From Acaryochloris marina MBIC11017 (GTDB taxonomy: Bacteria > Cyanobacteriota > Cyanobacteriia > Thermosynechococcales > Thermosynechococcaceae): DNA of 32,000 nucleotides. The stretch is from NCBI RefSeq assembly GCF_000018105.1, contig NC_009925.1, forward strand, positions 2,850,001-2,882,000, written 5' to 3'. The notes under the pieces were generated by a model. That model ran no database searches and had not been told where the DNA came from. It saw only the letters and a program-made list of their open reading frames with translations. Positions 1 to 32,000 of the stretch are shown here, one piece after another. How positions within the stretch are numbered: position 1 is the stretch's first letter; each line of letters begins with the position of its first letter. The position numbers were made by a program, and so were the translations under genes.

Positions 1-1153
1 ACTTAGACGTACATAGAATTTTGGAGTGATCGCACCGATCTTTATACTTCGCTGCAATTTCAGTTACTTCTTTCATCAGGCCAACATCTAACTTCGTCGG
101 TTGCAGACCTAAATCCATAAAGCACTTATTCTCAACAAATAATTCGTTTTCTGCTGCCTCTGTTCTGGGATTTTCTAAGTAGTCAATCTTAGCCCCAGTA
201 ATATCTGCAATAATCTTGGCCAAATCCCTCACCCGGTGGGTTTCAGTCATTTGGTTAAATATTTTGACCCGCTCTCCAGCTTCAGGGGGGTTCTCAACGG
301 CTAGTTGAATACATTTAACAGTGTCCTGAATATGAATAAATGCTCGGGTCTGACCGCCCGTACCATGCACTGTTAAGGGGTGGCCAATGGCGGCCTGCAT
401 CAGAAATCGGTTCAGGACAGTCCCATAATCACCGTCATAATCAAAGCGATTAATCAGGCGTTCATCCTGCTTTGTATCTTCTGTATTCGTTCCCCAGACT
501 ACACCTTGGTGCAAGTCGGTGACTCGAATCTTGTCATTCTTGTTGTAGTAGTAGAAGAAGAGCTGATCCTGGGTTTTGGTCATGTGATAAACACTGCCCG
601 GATCCGCAGGATAGAGGATTTGCTTTTCAACCACCTCACCGGTATCAATCACCACCTGAACATCAAGATAGCCTTCAGGAATCTTCATGCCAGCAGTACC
701 ATAGCCATAAACGCCCATGGTGCCCAGGTGAACCACATGGATATCCAGGCCAGATTCAACGATGGCGGCTAAAACGTTATTGGTCGCATTGAGATTGTTA
801 TTAACCGTGTAGCGCTTTTGCCGGGATGACTTCATGGAATACGGTGCAGCCCGTTGCTCAGCAAAATGCACAACCACATCAGGGCGATAGGTGCAAAACA
901 GATTTAAGAGCCGATCGTATTCCGCCGCGATATCGAAGTTATAGAACTGAATATGCTTGCCTGTTATGTCTTGCCAGGTTTTCAGGCGAATCGAAATCGG
1001 ACTAATGGGGGTTAACGAGTTGGTCTCCAACTCATTATCAATGTTGCGCCTGGATAAATTATCCACAATGACAACATCATGGCCAAGTTTGGATAGATGT
1101 AGCGCAGTTGGCCAGCCGCAGAACCCATCACCGCCCAATATTACAATGTTCAT
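1..1153 (-). CDS. sqdB: UDP-sulfoquinovose synthase SqdB, C-terminal end cut by the window edge
   Basis: Absent from the ORF track because it runs off the window. My minus-strand translation from ATG 1153-1151 gives MNIVILGGDGFCGWPTALHLSKLGHDVVIVDNLSRRNIDNELETNSLTPI..., later FAEQRAAPYSMK and HLGTMGVYGYGTAG. The frame stays open to position 2 (about 384 codons). These are the Rossmann GxxGxxG and SqdB-type motifs. Confidence 0.85.
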   Translation of the reverse strand, partial: MNIVILGGDGFCGWPTALHLSKLGHDVVIVDNLSRRNIDNELETNSLTPISPISIRLKTWQDITGKHIQFYNFDIAAEYDRLLNLFCTYRPDVVVHFAEQRAAPYSMKSSRQKRYTVNNNLNATNNVLAAIVESGLDIHVVHLGTMGVYGYGTAGMKIPEGYLDVQVVIDTGEVVEKQILYPADPGSVYHMTKTQDQLFFYYYNKNDKIRVTDLHQGVVWGTNTEDTKQDERLINRFDYDGDYGTVLNRFLMQAAIGHPLTVHGTGGQTRAFIHIQDTVKCIQLAVENPPEAGERVKIFNQMTETHRVRDLAKIIADITGAKIDYLENPRTEAAENELFVENKCFMDLGLQPTKLDVGLMKEVTEIAAKYKDRCDHSKILCTSK

Positions 1154-1415
1154 GCTTTGTCCCTAAACCGAATGTCTCAATTACAGACGAGAATTTGAAT
1201 CTTCAGAATTGCTGGTCAGTCAACGACACACCCTTTTCAGCAACCGTTAGATACGCTACCCGTTTATAACAGCTTCATAGTCTTTAAGAATATCTCAAAT
1301 CGGGGACCATCACGATTTGGGGTTGTGACAATGCTCAGATCGTATTTTGGCCAACCGCTGGGATAAGGTGAGTCTTACAAATAATAAGGTTCAGTTTCTA
1401 GACCTCACATGGACT

Positions 1416-2543
1416 TTAGGCTTTAGGCATGATGAAATTGGCAAAGCTTAGCTCGTTGACCTTATTCCACTGGTAAACCTTCTCGCGAAAGGCTTTCCAG
1501 GGTTCGTAGATCTCTTTAAAGCTAGCCTCTTTTGCCGCGTTCTCCTCATAGATCTCAAAGGAGATTTTTTGGGCGGCTTGCAGGATATCGTCGCTATAGC
1601 GAGTGAGTTGCGTCCCCCCTGCCACTAACTGAGAGATAACATCACGGTTTAAGGCATCATAGGCGGCCAACATGTTGATATTGGCTTCGTAGGCCGCCGT
1701 TTTGAAGATTTCTTGGTATTCCTTGGGCAATTTATCCCAAGCTTGGCGATTGACTAGGACATCGAGGGTAGGACCAGGTTCCCACCAGCCGGGATAGTAA
1801 TAGTATTTGGCGGCTTTTTGTAAACCGAGTTTCTGGTCATCATAGGGTCCCACCCATTCTGCGGCGTCGATGGTGTTTCGTTCTAAGGCCAGAAAAATAT
1901 CGCCACCGGGCAGGACTTGCACATTGACTCCTAGCTGCCGCATCACTTCACCCCCTAAACCAGGGATCCGCATTTTGAGTCCTTTTAGATCGCTAGCCGT
2001 TTTGATCTGGCGTTTGAACCAGCCGCCCATTTGCGCTCCCGTGTTACCCGCCGGGAAGTTAATGACGCCAAAATCTGCATAAATTTTTTGCATGGCTTCC
2101 AGACCACCGCCATGATAGAGCCAGGCATTTTGCTGCTGGGCAGTCAAGCCAAAGGGAACGGCAGTGGCAAACCCCAGAGCGGGGTTTTTACCAATGTAGT
2201 AGTAACTAGCGGTATGACCACATTGGACACTACCGGAGCGAACCGTGTCTAAAACTTCTAAGGGTGGGGCAATTTCGCCCCCCGGTGAGACCTGAATTTG
2301 AAACCGACCATCGGTCATAGCATTGACGCGATCGCTAATGGTTTTGGCACCGCCATAGATCGTGTCTAAGGATTCTTGCCAACTGGTGGCCATCCGCCAG
2401 CGGACTCGGGGTAGGGAACCGGAGCTAGTCGTAGAGGAACGCCGACAGGCCGCGAGGGTGGTGGTTGCGATCGCACCCACGGCCGAATTTCGTAATAAAT
2501 TGCGTCGTTTCAACTGTTCGCTCCTCAACCCTACAGGGGCCAT
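1416..2543 (-). CDS. TRAP-type transporter periplasmic solute-binding protein (DctP/COG4663-like) with a twin-arginine signal
   Basis: ORF 1416..2654. The likely real start is Met38 (2543), giving [33 protein letters not shown], a Tat-like RR signal. The body has [44 protein letters not shown] and [11 protein letters not shown], typical of this SBP family. Confidence 0.85.
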
Positions 2544-2764
2544 CTCGCTAAGCCTGCTATCAGAGGACTTTCGGCAAATCTTCCGAGAGATAACCGCCTC
2601 CAATCCTACCGATAAATGAATCCGCTGCTGGAAAACGCAACAGAATGTTGCCATTCCTTCCCAATTTCCCTGATTTTTTAGGCAGAGGAGTAAATCAAGA
2701 CTGTCGCTTCATGCAACGGTAGGGGAACTCTAGGGCCATAAATTGACTTGTCTCTGGTAGCAAG

Positions 2765-5101
2765 ATGTCGAAAAGGCGACGATACCGACCGTTTTTAATT
2801 CTTTTTGCGATAGGAATGTTCCTAGGATGCTTAACTGCCACGCATCCTAGACTGATCGCCAATCCTCACTTATTCCATGCCCAAGCTTACTGGACTCCGA
2901 CGGTTACCCAGACGGTCAATCAAACGTCCTTGGCGGGAACCTGGGAGTTTCAAGCCGATCCGCAGCCCCCGGCAGACAAGCTAGTGCTACAGCCAAGTGG
3001 CCCAGATCTCCCACCCCTACCGCAAGGACAATGGCAAAAGATTACCGTGCCCTCCAACTGGTATCTACAGGGGCAAGATGCATCGGGGGTGGTTTGGTAT
3101 CGCCATCAATTTCGCGCTAACGATCGATGGCGTCGAAAGATTACCCGCCTCGTTTTTTCGGGGGTGGACTACACCGCCGATGTTTGGCTAAACGGACAAT
3201 ATTTAGGGTTTCACGAGGGCTATTTTCAGCCCTTTTCCTTTGATGTGTCTAAGGCCCTAATGTTTACAGGTCAGAATGAATTATTAGTCCGGGTCAATAG
3301 CCCCTTGGAGCCTGAAGGCCAGGATTGGTCCCTGCGTAAACGGTTGATTAAAGGCATTTTTAGCCACCACGATACCCGTCCGGGTGGGGCATGGACCGAT
3401 CGCGGCCAGGAGAAAAACACCGGGGGTATTTGGGCACCCGTATTTTTGCAAGTCTCGGATCAAGTCGCCATTGAAACACTTCAAATCACCCCGGAGTTAG
3501 ATACCGACCATCAACAGGCAACGGCCAAGGTGGATCTGGTGGTCAACTCTCCAGGGCTGGGCAAGACCACTCTAGATGCCCATATGAAGTTAGAGCCAGA
3601 GAACTTTGAAGGGGTACCGATTGGCCCCATTCAAGTGCAGCGAACCCTGCATCAAGGGGCCAATCACCTAAAGCTAGAGGTTCCCGTAGATGACCCGAAA
3701 CTCTGGTGGTCTTGGGAGCATGGAGACCCCAATTTATATCGCCTCACGGTACAGTTAGCCGATGGCAATCGGCTCCTGGATAAGGCTTCTGATGTGTTTG
3801 GATTTCGCACCATTCAGTTTGACCCGACAGAAAAAATCTGGCGACTGAATGGTCGCCGCCTATTTTTGCGAGGCACCAATTACATTGCCACCCAATGGCT
3901 GAGTGAAATGACGCCGGACAAATACCAGACGGATATTGACCTGATGAAAGCGGTCAATATCAATACGGTGCGGGTTCATGCCCATGTGATCGGCAAGGAG
4001 TTTTATGAACTGTGCGATCGCAACGGCGTATTTATCTGGCAAGACTTCCCCTTGCAGTGGGGCTACGAAGATACGCCCCAATTTCTCAAAGAAGCCACCC
4101 GCCAAGCCAAGGACATGATTGGTTACCTTTACAACCATCCGTCGATTCTGGCCTGGAGTCTGCATAATGAGCCACCCTGGGATGCGGACTGGATGAAGTA
4201 TAAGTACGAGTCCTATAATCCAGAGCAAAATCGCGAGCTAGATGCCAAACTGTTTGCCAATCTCCAAGGAGAAGACCCGACCCGTCTGCTCCATCCCGTA
4301 TCTACCGTCGGGGAGCATCCCTGGTGGGGCTGGTATTCCCACACGATGTATAAATATGCAGAACCAACTACAGAAGCGATTATTTCCGAATTTGGCGCTC
4401 AAGCTTTACCCCATATAGATTCCCTGCGGCGCATCTTTACGGAGGACGAGCTATGGCCGGATACAGAAGCGGAATGGGATAAGTGGCTCTATCACAACTT
4501 TCAACGCCATGAAACCTTCAACATTGCCAAGGTGCCCATGGGCAACACCACCCAGGAGTTTATCGACAACACCCAGCAGTACCAGTCCCAACTGATTCAG
4601 TTTGCCGCCGAAGCCTATCGTCGCCAGCGCTATCAGCCCGTTTCATCCATTTTTCAATTTATGTTTGTGGAGGATTGGCCGTCCATGAACTGGGGCATTG
4701 TCGATTACTGGCGACAGCCTAAGCCCGGCCATGAAGCCCTGAAATGGGCCTATCAGCCGGTCTTACCCAGTATTGCGTGGCCGCAACTCACCTGGACCTT
4801 GGGAGAAACGGTAGAGCTGGAACTCTGGGCCATCAACGATTTGTGGAAAGACTATCCAGAGGCCATCTTTACCTATGCCCTGCGCCAGAATCAACAACGC
4901 CTTAAATCCGGTCAAAGTCGGATTAATTTGGCTGCCGATAGCAGTCAGCCTGTAGATAAGATCTTTTTCCAGCCCCAGAACTTGGGTAGCTACACCGTCA
5001 CCGCCACCCTCAAGGATCGGCTAGGAACGGTCTTGGGAGAAAACCAGTTTGTGTTTGATGTGATTGATCGGGGGGATCAAACCAATGAGTCGACGTCGTA
5101 A
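2765..5101 (+). CDS. Glycoside hydrolase family 2 protein (beta-mannosidase/galactosidase-like), N-terminal membrane anchor or signal
   Basis: 778 aa. The GH2 sugar-binding region reads VVWYRHQF...VDYTADVWLNGQYLGFHEGYFQPFSFDV. The TIM-barrel has the acid/base motif WSLHNEP and the nucleophile region IISEFGAQAL. The N-terminus is hydrophobic (RPFLILFAIGMFLGC). Confidence 0.8.
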   Translation: MSKRRRYRPFLILFAIGMFLGCLTATHPRLIANPHLFHAQAYWTPTVTQTVNQTSLAGTWEFQADPQPPADKLVLQPSGPDLPPLPQGQWQKITVPSNWYLQGQDASGVVWYRHQFRANDRWRRKITRLVFSGVDYTADVWLNGQYLGFHEGYFQPFSFDVSKALMFTGQNELLVRVNSPLEPEGQDWSLRKRLIKGIFSHHDTRPGGAWTDRGQEKNTGGIWAPVFLQVSDQVAIETLQITPELDTDHQQATAKVDLVVNSPGLGKTTLDAHMKLEPENFEGVPIGPIQVQRTLHQGANHLKLEVPVDDPKLWWSWEHGDPNLYRLTVQLADGNRLLDKASDVFGFRTIQFDPTEKIWRLNGRRLFLRGTNYIATQWLSEMTPDKYQTDIDLMKAVNINTVRVHAHVIGKEFYELCDRNGVFIWQDFPLQWGYEDTPQFLKEATRQAKDMIGYLYNHPSILAWSLHNEPPWDADWMKYKYESYNPEQNRELDAKLFANLQGEDPTRLLHPVSTVGEHPWWGWYSHTMYKYAEPTTEAIISEFGAQALPHIDSLRRIFTEDELWPDTEAEWDKWLYHNFQRHETFNIAKVPMGNTTQEFIDNTQQYQSQLIQFAAEAYRRQRYQPVSSIFQFMFVEDWPSMNWGIVDYWRQPKPGHEALKWAYQPVLPSIAWPQLTWTLGETVELELWAINDLWKDYPEAIFTYALRQNQQRLKSGQSRINLAADSSQPVDKIFFQPQNLGSYTVTATLKDRLGTVLGENQFVFDVIDRGDQTNESTS

Positions 5102-6824
5102 GTTACGGACGCTATTGATCTGTTTTATCGCCTCAGTCGCCTTAACGATTGGGGTGGCTAAGTGGGTCTGTAGCCAGCAGCTCGCCGAGGACTTTGCACC
5201 TAAAATTGTGCTCAACCAAGTTGGGTATCGCGCTAACTGGGACAAGGTGGCCTTTTTACTCAATGCAGAAGACAATGCACCTATTACAACCAACGTCATT
5301 GACCGTCAATCGGGGAAAACAGTGGCTACGATCCAGCCTGGGCCCGCTGAATTGGATGAACAGAGTCGCGATCGCATCCAAACCCTAGACTTTTCCAACT
5401 TCAAACGATCCGGTGAATACTACCTGCAAGCGGGCGACTTAAAATCAGTCCCTTTCCAAATTGGCCAGGATATCTATCAAGACACCTTTACCAAGCTCCT
5501 ACGCACCTATTATTTACAGCGCTGCGGCGTCGCCATCTTTGATCCAATTACCGGAATTTATCACCCTCCCTGTCATCTCAAAGATGCCGTAATCGCCCAT
5601 GATGACGCCTTTCACAAAGCGGGCGATACAGTGCAAAGCCAAGGAGGGTGGCACGATGCAGGGGACTACGGCAAATACGTGGCGACCACAACGGTCACTA
5701 TCGGCAGCTTATTCAGTCTGTACGAGCAATATCCCCAAAACTTTACTGACGACCAGTTAGATATTCCCGAAAGTGGCAACCAGCTCCCCGACTTGCTAGA
5801 TGAGATGAAAGTCGGGCTAGACTGGCTGCTCTCCACGCAGCGCCAAGATGGTGGGGTCTATCGCAAGCTTTCAGGCAAGGAATGGCCCATTGGCAAAGCC
5901 CCCGATGAAGACAAACAAACTCGCTACCTGTACGGCGTGTCTACCCCTGAAACCGGGAAATTCGCCGCAGTGATGGCCATGGCCGGTCGGATTTACAAGG
6001 ACCCCCAACAGGCCAAAACCTACCTAGATGCCGCTCAGCTAGCCTGGGACTATTTGCAGACTCAAGACCAAATGCAAGAAGGCTGGATTGACGGCGACGA
6101 TAGTGGTTCTGGTAAGTATCTCCTATCTGAAATTGACATCGAGGACAGTTTGAAAACGGACATTGACGATCGCTACTGGGCCGCCGCCGAATTATTTCTG
6201 ACCACTGGAGACTCAAAGTTTGAGCAATATCTGGTGGACCATTTCGATCAGATGCCCTTTAACCTCTACGAGTGGAAGGATGCCTCCACTCTAGGCATGG
6301 TCGATTATCTGTTCTATGCCAAGGCGGACCCCAACCAGCTCAAACCTCAAATTCAGCAAAAGCTTCTAGACCGTGCCGATCAAATTATGGGGCGGGTCGA
6401 AGGAAGTGGCTATCGGCTAGCCAACCATCGCTTTATTTGGGGGTCCAACAAAATGACAGTCGAAGAAGGCATTACCTTAGTCCATGCCTATCACCTCACC
6501 CAAGAGCAGAAATATAAAGAAGCCGCTCTCGATCAGCTCCACTACATGATGGGTCGCAACCACTTTGATCAAACCTTTGTCACGGGGGTGGGTACTCATC
6601 CTGTGGCAAAGGTGAACCACCTCTTTGCCAGAGCGAAGCAAATCAACATTCCGGGTTTAGTGGTCGGAGGGCCTAATGATGGAGCCCAGGATAATATTGC
6701 CCCCAAAGGGTTAGGCATTCGCAGCTATCTCGACAGCGAAAAGTCCTATGCCACCAATGAATATGCCATTGACTACAACGCTCCCCTGATCACTCTTTTA
6801 GGAATGCTGTTGGAGACGTCTTAA
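5085..6824 (+). CDS. Glycoside hydrolase family 9 endoglucanase with N-terminal Ig-like (CelD_N) domain
   Basis: It carries the GH9 hallmark GGWHDAGDYGKY and the C-terminal NEYAIDYNAPL. The N-terminal region IVLNQVGYRANWDKVAFLL is Ig-like. A TM/signal segment is LRTLLICFIASVALTIGVA. The start may be ATG 5085 (overlapping the GH2 stop by 17 nt) or ATG 5064. Confidence 0.88.
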   Translation: MSRRRKLRTLLICFIASVALTIGVAKWVCSQQLAEDFAPKIVLNQVGYRANWDKVAFLLNAEDNAPITTNVIDRQSGKTVATIQPGPAELDEQSRDRIQTLDFSNFKRSGEYYLQAGDLKSVPFQIGQDIYQDTFTKLLRTYYLQRCGVAIFDPITGIYHPPCHLKDAVIAHDDAFHKAGDTVQSQGGWHDAGDYGKYVATTTVTIGSLFSLYEQYPQNFTDDQLDIPESGNQLPDLLDEMKVGLDWLLSTQRQDGGVYRKLSGKEWPIGKAPDEDKQTRYLYGVSTPETGKFAAVMAMAGRIYKDPQQAKTYLDAAQLAWDYLQTQDQMQEGWIDGDDSGSGKYLLSEIDIEDSLKTDIDDRYWAAAELFLTTGDSKFEQYLVDHFDQMPFNLYEWKDASTLGMVDYLFYAKADPNQLKPQIQQKLLDRADQIMGRVEGSGYRLANHRFIWGSNKMTVEEGITLVHAYHLTQEQKYKEAALDQLHYMMGRNHFDQTFVTGVGTHPVAKVNHLFARAKQINIPGLVVGGPNDGAQDNIAPKGLGIRSYLDSEKSYATNEYAIDYNAPLITLLGMLLETS

Positions 6825-7030
6825 CTGAACTCTTGCAACAACTCCTTGAATGCCAAAGGCCATAACACAGCATTCTTCCCCCAGCATATAGCCTACAGCA
6901 TTCAAGAAAAGGGGGTCGGGGGGGCCTAATGCAGAGAAGTAAACTTTGACCCACGTTTTCATCAGGGGCTGTGAAGCGTCAACTCACCGAGTGTTATCTT
7001 GAGTCATACTGAATTACTTGAAAAAACCCC

Positions 7031-7636
7031 GTGAACACGCCTAGCCACACGATTATCAACCTTGCTCTGCTGATGAATGTGACGGAGCAGCCAGCGGTGT
7101 TGGCGGTGACGGCAGGAGCCATTGCCCCAGATCTACCCATGTTTGTGTTTTATGCCTGGGTGAAGGGGATTCGGAAATTACCAGAAGGCCAAATCTGGAC
7201 GGAAGCTTACTATCATCCTTTCTGGCAAGCTTGCATCGATTTATGCCATTCCATTCCATTGGCAGGGCTGGCGGCGTGGGGCTGTTGGCAACTGGGGTGG
7301 ATGCCTGCGGCGTTGTTTTTTATCAGTATGATTCTCCACTCTTTGGGAGATTTGCCGGTTCATAATGACGATGCTCATAAGCATTTTCTGCCGTTGAGTC
7401 AATATCGGCTGATTAGTCCCCTGTCTTATTGGGACCCAAAGCATTATGGTCGGCAAGTAGCGTTTGTGGAGATGCTGCTGGTGTTGGGGACTTCTGTGTT
7501 GACATTTCCGATTTTGGGTAATATTTGGGGCCAAGGGTTGGTGGTGTTGGTCAATATCTTTTACTGGTTTACCTTTGGCTATACGTTTTTGCGGCGACAG
7601 CTTCCAAATTTATTTTGTCGGGCGCGGAATGCTTGA
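7031..7636 (+). CDS. Polytopic membrane protein, possibly a DUF457/YdjM-like metal-dependent hydrolase
   Basis: 201 aa with a GTG start and several hydrophobic helices. The His/Asp-rich segment HSLGDLPVHNDDAHKH and the N-terminal SHTIIN resemble membrane-bound metal hydrolases. The function call is weak. Confidence 0.55.
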   Translation: MNTPSHTIINLALLMNVTEQPAVLAVTAGAIAPDLPMFVFYAWVKGIRKLPEGQIWTEAYYHPFWQACIDLCHSIPLAGLAAWGCWQLGWMPAALFFISMILHSLGDLPVHNDDAHKHFLPLSQYRLISPLSYWDPKHYGRQVAFVEMLLVLGTSVLTFPILGNIWGQGLVVLVNIFYWFTFGYTFLRRQLPNLFCRARNA

Positions 7637-7639
7637 GGG

Positions 7640-9508
7640 TTAGGTTTCGTCGAAGGATAGGTTGGCAAAATGTTCTTGGAGGTAGCGGTGAACGAAGACG
7701 TAGCTACCACCTGTGCGGTAGATAAAAAGGCGATCTTCCGCTTGCTGAAAAAAGGTGACAAAATTCCAGGGGATTTGCTTAGTGTGGTAAAGGACTAAAC
7801 GCATCGCAAAGTGCTGAATAGAGGTTAGTCCTCCTCCTGCAAGAAAAGCTCCCATGATTGGTAACCCTATGACTAATCGAATAACGCGTTTCACTAAATT
7901 TGGGTCTAAGGACGAAAGCAAAATATTTTTCAAGAAAAAATAAATAATAATCGTAAAAAAAATCGATATTGTAACCGTGATCACCATAGTTTTGAGAGAT
8001 TCCCAAATACCTTGATTTGGGAAAGTCCGCTTTATAATATCGACTTTTAAGCCTCCAATCAGCCCTAAAATTAGCCCAAAAATCAGTCCGAAAATCAGCC
8101 CTCCAATCAGTCCGAAAATCAGCCCTCCAATTAGCCCTCTAGTTAGCCCAACAATTAGCCCAAAAATTAGCCCAACAATTAGCCCAACAATTAGCCCTCT
8201 ATTTAGTCCATAAGTTAGCTCTCTTCTCAACGACGCCAAAATGTCTCGTCCCGTTGTTCGGGACATTGAAATTTTTAAAGCTTCTACAAGAACAATAGGT
8301 TTTTGCCCTCCAATCAGTCCTCCAATCAGTCCTCCAATCAGCCCGTAAATTAGCCCTAAAATTAGCCCAGAAATTAGCCCTTCGGGTAGCCATCTAAGCC
8401 CTCTAATCAGCTCAAAAATCGGCTTAAAATTCGAATTGCAAGTCGCATCGATAGTCGAATCGCAAATCAAATCGAAAATCTCTCCTCTTATCACATCTCC
8501 AGTCAGCTCATAAATCAGTCCTCCAATTAGCCCTAAAATTAGCCCAAAAATCAATCCTGAAATTAGCCCATAAATCAGCCCATAAAGATATTTGTCTCTT
8601 GCTGTTTTTAACCAATCTTTGGGTTGCATTCGCTCAATCAAAAATTCTTTATCGGTCCCCATTTTCTTGGCTATTCCTCGGAGCCAGCGCAACATTTGTT
8701 GCTGTTCTTTCTCAGAAGACAAAGGTCGCTGAGCAAACATTCGTTCAATATAGCGTTCAAACAGGAGGCTTAATTTCTGGTCTTTATCTAAATGAAGTAA
8801 CTCCTGAGGTGAGCGATTGCAATAGGCCAAAGTCAAAATCCTCAGAAAAAGCGGCGTATTGGTTAAATCCCGCAGCGAAGAATTGACCTTTGAAGAATTG
8901 GCCTTTTTTAAACCAACGAGTGCTTCCCCTCCCTGTTGTAAATACTCATTCACCTGCTTGTCTTTTAAAGGTTGAACATACACCGCTGCTTGAAACCCTT
9001 TTAATCTTGTGTTCAGTGCTTTATAGTCAGCAATTCGGCAGCACAGCACGATTTCGATATTGCCAAATTTTTGCCGAAACTGATTTAATGCGTCTACACA
9101 AGCATCACGATATTGGGGTTTGACTTCATCCAAACCGTCTAACAGCAAGGTCCATTTCTCTTGCCTCAGCCAAGTTTTCCCCACTTCTATGCGAACTAGA
9201 TATTGCTGCCATAGCTCTTCCAGCAGCCACTTGGTAAAGACTAGCGTTCCATCTGCAGGGAACCGCTGACTGCCCCAAGCCGACAAATTCAACACAATCG
9301 GTATCGGTTGTTTTAGTTCTCGAAAATCAGTCGCTTTCAATAAATCTTGCGCTAGCTCCAACAGCAACGTCGTTTTCCCGGCACCCGGTTTTCCCAGCAC
9401 CAGCAACGTTCCCCCACTGCCTAAATTGGCGAATCGATCCAGTAAGCACGTACCAGGGGGCAACAACTGTTGCTCTTCTCCCTCGCTTGGCCATTTCACC
9501 CCCACCAT
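7640..9508 (-). CDS. NACHT-family STAND NTPase with an internal glycine-zipper (GLIx)n transmembrane array
   Basis: 622 aa. Walker A is LVLGKPGAGKTTLLLEL and Walker B is LLLDGLDEV. The NACHT-type C-terminal strand is LFIYRTGGSYVFVHRYLQEHFA. Residues 307-487 contain three blocks of GLI(F/G/L/V/Y/S) repeats, followed by two ordinary TM helices. Confidence 0.85.
   Translation of the reverse strand: MVGVKWPSEGEEQQLLPPGTCLLDRFANLGSGGTLLVLGKPGAGKTTLLLELAQDLLKATDFRELKQPIPIVLNLSAWGSQRFPADGTLVFTKWLLEELWQQYLVRIEVGKTWLRQEKWTLLLDGLDEVKPQYRDACVDALNQFRQKFGNIEIVLCCRIADYKALNTRLKGFQAAVYVQPLKDKQVNEYLQQGGEALVGLKKANSSKVNSSLRDLTNTPLFLRILTLAYCNRSPQELLHLDKDQKLSLLFERYIERMFAQRPLSSEKEQQQMLRWLRGIAKKMGTDKEFLIERMQPKDWLKTARDKYLYGLIYGLISGLIFGLILGLIGGLIYELTGDVIRGEIFDLICDSTIDATCNSNFKPIFELIRGLRWLPEGLISGLILGLIYGLIGGLIGGLIGGQKPIVLVEALKISMSRTTGRDILASLRRELTYGLNRGLIVGLIVGLIFGLIVGLTRGLIGGLIFGLIGGLIFGLIFGLILGLIGGLKVDIIKRTFPNQGIWESLKTMVITVTISIFFTIIIYFFLKNILLSSLDPNLVKRVIRLVIGLPIMGAFLAGGGLTSIQHFAMRLVLYHTKQIPWNFVTFFQQAEDRLFIYRTGGSYVFVHRYLQEHFANLSFDET
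8048..8212 (-). repeat. 12-nt in-frame tandem repeat block C (about 13.5 units) encoding (G-L-I-x)n
   Basis: The plus strand reads ccaatcagccct aaaattagccca aaaatcagtccg aaaatcagccct ccaatcagtccg and so on. It translates on the minus strand to YGLNRGLIVGLIVGLIFGLIVGLTRGLIGGLIFGLIGGLIFGLIFGLILGLIGGL. Confidence 0.9.
8306..8383 (-). repeat. 12-nt in-frame tandem repeat block B encoding EGLISGLILGLIYGLIGGLIGGLIGG
   Basis: It has the same 12-nt unit family (ccaatcagtcct ccaatcagtcct ccaatcagcccg taaattagccct ...). Confidence 0.9.
8504..8590 (-). repeat. 12-nt in-frame tandem repeat block A encoding YLYGLIYGLISGLIFGLILGLIGGLIYEL
   Basis: It has the same 12-nt unit family (aaatcagtcct ccaattagccct aaaattagccca aaaatcaatcct gaaattagccca taaatcagccca). 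Confidence 0.9.
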
Positions 9509-9517
9509 CTTAGGCCT

Positions 9518-9942
9518 CTACTCCAATCTCACCGAGATCCGAGTCTGCTCCTTCAGAGATTTTTTCAACCCCCCATCAATCCATGTAACCCGCACCTTAT
9601 CCATCAAACCTTTGCGATTGTCTTGCCACCGGGCTTCATCTAATTCAGTCGTTGTCAGCATCTGGACTATATCCGCCACCATCATGCCCGATAGCCCCAC
9701 CAGTACAACGACGTAGAGTGGACCAATCGACTCCGTATCAGGGCCCTTCGGTGATTTACTAAAAACAAAAGCAAACGCTGCCGATTCGACCACCAGTTTC
9801 AGCGATGTTCCCCACTTGGCTTTTTTTGTTCAGCCGGGATAAATCCTAATATCCAGCCCATCACCACTGGAATAAACACCGTAAAAAGAGGTGTTATGGC
9901 CGCCGGAAGAATAGAATTACTAAGTAATGTGAGGAAAGTCAT
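9518..9942 (-). pseudogene. Disrupted 5' part of the NACHT gene: TM-helix N-terminus, A7 frameshift, then an in-frame TAG
   Basis: ATG 9942 opens MTFLTLLSNSILPAAITPLFTVFIPVVMGWILGFIPAEQKK and runs through an A7 tract (plus-strand T7 at 9821-9827) to TGA 9801-9799. One extra A would join it to frame 9793..9518 (...AKWGTSLKLVVESAAF...ARWQDNRKGLMDKVRVTWIDGGLKKSL...ISVRLE). That frame ends at TAG 9520-9518 and is in frame with the NACHT ATG at 9508 (LE*RPKMVGV). Confidence 0.6.
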
Positions 9943-10279
9943 CAAATTTTATGAGCATAAATAAGCAGTTATCAACGACTATAAATGAGACTGAAGGCAA
10001 AACCTACTCCCACTTACTCATTCAAACCCCGGTTGGTACCCTGTCTCGTGCGCCCGACGCTCTCATCTTTAATATCTGGGCAAAGTTATCAAGCTCCATG
10101 TCCTGACCTCACCCCTTCATACCATTGGCTAATCAACATAGATCCACCAAGCCAAGACGACTCCCCCTTAGAACCGGGCATTCTAGATATAAAGCGATGT
10201 AAAGTTGGCACCTTTGATTCAGACAGCCACCCTAGTGAAATCTGGAGCCGTCTGAGGATTTCCCGTCCAAAAAACGTCT

Positions 10280-12172
10280 ATGCTCCATTGTCTGAACCCC
10301 ACTTGCACCCATCCCCAGAATCTGGATGGCCATGAAACCTGCCAGAACTGTGGCCAACCCCTGATCGGCATATTGCGCCATCGATATCACATCATCAAAC
10401 CCCTAGGGCAAGGTGGGTTTGGCATTACCTATTTAGCCGAAGATCTTGAGCGATTTAACGAAACCTGCGTCGTTAAACAACTAACCTACCAAAGCCCGGA
10501 TAGCCCAGGAGCCCAGCAAAAAGTCCAAGACCTGTTTACCCAAGAAGCCCAACAGCTCTTTCAACTCGGCACCCATCCGCAAATTCCCAACCTGCTCGCC
10601 TACTTCCATGAAGGAGGCCGTCAATATCTCGTCCAAGAATTTATTGAGGGTCATAATCTTTTTCAAGAATTGAAACGTGAAGGGATCTATAACGAAACCA
10701 AACTAAGGCACTTTCTCTCCAGCATTCTGCCCGTTTTGGACTATATCCATACCCAAGGCGTCATTCACCGCGATCTGAAACCCCATAACATCATGCATCG
10801 CTCCGCCGACGATCGTTATTTCCTGATTGACTTTGGGGTGACCAAGCAGGTCAATACTCAAGAAACCGTCGGCACTGTTTTAGGCAGCGAAGGCTATGCC
10901 GCCTTTGAGCAATTAAACGATGGACGTACTTATCCTGCTAGTGATTTATACAGCCTAGGGGTGACCTGTTTTCATTTCTTGACAGGCCATGATCCACGGT
11001 CACTTCAACTGCAAATTGGATACTCTTGGACCCAAAACTGGCAGAAACACCTTTCACAACCCCTCAGCCCTCAACTCATCTCAATTATTGATACGCTGCT
11101 ACAAATTAGACTCGAAAATCGCTACACCTCTGTTGAAGAAGTTCTCAAGGATTTGGAACAATCACCCACCTCCCCAACAACAGTAGACGTCGCTACCAAC
11201 AGCCCCTTTATCCATCAAACCAACAAACTTGAGCTTGCTAACACAGCCGACCATACTGCCGTCTTATTTGAACCCGATCCCCCAGCACCACCCGTCGCAC
11301 ACCCCCTATCCTCCCCCTTAGAAACCACACAATTTGAAGTAGCAACCCTCGATCTCCTCGGTCAAATTCAGTCTATCCAAACCCTGAGTGCTCAACGTTA
11401 TATCGAGGAATTAGACAATGGACTGTCCCTAAACATGGTTGCTATTCCAGCAGGGAGTTTTCTCATGGGTTCACCCCTCACAGAAATATCCAGACAAAGA
11501 TTTGAAGGTCCTCAGCATCCAGTCACAGTCCCCGCGTTTCATATGGGGCAATTTCTGATCACGCAAGCGCAATGGCAAGCCATCGCGGCACTCCCCGCCG
11601 TCAACCAAGATCTTCTCCCAGATCCTTCCCAGTTCAAGGGAGAAGACCGCCCTGTTGAAGGAATTTCCTGGCTAGATGCTGTCGAGTTTTGCGACCGACT
11701 CACCCGTAAACTCAATCGACTCTACCGCCTCCCTAGCGAAGCAGAGTGGGAATATGCCTGCCGAGCCAACACCACAGCCCCCTTTCACTGTGGCGAAAAT
11801 CTCACCTCCGATCATGCCAACTTGCATGGCATGAAAACCTATCGGTCAGCCCCCAGAGGGCAGTATCGCAATCAGACAACTCCTGTAGGCAGTTTTCGCC
11901 CCAATGCCTTTGGTCTCTACGATATGCACGGCAATGTCTGGGAATGGTGTGCCGATCATTGGCATCCCAGCTATCAAGACGCTCCTGTAGATGGCAGCAT
12001 CTGGTTCGCCCAGGAGAATGTCATTGCAGACAATGCTCCTCATCCTTGGCGAGGAGGATCTTGGTATGATGCGCCCGCAAGCTGTCGTGCTGCCTATCGA
12101 ACCTTTGCAGATGCCGACTTTAAGAGCAGTAATTTAGGCTTGCGTGTCGTCAGTCCAGTTCTGTCCCCCTAA
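10280..12172 (+). CDS. Ser/Thr protein kinase with N-terminal 4-Cys zinc ribbon and C-terminal FGE-sulfatase (SUMF1-like) domain
   Basis: 630 aa. The zinc ribbon is CLNPTCTHPQNLDGHETCQNCGQPL. Kinase motifs are the G-loop LGQGGFG, VVKQL, HRDLKPHNIM and LIDFGVTK. The C-terminal FGE-type motifs are WQAIAALP, RPVEGISWLDAVEFC, YRLPSEAEWEYACRA, HGNVWEWC and RGGSW. Confidence 0.9.
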   Translation: MLHCLNPTCTHPQNLDGHETCQNCGQPLIGILRHRYHIIKPLGQGGFGITYLAEDLERFNETCVVKQLTYQSPDSPGAQQKVQDLFTQEAQQLFQLGTHPQIPNLLAYFHEGGRQYLVQEFIEGHNLFQELKREGIYNETKLRHFLSSILPVLDYIHTQGVIHRDLKPHNIMHRSADDRYFLIDFGVTKQVNTQETVGTVLGSEGYAAFEQLNDGRTYPASDLYSLGVTCFHFLTGHDPRSLQLQIGYSWTQNWQKHLSQPLSPQLISIIDTLLQIRLENRYTSVEEVLKDLEQSPTSPTTVDVATNSPFIHQTNKLELANTADHTAVLFEPDPPAPPVAHPLSSPLETTQFEVATLDLLGQIQSIQTLSAQRYIEELDNGLSLNMVAIPAGSFLMGSPLTEISRQRFEGPQHPVTVPAFHMGQFLITQAQWQAIAALPAVNQDLLPDPSQFKGEDRPVEGISWLDAVEFCDRLTRKLNRLYRLPSEAEWEYACRANTTAPFHCGENLTSDHANLHGMKTYRSAPRGQYRNQTTPVGSFRPNAFGLYDMHGNVWEWCADHWHPSYQDAPVDGSIWFAQENVIADNAPHPWRGGSWYDAPASCRAAYRTFADADFKSSNLGLRVVSPVLSP

Positions 12173-12475
12173 GCCCCAAATTTACGGGGGGTTTGTGCTG
12201 GGAAAAAATCGCCAGAACGATGGTTACCAACCCTCGCTCAATGGGTTTATGCCAATACTCACTATCGATACAGTAAGGTATTAGTAACAGAAATAGGGGG
12301 TTTAATTGAGTTCTGTGAGTGCCTCAATTTCTCTAGCAGACTAATGTTTCAAAACATGGTAGCTTCAATATTTCAAGTGATTATTGGATAACACTATCAA
12401 AGTAAGACTTGAACAATAAGCTATTTCAGTGTGCTGAGTGATTCTTTTCAATTGATTCCTATGAATATCTAAGCA

Positions 12476-14350
12476 ATGGTTTGTTGTCTCAATCCCAAGT
12501 GTGAGAAACCCCTCAACCCGGACACCAGTAAATATTGTCAACAGTGTGGTGCTAAACTAACGCTGTTAAGACGGCGATTCAAGATGGTTCGTCTGCTGGG
12601 TAAAGGTATGTTTGGCAATACGTATCTTGCAGAAGATCGAGATAATTTGCAAGAACCCTGCATTGTCAAACAGCTCATTTGTCAAGCCCAGGGAACGGAT
12701 GCCAGCCAGACGGTTGTTGAACCATTTTTACAAGAGGCAGAACAACTTAGACGGCTGAAAAAAAACCAGCATATCCCCAGCATTTTAGCGTACTTCGAAG
12801 AAAATTATATTCCCTATTTGGTCCAGGAATTTATCGACGGCCAAGACCTGCAACAAGTCATTGAAAATCAAGGTCCCTTCAGTGAAAATCAAGTTCGGGC
12901 CTTGTTGCTAGAGCTATTACCCGTCTTACAGACCATTCATGATCAAGGGGTGATTCATCGGGATCTAAAACCCGCTCACATCATGCGTCAGCATTCGGAC
13001 AACAAGCTGATTTTGGTGGGGTTTTGTGTCTCCAAACAAATCAATTTATCTCGGTTACAACAAACCGATAACGTTCGCGAGAATACCAGCTACGCACCAC
13101 CCGAAGTCTTTGCCGTCGACAAAGCCCGTCCCGGCAGCGATCTCTATAGCCTCGGGGCAACCTGCGTCCATCTGCTCACAGGCGTTGCACCCCACGCTTT
13201 ACCGATTCAGGGCGGGGCCGTATGGGTCGAACATTGGCAACAGCATCTTCCCCAGCCGTTAAGTGCTGAATTAAAGCCAGTGCTAGAGAAGTTATTAAAG
13301 ACAGATCTAGCGGAGCGATATACATCCGCATTAGAAGTGCTCAGAGAAGTACGGGGCTTAGCCAAAGGAACCACTCGCCCCCTCCCTCAAGCACCAGCCG
13401 TTCGAGTCGCTCAGGCCGCTGGCCAGACAGCCCCGCAGGTCAGATCTCAGCCCAAAGCCCCTGCCCAGCAAACCACACTGCAGTCTAAACCCAAGTCTTC
13501 TACCCCTTCCTTCCAGGCGGAAGTTGCCCAAGTCGATGCCAATGGCCAAGTGGTGAGTCGCCAATTTCATCCGATTAGCTACATGACTGAAGATATCGGT
13601 AAGGACGTCAAGCTGGAGATGGTGCATATTCCAGCAGGCCGCTTTTCCATGGGCTCGCCCCCTAGCGAGCAGCATAGACAACAGACCGAGAGTCCCCAGC
13701 ATATTGTGTCCATTCCGGAGTTTTATTTAAGCCGCTATCCGATCACTCAAGCGCAATGGCGGTTAGTCGCCGCCTTACCCGCCGTCAAGCGCGAACTGGA
13801 TGATTCTCCGTCCCACTTTACGGGAGACAATCGCCCCGTCGAAAGCGTCTCTTGGTTCGATGTCGTCGAATTCTGTAACCGACTTTCCCAGCTCACCGGC
13901 AAGGACTATCATCTCCCTAGTGAATCTGCCTGGGAATATGCCTGCCGCGCCGCCAGCAACACACCGTTTGCCTTTGGCGAAACCCTGAACACAGAACTGG
14001 CCAATTATGATGGCACGGCAACCTATGGAGCTGGATCAACGGGGAGTTTTCGTCAACAAACCACCCAAGTCGGCAAGTTCCCAGCGAATCCGTATGGGTT
14101 ATCGGATATGCATGGCAATGTCTGGGAATGGTGTGCCGATCATTGGCATGGCAACTATGGCAATGCTCCAGTTGACGGCAGCGTTTGGCAAGATCAATAC
14201 TTTTTTGCCTGCGTGCTCCGGGGAGGAGCCTGGAACACTCAAGCGGCGAGCTGTCGTTCCGCCTCCCGCATTTGGGAAGCGGCCTCTGAACAAAGCAATC
14301 ACATTGGTTTTCGGGTGGCTTGCACCATAGCTAAACCCGCCAGCCCATAA
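12476..14350 (+). CDS. Paralogous 4-Cys zinc ribbon / kinase-like / FGE-sulfatase-domain protein, with a predicted pseudokinase core
   Basis: 624 aa. The zinc ribbon is CLNPKCEKPLNPDTSKYCQQCGAKL. It retains LGKGMFG, IVKQL and HRD, but the catalytic loop is HRDLKPAHIM (Asn to His) and DFG is replaced by GFC (LILVGFCVSK). A P/A/Q-rich linker follows, then FGE motifs (RPVESVSWFDVVEFC, YHLPSESAWEYACRA, HGNVWEWC, RGGAW). Confidence 0.9.
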   Translation: MVCCLNPKCEKPLNPDTSKYCQQCGAKLTLLRRRFKMVRLLGKGMFGNTYLAEDRDNLQEPCIVKQLICQAQGTDASQTVVEPFLQEAEQLRRLKKNQHIPSILAYFEENYIPYLVQEFIDGQDLQQVIENQGPFSENQVRALLLELLPVLQTIHDQGVIHRDLKPAHIMRQHSDNKLILVGFCVSKQINLSRLQQTDNVRENTSYAPPEVFAVDKARPGSDLYSLGATCVHLLTGVAPHALPIQGGAVWVEHWQQHLPQPLSAELKPVLEKLLKTDLAERYTSALEVLREVRGLAKGTTRPLPQAPAVRVAQAAGQTAPQVRSQPKAPAQQTTLQSKPKSSTPSFQAEVAQVDANGQVVSRQFHPISYMTEDIGKDVKLEMVHIPAGRFSMGSPPSEQHRQQTESPQHIVSIPEFYLSRYPITQAQWRLVAALPAVKRELDDSPSHFTGDNRPVESVSWFDVVEFCNRLSQLTGKDYHLPSESAWEYACRAASNTPFAFGETLNTELANYDGTATYGAGSTGSFRQQTTQVGKFPANPYGLSDMHGNVWEWCADHWHGNYGNAPVDGSVWQDQYFFACVLRGGAWNTQAASCRSASRIWEAASEQSNHIGFRVACTIAKPASP

Positions 14351-14438
14351 GCGCTGCCCACAGTCTTCAAGTCAGAGCGTAAAAAAACCGCAATAATGAT
14401 GGGAATGCTCATTTTCATGAGGTGCAACATCCTGCCGG

Positions 14439-17180
14439 ATGGAAGTTCTCTCCGTTACGCTGAAAAACTTTAAGGCCCATCGCGATCGCTACTATGAATT
14501 CCGACCGGGGGCCAATGCCATTTGCGGTGAAAATGGATCAGGGAAGACTAGCATCCTGGAAGCCATTGCCTGGGTTCTATTCGATCACAGTGAATATAAA
14601 CGAGCCGAACTGATTAGCGTCGGGGCTAAAAGTGCCCAGGCCATGGTCAGCTTTATCTCCCACTTGGATGGGCGGATCTATGAGGTGCGTCGCTGTACCA
14701 GCCGTGGCTATGAGGTTCACGACCCCCAACTCAACCGCAAGCTAGAACTGAAAAAACTGGATGATGTTCGCTGCTGGCTCTGTGAGCACTTGGGGGTGGG
14801 GGTCCATACGGAACTCGCCAAACTCTTTGCGGAAACCATTGGCATTCCCCAGGGCACCTTTACAGTAGATTTCCTCAAATCGGCGGGCGATCGCAAAAAG
14901 GTATTCGATCCCATCCTCAAGGTGGAAGAGTATAAACAGGCCTACGATCAGGCCCAAAAATTAACCAGCTATGCCCAGGCCCAAGTCCAACAGCTAGAAC
15001 AGCAATTACAGAGCTATGACCAGCAACTCGAAGGCTGGGAAGCACTGAAACAACAGAAGCTAGAGCTGGCCAACACCTTGACTCAACAGCAGGCCCAGAT
15101 GCAAACCCTGGCCCAGCAGTTGGCCGAGATGCAGACGGAACTCCAATATTTAAAGGCCAAAGACCAGGCCATCCAAACCCTAGAAAAACAGGTTCAGCAT
15201 CTCCAAACCCAATGGACCAGTAAACAGGAAATTCTCCAGCTCTTAGAAGAGAATTGGCAGCAGGCCGATCAAGCCGTTCAGATTTGCCGTCAGCATCGGC
15301 CCCAATTTCAGGCCTATCAAACAGCCCAAGAGTCCCTCAAAGACCTCGCTCAGCAGCAGAAGCAACGACAGCAACTGTTGCAAGAACGCGATCGCATCCA
15401 AACTACCCTGCGGGATCAGCAAGTCTTGCTCTCCCAAAACCAAGGCCAGCTTTCCACCTTCGCCAAAATGGAAACAGAACTCCAGGACTGGCAAACCAAA
15501 GTTCCCCAGCAACAGCACCTCGAACAAGAAAAGACTACCTGCCAGCAAGCTCTACAAACCCTGGTCTCAGAACAACAGCAGCTGCAACGACTGCAAGAAC
15601 TGCGCCACAAACAGCAGCAGCATCGGGAAACCCTCAGCCAGACTATTAGCCAACTGGTCACCCTAGAGCCCCAAGTTCAAGCCATTCCGAACTTTGAAAC
15701 TCAGCAGCAGCAGATTCAAGAACGACTGGGACGGATTGCCGCCGCCCAGCAATTTGCCACAGAATTACAGACCTTAATCACCGAAGCTGAACCCCAACAG
15801 CAGCAATACCAACAACAAGTCGGCAAAGCCAAAGCGCTCCTCAAGAGCCTATCTCTCACCCAAGCCCAAACTACCCAACTCTCCACTCTCCTAGACCAGG
15901 GGGCGGCCCTCACCCACCAAATTATTCAGCAGCTACAAACGGCGTTTGCCGACATTATTGATCCGCAGGCGGTTACCAAGCTCAAGCAACAGCTTCAACA
16001 GATTAAAACCCAACTCAAAGCCGCCCAAAAAGCCCAGACCCAGTGGCTGATGTTAGAGGCCAAGCAGCAGCAGCTGACAGAGCTGGATCAAGGGATGGAG
16101 TCCTGGCAGCAGGAGTGCGATCGCATCCAAGTCTCCCTCAACCAAGAACCCCAACTCCAAAGCCAGCTCAAACAGCTCAACACCCAGCTCACAGAGCTAA
16201 ACAACCCCCAGGGCCATGTCAGCATCCTAACCAAACAGTTGCAAGAGGCTGCCCAACTAGAAGCCGAAATTGCCCGTCTCCAACAGGCTTGTCAACGGCA
16301 TGAACAGTCCCTCACCACCGTTGATACCCAGATCAAAGCCTTGGGAGATCTGGAGGCCCAAGTCGATGCCCAACAGCAGATCCAGCAGGAGCATCAGGAG
16401 GTCTATCAGCTCTATTTACGCCATCGAAATCAGGCTAATACGTTTAAAGAACTGGATCAGCAACGCCGAGGGGCAATGGCAACCCAAGCTCAGCTTCAAA
16501 CTCAGCTCACAGCAGCTCAAGCCCAATGGCAGGAGAAGCTGCACGTCCATAAACCGGAGCGTTTAGCAGAATTAAGTCAAACCTATGAACAACTGCAGCG
16601 CCAGCATGATCAACTTCAGGGTGGGTTGGCACCGCAACAGGCACAGCTTCAATATTTAGACCAACAACTGCAAGCTAAGCAAGCCCTTGCCCAAGAGCGT
16701 GATCAAATCCTAATCACCCTAGACAGCAAGCGCCAAATCTCACAGTTTGTCACGGACGCTCGCAATATCTATAAGCAAAGCGGTCCCCGGATCACCAAAT
16801 TCTATCTCACGGAAATTTCTTGGGAAGCCGATCGGTTGTATCGAGAACTGCTAGATCGACCAGACGTGGCTTTACAGTGGACTGAAGATTATGAAATCCA
16901 GGTACAAGAACAGGGCCACTGGCGTACCTTCAAGAGCCTGTCTGGTGGTGAGCAAATGTGTGCGGCGCTAGCGGTGCGATTAGCCTTACTGAAAGTCCTA
17001 GTGGATATCAATATTGCGTTTTTCGACGAGCCCACCACGAACATGGATGAACTGCGTCGTCGGCAGTTGGCCGAAGCCTTAGGGCATCTCAAATCCTTTC
17101 ATCAGCTATTTGTAATTAGCCATGATGACACCTTTGAGAGCGTTACAGAAAATATTATTCGGGTCGAGCGAGCCAGTTAA
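14439..17180 (+). CDS. SbcC/Rad50/SMC-like ABC ATPase with a long Gln-rich coiled coil
   Basis: 913 aa. The N-terminal head has FRPGANAICGENGSGKTSILEA (Walker A). The C-terminal head has SLSGGEQ (signature), IAFFDEPTTNMD (Walker B/D-loop) and FVISHD (H-loop). About 600 residues of heptad-like, Q-dominated sequence lie between the heads. Confidence 0.8.
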   Translation: MEVLSVTLKNFKAHRDRYYEFRPGANAICGENGSGKTSILEAIAWVLFDHSEYKRAELISVGAKSAQAMVSFISHLDGRIYEVRRCTSRGYEVHDPQLNRKLELKKLDDVRCWLCEHLGVGVHTELAKLFAETIGIPQGTFTVDFLKSAGDRKKVFDPILKVEEYKQAYDQAQKLTSYAQAQVQQLEQQLQSYDQQLEGWEALKQQKLELANTLTQQQAQMQTLAQQLAEMQTELQYLKAKDQAIQTLEKQVQHLQTQWTSKQEILQLLEENWQQADQAVQICRQHRPQFQAYQTAQESLKDLAQQQKQRQQLLQERDRIQTTLRDQQVLLSQNQGQLSTFAKMETELQDWQTKVPQQQHLEQEKTTCQQALQTLVSEQQQLQRLQELRHKQQQHRETLSQTISQLVTLEPQVQAIPNFETQQQQIQERLGRIAAAQQFATELQTLITEAEPQQQQYQQQVGKAKALLKSLSLTQAQTTQLSTLLDQGAALTHQIIQQLQTAFADIIDPQAVTKLKQQLQQIKTQLKAAQKAQTQWLMLEAKQQQLTELDQGMESWQQECDRIQVSLNQEPQLQSQLKQLNTQLTELNNPQGHVSILTKQLQEAAQLEAEIARLQQACQRHEQSLTTVDTQIKALGDLEAQVDAQQQIQQEHQEVYQLYLRHRNQANTFKELDQQRRGAMATQAQLQTQLTAAQAQWQEKLHVHKPERLAELSQTYEQLQRQHDQLQGGLAPQQAQLQYLDQQLQAKQALAQERDQILITLDSKRQISQFVTDARNIYKQSGPRITKFYLTEISWEADRLYRELLDRPDVALQWTEDYEIQVQEQGHWRTFKSLSGGEQMCAALAVRLALLKVLVDINIAFFDEPTTNMDELRRRQLAEALGHLKSFHQLFVISHDDTFESVTENIIRVERAS

Positions 17181-17208
17181 AGCTTCAGGCTCAGAGGCTC
17201 TCACTCCT

Positions 17209-17700
17209 TTAAGGGGTCGTCCATTGGGTCACAGGTGCCGCAATTTGCTGCTGTTTTTGGTAGGCCGCCACTTCTTGCTGACACATGCTTAGACTGTTCT
17301 GTTCAGTGTCACCCACGGATTTAATATGATGCATTTTAGTCAGGGGGACTTCAACTTCCAGAGCATTTTCATAGGGTGAACCTAAGGACAACACTTCCAA
17401 GCGCTGATTCTTAGCCGTGCCCGTAAAACAACTGAACTCGGATTGGGGATAGAAAAATGCACCTGTGACTGTCTGGCCTTGCTTTTTGAACACAACATAG
17501 CCGTGGCCGATTTGATTGGCCTGATCCGTATCGCCATAGAGATACGTACCATCGGCAAGGGGAGCCGCAGAGCCAGAGGCTGCAATATTTGTAGGTTCTG
17601 CAACCGCGATACCAGTGCTTCCTAACACCAGGGCACTGCTGACCGCTAATACAGTTTTCAGAGAACCAGAGAGGATTGAAGCTTGGGGAAATCTTTTCAT
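17209..17700 (-). CDS. Secreted hypothetical protein (signal peptide)
   Basis: 163 aa. The N-terminus is MKRFPQASILSGSLKTVLAVSSALVLGSTGIAVA|EP. I recognise no domain. Confidence 0.6.
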   Translation of the reverse strand: MKRFPQASILSGSLKTVLAVSSALVLGSTGIAVAEPTNIAASGSAAPLADGTYLYGDTDQANQIGHGYVVFKKQGQTVTGAFFYPQSEFSCFTGTAKNQRLEVLSLGSPYENALEVEVPLTKMHHIKSVGDTEQNSLSMCQQEVAAYQKQQQIAAPVTQWTTP

Positions 17701-17798
17701 TTTTAAAGTCTCACTACCACTTGTTTAATCTTCAGTTAAAAACCTAGGAAAAACCGTGATCTTGTTGTGTCTAAACCGTGCTTTAAATCAATCATGTG

Positions 17799-17814
17799 TG
17801 TGATCAAAATCACC
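17799..17814. promoter_or_regulatory. CRP/SYCRP1-like palindrome TGTGA-N6-TCACc
   Basis: TGTGATCAAAATCACC lies about 100 nt upstream of the minus-strand start at 17700. It matches 9 of the 10 half-site positions of TGTGA-N6-TCACA. Confidence 0.3.
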
Positions 17815-18211
17815 CTTAATCCTGCATCTTTTTATTCCTCATTTTTTGGTTACTAAATAAAATCTGAGAGGCTGGATGGGGGAAGAAAATCGAGGGCGCA
17901 GTCAACTCCGTGTAATTGCTTATCTATACTGTGGCAGTTTCTTCATAGACCTCACAATGGTGGATACACTGAGCCTATCGAGGCCAGATGAGCAGAACCT
18001 GTGAGGGATACAAAAATCTGATGAGACTTCCGTATATATACGGTTGTTCTACTTTTTGTTCTCACTTCAACGCCCCACTAAAAAGAGGAAGGGCAAGCCA
18101 AATGTATCAGGTTGTAAACTCAAATCTTGGCCTATTTTCTAGCCATCAATCTGCTAAGAAATCCTTCTGTCTCAAGGCTGATTACCACTTTGAGCCCTGC
18201 TTGATCGCCCT

Positions 18212-18227
18212 TGTGATCCGGATCATG
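18212..18227. promoter_or_regulatory. CRP-like palindrome TGTGA-N6-TCAtg (core TGATCCGGATCA is a perfect 12-nt palindrome)
   Basis: TGTGATCCGGATCATG lies about 170 nt upstream of ATG 18399. Confidence 0.25.
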
Positions 18228-18398
18228 AAAAGACTTGATGTACGTTACAGCACAGAGATGGGCAAAAGAAGAATATAACCTTGTGAGTTAGATTCTTCGT
18301 GGATTTAACCTTCAGTCAGGTGGTATCGACAACAGTAAGTCCGCTGTAATTCTGCTTACATCCGTTTCGTTCTCTATCTTTTGAGGAGGGTACACCCC

Positions 18399-18947
18399 AT
18401 GACTCCAGAAGCCAAACAAATCCTGGTTCAACTTCGAGAAACCTTCTACGCCCAATTTGCAACGGCTATGAAACGGGACGTGTCTGTTACCAAAGACAAC
18501 TCCCTCATTTTTAGCCCATCTCTCGCTGCGATCTCATCTTGGGTCGATGATCATCAACGCTTTAACTATCTCAGCGTTCAGGCCCATACTGCTCCCGATG
18601 CCCTCTTCCCCGATCGTCCCCTAACCTTGCAGGTGACCATTAACCCGGCTAGTGGTGTCTTCACCAATACCAAGAGCGTTCATAAAAAAACGGGATTGAG
18701 CCTCAACGCAGATTGGAGCCTCAACCTCACGGTATTACCCGAAGAGATTGTAGAAATGGCCCATTGGGTCGCCAGCTGGATTCATTCCCAAGATAATGAC
18801 AGCATTGCCATTGCTGCTCCTTATCGCCTCAAGGTCACGCCCACTGAAAACAGCGACGACTATCAAGTTTGGACGCAAACTGCTTGGTATAGCCTCCATC
18901 CAGAAGAGCAGCCTGCTACTCCCGTGGACCAGCCCCAAGCGGCTTAA
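18399..18947 (+). CDS. Hypothetical protein
   Basis: The ORF is 18381..18947. ATG 18399 is preceded by GAGGAGGG (18383-18390), so I prefer it as the start. I recognise no domain. Confidence 0.55.
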   Translation: MTPEAKQILVQLRETFYAQFATAMKRDVSVTKDNSLIFSPSLAAISSWVDDHQRFNYLSVQAHTAPDALFPDRPLTLQVTINPASGVFTNTKSVHKKTGLSLNADWSLNLTVLPEEIVEMAHWVASWIHSQDNDSIAIAAPYRLKVTPTENSDDYQVWTQTAWYSLHPEEQPATPVDQPQAA

Positions 18948-18965
18948 TGACAGTTGCTATATCAG

Positions 18966-19015
18966 ATCGCCCAGGGCTAGCCCTCTGCTGCACTCCATCA
19001 GACCTCCTGGGCGAT
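18966..19015 (+). other. 10-bp perfect inverted repeat (ATCGCCCAGG / CCTGGGCGAT) with a 30-nt loop, just after the 18947 stop
   Basis: The arms are 18966-18975 and 19006-19015, and the loop contains a nested palindrome GGGCTAGCCC. No U-tract follows. Confidence 0.4.
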
Positions 19016-19080
19016 TACCTCCAGCTCAGCAACGCCCACCACGCTAAAGTGAGGACGATGCTTTCTGGCAAAAAGCGCTT

Positions 19081-19818
19081 GTGAAACCGTCGAATTCTGC
19101 TCCTACTCAACCTTGGAATGCCCGAGAAACCGTAGGATTAACGATCTTGGTTTTGGTCGTTTTTTTCAGTATCAGTACTGCGATCGCACTCTTCTTCGTC
19201 ATCGTACAGTTGGTGACGGATCCTAGCCTTACCCCAGACATCGCTCTAGCGGCCATCGAAACCAATGGCTTGGCCCTGTCCTTAGCTACCCTCATTTCAG
19301 GGATTGTGGCTAGCGGCCTGATTGTCGCCCTGTTGAAAATCCGTCCGGCCTTCACCGTTAAGCAGTACCTTGCCCTGCGCAACCCCCGCTGGACTGACTG
19401 GTTGATCTGGCACGGCCTCTTACTGGCCCTAATGGTGCTGTCAGAATCGGTGCTGCGGGCCTTGGAATATCAAGAAACATTTACTGCCCAGATCTATCAA
19501 ACCGCTCAATTCCCCATCCTGCTCTACATTGCCATTGTGGGAATTGCCCCCGTGTTTGAGGAACTGCTCTTTCGAGGGTTTCTCTTTCAGGGGCTGCAAA
19601 GATCTCGACTTGGACCAGCCGGTGCCGTTTTAATTACAGCAGTGGGCTGGGCTATTTTACATGTGCAGTATGGCTCTCTCATCATCTGCCAAATCGTTTG
19701 CTTTGGCCTGCTGTTTGGGGTGGCCCGCTGGAAAACCCAATCCTTGTTGGTGCCTCTTTCAATGCATTGTCTCAACAATTTGTTAGCCCTGTTGATCACT
19801 AGCCTGCAACAGCCTTAG
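19081..19818 (+). CDS. CPBP-family (CAAX/Abi) intramembrane glutamic protease
   Basis: 245 aa with a GTG start and multiple TM helices. Motif 1 is APVFEELLFRGFLF (EExxxR), then WAILHVQY, and motif 3 is SMHCLNN (HxxxN). Confidence 0.8.
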   Translation: MKPSNSAPTQPWNARETVGLTILVLVVFFSISTAIALFFVIVQLVTDPSLTPDIALAAIETNGLALSLATLISGIVASGLIVALLKIRPAFTVKQYLALRNPRWTDWLIWHGLLLALMVLSESVLRALEYQETFTAQIYQTAQFPILLYIAIVGIAPVFEELLFRGFLFQGLQRSRLGPAGAVLITAVGWAILHVQYGSLIICQIVCFGLLFGVARWKTQSLLVPLSMHCLNNLLALLITSLQQP

Positions 19819-19974
19819 CATCAGGGCTCTAGAGTAACGTCGTATCAAGCTTTTCTCAGGGACTGTATGGGACTCGATTCATCCCAAAGACTACTGCTAA
19901 ACTAAAGTACAAACGCTTTAATAACGCGATATTCACATACGCCTGATTTACGTCTTACAACGGTTGAAGTCATT

Positions 19975-20475
19975 ATGCCTAGCGACAATTTTATAGATAA
20001 AGCTTTTTCAGCAATGTCCGATGTCGTCATGAAAGTGATTCCTACGGATCAAAAGTCCAAAGATGCTTTCAAATACTATCGGTCCGGGATGGCTGCTCAG
20101 GTAGATGGCAACTATGCAAAAGCACTGGGCAACTATACCGAAGCACTGGCTTTAGAAGAAGATCCCTTCGACAAAAGCTATATCCTCTACAATATGGGCT
20201 TGATCTTTGCCAATAACGGCGATCATGAAAAAGCCTTGGATTACTACCATCAATCGTTAGAGTTAAATCCCAATTTAGTCCAAGCGTTGTATAACACTGG
20301 GGTCATCCTCCATTACAAGGGCGAACAGGCTGAAGAAGCCGCTGAATTGGATGAAGCCGAACGCTTTTTTGACCTAGCGGCCGACTTCTGGAAGCGGGCT
20401 ATTAAAATTGCCCCTAACAACTATAGTGAAGTGCAAAACTGGCTGAAGACCACGGGACGCGTCGGCGTCGGCTAG
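19975..20475 (+). CDS. ycf3: Photosystem I assembly protein Ycf3 (TPR)
   Basis: 166 aa. It reads [23 protein letters not shown]...[67 protein letters not shown]..., collinear with Ycf3. Confidence 0.92.
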
Positions 20476-20479
20476 CCCT

Positions 20480-20574
20480 AGGAAAGAGGTCAGTCCTTTA
20501 AACCGCTTTCCTCTTTTCCTCACCCTGACCTCCAAAGACAAGCATCCGTTATCGTCCCCCTAGAAATTTCTAGG
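20480..20574. terminator. Hairpins between convergent ycf3 and the eamA-like gene
   Basis: AGGAAAGAGG (20480-20489) pairs with CCTCTTTTCCT (20510-20520), leaving one bulged T. There is also a perfect 16-nt palindrome CCTAGAAATTTCTAGG at 20559-20574. Confidence 0.4.
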
Positions 20575-20600
20575 AGGACTTGCAATATATATCGAAATGC

Positions 20601-21485
20601 TTATCCAGTCTGGGCCAATAATAGTCCGACCCCAATCACCGCCACAAAGGCCCCCAGCCATGCCCGGGAACTAATGCGCTCTCCCATCAGCACGGCCATA
20701 GGCAAGATAAATAAAGGACTCGTGGCATTCAAGGTTTGAGAAATCCCGGTTACCGTGTACTTGAGGGAGAGCTGCTGCAGCCAAATCCCCAAATAGGTCC
20801 CCGCAAACGAGGCCGCCAAAAGTCGGAGCAGCAGATCGGTAGTATTCATGGCTTGCCACCAGGTCTGAAGCTGCCGCCGCACCACTCCCCACACCACCAC
20901 AACCACCACACCAGCCGCCAACCGCAACAAAGCGCCCCATTGAGGACTTACGGTTGTATTGTCTAAAGCCGTCCGCGATAAAATCGCACCAATGGCCTGA
21001 GCCAAAGATGCTAAGACGGCATAGAACAAACCCAGACCTTGATGTTTCACCGCATGGGTTTCAGCAGCCCGCTCACTAATCACCCAGACAATGCCCATAA
21101 TGGTGACAGCAATTCCCACCCAGGCAAACGGAGAGAGCTGCTCTCGCAAAAACCACAGGGCCAGACAGGCCGACAAGGGAGGCGCTAGGGTGCCGAGTAG
21201 CAGCGTTCGTCGTGCCCCCAAATACCGTAAGGCTTCTAGATACACCGTATCGCCAAACCCAATCCCAATCGCCCCACTGAGAAGCAACAACAGGCTGCTT
21301 CTTCCGGCCAAAGCTGGCGCATCCAGTCTCTGGACAACGATAGTCATTCCCAAGAGGGCAATCGCGATTACCCCTTTGCCTAGATTCAAGGCCAGGGCAG
21401 GGGCTCGACGGCCTAAGGTAGCATAAATCATCGACGCCACGGCCCATAGGAACGCTGCACTGACAGCGGCAATTTCTCCGATCAT
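20601..21485 (-). CDS. EamA/DMT-superfamily transporter
   Basis: 294 aa with about 10 hydrophobic helices arranged as two EamA-like halves. Confidence 0.8.
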   Translation of the reverse strand: MIGEIAAVSAAFLWAVASMIYATLGRRAPALALNLGKGVIAIALLGMTIVVQRLDAPALAGRSSLLLLLSGAIGIGFGDTVYLEALRYLGARRTLLLGTLAPPLSACLALWFLREQLSPFAWVGIAVTIMGIVWVISERAAETHAVKHQGLGLFYAVLASLAQAIGAILSRTALDNTTVSPQWGALLRLAAGVVVVVVWGVVRRQLQTWWQAMNTTDLLLRLLAASFAGTYLGIWLQQLSLKYTVTGISQTLNATSPLFILPMAVLMGERISSRAWLGAFVAVIGVGLLLAQTG

Positions 21486-21687
21486 GGTGTCGGCACGATG
21501 GAATGGCTGAATTGAATGCTCGTCATCTTAGCGGGTCATGGCTCATCGGGGTATGGAGGCTCATATTGGCATTTCAGGTATGTTTAAGCATCAAACTGGG
21601 AAGACTGGCAAATATTATGCTCTTGCGAATCTATTTTGGCGCAACAAGGGCTTAGGCTTAACAATGGTATGTCCTGGGGAGTGATTT

Positions 21688-23457
21688 GTGGCACTACACC
21701 TTCGTAACTGGCTAGCCGATCATTTAGAGATCAGTCCTCGCCGTAAAGCAGAAATTTATCACAGCCTCCTGGATTCCGTCAGCTTAGGGGATATCAGTTA
21801 CTGGCTACAGGTACTCTTCTCGGCAGGCATTGCCACCCTCGGGCTGGTCTTAAATAGTCCAGCCGTTATTATTGGGGCAATGCTGATTTCTCCCCTTATG
21901 GGCGGCATTTTGGCCAATGGTTTAGCCTTTGCCGTCGGTGATTTGGTCTTAGGCACCCGGGCGATCGTTAATTTAGCCGTGAGCTGTCTGGCAGCCATTG
22001 TCTTTGCCATCCTCATTATTGCCCCTATCCCTTTTAAGGAACTGACACCCGAAATTGCCGCTCGGACCCAGCCCAATGCCCTCGATCTCTTTATTGCCTT
22101 ATTCTCTGGGGCGTTAGGGTCAATTGCCACGGCCAAAGAACCCAAAGGGGTAGTCACCTCTATTCCCGGAGTGGCCATCGCAGTGGCCCTGATGCCGCCC
22201 CTCTGCGTGGTCGGCTACGGTATTGGAATTCGCCTCAGCTCTGATGTCGTCGGCATTAGTGGATTTCAAATTGCCCGAGGGGGTGGATTACTGTTTTTAA
22301 CCAATTTGGCCGCCATCACCTTAATGTCCATGTTGGTGTTTTTGGCCCTCAATATCGGTATGCCCGAAGTGAAATCTCAAGCCATTGAATGGCATGCTGA
22401 GGATCCCGAAAGTCGATGGGTGCAAAATTTATTGACGCGGCTACCCGTCACCAATCAACTCCAGAAAATTGGCAGCTTACCCAGCCGCCTCGTGGTGATT
22501 TTGCTGCCTATTCTGGCATTACTCATTCCCCTCAATCAAGCTTTTTTGCGTTTACAGACAGAGTTAGCCCAAAAACAGGAAGACAATGCTCTACGCCGAT
22601 TGGCGACCACAATCTGGCAGCGAAATTTTGCCAATACGGCCACCGGAGAACCTCGGTCCTATATCAGCCAATTGAGTACCGCCGCTATCGAGGACAAACT
22701 CACCGTTCAGTTAACGGTCTTTACTAGCGAGCCTTACACCCTAGATGATCGGCAGCAGTTTAGGGAGACCCTGGCTCGCCAATTAAACCGCCCTGTCAAT
22801 TCTCTGGATATTCAGTTGATTGAGATTTTAACGGCGTCCAATGAGCTGCTGGCTCGGCTCGCCGATGACTCGGTAGCCCCCGAGCCCATTACGCCAGATA
22901 CCCCACCCATCAGTGTCTCTCAGGCTCAAGTCACTTTGCTGCAAACCGTCGATAAAGCTTTGGGCACGATGGTATTACCGACACCTGCTCTCCCCCTTCG
23001 CCACGAAGTCAGCACCAGTGCTATTAATCCCCTCACTCTCAAAATTATCTATCTGAGCGATCGTGACATCGGCAAAGATGCCCAAACTTTACTGCGAGAA
23101 GATCTACGCAATCGCCTCCAATCACCCATGACTCAAGTCATTTTGGAGCGAGTCCCGACGTTTCCTACCCCCTTAAATTTTGAATTGGATCTGTCAGCGA
23201 TTTCTCCCGCAAGTCAACAAACCTTGAAGCAAGTGGGCACCATTCTGCAACAGCAGCCCAATTTGTCCGTGGACATTGTGGCGCGAGCTGAAACCTTGGA
23301 AAACCCCGTAATGAACGAGAATCGGATCAAAGCCGTCCAAACAGTCTTGACGAAAACTTGGGGCATTAATCCCCAGCGCATTCAGAGCCGATCCGGTCCC
23401 ATCTTAAAACGGGGAGAACGTCCGACGGTTCTGCTCAAAATTAACCTGAAGCAATAG
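21688..23457 (+). CDS. DUF389-type integral membrane protein with a long soluble C-terminal extension
   Basis: 589 aa with a GTG start. The N-terminal 230 aa are polytopic (GAMLISPLMGGILANG, PGVAIAVALMPPLCVVGYG), typical of DUF389/TIGR00341. The C-terminal 100 aa are faintly OmpA-like. Confidence 0.7.
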   Translation: MALHLRNWLADHLEISPRRKAEIYHSLLDSVSLGDISYWLQVLFSAGIATLGLVLNSPAVIIGAMLISPLMGGILANGLAFAVGDLVLGTRAIVNLAVSCLAAIVFAILIIAPIPFKELTPEIAARTQPNALDLFIALFSGALGSIATAKEPKGVVTSIPGVAIAVALMPPLCVVGYGIGIRLSSDVVGISGFQIARGGGLLFLTNLAAITLMSMLVFLALNIGMPEVKSQAIEWHAEDPESRWVQNLLTRLPVTNQLQKIGSLPSRLVVILLPILALLIPLNQAFLRLQTELAQKQEDNALRRLATTIWQRNFANTATGEPRSYISQLSTAAIEDKLTVQLTVFTSEPYTLDDRQQFRETLARQLNRPVNSLDIQLIEILTASNELLARLADDSVAPEPITPDTPPISVSQAQVTLLQTVDKALGTMVLPTPALPLRHEVSTSAINPLTLKIIYLSDRDIGKDAQTLLREDLRNRLQSPMTQVILERVPTFPTPLNFELDLSAISPASQQTLKQVGTILQQQPNLSVDIVARAETLENPVMNENRIKAVQTVLTKTWGINPQRIQSRSGPILKRGERPTVLLKINLKQ

Positions 23458-23694
23458 TTTCTTCGGGTGCAGATAGAACCATCCAGGGCTTAATTACTAT
23501 TGCCATAACTCTTTGGACAAGGGAATTAAGGCGTCTTAACAACCTAAAGTATGCTCAAAAAAGACGGTATAGTTGAAAAATTGTTGATATCCCAACTTCA
23601 TCACTCTAGATTCAAGCCTATCTAAGCTTGGCTCATTTTTTCTTCAATCGATGAAATAAATAGCCTGAGTTTGGGCATGATAAGACTAGAGATA

Positions 23695-23710
23695 CGTGAT
23701 CCAGATCACA
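23695..23710. promoter_or_regulatory. CRP-like palindrome cGTGA-N6-TCACA
   Basis: CGTGATCCAGATCACA lies in the 386-nt gap upstream of 23844 and 24096. Confidence 0.3.
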
Positions 23711-23843
23711 AATGCAAGCCGCTATAGTCACTGCTCGCAGGGGTTATTGCTGACATGCTGAATGGCAACCCTGTGCAACGATCCCGCAGAGATAGTCACA
23801 GTTGGGTGTCGATCCTGAATCACACCGTAGGGGGAAATGAGTC

Positions 23844-24032
23844 ATGTCTGTTGTTCTAGCAGAACGATTTGCACATAATCCAGATTGGTCTAAAATTCAG
23901 CCGCATGATTGCGATCGCGCCCAGGAATTGGTGACTTTAATCCAGACTCAAATTCATCAGGACCGCCAAACTCTGGCAGATGACTACTACGGTTGGATTT
24001 ACGAATTAACCAAGCTTTTAAGTAGCCTGTAA
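23844..24032 (+). CDS. Small hypothetical protein (62 aa)
   Basis: An ORF with GGGGGA 8-13 nt upstream of the ATG. Nothing else supports it. Confidence 0.3.
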   Translation: MSVVLAERFAHNPDWSKIQPHDCDRAQELVTLIQTQIHQDRQTLADDYYGWIYELTKLLSSL

Positions 24033-24095
24033 CCCCTCTTTTTACTCTGCGCGTCGCATTCAGGTCATATGCGAGTAACGTTAGAGTGATATGAC

Positions 24096-25676
24096 ATGTC
24101 AGTTAAGATTTGTCAACAATCCAGATCACAAAGATCGAAAAAAGTTGGAAGATATTTAGCCTTGAGCTTGGGACTAGTGCTGCTATGGCCGCTTCAACGA
24201 GCTCAGGCCGATAGTCCCTTAACCTCCACCGATCTGGCCACAGCCTATCAAGAGATGCCGGAAGTCCAGTTAGCCCAACGCACCAAAGCTGCCAAGGGCC
24301 AGGTCTTAAAGTTCCTGCTGAGCGATGCCCCCACGGACCAAAAAGCAGCGGTGATTAATGCTCTGGGCTGGAATTTTAAGGGCCAACGAAATGGCTATCG
24401 TTTCCTAGCCGGTTTAGCTCAAGCCCAAGGACTGGCCCTGCAAGAGATCCAGCTTCACCATTTGCGGCCTACCGATCGCTTTGCCCTAGGCTATCTGCTG
24501 GCCATGGATGATTATTTTGAACTGTCTTCCTTATCTAAAACGGCGACTGAAGACCTGTGGAAAGCCAGTCCCCTACAGCTGATCAGTCAAGCGGCTTATG
24601 CCTTACCCGATGATTTTACGGTGCAGTTTGTTCGCGCGATTGTCCAGGGACAGAACGACTTTTCTCGCTCTTGGTGCTCAATCTATCTAGAGCCACAGCA
24701 AGTGTTAAACCAATTTCCTGTGGCGAAACGGAATTTGCGATCGCAAGCCGTTACCCAGGCCATGCAGTATCTCAATCGCTATGAGTCCCACTGCCAGCAA
24801 CCTGCTTTCTTGACGAACCAACCGTCCGTTAACCCTGAACTCAACCAAATCTACAAAATTGTCGAATTTCAGAATCAGATAGTCACAGCCACTCAGGGCG
24901 GGATTGTCTTTTGGGATCCACAATCCCAGACGGCAACCGCAACCCGAGCGGAGAAGCTCTGTACATCCCTGATGGTCTGGTCCAATGCGCTATGGGTGGG
25001 CTGTCAACATCGCCTCTTGCGCTTCGACAGCAACAACTGGAAGCTCTATCGCTATAGCCCTCAATCCACGGAAAGCGGTTTTCAGCTCGTCCCAGGTCCT
25101 CAAGGAACCTTACTCGTCCGCCACGGGGGACAACTCTGGCAGTTTGATCCGAAGAAAGATCGGTTAGTCGCTGCCGATCCACAGTTGGGTCCCGGACACA
25201 GCTATGACCTGCTCTATCGACGCAATGGCGAGCAATGGCGGATCGATTTTCTCCAAGCCCTCTGGCGCAATCAGCAACGCATCTCGCTCCAGTCTGATGC
25301 CTATCCTGGTAGCGATCCGCGATCGTTTTATGAAGATGCCAACGGTCAACTGTGGGTGGTGGACTTTAACCAGGGCTTTTTTCGCTTCAATGACCAGACC
25401 CAAACCTTTCAAGCCATGACCCGTGTTGCCGGTAAGGGATCTGCGATCGCAACCGATCAACAGCACACCTACTTCCTGCACTACACCTCAGGATTGTATG
25501 TTCAGACGCAAGGTCAAGCCGACCCCACGTTCATTGACCTCTCAACATTACGCTATATGCGAGACCTCTTCGTCGATCAGAAGGGTGATATTTGGATCGG
25601 GGGCTGGAATCAATTGGTGCGATTACGTCGCCAAGGAAATCAGTGGAGCCGAGACCGTTATCGCCTGTTTAACTAA
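24096..25676 (+). CDS. Secreted protein with C-terminal beta-propeller-like (Reg_prop-like) repeats
   Basis: 526 aa. The signal peptide is RYLALSLGLVLLWPLQRAQA|DS. Recurrent motifs are ALWVGCQHRLLRF, GQLWVVDFNQGFFRF and GDIWIGGWNQLVRL. Confidence 0.6.
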   Translation: MSVKICQQSRSQRSKKVGRYLALSLGLVLLWPLQRAQADSPLTSTDLATAYQEMPEVQLAQRTKAAKGQVLKFLLSDAPTDQKAAVINALGWNFKGQRNGYRFLAGLAQAQGLALQEIQLHHLRPTDRFALGYLLAMDDYFELSSLSKTATEDLWKASPLQLISQAAYALPDDFTVQFVRAIVQGQNDFSRSWCSIYLEPQQVLNQFPVAKRNLRSQAVTQAMQYLNRYESHCQQPAFLTNQPSVNPELNQIYKIVEFQNQIVTATQGGIVFWDPQSQTATATRAEKLCTSLMVWSNALWVGCQHRLLRFDSNNWKLYRYSPQSTESGFQLVPGPQGTLLVRHGGQLWQFDPKKDRLVAADPQLGPGHSYDLLYRRNGEQWRIDFLQALWRNQQRISLQSDAYPGSDPRSFYEDANGQLWVVDFNQGFFRFNDQTQTFQAMTRVAGKGSAIATDQQHTYFLHYTSGLYVQTQGQADPTFIDLSTLRYMRDLFVDQKGDIWIGGWNQLVRLRRQGNQWSRDRYRLFN

Positions 25677-25842
25677 GAATTAATCTCTTCTTAAGTCGGA
25701 TAATTCTTATTTGTTAAGCCCCTCACTTTCCGGATGTCACTTTTTTGTATCCTAAAATACAATTATTCATATCTAGACTTGATATTTCTTGTATAGAGAC
25801 CCCATTAATCAATTAGTCATAATTCTTCAACAAAATACTTGT

Positions 25843-25972
25843 TTCTAGGGTTCCGATTTGAGCGCAATTTCGTCTTAAATGACTGGTCCAAGAGAAACAG
25901 CTAGCTTTTTACATATCTATTACCCACAGACATGTAGCTAGTGACACGGAGGGACAAAAGCCCGGGAGAATC
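25843..25972 (+). ncRNA. Guanidine-I (ykkC) riboswitch aptamer
   Basis: It contains CTAGGGTTCCG (25845-25855), GGTCCAAGAG (25885-25894) and ACACGGAGGGACAAAAGCCCGGGAGA (25944-25969). These are the conserved ykkC cores in the correct order. Confidence 0.85.
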
Positions 25973-26022
25973 AACGTTTACCGTACATTCGGTAATGATT
26001 GGCTCCGCGGGTTTTGTATTTT
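25961..26022 (+). terminator. Riboswitch expression platform: intrinsic terminator sharing its 5' arm with the aptamer 3' end
   Basis: CCCGGGAG (25961-25968) pairs with CTCCGCGGG (26003-26011) over 8 bp with one bulge. TTTTGTATTTT follows at 26012-26022. Confidence 0.65.
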
Positions 26023-26118
26023 AAATTGACACGTCTCATCTTCCTCTAAAATGGCTGAGAAACAACATGAAGAAAGAAATTAACGTGACAAAGTAAAAAC
26101 CCTAAATTTTCCGATATT

Positions 26119-27315
26119 ATGGCTGAAAACTCGACCTTTGGTCCTCCCAATTCTGATCCTAATTTTTCGTCCACTGAGGCCAATCGTGCTTTAGAGAAAG
26201 AAGCACAATTGCCCCTCACGGGCTGGCAACAAGAAGTTGACCGGGGATTAGAACTGGGGTTAGAAGCGGCGGCTAGTATTCGCGATCGGAGCATCCCCAC
26301 CTTCTCGCGAGGCGAGCTGCCCCACTATGCGGGCATCAATACCTTCCTCAAAGCGCCTTACCTAGAAGATGTGCGTAAAGTCGATGAATACGATATTGCT
26401 GTAGTAGGCGTTCCCCATGACTCCGGCACCACTTATCGTCCCGGTACGCGCTTCGGCCCCCAGGGTATTCGTCGGATTTCAGCCCTGTATACTCCTTATA
26501 ATTTCGAGCTGGGTATCGATTTACGAGAGCAGATCACCCTCTGCGATGTTGGGGATATCTTCACCATCCCCGCCAATAATGAGAAATCTTTTGACCAAAT
26601 TTCCAAAGGAGTCGCCCATATCTTCAGTTCTGGCGCTTTCCCTATCATCTTAGGGGGCGATCATTCCATTGGTTTCCCCACTGTTCGAGGGGTTTGCCGC
26701 CATTTAGGGGACAAGAAAGTCGGTATCATCCACTTCGATCGCCATGTGGATACCCAAGAAACGGATTTAGACGAGCGCATGCATACCTGCCCTTGGTTTC
26801 ATGCCACTAACATGGCCAATGCTCCGGCTAAAAACTTAGTGCAATTAGGCATTGGCGGTTGGCAAGTGCCTCGACAAGGGGTCAAGGTCTGTCGAGAGCG
26901 AGCCACGAATATTCTCACCGTCACCGATATCACTGAAATTGGACTTGATGCTGCCGTTGACTTCGCCTTAGAACGAGCCTTAGACGGCACAGACTGCGTC
27001 TATATCAGCTTTGATATTGACTGTATTGATGCTGGATTTGTCCCCGGTACCGGCTGGCCAGAACCCGGCGGTCTGATGCCCCGAGAAGCTCTCTATATGT
27101 TGGGCAAAATTATTCAAAAAGCCCCCGTCTGCGGCTTGGAAATCGTTGAAGTGTCACCCCCTTATGACATCAGCGATATGACCTCGCTCATGGCCACTCG
27201 GGTCATTTGCGATACCATGGCCCATCTTGTGCTGTCGGGGCAACTTCCCCGGCAAAAAGCACCAGACTATATTCATCCTGAAGCCAATATGGCAGTAGGT
27301 TCTGAGTGGGTTTAG
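26119..27315 (+). CDS. gdmH: Arginase/ureohydrolase-family enzyme; best interpreted as Ni-dependent guanidine hydrolase (usually annotated agmatinase SpeB2)
   Basis: 398 aa. Ureohydrolase metal motifs are ILGGDHSIGFP, IIHFDRHVDT and ISFDIDCIDAGFVPGTGWPEPGG. It has an N-terminal extension of about 60 aa relative to SpeB. It lies behind a guanidine riboswitch and in front of hypA/hypB-like genes. Confidence 0.8.
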   Translation: MAENSTFGPPNSDPNFSSTEANRALEKEAQLPLTGWQQEVDRGLELGLEAAASIRDRSIPTFSRGELPHYAGINTFLKAPYLEDVRKVDEYDIAVVGVPHDSGTTYRPGTRFGPQGIRRISALYTPYNFELGIDLREQITLCDVGDIFTIPANNEKSFDQISKGVAHIFSSGAFPIILGGDHSIGFPTVRGVCRHLGDKKVGIIHFDRHVDTQETDLDERMHTCPWFHATNMANAPAKNLVQLGIGGWQVPRQGVKVCRERATNILTVTDITEIGLDAAVDFALERALDGTDCVYISFDIDCIDAGFVPGTGWPEPGGLMPREALYMLGKIIQKAPVCGLEIVEVSPPYDISDMTSLMATRVICDTMAHLVLSGQLPRQKAPDYIHPEANMAVGSEWV

Positions 27316-27318
27316 GCC

Positions 27319-27699
27319 ATGCATGAAACGGATATGACCAAGGCCCTAATTATGACGGTCAAGGACTGGTACGATTCCCAGCCTGAAGATCCACAAATCA
27401 CCAAAATTCATTTGGTGGTGGGTCGGTTTACCTGTGTGGAACCTGTCAGTTTGCAGTTCGCTTATGAAGTCCAGACTCGGGACACCTTCTTAGCGGGGAC
27501 AGAGTTGGTGATTCGGGAGACCCCTTTAATCGCTTTTTGCCACCCCTGTCAGCAGGAATATTCTCCTGAAATGGGCTTGCAATATGCCTGTCCCACGTGT
27601 GGAGCCCCCATGGAAGATATCCGGTCCGGCCGCGAACTCAAAATTGACCACATCGAATATTGTTCTGATTCAGCCCAAACCTATGCACCAAACTGTTGA
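27319..27699 (+). CDS. ghaA: HypA-like Ni metallochaperone (guanidine hydrolase accessory protein A)
   Basis: 126 aa. It has the N-terminal MHE Ni motif and the zinc motif CHPCQ...CPTCG. It starts 3 nt after the preceding stop. Confidence 0.8.
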
Positions 27700-28381
27700 C
27701 GCCGCCCTCGGCATTAACCTCTTACATGCCAATCAAGAAGGGGCCGATCACAACCAGGCTCACTTTAACGAATGGGGAGTGACCTGCTTTAACGTCATGA
27801 GCAGTCCAGGTGCAGGGAAAACGGTTCTGTTAGAGAAAACTCTGGCAGCTCTCAGCCCAGACCTCAATCTGGCCGTCATTGAAGGGGACATGACTACAGA
27901 ACTGGATGCTGATCGCTTGCGAGCTTACGATGTCCCTGTGGTGGCAATTAACACGGGGCGGTCCTGCCATCTAGACGCCAAGATGGTGGCGGGCGGTATC
28001 CACCAATTGGAGCATTGCACCAATCCTAGAGAGTTGGATTTAGTGCTAGTAGAGAATGTCGGAAATCTTGTATGTCCGGCAGAATTCGAAGTAGGGGAGC
28101 ATGCCAAAGTTGCCCTACTCAGCGTGACAGAGGGGGAAGATAAGCCGCTGAAATATCCAGTGATGTTTCAAGCAGCCGATTGTCTGTTGGTGACCAAGAT
28201 AGATTTAGTTCCTTATCTAAATATTGATATTGAGCAGATTGTCCAAAATGTCCGTCAGCTCAATCCCCATGCCACGATTTTGCCAGTGTCTGCCCAAACA
28301 GGGACAGGACTTTCTGAATGGTTTGAGTGGGTTCGTCAGCAGGTTGTCCACCTCAAACGGACTGCAGTCGGTAGTCACTAG
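27683..28381 (+). CDS. ghaB: HypB-like Ni-binding GTPase (guanidine hydrolase accessory protein B)
   Basis: The ORF is 27584..28381. The likely start is ATG 27683 ([17 protein letters not shown]), overlapping the hypA-like stop by 17 nt. G1 is SSPGAGKT, followed by [12 protein letters not shown] and VTKIDL. Confidence 0.85.
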
Positions 28382-28408
28382 TTGTTTGTAAGCAGGTAAA
28401 AGATTTCT

Positions 28409-29434
28409 ATGAAGCGACGAAATTTTCTATCCCTATGTTTAGTATTTTTTTGCAGTTTACTGCTGACGATCAGTTGTAGCCCATCGCCTGAGACGACCAC
28501 GGATTCATCTTCAGGCAAGCCTGTGGTGATTGGCTATAGTAGCTGGGCAGGATGGTGGCCCTGGGCCATTGCCGAGCAAGAAGGTTTATTCAAAAAGCAT
28601 GGGGCAAATGTCGAGCTGAAATGGTTTGACGGCTATTTAGAATCGATGAAAGCATTTTCTGCAGGCCAATTGGATGGCAACTGTCAAACCTTAAACGACA
28701 CCATTTCCTTTGCAGCCGATGCAGTCAATGGAGAAGTGGCGGTTTTGGTCAATGACAATTCTGCTGGCAACGATAAAATTATCGTGACGGCTGAGATCAA
28801 CAAAGTTGAAGACCTCAAAGGGAAAACGGTAGCCGTTGAAGCCGGGGTTGTAGACGACTTTCTCCTGACTTTAGCCTTAGAAGAAGAGGGTATGAAACGC
28901 TCTGATGTCAAAATTAAGGACTTACCGACAGATGCAGCCGCCGCCGCTTTTGCTGCCGGACAAGCGGATGCGGTGGGCGCGTTCCCTCCTTTTTGGTTAA
29001 CAGCTTTAAAGCGTGAAGGTAGCAAAGAGCTAATTTCCTCTAAAGAGTTTCCCGGTGCCATTCCTGATCTGCTGGTGGTGAGTCAAAAGCTGATTGATGA
29101 GCGTCCTGACCAGGTCCAAGCATTAATCGATACTTGGTTTGATATCCGAGACTTTATGGCCAAGAACCCTGAACGTTCGGATGAGATTATGGCGCAACGA
29201 GCAGGTGTGAGTGTTGAAGAATTCCAGCAATTTAAGGAAGGAACACGATTCTTCACCATTGAAGACAACTTGGAAGCCTTTTCCGCTGGCGGCGACGATA
29301 TGAAATATATGCCCTTTGCAGCTCAGCGGATGAGTAAATTTATGGTGGATGTGGGCTTTATTCCTAAAGGACCGGATCTCACTAAGATTTTCAATGACAC
29401 CTTTGTAAAAGCCTATGCGGAGAAAACAGCCTAA
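28409..29434 (+). CDS. ABC transporter substrate-binding lipoprotein (NitT/TauT, NMT1-like family)
   Basis: 341 aa. The signal plus lipobox is FFCSLLLTISC|S. It shows the SsuA/NrtA-like fold pattern (VIGYSSWAGWWPW, GKTVAVEAG). Confidence 0.8.
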   Translation: MKRRNFLSLCLVFFCSLLLTISCSPSPETTTDSSSGKPVVIGYSSWAGWWPWAIAEQEGLFKKHGANVELKWFDGYLESMKAFSAGQLDGNCQTLNDTISFAADAVNGEVAVLVNDNSAGNDKIIVTAEINKVEDLKGKTVAVEAGVVDDFLLTLALEEEGMKRSDVKIKDLPTDAAAAAFAAGQADAVGAFPPFWLTALKREGSKELISSKEFPGAIPDLLVVSQKLIDERPDQVQALIDTWFDIRDFMAKNPERSDEIMAQRAGVSVEEFQQFKEGTRFFTIEDNLEAFSAGGDDMKYMPFAAQRMSKFMVDVGFIPKGPDLTKIFNDTFVKAYAEKTA

Positions 29435-29457
29435 CATCTAGGATTGCCCCAAACAGC

Positions 29458-29495
29458 ACTTCCCCCCTTTTTGCCCCATAGGGAAGGGGGGAAGT
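29458..29495 (+). other. Perfect 12-bp GC-rich intercistronic hairpin between the SBP and permease genes
   Basis: ACTTCCCCCCTT (29458-29469) pairs with AAGGGGGGAAGT (29484-29495) around a 14-nt loop. No U-tract follows. Confidence 0.7.
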
Positions 29496-29521
29496 CTAAG
29501 AACGCTCACCCCATAAGAGTT

Positions 29522-30394
29522 ATGAGTGCTAATTCTGTTCCACCACAACATGAGAAAACAGCGAAGACTCAAGGACTTCAACCCACAGTCTTTTGGCGCA
29601 TCGCTGAGGATATCCCCCCTGGCCTCAGCTGGCTGTTGATGGTGCTTTCTGTTGCAGTACCCCTGACCTTTTGGTGGTTGTTGGCCACCTATGGTGACGT
29701 CAATCCTGCTTTCCTACCCTCTCCAGGTAAAGTCGGGACAGCATTTGTTGATCTGTGGCATCAGTACGATACCCTCAATCAAAAGGATACCTACCCACTC
29801 TTTCAAGCCACCCTGATGAGCTGTTTTCGGGTGGGTAGCGGCTTTTTGCTGGCCTCTATACTGGCTGTGCCAATGGGGATTGGCATGGGGGCCTTCGCCA
29901 GCTTGCGATCGCTGGGTGAACCGATCATTGGCATCGTTCGATATATGCCCGCACCAGCGTTTATTCCCCTCCTACTGATCTACTTAGGGTTAGAGGAAGA
30001 GCCGAAAATTGCCCTGATTTTTATCGGTACGATTTTCTTCAATGTGCTGATGATTATGGATGCCGTTAAGTTTGTCCCGAAAGAACTGATTGAAACGACC
30101 TATACCCTGGGCGGGAATCGGACTCAAGTCTTGCTTCAGGTAATTACTCCCTATGTTATTCCTCGCATTATTGACGCCTTCCGCGTCAATATGGCGGCGT
30201 CTTGGAATCTAGTGGTGGTCGCAGAGTTGGTCGCAGCCGACGAAGGTCTGGGTAAACGAATTCTGCTAGCCCAACGCTTTAACAGTGTGGATAAGATTTT
30301 TGTCTGCTTAATTGTGCTAGGGTTGCTGGGATTTAGTTTGGATCTCTTTTTTCGCTGGCTACAACATGTCACATGTCGATGGGCCATTGAATAG
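29522..30394 (+). CDS. ABC transporter permease (NitT/TauT family)
   Basis: The ORF starts at 29444, but its first 26 codons cross the hairpin, so I prefer ATG 29522 (MSANSVPP). It has six hydrophobic helices and the EAA-type loop ETTYTLGGNRTQVLLQVITPYVIP. Confidence 0.85.
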   Translation: MSANSVPPQHEKTAKTQGLQPTVFWRIAEDIPPGLSWLLMVLSVAVPLTFWWLLATYGDVNPAFLPSPGKVGTAFVDLWHQYDTLNQKDTYPLFQATLMSCFRVGSGFLLASILAVPMGIGMGAFASLRSLGEPIIGIVRYMPAPAFIPLLLIYLGLEEEPKIALIFIGTIFFNVLMIMDAVKFVPKELIETTYTLGGNRTQVLLQVITPYVIPRIIDAFRVNMAASWNLVVVAELVAADEGLGKRILLAQRFNSVDKIFVCLIVLGLLGFSLDLFFRWLQHVTCRWAIE

Positions 30395-30396
30395 CA

Positions 30397-31173
30397 ATGC
30401 ATTTAGAAACCATCCATTTGTATAAAAGCTTTGCGGTTCGCCAAGGGCAGCTTTCAGTTCTTGAAGACATTAATCTGCATGTGGAAGCGGGGGAGTTTGT
30501 CTGTGTTGTCGGTGCCTCAGGTTCAGGTAAATCGACACTACTCCGTCTAGTGGCCGGTTTGGACACGCCGACCTCCGGCTTAATTACGGTAGATGGTCTC
30601 CGGGTGATTGGTCCGGGTAATGACCGCGGTATGGTGTTCCAACGCTATACCCTTTATCCCTGGATGACTGTGGCTGAGAATGTGGCTTTTGGCCTGAAGC
30701 TGCAAAAACTGCCTAAATCAGAGCGCCAGCAGCGGGTAGCCTATTATTTGGAGGTCGTGGGTCTCACTAATTTTGCCCGAGCCTTACCCCGTGAACTTTC
30801 GGGTGGAATGCAGCAACGAGTCGCCATCGCACGTTCCTTAGCCTGTCAACCCAAAATTTTACTGATGGATGAACCGTTTGGGGCCTTAGATGTGCAAACC
30901 AAAGAGACCATGCAGGAATTTTTACTGGATCTATGGCGACGGACAGGGACGACCATTTTAATGATCACCCATGATGTGGAAGAAGCCATTTTCCTGTCGC
31001 AGCGCATTTATGTTCTCACCGCTCGCCCAGGTTCGGTTCAACGGGAGGTGTTTATTAACCTACCTGCAGAACGGACGTATACGATCAAGCGTCAGGCTCT
31101 CTTTCAAGACTATCGCGATGAAATTATGGATCTGTTACGGGAGAAATCTGCCTTAGATCCAGTGATAGACTGA
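30397..31173 (+). CDS. ABC transporter ATP-binding protein
   Basis: 258 aa. It has Walker A GASGSGKST, signature LSGGMQQR, Walker B LLMDEP and H-loop ITHD. Confidence 0.9.
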   Translation: MHLETIHLYKSFAVRQGQLSVLEDINLHVEAGEFVCVVGASGSGKSTLLRLVAGLDTPTSGLITVDGLRVIGPGNDRGMVFQRYTLYPWMTVAENVAFGLKLQKLPKSERQQRVAYYLEVVGLTNFARALPRELSGGMQQRVAIARSLACQPKILLMDEPFGALDVQTKETMQEFLLDLWRRTGTTILMITHDVEEAIFLSQRIYVLTARPGSVQREVFINLPAERTYTIKRQALFQDYRDEIMDLLREKSALDPVID

Positions 31174-31180
31174 GGTTCAG

Positions 31181-31666
31181 CTACCCAGGTTGCCGTTCTA
31201 AAGTCGCTTCCATAGTATTAAGCAGATAGTGGTCGCTCATCATGCCGCTCGACAAGCGGTAGATATTATCAGCAATGCGATGAATGGTTTCAAAACCACT
31301 GCGGCGTTCCCGATCGCCCAAAACCCAAAATCGCTGCACAATCGATTCAGGACCGATCCAGCCTTCGCCTTCGACTTGGCCGAGTTGGCTATGTTTAAGG
31401 ACATAGGTATACCGCTGGTCGTTACTGCCTAAACGACCGCGATACTGCATGATAATTTCTGGGGTGCCTTGACGAGCAATAGCAGACTCTTCCGGGAACA
31501 ACAGCTTGGTTGCCATGGTAAACCAGCTGTCACAGTTCCACGCCACTAGAGTGCGGCCATGGATAGCAACAGGGTCTTGATTCCGTTCCATCCAAGTCCC
31601 TTTAAAAGTCCATCGGCCCGCATCCAATAAAAATGTGTGGGTCGCAGTGCCCCTATTCTCTGGCAT
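31181..31666 (-). CDS. Hypothetical protein (161 aa from Met51 of the ORF)
   Basis: The ORF is 31181..31816. Its first 30 codons (31727-31816) overlap the anmK 3' end, so I chose ATG 31666 (MPENRGTATHTF). I recognise no domain. Confidence 0.5.
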   Translation of the reverse strand: MPENRGTATHTFLLDAGRWTFKGTWMERNQDPVAIHGRTLVAWNCDSWFTMATKLLFPEESAIARQGTPEIIMQYRGRLGSNDQRYTYVLKHSQLGQVEGEGWIGPESIVQRFWVLGDRERRSGFETIHRIADNIYRLSSGMMSDHYLLNTMEATLERQPG

Positions 31667-31728
31667 TTTGTTAATGTTGGTGAGTCCTTGTTCTTTCCTT
31701 AGGATGCCCACTGGGCCAAGCCTCTGGA

Positions 31729-32000
31729 TCAGACAAGGTGCAATTCTCCCAGGAGAATCGGGCCTGATGCTCCGGTCACCGCCGGTACGTTGCCAGGGAT
31801 TTGCAGCTGTTGCCAATAGGCCAATACGGCAAATGCGATCGCTTCCTTCGCATCAGAATTCAACCCCACATCATCCGTCGTTAACACAGTGCTACCGCCT
31901 AAGCGCTGCTGCAAACACTGCCGTAAATAACCATTGCGACTCCCACCTCCACAGAGAACCACTTGATCAGGAGGATGTGGTAAAAACTGGTCATAGTTAT
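31729..32000 (-). CDS. anmK: Anhydro-N-acetylmuramic acid kinase, C-terminal part (N-terminus lies outside the window)
   Basis: The frame is open from 31998. It reads [62 protein letters not shown]...[16 protein letters not shown], a typical AnmK C-terminus. Confidence 0.85.

Follow-up and report, generated by a model that had tools for sequence, protein, structure and literature searches.

The window, by which we mean the whole 32,000-nucleotide stretch of the Acaryochloris marina MBIC11017 genome that was analysed, carries on its reverse strand a gene for a NACHT NTPase with a predicted polytopic membrane insert (7640-9942, hereafter the NACHT-TM gene; Table 1). The earlier note treated the open reading frame at 7640-9508 as a gene in its own right, but this ORF is only the 3' portion, and the break had been missed. 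An in-frame TAG at 9518-9520, where homologues encode Glu, is found both here and in each of three independent assemblies (L001-L003), whereas the Acaryochloris orthologue at the syntenic position has no interruption. Upstream of the stop codon lies a 141-aa fragment with predicted N-terminal TM helices and a conserved pre-NACHT helix, whose signature (EARWQDNR..KVRVTWIDGGLKKSL, encoded at 9521-9650) is thus severed from the 622-aa ORF. This signature was not found in the 622-aa ORF and is present in the uninterrupted orthologue, P0001. The ATG of the downstream ORF follows the TAG by 9 nt, with a Shine-Dalgarno-like GAGG 6 nt before it. In the window alone, the upstream fragment is also frameshifted by a homopolymer of seven A residues. 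We considered this frameshift as a genuine second lesion and rejected it, since the three other assemblies carry A8; this indel is the sole difference between them and the window across about 12 kb of otherwise 100% identical sequence. The neighbours at the locus include two Pkinase-FGE-sulfatase genes and one LmuB-like SMC ATPase.

Table 1. Features of the NACHT-TM locus, in the direction of transcription (window positions; aa numbering follows the 622-aa ORF).
Feature	Position	Strand	Remarks
Upstream fragment, 141 aa in A8 assemblies	9521..9942	-	tblastn of P0003 and P0006 against the window; translation of L001-L003
A7 homopolymer	9821..9827	-	Frameshifts the upstream fragment in the window only; A8 in three other assemblies
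In-frame TAG splitting the NACHT-TM gene	9518..9520	-	GAG (Glu) in the orthologue, TAG in the window
Downstream NACHT-TM ORF	7640..9508	-	622 aa; NBD, HD1, split WHD and predicted 6-TM insert
Walker A GKPGAGKT, aa 39-46	9371..9394	-	Alignment A1
Walker B LLLDGLDE, aa 121-128	9125..9148	-	NACHT signature D[GAS]hDE
WHD part a, aa 266-300 (helix WLRGIAKKMG, strand FLIERMQP)	8609..8713	-	AF2; F289 and I291 invariant (A1)
GLIx array A block 1, aa 310-333, predicted TM1	8510..8581	-	
Ten degenerate GLIx units, aa 334-373	8390..8509	-	Gly replaced by Asp, Glu, Asn or Lys; codon-by-codon listing
GLIx array A block 2, aa 377-401, predicted TM2	8306..8380	-	
Predicted cytoplasmic loop with I..VE.L..S, aa 402-433	8210..8305	-	I405 and E409 at least 90% conserved
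GLIx array B, aa 434-487, predicted TM3-TM4 hairpin	8048..8209	-	Turn at GLTR; AF2 helices 417-453 and 456-487
PNQGIW motif, aa 497-502	8003..8020	-	Near-invariant across the family
Predicted TM5, aa 503-531	7916..8002	-	Ordinary hydrophobic helix
Predicted TM6, aa 542-563	7820..7885	-	Ends in GGG motif (G560)
WHD part b, aa 564-615	7664..7819	-	IQHFAMRLVLY helix (H566), IPWN, helix 583-592, hairpin 596-605, H607 helix

The identification of the product as a NACHT NTPase, already proposed from the sequence, was borne out on several counts. Pfam NACHT (PF05729) matches aa 34-191 with 34.0 bits against a cut-off of 26.7 (E 3.3e-8). In an alignment of 97 sequences (A1), G39, G42, G44, K45 and T46 of Walker A are invariant, as are D124, G125, L126, D127 and E128 of the Walker B segment LLLDGLDEV (aa 121-129), which has the D[GAS]hDE form given as the NACHT signature by Kibby et al. 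(bioRxiv 10.1101/2022.07.19.500537). The AF2 model of the 622-aa ORF (pLDDT 88.5, pTM 0.82) found its best PDB matches by Foldseek in the animal NLRs NLRC4 (4kxf), NOD2 (5irm) and NLRP9 (7wbu), with E-values from 8e-7 to 1e-5. The expected C-terminal strand of the module is present as well (FIYRTGGSYVFVHRYLQEHFA, aa 595-615): this closing strand-and-helix motif comes after the TM helices, is predicted to form a beta-hairpin and helix (aa 596-615), and includes the motif F.HR.L.EHFA, at least 90% conserved, with its conserved His (H607). Downstream of the NACHT module we found no WD40, TPR or LRR, in agreement with the initial reading that no sensor repeat follows the NTPase.

In the Pfam, NCBIfam and PADLOC collections only the NACHT/P-loop region of the ORF was matched, and no model covered the insert. 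NCBIfam EruA reached 33.9 bits, far below its cut-off of 1000, and the highest-scoring PADLOC matches (mad8 and PDC-S60, 18-22 bits) were confined to the P-loop region; no model of a characterised antiphage system was thus matched at a meaningful score. KAP_NTPase was absent from the Pfam matches at E<=0.1. Pfam matches to MgtE and 5TMR-LYT (E 1e-3 to 8e-3) were discarded as sub-cut-off and probably compositional. A family-wide profile searched against PDB sequences returned only an uninformative match to an ABC transporter P-loop (E 0.0017).

The hydrophobic block had been described as lying inside the NACHT module, and its position can now be given more closely: it sits between the first part of the winged-helix domain (WHD) and the closing hairpin and His helix. 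The order of elements in the AF2 model is helix 266-283, a strand at 289, the insert (303-575), helix 583-592, hairpin 596-605 and the His helix; H566, in the IQHFAMRLVLY helix, is invariant in A1. A query spliced from aa 1-302 and 578-622, used to look for an insert-free canonical relative, retrieved none among its best 120 matches. It did recover two members with a minimal insert, P0339 and P0342, in which the same flanks are joined by about 25-30 hydrophobic residues and a QH..LR helix, and WHD part b follows directly. The model and these relatives place the predicted polytopic membrane insert inside a putative winged-helix domain.

The insert is dominated by GLIx units. Gly recurs with a strict period of four at aa 310-333, 377-401 and 434-487, in runs of 6, 6 and 13 consecutive units that match the zipper motif (G/A/S)xxxGxxxG within hydrophobic helices. 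Between aa 301 and 490 the autocorrelation of Gly stands at 26 for lag 4, the values for lags 3 and 5 being 7 and 5. The DNA contains corresponding 12-nt tandem repeats (8052-8224, 8307-8381 and 8503-8586) with the near-uniform unit GGG CTA ATT NNN. This repetition, at both the protein and the DNA level, is far beyond chance. The strict period on which the earlier note relied therefore stands, but not its placement of all Gly on one face: on a helix of 3.6 residues per turn, a period of four gives a Gly stripe that spirals slowly, by about 40 degrees per unit. The "loop" between the two blocks of array A (aa 334-373) is itself a degenerate array, its Gly codons having changed to GAN and so to Asp or Glu. 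The resulting acidic segment occurs only in the window strain (missing in 23 of 23 aligned homologues, A2), has AF2 pLDDT values of 58-72, and is predicted to be extracytoplasmic. Across the family, the median length of arrays A and B is close to 50 aa; they are composed of 22% Leu, 21% Gly and 14.5% Ile, with 1199 Gly co-occurrences at lag 4 versus about 250 at lags 3 and 5.

The near-identical 12-nt units and the variable length of the arrays might be taken to mean that the region is a low-complexity linker made by slippage and lying outside the membrane, the outcome that the earlier note had named as refuting its reading. Length-variable the region certainly is, but other properties make a non-membrane linker very improbable. 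The arrays are about 50% hydrophobic residues and nearly charge-free, and their Kyte-Doolittle 19-residue mean exceeds 1.6 throughout. They are flanked by predicted cytoplasmic loops that are net positive across the family (+1.3, +1.9, +0.2 and +2.0), that at aa 402-433 included, and they never occur without two non-repetitive TM helices and conserved motifs alongside. In and around the insert these non-repeat motifs comprise VE.L, PNQGIW..S, GGG, the invariant H566, R570 and IPWN; the distance from PNQGIW to the F.HR motif is a constant 108 aa. The motifs and the fixed spacing indicate a real domain and not merely low-complexity sequence. The combination of GLIx repeats and two ordinary TM helices that had been noticed from the letters was thus confirmed, and the insert is predicted to cross the membrane with six helices, both ends being probably cytoplasmic.

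Judged by comparison of homologues, the copy number of GLIx units is very labile. The arrays total 185 residues in the window and 94 in the positional orthologue, and inserts range from about 50 to more than 500 residues across the family, some members retaining only about 25-30 hydrophobic residues. Slippage of 12-nt units probably underlies this, so that helix length and number drift fast. Some close relatives depart from the scheme of an even number of TM helices: array B of P0001 is just 15-18 residues or so long, and P0005 possesses one array instead of two; either the arrays are not strictly TM hairpins or these variants are defective. The NACHT-TM gene has a dN/dS of 0.17-0.38, compared with 0.06-0.07 for the flanking genes, and this together with the labile arrays is suggestive of the fast evolution typical of conflict genes.

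In the window strain, the GAG-to-TAG change leaves a predicted N-terminal membrane fragment of 141 aa and an ORF of 622 aa, and the locus is either a recent pseudogene or a two-chain version of the protein. That it is a decaying pseudogene, with the 622-aa ORF unmade or functionless, is a real possibility that falls a little short of probable, and it would be compatible with any of the family-level explanations discussed below. Besides the loss of a conserved Glu to a stop codon that the window shares with three independent assemblies, the pre-NACHT helix and N-terminal module have been parted from the NTPase, and with that helix cut off by the stop codon, the 622-aa product may lack activity. 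The N-terminal region retains just 43% identity to the orthologue and carries two deletions, ten array units have decayed to the acidic stretch without counterpart in any homologue, and the adjacent Pkinase-FGS gene is also split in the sister strain, a sign that genes in this region are commonly broken up or decaying. Against decay, all 622 codons past the stop remain open with a dN/dS well below 1, the upstream fragment is likewise intact in the A8 assemblies, and coupled re-initiation at the downstream ATG could yield a two-chain protein. A long-standing pseudogene was rejected on the strength of the same dN/dS values and the open 622 codons.

A search with the C-terminal module returned at least 5,492 representative clusters at E<=1e-3, the module being nearly always at the protein end. 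On this sequence evidence the NACHT-TM gene is one copy of a large, uncharacterised cyanobacterial NLR-like family. The NACHT-plus-insert unit is constant across the family and the N-terminus is variable, with partners that include Pkinase, AAA_35, cyclase, caspase, trypsin, TIR, CHAT, EAD10, RHIM-like motifs and TM helices, the last being the only N-terminal element predicted in the Acaryochloris clade. In about 40% of full-length members no Pfam domain was found at the N-terminus; such members carry short G/N/Q motifs with a VQIGG core, and the motif of P0113 recurs in the 144-aa gene immediately upstream of it. The family layout would accordingly read: variable N-terminal output, pre-NACHT helix, NBD, HD1, and a WHD split by a polytopic insert that consists of two GLIx arrays (about 50 residues and putatively one TM hairpin each) and then two ordinary TM helices.

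A constant unit with swapping N-terminal effectors is the arrangement known from STAND proteins, and it suggests that the membrane part is a sensor or regulator. We therefore consider it somewhat probable that the window holds a fragment of a membrane-embedded NLR-like gene whose WHD-spliced insert tethers the switch to the membrane and serves as its sensory or regulatory module. A change in the membrane or periplasm would then repack the glycine-zipper bundle; candidate triggers would be phage entry or lysis proteins, loss of membrane potential, and lipid or envelope damage. Repacking could shift the two halves of the WHD, freeing the His-ADP lock and allowing nucleotide exchange and oligomerisation, which in turn would switch on the N-terminal output. 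In the Acaryochloris clade this output would be a small group of predicted TM helices, and these may in their turn harm the membrane. The more specific proposal that the zipper bundle directly senses membrane integrity or potential, that its repacking mechanically opens the NACHT switch, and that 12-nt slippage retunes or diversifies the sensor is doubtful; if true, it would describe an NLR-like receptor that reads the state of the membrane and not a soluble ligand.

A role as sensor or anchor suits the membrane part better than that of a pore. The earlier note had raised a possible membrane-perforating effector; spelled out, an NTP-driven NACHT ring would draw the 6-TM bundles together into a pore or lesion, and the infected cell would be depolarised and killed. 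Glycine zippers of the form (G/A/S)xxxGxxxG are found in channel-forming and membrane-permeabilising helices, and the iterated GxxxG arrays are real, with a phase conserved across the family. The members without an N-terminal Pfam domain would also suit this reading, as would the Acaryochloris clade, whose N-terminus has TM helices only and for which membranes are a plausible target. The constant insert, however, co-occurs with many bona fide enzymatic N-terminal effectors and adaptors, and even the domain-less members bear N-terminal signalling motifs, one of them in common with an adjacent small gene. An insert that shrinks to about 25-30 residues, and whose arrays differ twofold between orthologues, fits a defined pore poorly. 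Foldseek comparison of the insert-only AF2 model (pLDDT 71.5, moderate confidence) with the PDB gave a best E of 2.3 and TM-scores below 0.3, with no match to a channel or pore-forming toxin; at that model confidence, this lends a pore no support without being strong evidence against it. Taken together, we regard a perforating insert as improbable.

We assign a similarly low probability to an insert that acts solely as an anchor in the plasma or thylakoid membrane, with sensing left to the VE.LKWSW and PNQGIW loops or to a partner protein. Constancy of a module is no proof of sensing and could reflect anchoring. Within the insert, conservation is highest in predicted cytoplasmic loops and not in the arrays, array length varies freely, and minimal members retain just one short hydrophobic stretch, all of which would suit an anchor. 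For anchoring, however, a terminal placement would suffice, and that thousands of proteins keep the block strictly within the WHD suggests that it is mechanically coupled to the switch; the family-wide Gly phase likewise implies selection on helix packing beyond hydrophobicity.

Immunity in animals, plants, fungi and bacteria relies heavily on NLR-type switches. To our knowledge, those that have been characterised are soluble and carry their sensors after the nucleotide-binding module. If the insert senses, a membrane domain in the moving part of the switch would represent another means of linking the recognition of danger to oligomerisation, a membrane-damage sensor would be added to the bacterial defence repertoire, and danger detection by this family might include phage attack on the envelope. 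Experimental handles are offered by the insert position, the conserved loop motifs, the invariant H566, and a natural series from minimal to large inserts. Since the window copy is split, it is a poor test subject, and the intact orthologue P0001 or the kinase-fused P0042 would be better suited.

In the structural comparison the protein appears to share with animal NLRC4 (4kxf) and NOD2 (5irm) the NBD-HD1-WHD core and the conserved WHD His (E about 1e-6), at an identity of only 13-19%. NLRC4 and NOD2 are soluble, with C-terminal LRR sensors after HD2, whereas here a predicted 6-TM block is spliced into the WHD and nothing follows. The arrays resemble known glycine zippers in their iterated GxxxG within hydrophobic helices, and differ from them in having up to 13 consecutive units, near-identical 12-nt repeats and a labile copy number. 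Other members have short G/N/Q-rich motifs with a V-Q-I-G core at the N-terminus, and the case in which a small gene next door has the same motif appears to resemble BASS3/RHIM-like pairs among the NLR-associated bacterial amyloid signalling motifs (BASS; Dyrka et al., bioRxiv 10.1101/2020.01.06.895854); in L005 the partner bears the motif at its own N-terminus; the window gene, unlike these, begins with predicted TM helices. A precedent for TM segments within a P-loop NTPase module is provided by the KAP NTPases (Aravind et al. 2004, Genome Biol 5:R30, as cited in PMC8195603); this is a different NTPase family, and the insertion there lies, going by the title of that paper, within the NTPase domain, while here it lies in the winged-helix extension.

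The closest described group is the "TM regions" sensor class of bacterial NACHT proteins, class 4 in the Supplementary Discussion of Kibby et al. (bioRxiv 10.1101/2022.07.19.500537), for which sensing of intramembrane or periplasmic signals is proposed there. The initial impression that the insertion was undescribed thus holds for the Pfam, NCBIfam and PADLOC models, and not for the literature, where the class is mentioned. As far as that account of the class goes, its features recur here: a NACHT module with D[GAS]hDE, multiple TM regions, which in some members of the class are inserted in the module (here six predicted helices between WHD aa 266-300 and aa 564-615), variable N-terminal effectors, and abundance with paralogy in cyanobacteria. 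The window copy departs from the class as described there in being split by a stop codon. The Supplementary Discussion devotes one sentence to class 4, without anatomy, and relative to that sentence the new elements are the location of the insert inside the winged helix, its build of two GLIx arrays and two plain TM helices, the loop motifs, and the dynamics of the 12-nt repeats.

A 622-aa protein is encoded by the minus-strand ORF 7640..9508, for which the earlier note's description and coordinates proved right: the motifs, Gly runs, two helices and C-terminal strand were all found (table). The Pfam NACHT match spans aa 34-191 with 34.0 bits, above the gathering score of 26.7. Gly autocorrelation (aa 301-490) reaches 26 at lag 4, compared with 7 and 5 at lags 3 and 5, respectively, and the repeat unit of the arrays is nearly uniform (GGG CTA ATT NNN). 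The iterated period of four thus holds, but not the single straight helix face read from it, since Gly at every fourth residue of an alpha-helix forms a stripe that slowly spirals.

Features of the NACHT gene and its neighbors in the window
Feature	Position	Strand	Remark
Walker A GKPGAGKT	aa 39-46		window ORF
LLLDGLDEV	aa 121-129		window ORF
Strict period-4 Gly runs	aa 310-333, 377-401, 434-487		window ORF
12-nt tandem repeats encoding the Gly runs	8503-8586, 8307-8381, 8052-8224		window DNA
Two non-repetitive hydrophobic helices	~aa 503-531, 542-563		window ORF, after arrays
FIYRTGGSYVFVHRYLQEHFA	aa 595-615		window ORF, protein end
In-frame TAG	9518-9520	-	Glu in homologues (tblastn)
A7 homopolymer with apparent frameshift	9821-9827	-	N-terminal fragment
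201-aa predicted membrane protein	7031-7636	+	convergent to NACHT gene
Pkinase-FGE-sulfatase fusions (Ser/Thr kinase), two tandem paralogues	10280-12172, 12476-14350	+	divergent from NACHT gene
913-aa SMC_N/AAA_23 ATPase	14439-17180	+	PADLOC LmuB (Lamassu) 1e-28, mad3 3e-25

The locus is a split new member of a known, uncharacterised kind. [quoted passage not shown] Named family members are mostly cyanobacterial, with a few from Chloroflexota, Planctomycetota and Methanotrichaceae. The consensus of a 97-sequence family alignment runs from a pre-NACHT helix through the nucleotide-binding and helical parts (NBD, HD1) to WL.WLAQ.M...TVFLIERMQP.WL, followed by array A, I..VE.LKWSW, array B, GLK.DI..RT.PNQGIW.S and two TM helices, and closes with GGG.ACIQHF.LRL.LY....IPWNY..FLDYA..R.FLQKVGGGYIFIHR.LLEHFA. 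In and around the insert, I405, E409, P497-N-Q-G-I, S504, G560, R570 and P580-W-N are invariant or nearly so; H566 is invariant in the alignment, and H607 sits in the closing motif. In the window protein and its closest relatives, PNQGIW and F.HR are always 108 aa apart. Between LIERMQP and PNQGIW the spacing varies from 55 to 207 aa, even inside the Acaryochloris clade.

A confident AF2 model built with this alignment (pLDDT 88.5, pTM 0.82), whose top PDB matches are NLRC4, NOD2 and NLRP9, places in order a helix (266-283), a strand at 289, the insert (helices 303-575), a helix (583-592), a hairpin (596-599/602-605) and a final helix (608-615). Because of this order of elements, the insert is predicted to split the winged helix behind its first helix and strand. 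Using the window protein with the insert spliced out as query, we found two minimal relatives (P0339 and P0342), which have the same flanks joined by approximately 25-30 hydrophobic residues and an LQHY.LR helix; insert sizes in the family form a graded series from approximately 50 to more than 500 residues. The hydrophobic insertion inside the NACHT module, as first read from the sequence, is therefore borne out by both the modeled order and these relatives.

Each array has a family-wide median length of approximately 50 residues, equal to two helices, and Leu makes up 22%, Gly 21% and Ile 14.5% of the array composition. Gly keeps its phase across the family (1199 co-occurrences at lag 4 versus approximately 250 at lags 3 and 5), and the predicted cytoplasmic loops carry net positive charge. 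Array lengths, Gly phase and loop charge together support a 6-TM block with both ends predicted in the cytoplasm, which is what insertion into a cytoplasmic domain requires. Array B of the intact orthologue P0001 is only ~15-18 residues, too short for this scheme, and P0005, with one array and no VE.L loop, does not fit it; either odd topologies are tolerated in the family or these short-array relatives are defective variants.

Homologues are longer than the window ORF at the N-terminus by approximately 160 residues, and tblastn of two of them (P0003 and P0006) against the window gives a full gene extent of 7640-9942. At the stop the window reads TTG GAG TAG AGG CCT AAG ATG and the orthologue TTG GAA GAG CGG CCT GAG ATG. 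The TAG is real: it is shared by three independent short-read assemblies (from SRR29694083, SRR29694090 and SRR29694091), which encode the exact 622-aa protein and differ from the window at a single base in 10-12 kb. That base gives them A8 where the window has A7, with no frameshift, and we therefore rejected the frameshift as a real second lesion; it is a homopolymer error or polymorphism, and the tract is either misassembled or phase-variable. The stop leaves an upstream piece of 141 aa, with predicted N-terminal TM helices and the conserved pre-NACHT helix, and the downstream 622-aa ORF, whose ATG lies 9 nt past the TAG with GAGG 6 nt before it.

The orthologue, from Acaryochloris sp. 'Moss Beach' (CP071717.1), is unbroken (688 aa) and shares as neighbors Pkinase-FGE-sulfatase, the 201-aa membrane protein, GH9, GH2, DctP and epimerase. 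Amino acid identity between the two loci is 91-99% for flanking genes, 78% for the first Pkinase-FGE-sulfatase gene, 78% for the NACHT core, 76.5% for the C-terminal module and 43% for the N-terminal TM region. The dN/dS values are 0.17 for the core, 0.38 for the arrays and 0.37 for the C-terminal module, versus 0.06-0.07 for flanking genes; the gene evolves fast, yet has been under purifying selection through most of its history. In the N-terminal region dS is saturated (2.8, versus 0.4-0.8 in the rest of the gene and flanks; window 9521-9942 against 8001-8350 of the compared locus, L004), and the region carries two deletions relative to the positional orthologue, which suggests that recombination replaced this segment with paralogous sequence. 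The arrays span 185 residues in the window gene, against 94 in the Moss Beach gene. A 40-residue segment between arrays 1 and 2 of the window gene is absent from all 23 aligned homologues; codon by codon, this segment is ten further GLIx units (ELTG, DVIR, GEIF, DLIC, DSTI, DATC, NSNF, KPIF, ELIR, GLRW) with the Gly codon changed to GAN or AAN; it is acidic, modeled with low confidence and predicted to lie outside the cytoplasm.

The NACHT gene, kinase fusions and SMC ATPase form a loose grouping of genes of conflict type, in which the NACHT gene showed no conserved operon partner. The two fusions share 44% identity, and PADLOC PD-T4-6 models hit their kinase domains with E 1e-90 to 1e-99; in Moss Beach the second fusion is split into two genes, of 362 aa and 265 aa. 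The predicted 201-aa membrane protein shares 97% identity with its orthologue, and its only domain match, to DUF4184, is weak (E 0.022). The stop codon of its gene is just 3 nt from that of the NACHT gene.

Throughout the family the NACHT-plus-insert unit is the constant part and the N-terminus the variable one. Among the best 120 matches, 19 carry Pkinase and 7 AAA_35 at the N-terminus, and cyclase, caspase, trypsin, CHAT, EAD10 and TIR also occur; members lacking an N-terminal Pfam domain have TM helices or short G/N/Q-rich motifs, such as SVLETVQIGGIAGRDLNLTQIQGG. In STAND proteins, according to Kibby et al., output lies in the variable N-terminus and sensing in the constant part that follows the NTPase. 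An insert-only model (pLDDT 71.5) gave no match to any solved channel or pore-forming toxin. The membrane-perforating effector proposed in the earlier note, a pore, is the part of the original interpretation that is not supported, and a pore is a live but less likely reading. So is a plain membrane anchor. Given the constant unit, the variable N-terminus and the missing channel or toxin match, we favor a sensing or regulatory role for the insert, coupled to the membrane.

At the locus L005 of the family member P0113 (4001-6049), a 144-aa gene (3553-3987) lies 14 nt upstream; its product opens with P0113's own N-terminal motif, ANVQIGGQAGGDLNVNQ (VQIGG.AG.DLN), and its C-terminal tail is short and hydrophobic. 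In their shared motif, the two genes recall the NLR-associated amyloid signaling pairs of Dyrka et al., in which the BASS3 class has the core G-phi-Q-phi-G, and by this analogy they may be an amyloid-like (RHIM/BASS3-like) signaling pair for the NACHT-TM family.

Follow-up and report, generated by a model that had tools for sequence, protein, structure and literature searches.

The segment 25834-26022 of the window, by which we mean the whole 32,000-nt stretch of Acaryochloris marina MBIC11017 DNA that was analysed, is a canonical guanidine-I (ykkC subtype 1) riboswitch, a member of a catalogued RNA family in its documented genetic context. We consider it very likely (probability about 0.9) that this element works at the level of transcription, as an ON switch for the gdmH-ghaA-ghaB-gimABC cluster whose 5′ leader contains it. 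The riboswitch-controlled gene set is already known from Synechocystis (PMC8390497, PMC12704784). The positions of the features are listed in Table 1.

Table 1. Riboswitch, promoter and gene features of the A. marina guanidine locus, numbered from the first base of the window
Feature	Position	Strand	Basis or remark
Candidate NtcA-type box, TGTA-N8-TACA (core GTA-N8-TAC, 25747-25760)	25746-25761	+	Exact motif match
Candidate -10, TATTTC	25783-25788	+	Geometry only: box centre about -41.5, start near 25795
Alternative -10, CATAAT	25818-25823	+	Consensus scan
Guanidine-I (ykkC subtype 1) aptamer	25834-25970	+	RF00442 and pair map of the lineage model
P1	25841-25846 with 25893-25898	+	Lineage covariance model
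Conserved aptamer block, CTAGGGTTCCG	25845-25855	+	String search
P1a	25849-25850 with 25888-25889; 25853-25855 with 25884-25886	+	Lineage covariance model
P1b	25856-25860 with 25876-25880	+	Lineage covariance model
Middle conserved aptamer block, GGTCCAAGAG	25885-25894	+	String search
Internal loop AAGA (consensus GAGA)	25890-25893	+	Sequence; A25890 is the variant position
P2, with long extension	25900-25905 with 25937-25942	+	Lineage covariance model
Last conserved aptamer block, ACACGGAGGGACAAAAGCCCGGGAGA	25944-25969	+	String search
P3	25945 with 25965; 25951-25953 with 25961-25963	+	Lineage covariance model
3′ strand of P3, CCCGGGAG	25961-25968	+	String search
Predicted intrinsic terminator hairpin	25961-26011	+	MFE folds; base stem CCCGGGAG/CUCCGCGGG, G26007 bulged
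Terminator upper stems, AAUCA/UGAUU and UUACCG/CGGUAA		+	MFE folds
Anti-P3 strand, CTCCGCGGG	26003-26011	+	String search
T-tract, TTTTGTATTTT	26012-26022	+	String search
U-tract, UUUUGUAUUUU	26012-26022	+	Directly 3′ of the terminator stem
Leader, terminator to gdmH start codon	26023-26118	+	Partly conserved in L001 and L002
gdmH, nickel-dependent guanidine hydrolase, arginase family	26119-27315	+	PF00491, E = 1e-77
ghaA, HypA-type nickel metallochaperone	27319-27699	+	PF01155, E = 4.5e-30; TIGR00100 above cut-off
ghaB, HypB-type nickel GTPase, 232 aa	27683-28381	+	TIGR00073, E = 7e-92
gimA, NMT1/SsuA-type substrate-binding protein of ABC importer	28409-29434	+	PF13379, PF09084, TIGR01728
gimB, ABC permease, 290 aa	29522-30394	+	PF00528
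gimC, ABC ATP-binding protein	30397-31173	+	PF00005, E = 6.6e-33

Identification of the guanidine-I aptamer

A covariance-model scan of the 32-kb window against 4227 Rfam families gave a single above-threshold match, RF00442 (Guanidine-I), on the forward strand at 25834-25970. The match scored 74.9 bits, where the gathering score is 63 (E = 8.5e-12), and spanned the model end to end (positions 1-107 of 107). When the scan was relaxed to E <= 10 over 25650-26150, no rival ykkC-like or other family was found to overlap it. On the opposite strand of this region, the relaxed scan returned chance-level snoRNA and miRNA matches only.

The first-pass annotation had recognised the conserved blocks of a guanidine-I aptamer in this gap, and had named the RF00442 gathering threshold as the check on that reading. 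The score above that threshold upholds the claim, as do the motif strings quoted in its support, each of which was found once, no more than one base from where it had been placed. Small details were revised. The start given for the feature, 25843, cuts into P1, which begins at 25841, and the aptamer itself extends from 25834. The intergenic gap before 26119, put at 440 nt, is present and measures 442 nt (25677-26118, the upstream ORF ending at 25676). Of the blocks described as invariant, the middle one departs once from the consensus, having A25890 in place of G. This is a natural variant: it is present in about 18 of 64 related cyanobacterial aptamers (about 30%), and G is found in about 70%.

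P3 is short, consisting of GGG:CCC and one C-G pair, and the stretch ACACGGAGGGACAAAAGCCCGGGAG, with the P3 S-turn and ACGG nucleotides, agrees with the RF00442 consensus. The C, A, C, G, G, GGG, CCC and G.GAG elements are unchanging across the related aptamers. The assignment of single guanidinium contacts to the S-turn and ACGG nucleotides of P3 is taken from the Guanidine-I structures (5T83, 5U3G, PMC8457001).

Comparative support for the aptamer structure

The downstream protein was searched against 185,579 species-representative genomes, which yielded 558 relatives, and the best 80 of these 558 loci were analysed. Their organism labels are cyanobacterial or unassigned, with three exceptions; Synechocystis PCC 6803 lies outside the set. 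Matching of a three-block pattern located an aptamer upstream of gdmH in 64 of the best 80 loci, and 59 of the 64 were used to build a lineage covariance model with explicit structure. Run over 81 sources, this model detected 68 aptamers, and just one in the window.

In the model-based alignment of the 68 aptamers, 93.9% of the pair cells were paired and compensatory double changes were seen at 15 of the 26 pairs (187 cells), while none of 500 shuffles attained any of the observed measures. When the partner strand was displaced by one to three columns, pairing fell to 26-58%. By helix, compensatory changes were found at four pairs of P1, five of P1b and six of P2; P1a varies one-sidedly, and P3 is invariant and hence uninformative on covariation. 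A model-fitted alignment is biased towards its own structure; RNAalifold applied to a plain MAFFT alignment independently reported 9 covarying pairs. MAFFT-based pair counts for P2 were discarded, the sequences being in differing registers there, and the covariance model was used instead.

A predicted terminator competing for the 3′ strand of P3

The base stem of the predicted terminator hairpin re-uses the 3′ strand of P3, CCCGGGAG, and because one strand is common to both structures, P3 and the terminator are mutually exclusive. Unconstrained folding of 25834-26024 gave an MFE of -54.0 kcal/mol, with P1, P1a, P1b and P2 retained and the hairpin 25961-26011 formed instead of P3. With the aptamer pairs enforced, the energy was -38.8 kcal/mol and the terminator base stem was gone. 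The alternative pairing of the last aptamer block with 26003-26011, followed directly by a U-tract, had been proposed in the first-pass annotation, along with the suggestion to compare free folding with folding under the aptamer constraint; the constrained folds bear it out. The specific pairing of CCCGGGAG with CUCCGCGGG holds with one amendment, namely that G26007 must be bulged. Thermodynamic folding contains no ligand or tertiary energies; within it, the preference of 15 kcal/mol for the terminator would make OFF the default state and says no more than that, an override by guanidine not being implied.

The hairpin alone has a folding energy of -21.2 kcal/mol, or -23.2 kcal/mol with one extra pair, and none of 200 shuffles was as stable. 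When P3 is held, the upper hairpin alone is left (-8.4 to -10.2 kcal/mol), and its base then lies 9-10 nt from the U-tract. The full stem is long and contains a bulge and internal loops that break its continuity; G and A interrupt the U-tract. The hairpin escaped a simple consensus scan for terminators over 25600-26200, because the loop and stem limits of that scan are unsuited to a long interrupted stem.

The same design was found in the relatives. In 56 of 65 loci (about 86%), a stretch complementary to CCCGGGAG and then a T-rich tail are found no more than 70 nt from the aptamer; of 20,000 windows drawn at random from these loci, 1.9% have this combination. In 64 aligned platforms, 93.9% of the cells of the 10-bp base helix are paired, and this value falls to 65% or less when the strands are slid. 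The 3′ strand of the helix shows nearly only C<->U changes, opposite G residues of the invariant aptamer strand. The invariance of that strand leaves no room for genuine compensatory changes in the base helix and makes a shuffle control uninformative for it. Variation of the C<->U type only would be the expected pattern where a second function fixes one strand. The guanidine-ON transcription-termination design is conserved in relatives. That design had been put forward in the first-pass annotation and is now backed by the folds, by its conservation, by the Synechocystis orthologue (PMC12704784) and by the mechanism of the Guanidine-I class, which normally works by terminator disruption (PMC12186494).

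The downstream gene cluster

The product of gdmH is ABW27833.1 of A. marina MBIC 11017, which carries the database name 'agmatinase, putative'. It shares 86.9% identity over 382 residues (E = 1.8e-238) with Synechocystis Sll1077 (PDB 7ESR/7OI1) and scores under both NCBIfam agmatinase cut-offs; its second-best structural relative is PDB 9FEK, a GdmH-like guanidinase of Nitrospira inopinata. Sll1077 degrades guanidine and does not degrade agmatine (PMC8390497), and it is a nickel-dependent guanidine hydrolase that requires HypA-/HypB-like proteins (PMC12704784; PMC12186494). At the level of sequence, independent lines confirm that ABW27833.1 is a guanidine hydrolase. The first-pass annotation had ranked the riboswitch above all other sequence-level evidence that the downstream genes handle guanidine and not agmatine. 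This was overstated, as the identity to the characterised Sll1077 weighs at least equally.

The start codons of two of the genes follow the gene calls on identical public contigs: that of ghaB is the ATG at 27683, giving a 17-nt overlap with ghaA, and that of gimB is the ATG at 29522, the longest ORF of gimB running from a TTG at 29444. By analogy, a role of gimA in guanidine import would follow from its synteny with sll1080 (PMC12704784). The predicted products confirm the six-gene cluster as a putative guanidine uptake and assimilation unit. ABW27833.1 is encoded on 18 public contigs, with its neighbours unchanged. Acaryochloris is plasmid-rich, and a plasmid origin of the cluster was considered and rejected; no PLSDB match was found, and the exact protein is encoded on a 6.5-Mb contig.

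Promoter, leader and transcription of gimABC

Three exact GTA-N8-TAC motifs are present in the window, one of which, at 25747-25760, lies 87 nt before P1. Its TGTA-N8-TACA palindrome is retained in the two closest relatives (Acaryochloridaceae L001 and L002), in which the N8 spacer differs. An exact box within 200 nt upstream of the aptamer was found in 45 of 64 related loci (about 70%), against 3% of random 200-nt windows. We regard 25746-25761 as a candidate site for nitrogen-controlled activation of the operon promoter, at which NtcA may bind. The counterpart site of Synechocystis binds NtcA, and the genes there are induced by nitrogen limitation (PMC12704784). An NtcA class II promoter was expected to have its box centred near -41.5 and, some 22 nt after the box, a -10 of the form TAN3T. 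TATTTC stands at the class II spacing, but it is without the final T of TAN3T and is a poor match.

The leader between the terminator and gdmH contains a short ORF, 26052-26084 (MAEKQHEERN). It was rejected as a leader peptide, its ATG being missing in L002.

The gimA gene begins 27 nt after ghaB, and the motif scan of the window found no exact NtcA box near its upstream side. A separate NtcA promoter for gimA was set aside, there being no exact box and the sole one-mismatch box lying at 28091, about 320 nt upstream. Because of the 27-nt gap and the missing box, the importer genes gimABC are probably co-transcribed with ghaB and gated by the riboswitch too. It is a tentative and rather doubtful extension of this that A. 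marina gimABC is promoterless and expressed only via read-through of the gdmH riboswitch, which would form a positive-feedback uptake circuit. A weaker variant of the read-through reading would place another control element, not described so far, in the partly conserved 96-nt leader.

The importer of L002, a related MAG, has gained a second riboswitch for itself.

Ligand subtype and alternative explanations

RNAs of the ykkC fold comprise the guanidine subtype and several nucleotide-binding subtypes (PMC6031431, PMC8457001). A subtype 2 variant, sensing ppGpp, PRPP or a nucleoside diphosphate and not guanidine, would have the fold and most of the conserved nucleotides in common with guanidine-I, and the GAGA loop adjoining the pocket does depart from the consensus in the window, at A25890. 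The subtypes are told apart by the residue after the pocket guanosine, an adenosine (A46) in S. acidophilus and a pyrimidine in all subtype 2 RNAs (PMC6031431). By mapping, G25892 and A25893 are the pocket residues, corresponding to G45/A46 of S. acidophilus and G54/A55 of Burkholderia; the pocket G-A is placed at the second GA of the GAGA loop because the Burkholderia structure paper names A53-G54-A55 (PMC8457001). The subtype 1 marker, A25893 beside G25892, is present in the window. The variant A25890, in turn, is the first base of the loop, which lies outside the ligand contacts and which varies freely among gdmH-linked aptamers; the last three positions of the loop show no variation in 59 relatives. 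There is no sign, in the alignment of relatives, of the P0 helix of the PRPP/ppGpp subtypes, because the seven columns 5′ of P1 are unconserved, and the 3′ flank of the aptamer passes straight into the terminator. With genes of guanidine catabolism as neighbours, the chance that the RNA senses one of these nucleotides seems to us negligible. The RNA is a guanidine-subtype aptamer, and as such it is predicted to bind guanidine.

Control could also be exerted on translation. Some guanidine riboswitch classes act translationally (PMC12186494), and the Synechocystis reporter carried the 5′ UTR in full, translation initiation region included, which makes the two levels inseparable there (PMC12704784). 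In A. marina, however, the gdmH start codon lies 97 nt past the U-tract, and folding predicts that the ribosome-binding region 26100-26125 is equally open in both states, with an unpaired probability of 0.62 with the aptamer enforced versus 0.69 without. On this equal openness, translational control was rejected; a translational platform would moreover have no need of the anti-P3 strand and T-rich tail kept in the 56 of 65 relatives, and we hold such control to be highly improbable. There is similarly a very slight probability that hairpin and U-tract form a weak terminator, being mainly a pause or RNA-stability element, or that NtcA is dominant and the riboswitch marginal. The interrupted stem, the imperfect U-tract and the lack of a call by the consensus scan would fit such a reading, as would the induction by guanidine in Synechocystis of 4-5-fold only, against 10-fold for the NtcA-dependent gimA promoter (PMC12704784). 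Yet at -21 to -23 kcal/mol (z = -2.76) the complete hairpin is a stable one, 9 of the 11 nt that adjoin it are U, and the terminator design is kept well above background in relatives. Cyanobacteria are not known to possess Rho and depend on intrinsic terminators, which also counts against a weak terminator.

Proposed mechanism

In the transcriptional ON switch that we favour, transcription would start, probably, at the NtcA-activated promoter with its box at 25747-25760, and P1, P1a, P1b and P2 would fold first in the nascent RNA. With guanidinium absent, CCCGGGAG, the 3′ strand of P3, would be captured by CUCCGCGGG further downstream, and their pairing would complete the hairpin to 26011, just before UUUUGUAUUUU, so that RNA polymerase would terminate. 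Guanidinium bound in the pocket, to which the P1/P1a internal loop contributes G25892 and A25893 and P3 contributes its ACGG and GGG (S-turn) nucleotides, would keep P3 in place. With P3 held, only the upper hairpin could form, 9-10 nt off the U-tract, and the polymerase would read through. Read-through would give the guanidine hydrolase, the two nickel chaperones and most likely also the high-affinity importer on one transcript. Expression of the operon would then require nitrogen limitation and guanidine together.

Comparison with known systems

The riboswitch-gdmH-hypA-hypB-ABC arrangement was reported in 2021 by bioinformatics and proteomics (Wang et al. 2021, PMC8390497). In Synechocystis sp. 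PCC 6803, an RF00442 riboswitch is located in the 5′ UTR of sll1077, with gdmH-ghaA-ghaB forming TU795 and gimABC forming TU794 (Itzenhauser et al. 2025, PMC12704784); Funck et al. 2022, as cited in PMC12704784, is a further source for the Synechocystis gdmH system. The Synechocystis aptamer has a Kd of about 58 uM by in-line probing and gave 4-5-fold guanidine induction of a GFP reporter, and Synechocystis gimABC has its own NtcA promoter (PMC12704784).

The A. marina locus is like that of Synechocystis in RNA family, in gene order (gdmH, hypA-like, hypB-like, SsuA-type binding protein, permease and ATPase), in the NtcA-type box upstream of the riboswitch and in the predicted ON-switch logic. 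It is unlike it in the position of gimA, which in A. marina follows ghaB closely with no exact NtcA box nearby and in Synechocystis has a separate promoter. In the aptamer itself, the A. marina copy differs by a 26-nt extension of P2 and by a GAGA loop that reads AAGA.

With the Guanidine-I class (Nelson et al. 2017; 5T83, 5U3G; PMC8457001) the A. marina RNA shares the three-hairpin fold, the pocket nucleotides and the overlap of P3 with the terminator. Most described members of the class are associated with urea/guanidine carboxylases or SugE/Gdx exporters, whereas the A. marina copy is associated with the hydrolase pathway, which is also a documented association. A guanidine riboswitch before a GdmH-family enzyme is likewise found in Nitrospira inopinata (Palatinszky et al. 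2024, PMC11410670). That organism differs in belonging to another phylum, in having an APC permease where A. marina has an ABC importer, and in using guanidine as an energy source (PMC11410670). A literature search found no paper joining Acaryochloris, guanidine and riboswitch.

Implications

The transcriptional action of the cyanobacterial gdmH riboswitch, described for Synechocystis as an ON switch, was inferred only by analogy with other bacteria (PMC12704784). The conserved terminator, with the strand that it shares with P3, supports that inference across the phylum. Taken together, the conserved terminator and the NtcA box suggest that a requirement for both low nitrogen and guanidine may be general in the phylum. 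Should A. marina gimABC be expressed only by read-through, guanidine would have to enter the cell by another route before inducing its own importer, unlike in Synechocystis, where gimABC is independently transcribed. In practical terms, the 'agmatinase' annotation of ABW27833.1 is corrected, and the published Synechocystis model is modestly generalised.

Annotation of the gdmH product

In public databases the protein encoded at 26119-27315 (+), the gdmH product, is named 'agmatinase' or 'agmatinase family protein'. Its 90% cluster has 2360 members, and among those read that carry a name, most are labelled likewise. The protein nevertheless scores lower than both NCBIfam agmatinase cut-offs, and shares 86.9% identity with a characterised guanidine hydrolase.

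Leader region and flanking genes

An exact NtcA-type box (GTA-N8-TAC) was found at 25747-25760, upstream of the aptamer, and a consensus terminator scan detected no terminator-like site from 25676 to this box. Of 64 related loci, 45 carry an exact box no more than 200 nt 5' of the aptamer (70%, versus 3% by chance), with the distances from box centre to P1 grouping at about 51-65 nt and 85-105 nt.

In the minimum-free-energy fold of 25834-26024, the A-rich loop ACAAAA (25954-25959) of P3, the aptamer helix whose 3' strand is reused by the terminator, pairs with UUUUGU (26012-26017) at the start of the U-tract, forming an A-tract/U-tract extension of the terminator helix. This predicted pairing suggests that the conserved aptamer loop may also strengthen the terminator.

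A short leader ORF lies downstream of the U-tract (see table), with an opening, ATGGCTGA, identical to that of gdmH. When the leaders of two Acaryochloridaceae loci, L001 and L002, were compared with it, a comparable ORF of 11 codons was found in L001, but the ATG was absent from L002; because of this absence, the ORF is probably not meaningful. Among the genes flanking the operon, neither the 211-aa nor the 62-aa ORF had a Pfam match.

Features of the window and of related gdmH loci
Locus	Feature	Position	Strand	Remark
Window	DUF389 protein, 589 aa	21688-23457	+	upstream neighbour, same strand as operon
Window	ORF, 62 aa	23844-24032	+	upstream; also a gene call on identical public contigs
Window	Protein, 526 aa	24096-25676	+	upstream neighbour, same strand as operon; faint Reg_prop repeat match only
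Window	Leader ORF, 10 codons	26052-26084	+	MAEKQHEERN
Window	ORF, 211 aa	31181-31816	-	convergent with operon end
L002	Guanidine-I aptamer	1082-1202	+	ahead of gimABC-like transporter
L002	gimABC-like binding protein	1298-2347
L002	gimABC-like permease	2389-3168
L002	gimABC-like ATPase fragment	3599-4141
L002	Guanidine-I aptamer	5047-5184	+	ahead of gdmH
L070	Second guanidine-I aptamer	4816-4932	-	81.2 bits in Rfam

Aptamers and transporters in related loci

The lineage-specific model, built from 59 related cyanobacterial aptamers, found two guanidine-I aptamers in L002 (Acaryochloridaceae MAG SU_2_1). There the gimABC-like transporter has its own aptamer and lies upstream of gdmH, whereas in the window the transporter is located 3' of ghaB and has no separate aptamer. 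The second aptamer of L070 (filamentous cyanobacterium CCP5) is divergent in orientation from the gdmH aptamer and is followed by a sodium:solute symporter (PF00474, 499 aa), a candidate alternative transporter for guanidine or urea.

Pattern matching and the lineage-specific model, applied to the entire fetched stretch, found no guanidine-I aptamer in 15 of the 80 gdmH loci (L015, L016, L019, L022, L024, L027, L028, L033, L043, L047, L055, L061, L069, L074 and L078), several Nostoc and Elainellaceae genomes among them. The gdmH aptamer of L002, in which the P3 loop region reads GGGGGAAAAG in place of GGGA.AAAAG, and a further aptamer at L068:2568-2715 scored 89 and 80 bits, respectively, with the lineage-specific model. 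With the Rfam model both lie under the gathering score, and would escape Rfam-based annotation.

Follow-up and report, generated by a model that had tools for sequence, protein, structure and literature searches.

In a 32,000-nucleotide window of the Acaryochloris marina MBIC11017 genome, three adjacent genes encoding a ureohydrolase-family enzyme, a HypA homologue and a HypB homologue very probably represent the orthologue of the gdmH-ghaA-ghaB unit of Synechocystis, and form part of a six-gene guanidine-assimilation locus (Table 1). An earlier note on this DNA had proposed that the trio encodes a Ni-dependent guanidine hydrolase together with its own Ni-insertion machinery. This proposal is supported at the sequence level by the identity of the enzyme to Sll1077, by its signature residues, by synteny, and by the presence of a riboswitch and an importer. 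The evidence computed here comprises enzyme orthology, the conservation of catalytic and specificity residues, chaperone motifs, gene order, the aptamer, terminator geometry and an NtcA box. Chance is not at issue for the observed features because the E-values range from 1e-30 to 1e-238.

The reference system is that of Synechocystis sp. PCC 6803, where gdmH-ghaA-ghaB-gimABC corresponds to sll1077-sll1082 and is controlled by a guanidine-I riboswitch and NtcA (PMC8390497, PMC12704784). The GdmH enzyme is Ni-dependent, guanidine-specific and activated by two accessory proteins, and its operon is guanidine-I-controlled and includes an ABC importer (PMC12186494; PMC12704784; PMC8390497); the same three properties of the enzyme are attributed to Funck 2022 in PMC11399263. 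In the descriptions by Wang 2021 (PMC8390497), Funck 2022 (Nature 603:515) and Itzenhauser 2025 (PMC12704784), gdmH is reported to be widespread among cyanobacteria. The resemblance to the Sll1077 unit put forward in the earlier note is borne out by the published arrangement (PMC12704784, PMC8390497, PMC12186494), and the gene order is identical.

Table 1. Features of the guanidine-assimilation locus, in window coordinates
Feature	Coordinates	Strand	Description
NtcA-type box	25747..25760	+	GTATCCTAAAATAC, perfect GTA-N8-TAC; putative nitrogen-control site, gdmH promoter
Candidate -10 element	25783..25788	+	TATTTC, 22 nt downstream of the NtcA box
Guanidine-I (ykkC) riboswitch aptamer	25834..25970	+	Rfam RF00442
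Intrinsic-terminator-type expression platform	25957..26022	+	Predicted hairpin 25957-26015, minimum-free-energy folds
gdmH	26119..27315	+	Ni2+-dependent guanidine hydrolase (guanidine + H2O -> urea + NH4+), 398 aa; predicted from sequence
ghaA	27319..27699	+	HypA-type nickel metallochaperone, 126 aa, putatively dedicated to GdmH; 3 nt past gdmH stop codon
ghaB	27683..28381	+	HypB-type GTPase nickel chaperone, 232 aa, putatively dedicated to GdmH; 17-nt overlap with ghaA
gimA	28409..29434	+	Putative periplasmic guanidine-binding protein of ABC importer, 341 aa
gimB	29444..30394	+	ABC permease; start codon uncertain, TTG at 29444 is a mechanical call
gimC	30397..31173	+	ABC ATPase

The ureohydrolase and its specificity residues

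The gdmH reading frame is present as the earlier note described it, with the metal motifs GGDHS (at residue 179), DRHVD (207) and SFDIDCID...PGTG (DIDCID at 299, PGTG at 309) falling inside a Pfam Arginase match that spans residues 92-366 (E 1e-77). The comparison with Sll1077 recommended there was carried out as a PDB sequence search, in which the product is 86.9% identical to Synechocystis Sll1077 (PDB 7ESR/7OI1) over 382 aa (E 1.8e-238), scoring 794.7 bits as against 123-133 bits for solved agmatinases (E 1e-34 to 1e-38). The guanidinase of Nitrospira inopinata (9FEK) follows at 67.1% identity (E 3.4e-175); the best PDB match after these has an E-value of 1.1e-47, and solved ureohydrolases outside the GdmH clade reach at most 166 bits each. 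When a protein database was queried with Sll1077 as reconstructed from the PDB alignment, 120 orthologues came back with identities of 84-92%, Sll1077 itself not among them.

Across 203 of 203 clade members there is no variation at the six metal ligands (H182, D207, H209, D211, D299 and D301) or at the four residues of the guanidinase signature (T105, H222, W313 and E344), W313 being the tryptophan that narrows the pocket (W305 in Sll1077, W313 in the N. inopinata enzyme). The N-terminal extension, put at about 60 residues in the earlier note, amounts to approximately 58 residues relative to agmatinases: these enzymes and proclavaminate amidinohydrolase align from query positions 64-90 against their own residues 10-32. 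Residues 16-91, which make up the extension, are 76-86% conserved across the 203 clade members. Sll1077 has in common with the A. marina enzyme the extensions at both the N- and C-terminus, the metal ligands and the pocket residues, and differs in that the A. marina protein is 8 residues longer at its poorly conserved N-terminus.

Homology-based annotation leads elsewhere, as had been anticipated. Pfam Arginase and the NCBIfam agmatinase models are the best-named matches of the gdmH product, and public databases label its orthologues 'agmatinase' or 'agmatinase family protein'. Taken together with the hypA and hypB equivalog models passed by the two downstream products, such labels would describe a Mn-dependent agmatinase (SpeB) of polyamine synthesis that happens to lie beside hydrogenase-maturation genes whose client is encoded elsewhere. 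This reading is extremely improbable and has already failed the sequence tests. The gdmH product falls under the cut-off of both agmatinase models (171.9 versus 174.3 for TIGR01230, and 206.2 versus 302 for NF002564), and an enzyme 87% identical to a characterised guanidine hydrolase, and only weakly similar to solved agmatinases, has as its closest reference a protein whose substrate is guanidine, not agmatine (PMC12186494, PMC8390497). The specificity residues, including the pocket-narrowing tryptophan, are invariant, the unit is placed under a guanidine-sensing riboswitch, and the trio is syntenic over dozens of genera. SpeB and other Mn-dependent ureohydrolases (TIGR01230; 7LOL, 1WOG, 1GQ6, 3NIO) share the arginase fold and the six His/Asp ligands, but lack both the extension of about 58 residues and the Trp that narrows the pocket. 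Their metal is Mn2+, they do without chaperones, and their substrates are substituted guanidines.

Related nickel ureohydrolases

Ni2+ dependence, guanidine specificity and the formation of urea and ammonium are known from just two enzymes of the clade, Sll1077 (PMC8390497, PMC12186494) and the N. inopinata guanidinase (PMC11410670). The latter, from a comammox organism, belongs to the same clade as GdmH and carries Thr105, His222, Trp313 and Glu344 at identical positions; its operon is also riboswitch-controlled (PMC11410670). In contrast to the A. marina system, the N. inopinata guanidinase lacks the cyanobacterial C-terminal extension and is accompanied by an APC permease where A. marina has an ABC importer. 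Its crystals contained one Ni ion and one Mn ion, and the N. inopinata genome encodes no HypA/HypB-type chaperones (PMC11410670). Strict dependence on nickel and chaperones is thus not universal in the GdmH clade, because this member holds one ion of each metal and works without recognisable chaperones (PMC11410670).

The example of N. inopinata raises the question of whether the A. marina enzyme, as a member of the same clade, might act on methylguanidine or another small guanidine, or might hold a mixed Ni/Mn centre for which chaperones are helpful and not essential. The N. inopinata study itself considers that the substrate could be a different one (PMC11410670), and metformin and dimethylguanidine are substrates towards which related nickel ureohydrolases have evolved (PMC11399263). 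Such a departure is nevertheless very unlikely here, given that all examined pocket residues are identical to those of Sll1077 in a protein of 87% overall identity, that both putatively dedicated chaperones have been kept and are strongly conserved, and that riboswitches of this class recognise free guanidine specifically (PMC12704784, PMC11410670). The metformin and dimethylguanidine hydrolases (MefH/DmgH, MfmAB) are likewise Ni-dependent enzymes of arginase fold that are activated by adjacent HypA and HypB proteins (PMC11399263, PMC11271267, PMC10927577). They are heteromeric two-subunit enzymes distant from the gdmH product (E about 1e-38 to 1e-41), with chaperone genes lying upstream, a HypB about 47% identical to GhaB, and no guanidine riboswitch.

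The HypA- and HypB-type chaperones

Directly downstream of the enzyme gene in both A. marina and Synechocystis are genes for a HypA-type and a HypB-type chaperone, and the spacing of the A. marina genes given in the earlier note (3 nt between gdmH and ghaA, and -17 nt between ghaA and ghaB) holds; the overlap of ghaA and ghaB is a difference from Synechocystis. The order gdmH-ghaA-ghaB recurs in 77 of 80 cyanobacterial loci, which are all those that reach far enough, the remaining three being cut off by a contig end no more than about 400 nt from gdmH.

The HypA homologue scores 112.8 bits against TIGR00100 (cut-off 88.1) and matches Pfam HypA at 4.5e-30, with an N-terminus of MHETDM... and the zinc-site motifs CHPC...CPTC. 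Residues M1, H2 and E3 and the cysteines are kept in 78 sequences, and ghaA lies immediately 3′ of gdmH, at 61-95% identity, in the same 77 of 80 loci. A Cys-containing C-terminal tail of 13 aa was considered as an additional metal site in GhaA and ruled out, as the tail varies among orthologues.

The HypB homologue scores 307 bits against TIGR00073 (cut-off 121) and contains the P-loop SSPGAGKT and the motif ENVGNLVCP. In alignments with structures 2HF8, 2WSM and 4LPS, a CH pair (..RSCHLD..) and a C (..NLVCP..) of GhaB fall on metal-site residues of the HypB proteins of Methanocaldococcus jannaschii and Helicobacter pylori; the sequence is without a His-rich tract and without an N-terminal CxxCGC motif. 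The start codon is placed at 27683 because the MHQ N-terminus that it yields is shared without exception by 73 orthologues, and on the same ground the start at 27584 in the mechanical ORF list was discarded. GhaB is 70-96% identical to gdmH-linked orthologues, as opposed to at most about 50% for plasmid-borne HypB. One such protein, encoded on a Trichormus plasmid and 46.7% identical to GhaB, was tried as a hydrogenase-linked comparator and proved invalid, its neighbours being cyd and feo genes with no hydrogenase genes among them. NCBIfam would name the two products hypA and hypB; their probable orthology to Sll1078 and Sll1079 is based on synteny, motifs and the published description.

The absence of a conventional client for the nickel chaperones, to which the earlier note had drawn attention, holds within the window, where Pfam scans of every other ORF of 100 aa or more, together with an inspection of the open frames at either edge, revealed neither hydrogenase nor urease genes. 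Helicobacter HypA and HypB serve hydrogenase and urease alike, and GhaA and GhaB pass the hypA and hypB equivalog models, respectively; the pair might also take part in maturing a NiFe hydrogenase or a urease whose genes lie elsewhere, an added function that would be compatible with service to GdmH. This sharing is unlikely: the tight linkage of ghaA and ghaB to gdmH extends over 77 of 80 loci, plasmid-borne HypB proteins share no more than about 50% identity with GhaB, and control by a guanidine riboswitch would make hydrogenase maturation hinge on guanidine. In Synechocystis, moreover, Hox hydrogenase needs only HypA1 and HypB1, and HypA2 and HypB2 are not required (PMC4517062), a dispensability that also counts against the pairing of an agmatinase with hydrogenase-maturation genes.

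Promoter, riboswitch and expression platform

That the trio lies behind a guanidine riboswitch was correctly recognised from the letters alone. The aptamer matches RF00442 over model positions 1-107 of 107 with 74.9 bits (gathering score 63, E 8.5e-12) and is the sole Rfam match in the window; relative to the Rfam consensus its variable loops are longer, with insertions of 12 nt and 26 nt. An nhmmer profile detected an aptamer resembling guanidine-I in the 500 nt preceding gdmH at 65 of the 80 related loci, and absence was upheld by Rfam cmscan in 7 of the 15 nhmmer-negative loci. Counts of aptamer cores by exact string (59, 48 and 40 of 79 loci) were too low and are superseded by the profile.

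The segment GCCCGGGAG (25960-25968) is common to the predicted terminator and to the 3′ arm of aptamer helix P3. Its pairing partner in the predicted fold is CUCCGCGGG (26003-26011), and UUUUGUAUUUU comes after that partner; the minimum free energy of 25955-26030 is -26.7 kcal/mol. Both terminator arms and the U-tract are kept in the aligned Acaryochloridaceae loci L001 and L002. The terminator and P3 are mutually exclusive in this model, and the riboswitch of the gdmH leader should therefore be an ON switch, a design also found in other guanidine-I riboswitches (PMC12704784).

Both in A. marina and in Synechocystis, the RF00442 aptamer of the 5′ leader is preceded by an NtcA box, which in Synechocystis has experimental support as an NtcA site upstream of gdmH (PMC12704784). 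The A. marina box is the sole perfect match within 7 kb, about 2.35 chance matches being expected per 32 kb, and its half-sites are invariant in an alignment with two Acaryochloridaceae loci. Among the 59 loci having an exact aptamer core, 48 carry a perfect NtcA box upstream of that core, mostly 62-116 nt off.

NtcA-activated promoters follow the layout GTAN8TAC-N22-TAN3T, and the hexamer TATTTC is taken as the candidate -10 element because its spacing fits that layout. Its leading TAT is invariant in the three-way alignment, and transcription is predicted to start near 25795. A second -10-like hexamer, CATAAT, occurs at 25818-25823 and lacks conservation in L002.

The importer genes

Downstream of ghaB lie genes for a NitT/TauT-type ABC importer that, as in Synechocystis, preserves five proposed ligand residues, and gimABC are found in most gdmH loci of adequate length. 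Pfam and NCBIfam scans assign the gimA product to the NMT1/SsuA family of substrate-binding proteins, and the gene is syntenic in most loci. Residues W46, W49, D122, F192 and D220 of GimA correspond to W59, W62, D135, F205 and D233 of Sll1080, proposed to bind guanidinium, all five being matched by a constant offset of 13 without alignment. The products of gimB (Pfam BPD_transp_1, 2.2e-21; 51-67% identity) and gimC (Pfam ABC_tran, 6.6e-33; 62-81% identity) are likewise syntenic.

The Synechocystis locus consists of two separately regulated units, the importer having its own NtcA promoter, whereas no convincing NtcA-like box precedes gimA in A. marina, where allowing up to one mismatch yields a single site, at 28091, 318 nt from gimA. 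The gap of 27 nt between ghaB and gimA, together with the lack of such a box, suggests that gimABC may be co-transcribed with gdmH-ghaA-ghaB.

Acaryochloris is a genus with many plasmids; a plasmid search for the origin of the locus gave no match. The locus has approximately 78% nucleotide identity to an Acaryochloris metagenome-assembled genome.

Proposed working of the locus

Guanidine would be imported via GimABC and bound by the aptamer in the 5′ leader, and the bound ligand would keep P3 closed so that the terminator does not form and transcription reads through into gdmH. Activation by NtcA at the box upstream would probably be added under nitrogen limitation. The binuclear site of GdmH would be loaded by GhaB and GhaA with Ni2+, not the usual Mn2+, after which the enzyme would convert free guanidine to urea and ammonium, the N-terminal extension and Trp313 presumably narrowing the pocket so that agmatine and other larger guanidino substrates are shut out. 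The urea would then be passed to a urease encoded elsewhere. In this scheme we infer nickel dependence, guanidine specificity, the need for chaperones, the response to ligand and NtcA control from Synechocystis.

A tentative and rather doubtful extension is that the six genes form one transcript under the single guanidine riboswitch and that the MHQ of GhaB is a motif for nickel binding found specifically in those HypB paralogues that are dedicated to GdmH. The motif is suggested because it is invariant in a protein without a His-rich or CxxCGC site, and it would be analogous to the MHE of HypA; were a single transcript produced, guanidine would induce its own uptake.

Implications for annotation and distribution

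The system itself is already known. Because the enzyme, chaperones, importer, riboswitch and NtcA control have all been established experimentally in Synechocystis, the locus answers no open question, and its value lies in annotation correction, not discovery. Automatic pipelines would give agmatinase, hypA and hypB, with the importer as a sulfonate or taurine transporter. Such labels mask a complete nitrogen-assimilation pathway from guanidine to urea, and could wrongly imply polyamine synthesis and hydrogenase maturation. Correct naming extends the known distribution of guanidine assimilation by one cyanobacterial lineage (Acaryochloridaceae-like), and the locus provides another natural example of a predicted guanidine-I ON switch with an NtcA promoter.

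Gene content of the locus

By its sequence, the trio gdmH-ghaA-ghaB of Acaryochloris marina is part of a complete guanidine-assimilation locus that is putatively controlled by a riboswitch and NtcA and includes an importer (Table). The earlier note had described an agmatinase, HypA and HypB trio with a 3-nt gap and a 17-nt overlap behind a guanidine riboswitch, and the ORF list, Pfam and NCBIfam (Arginase, HypA and HypB) and Rfam agree with it throughout; all of the protein motifs that it quoted were found. Its statement that the window holds no hydrogenase or urease gene likewise stands for all other ORFs of at least 100 aa and the open frames at both window ends, as searched with Pfam. Enzyme identity, residues, chaperone motifs and synteny bear out its interpretation, and assignment of the trio as GdmH-GhaA-GhaB is very probably correct.

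Table. Features of the guanidine locus (window coordinates)
Feature	Position	Strand	Details
NtcA box, perfect	25747-25760	+	GTATCCTAAAATAC; 87 nt upstream of aptamer
Guanidine-I aptamer RF00442	25834-25970	+	Rfam, 74.9 bits vs gathering score 63
Predicted terminator hairpin	25957-26015	+	fold, -26.7 kcal/mol; 3′ of aptamer
gdmH	26119-27315	+	398 aa; Pfam Arginase, E 1e-77
ghaA	27319-27699	+	126 aa; starts 3 nt past gdmH stop; TIGR00100 HypA, 112.8 bits
ghaB	27683-28381	+	TIGR00073 HypB, 307 bits; overlaps ghaA by 17 nt
gimA	28409-29434	+	NMT1/SsuA-type binding protein
gimB	29444-30394	+	permease
gimC	30397-31173	+	ATPase

Other window ORFs encode, by Pfam, a TRAP solute-binding protein, GH2 and GH9 glycosidases, a NACHT NTPase, two kinase-FGE fusions, an SbcC-like ATPase, an EamA transporter, a DUF389 protein and others. 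The fusions (10280-12172 and 12476-14350) are tandem paralogues in which a Ser/Thr protein kinase is joined to an FGE-sulfatase (SUMF1-like) domain, flanked by the NACHT gene (7640-9508, minus strand) and the SbcC/Rad50-like ATPase gene (14439-17180). The neighbouring GH2 (778 aa) and GH9 cellulase-type (586 aa, CelD_N domain) genes at 2765-6824 adjoin the gene for the DctP-type TRAP protein (1416-2654, minus strand). Directly 5′ of the gdmH promoter lies the ORF 24096-25676, whose 526-aa product starts with a signal-peptide-like stretch and has no more than a faint match to Reg_prop; it is 71% conserved in an Acaryochloris MAG (L001), not in other loci, and probably lies outside the guanidine system.

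The enzyme

The best PDB match of GdmH is 7ESR/7OI1 (E 1.8e-238), named "probable agmatinase 2", which is Synechocystis PCC 6803 Sll1077/GdmH. The Nitrospira inopinata guanidinase 9FEK scores 3.4e-175, the next-best match, proclavaminate amidinohydrolase, 1.1e-47, and true agmatinases 1e-34 to 1e-38. Comparison with Sll1077, which the earlier note had proposed, gave 86.9% identity over 382 ungapped residues; identity to 9FEK, a comammox enzyme, is 67.1%. GdmH falls below the thresholds of both NCBIfam agmatinase models (171.9 vs 174.3; 206 vs 302). In the comammox guanidinase, Thr105, His222, Trp313 (Trp305 of Sll1077) and Glu344 are thought important in guanidine catalysis (PMC11410670). After correction for a two-residue tag offset of the PDB chains, GdmH has the guanidinase residues at T105, H222, W313 and E344; these and the metal ligands H182, D207, H209, D211, D299 and D301 are invariant throughout an alignment of 203 sequences, which comprises the window protein, Sll1077, 9FEK, 80 orthologues from genomes and 120 homologues from a protein database. 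In the N-terminal extension, conservation is good from residue 16 on. The PDB scores, NCBIfam thresholds and invariant residues set the enzyme apart from the Mn agmatinases, the alternative placement named in the earlier note.

A search of a 5.8-billion-protein collection with Sll1077 returned no match above 92% identity; Sll1077 itself is seemingly absent from the results or sits inside a cluster with a ~91%-identical representative.

The nickel chaperones

GhaA has an N-terminal MHE and two CxxC pairs; its Cys-containing 13-residue tail varies among orthologues and is probably irrelevant. Aligned with solved HypB structures, GhaB shows their P-loop and Cys-His...Cys metal site. Many HypB proteins carry His-rich or CxxCGC nickel sites; GhaB has neither a His-rich tract nor a CxxCGC motif. 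The longest form of its ORF begins at 27584, with an in-frame ATG at 27683, and the start codon is fixed at the latter because the resulting N-terminal MHQ (27683-27691, residues 1-3) is invariant in 73 gdmH-linked orthologues. This Met-His-Gln resembles the nickel-binding MHE of HypA, and a metal-binding role for it is possible.

In Synechocystis, GhaA/GhaB are Sll1078/Sll1079 (formerly HypA2/HypB), which share a transcript with gdmH and serve GdmH as nickel maturases (PMC12704784), active GdmH has been obtained by co-expressing the chaperones (PMC11410670, PMC11399263), and Hox hydrogenase does not need HypA2/HypB2 (PMC4517062). GhaA and GhaB are putatively exclusive to GdmH.

Control of the locus

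RF00442 is the sole Rfam family in the window. In the terminator hairpin, the 3′ strand of aptamer helix P3 lies within the 5′ arm, GCCCGGGAG, and UUUUGUAUUUU comes after the 3′ arm, CUCCGCGGG. Since P3 and the terminator share that P3 strand, the leader is predicted to be a guanidine-induced anti-termination (ON) switch, the accepted mechanism of the guanidine-I class (PMC12704784). Of the 80 loci, 65 have the aptamer closely 5′ of gdmH by nhmmer profile; the other 15 (including L015, L019, L024, L033, L047, L055 and L069) have none upstream, and for seven of these Rfam confirmed the absence and gave no match to guanidine riboswitches of another class. Many members of the clade, though not all, thus have the riboswitch. 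In L055, the nitrogen-stress sRNA NsiR1 is encoded at 1999-2054.

The ~100 nt from the terminator to the start codon of gdmH (26023-26118) share blocks with L001 and a second Acaryochloridaceae locus, L002 (CTAAAATG, ACATGA and GTGA..AAGTAAAAA). A 10-codon uORF (26051-26083, MAEKQHEERN) has an 11-codon counterpart in L001 (MTKKKHDELRN); L002 lacks a start codon there. The uORF and blocks may belong to a leader element or may be coincidental, the sequence being AT-rich.

Three perfect NtcA boxes occur in the 32-kb window, which equals chance expectation, and the count alone is uninformative. The box ahead of the aptamer gains weight because its half-sites are invariant in L001 and L002 and because, in 48 of the 59 loci with an exact aptamer core, a perfect box recurs on its 5′ side, mostly at a distance of 62-116 nt. 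The same L001/L002 alignment has an invariant TAT 22 nt downstream of the box and a conserved aptamer and terminator. In Synechocystis, guanidine-dependent switching and NtcA binding were demonstrated by experiment (PMC12704784).

The importer

On sequence grounds, the three importer genes correspond to GimABC (sll1080-sll1082). GimA W46, W49, D122, F192 and D220 match, by a constant numbering offset of 13 rather than by alignment, the proposed guanidinium-binding residues W59, W62, D135, F205 and D233 of Sll1080 (PMC12704784). Whereas Synechocystis gimA has a separate NtcA-dependent promoter, no NtcA-like box (up to one mismatch) precedes the window gimA nearer than 28091. With this and a ghaB-gimA gap of 27 nt (28382-28408), co-transcription of all six genes, gdmH to gimC, is plausible; the sole terminator-like site around the junction is a weak hairpin at 28360-28376.

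Conservation among cyanobacteria

One genome per species was scanned, and the six window proteins were placed by tblastn in the 80 best loci. There ghaA and ghaB follow gdmH in 77, two of which have the order ghaA-ghaB-gimABC-gdmH; in the other three the contig ends within ~400 nt of gdmH. Identity to the window proteins is 61-95% for GhaA and 70-96% for GhaB; for HypB proteins encoded on plasmids, among them those from metformin-hydrolase operons, the maximum to GhaB is ~50%. The closest locus, in the Acaryochloris MAG, is collinear with the window from ~20.6 kb to its end (GdmH 96% identical as protein, ~78% nucleotide identity). PLSDB plasmids gave no match to the locus. Contigs of two MAGs filed as "Candidatus Gracilibacteria" and "Sphingobacterium thalpophilum" (L017, L022) hold a gdmH-ghaAB-gimABC cluster of the usual cyanobacterial kind (87-89% identity), most likely through binning contamination rather than horizontal transfer.

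Funck 2022 reportedly characterised this system. It was also characterised by Wang 2021 (PMC8390497) and Itzenhauser 2025 (PMC12704784), the latter reporting that gdmH, ghaAB and gimABC occur widely among cyanobacteria and in synteny, and the locus thus represents a known system, not a discovery. Its practical value lies in correcting "agmatinase / hypA / hypB / sulfonate transporter" annotations.
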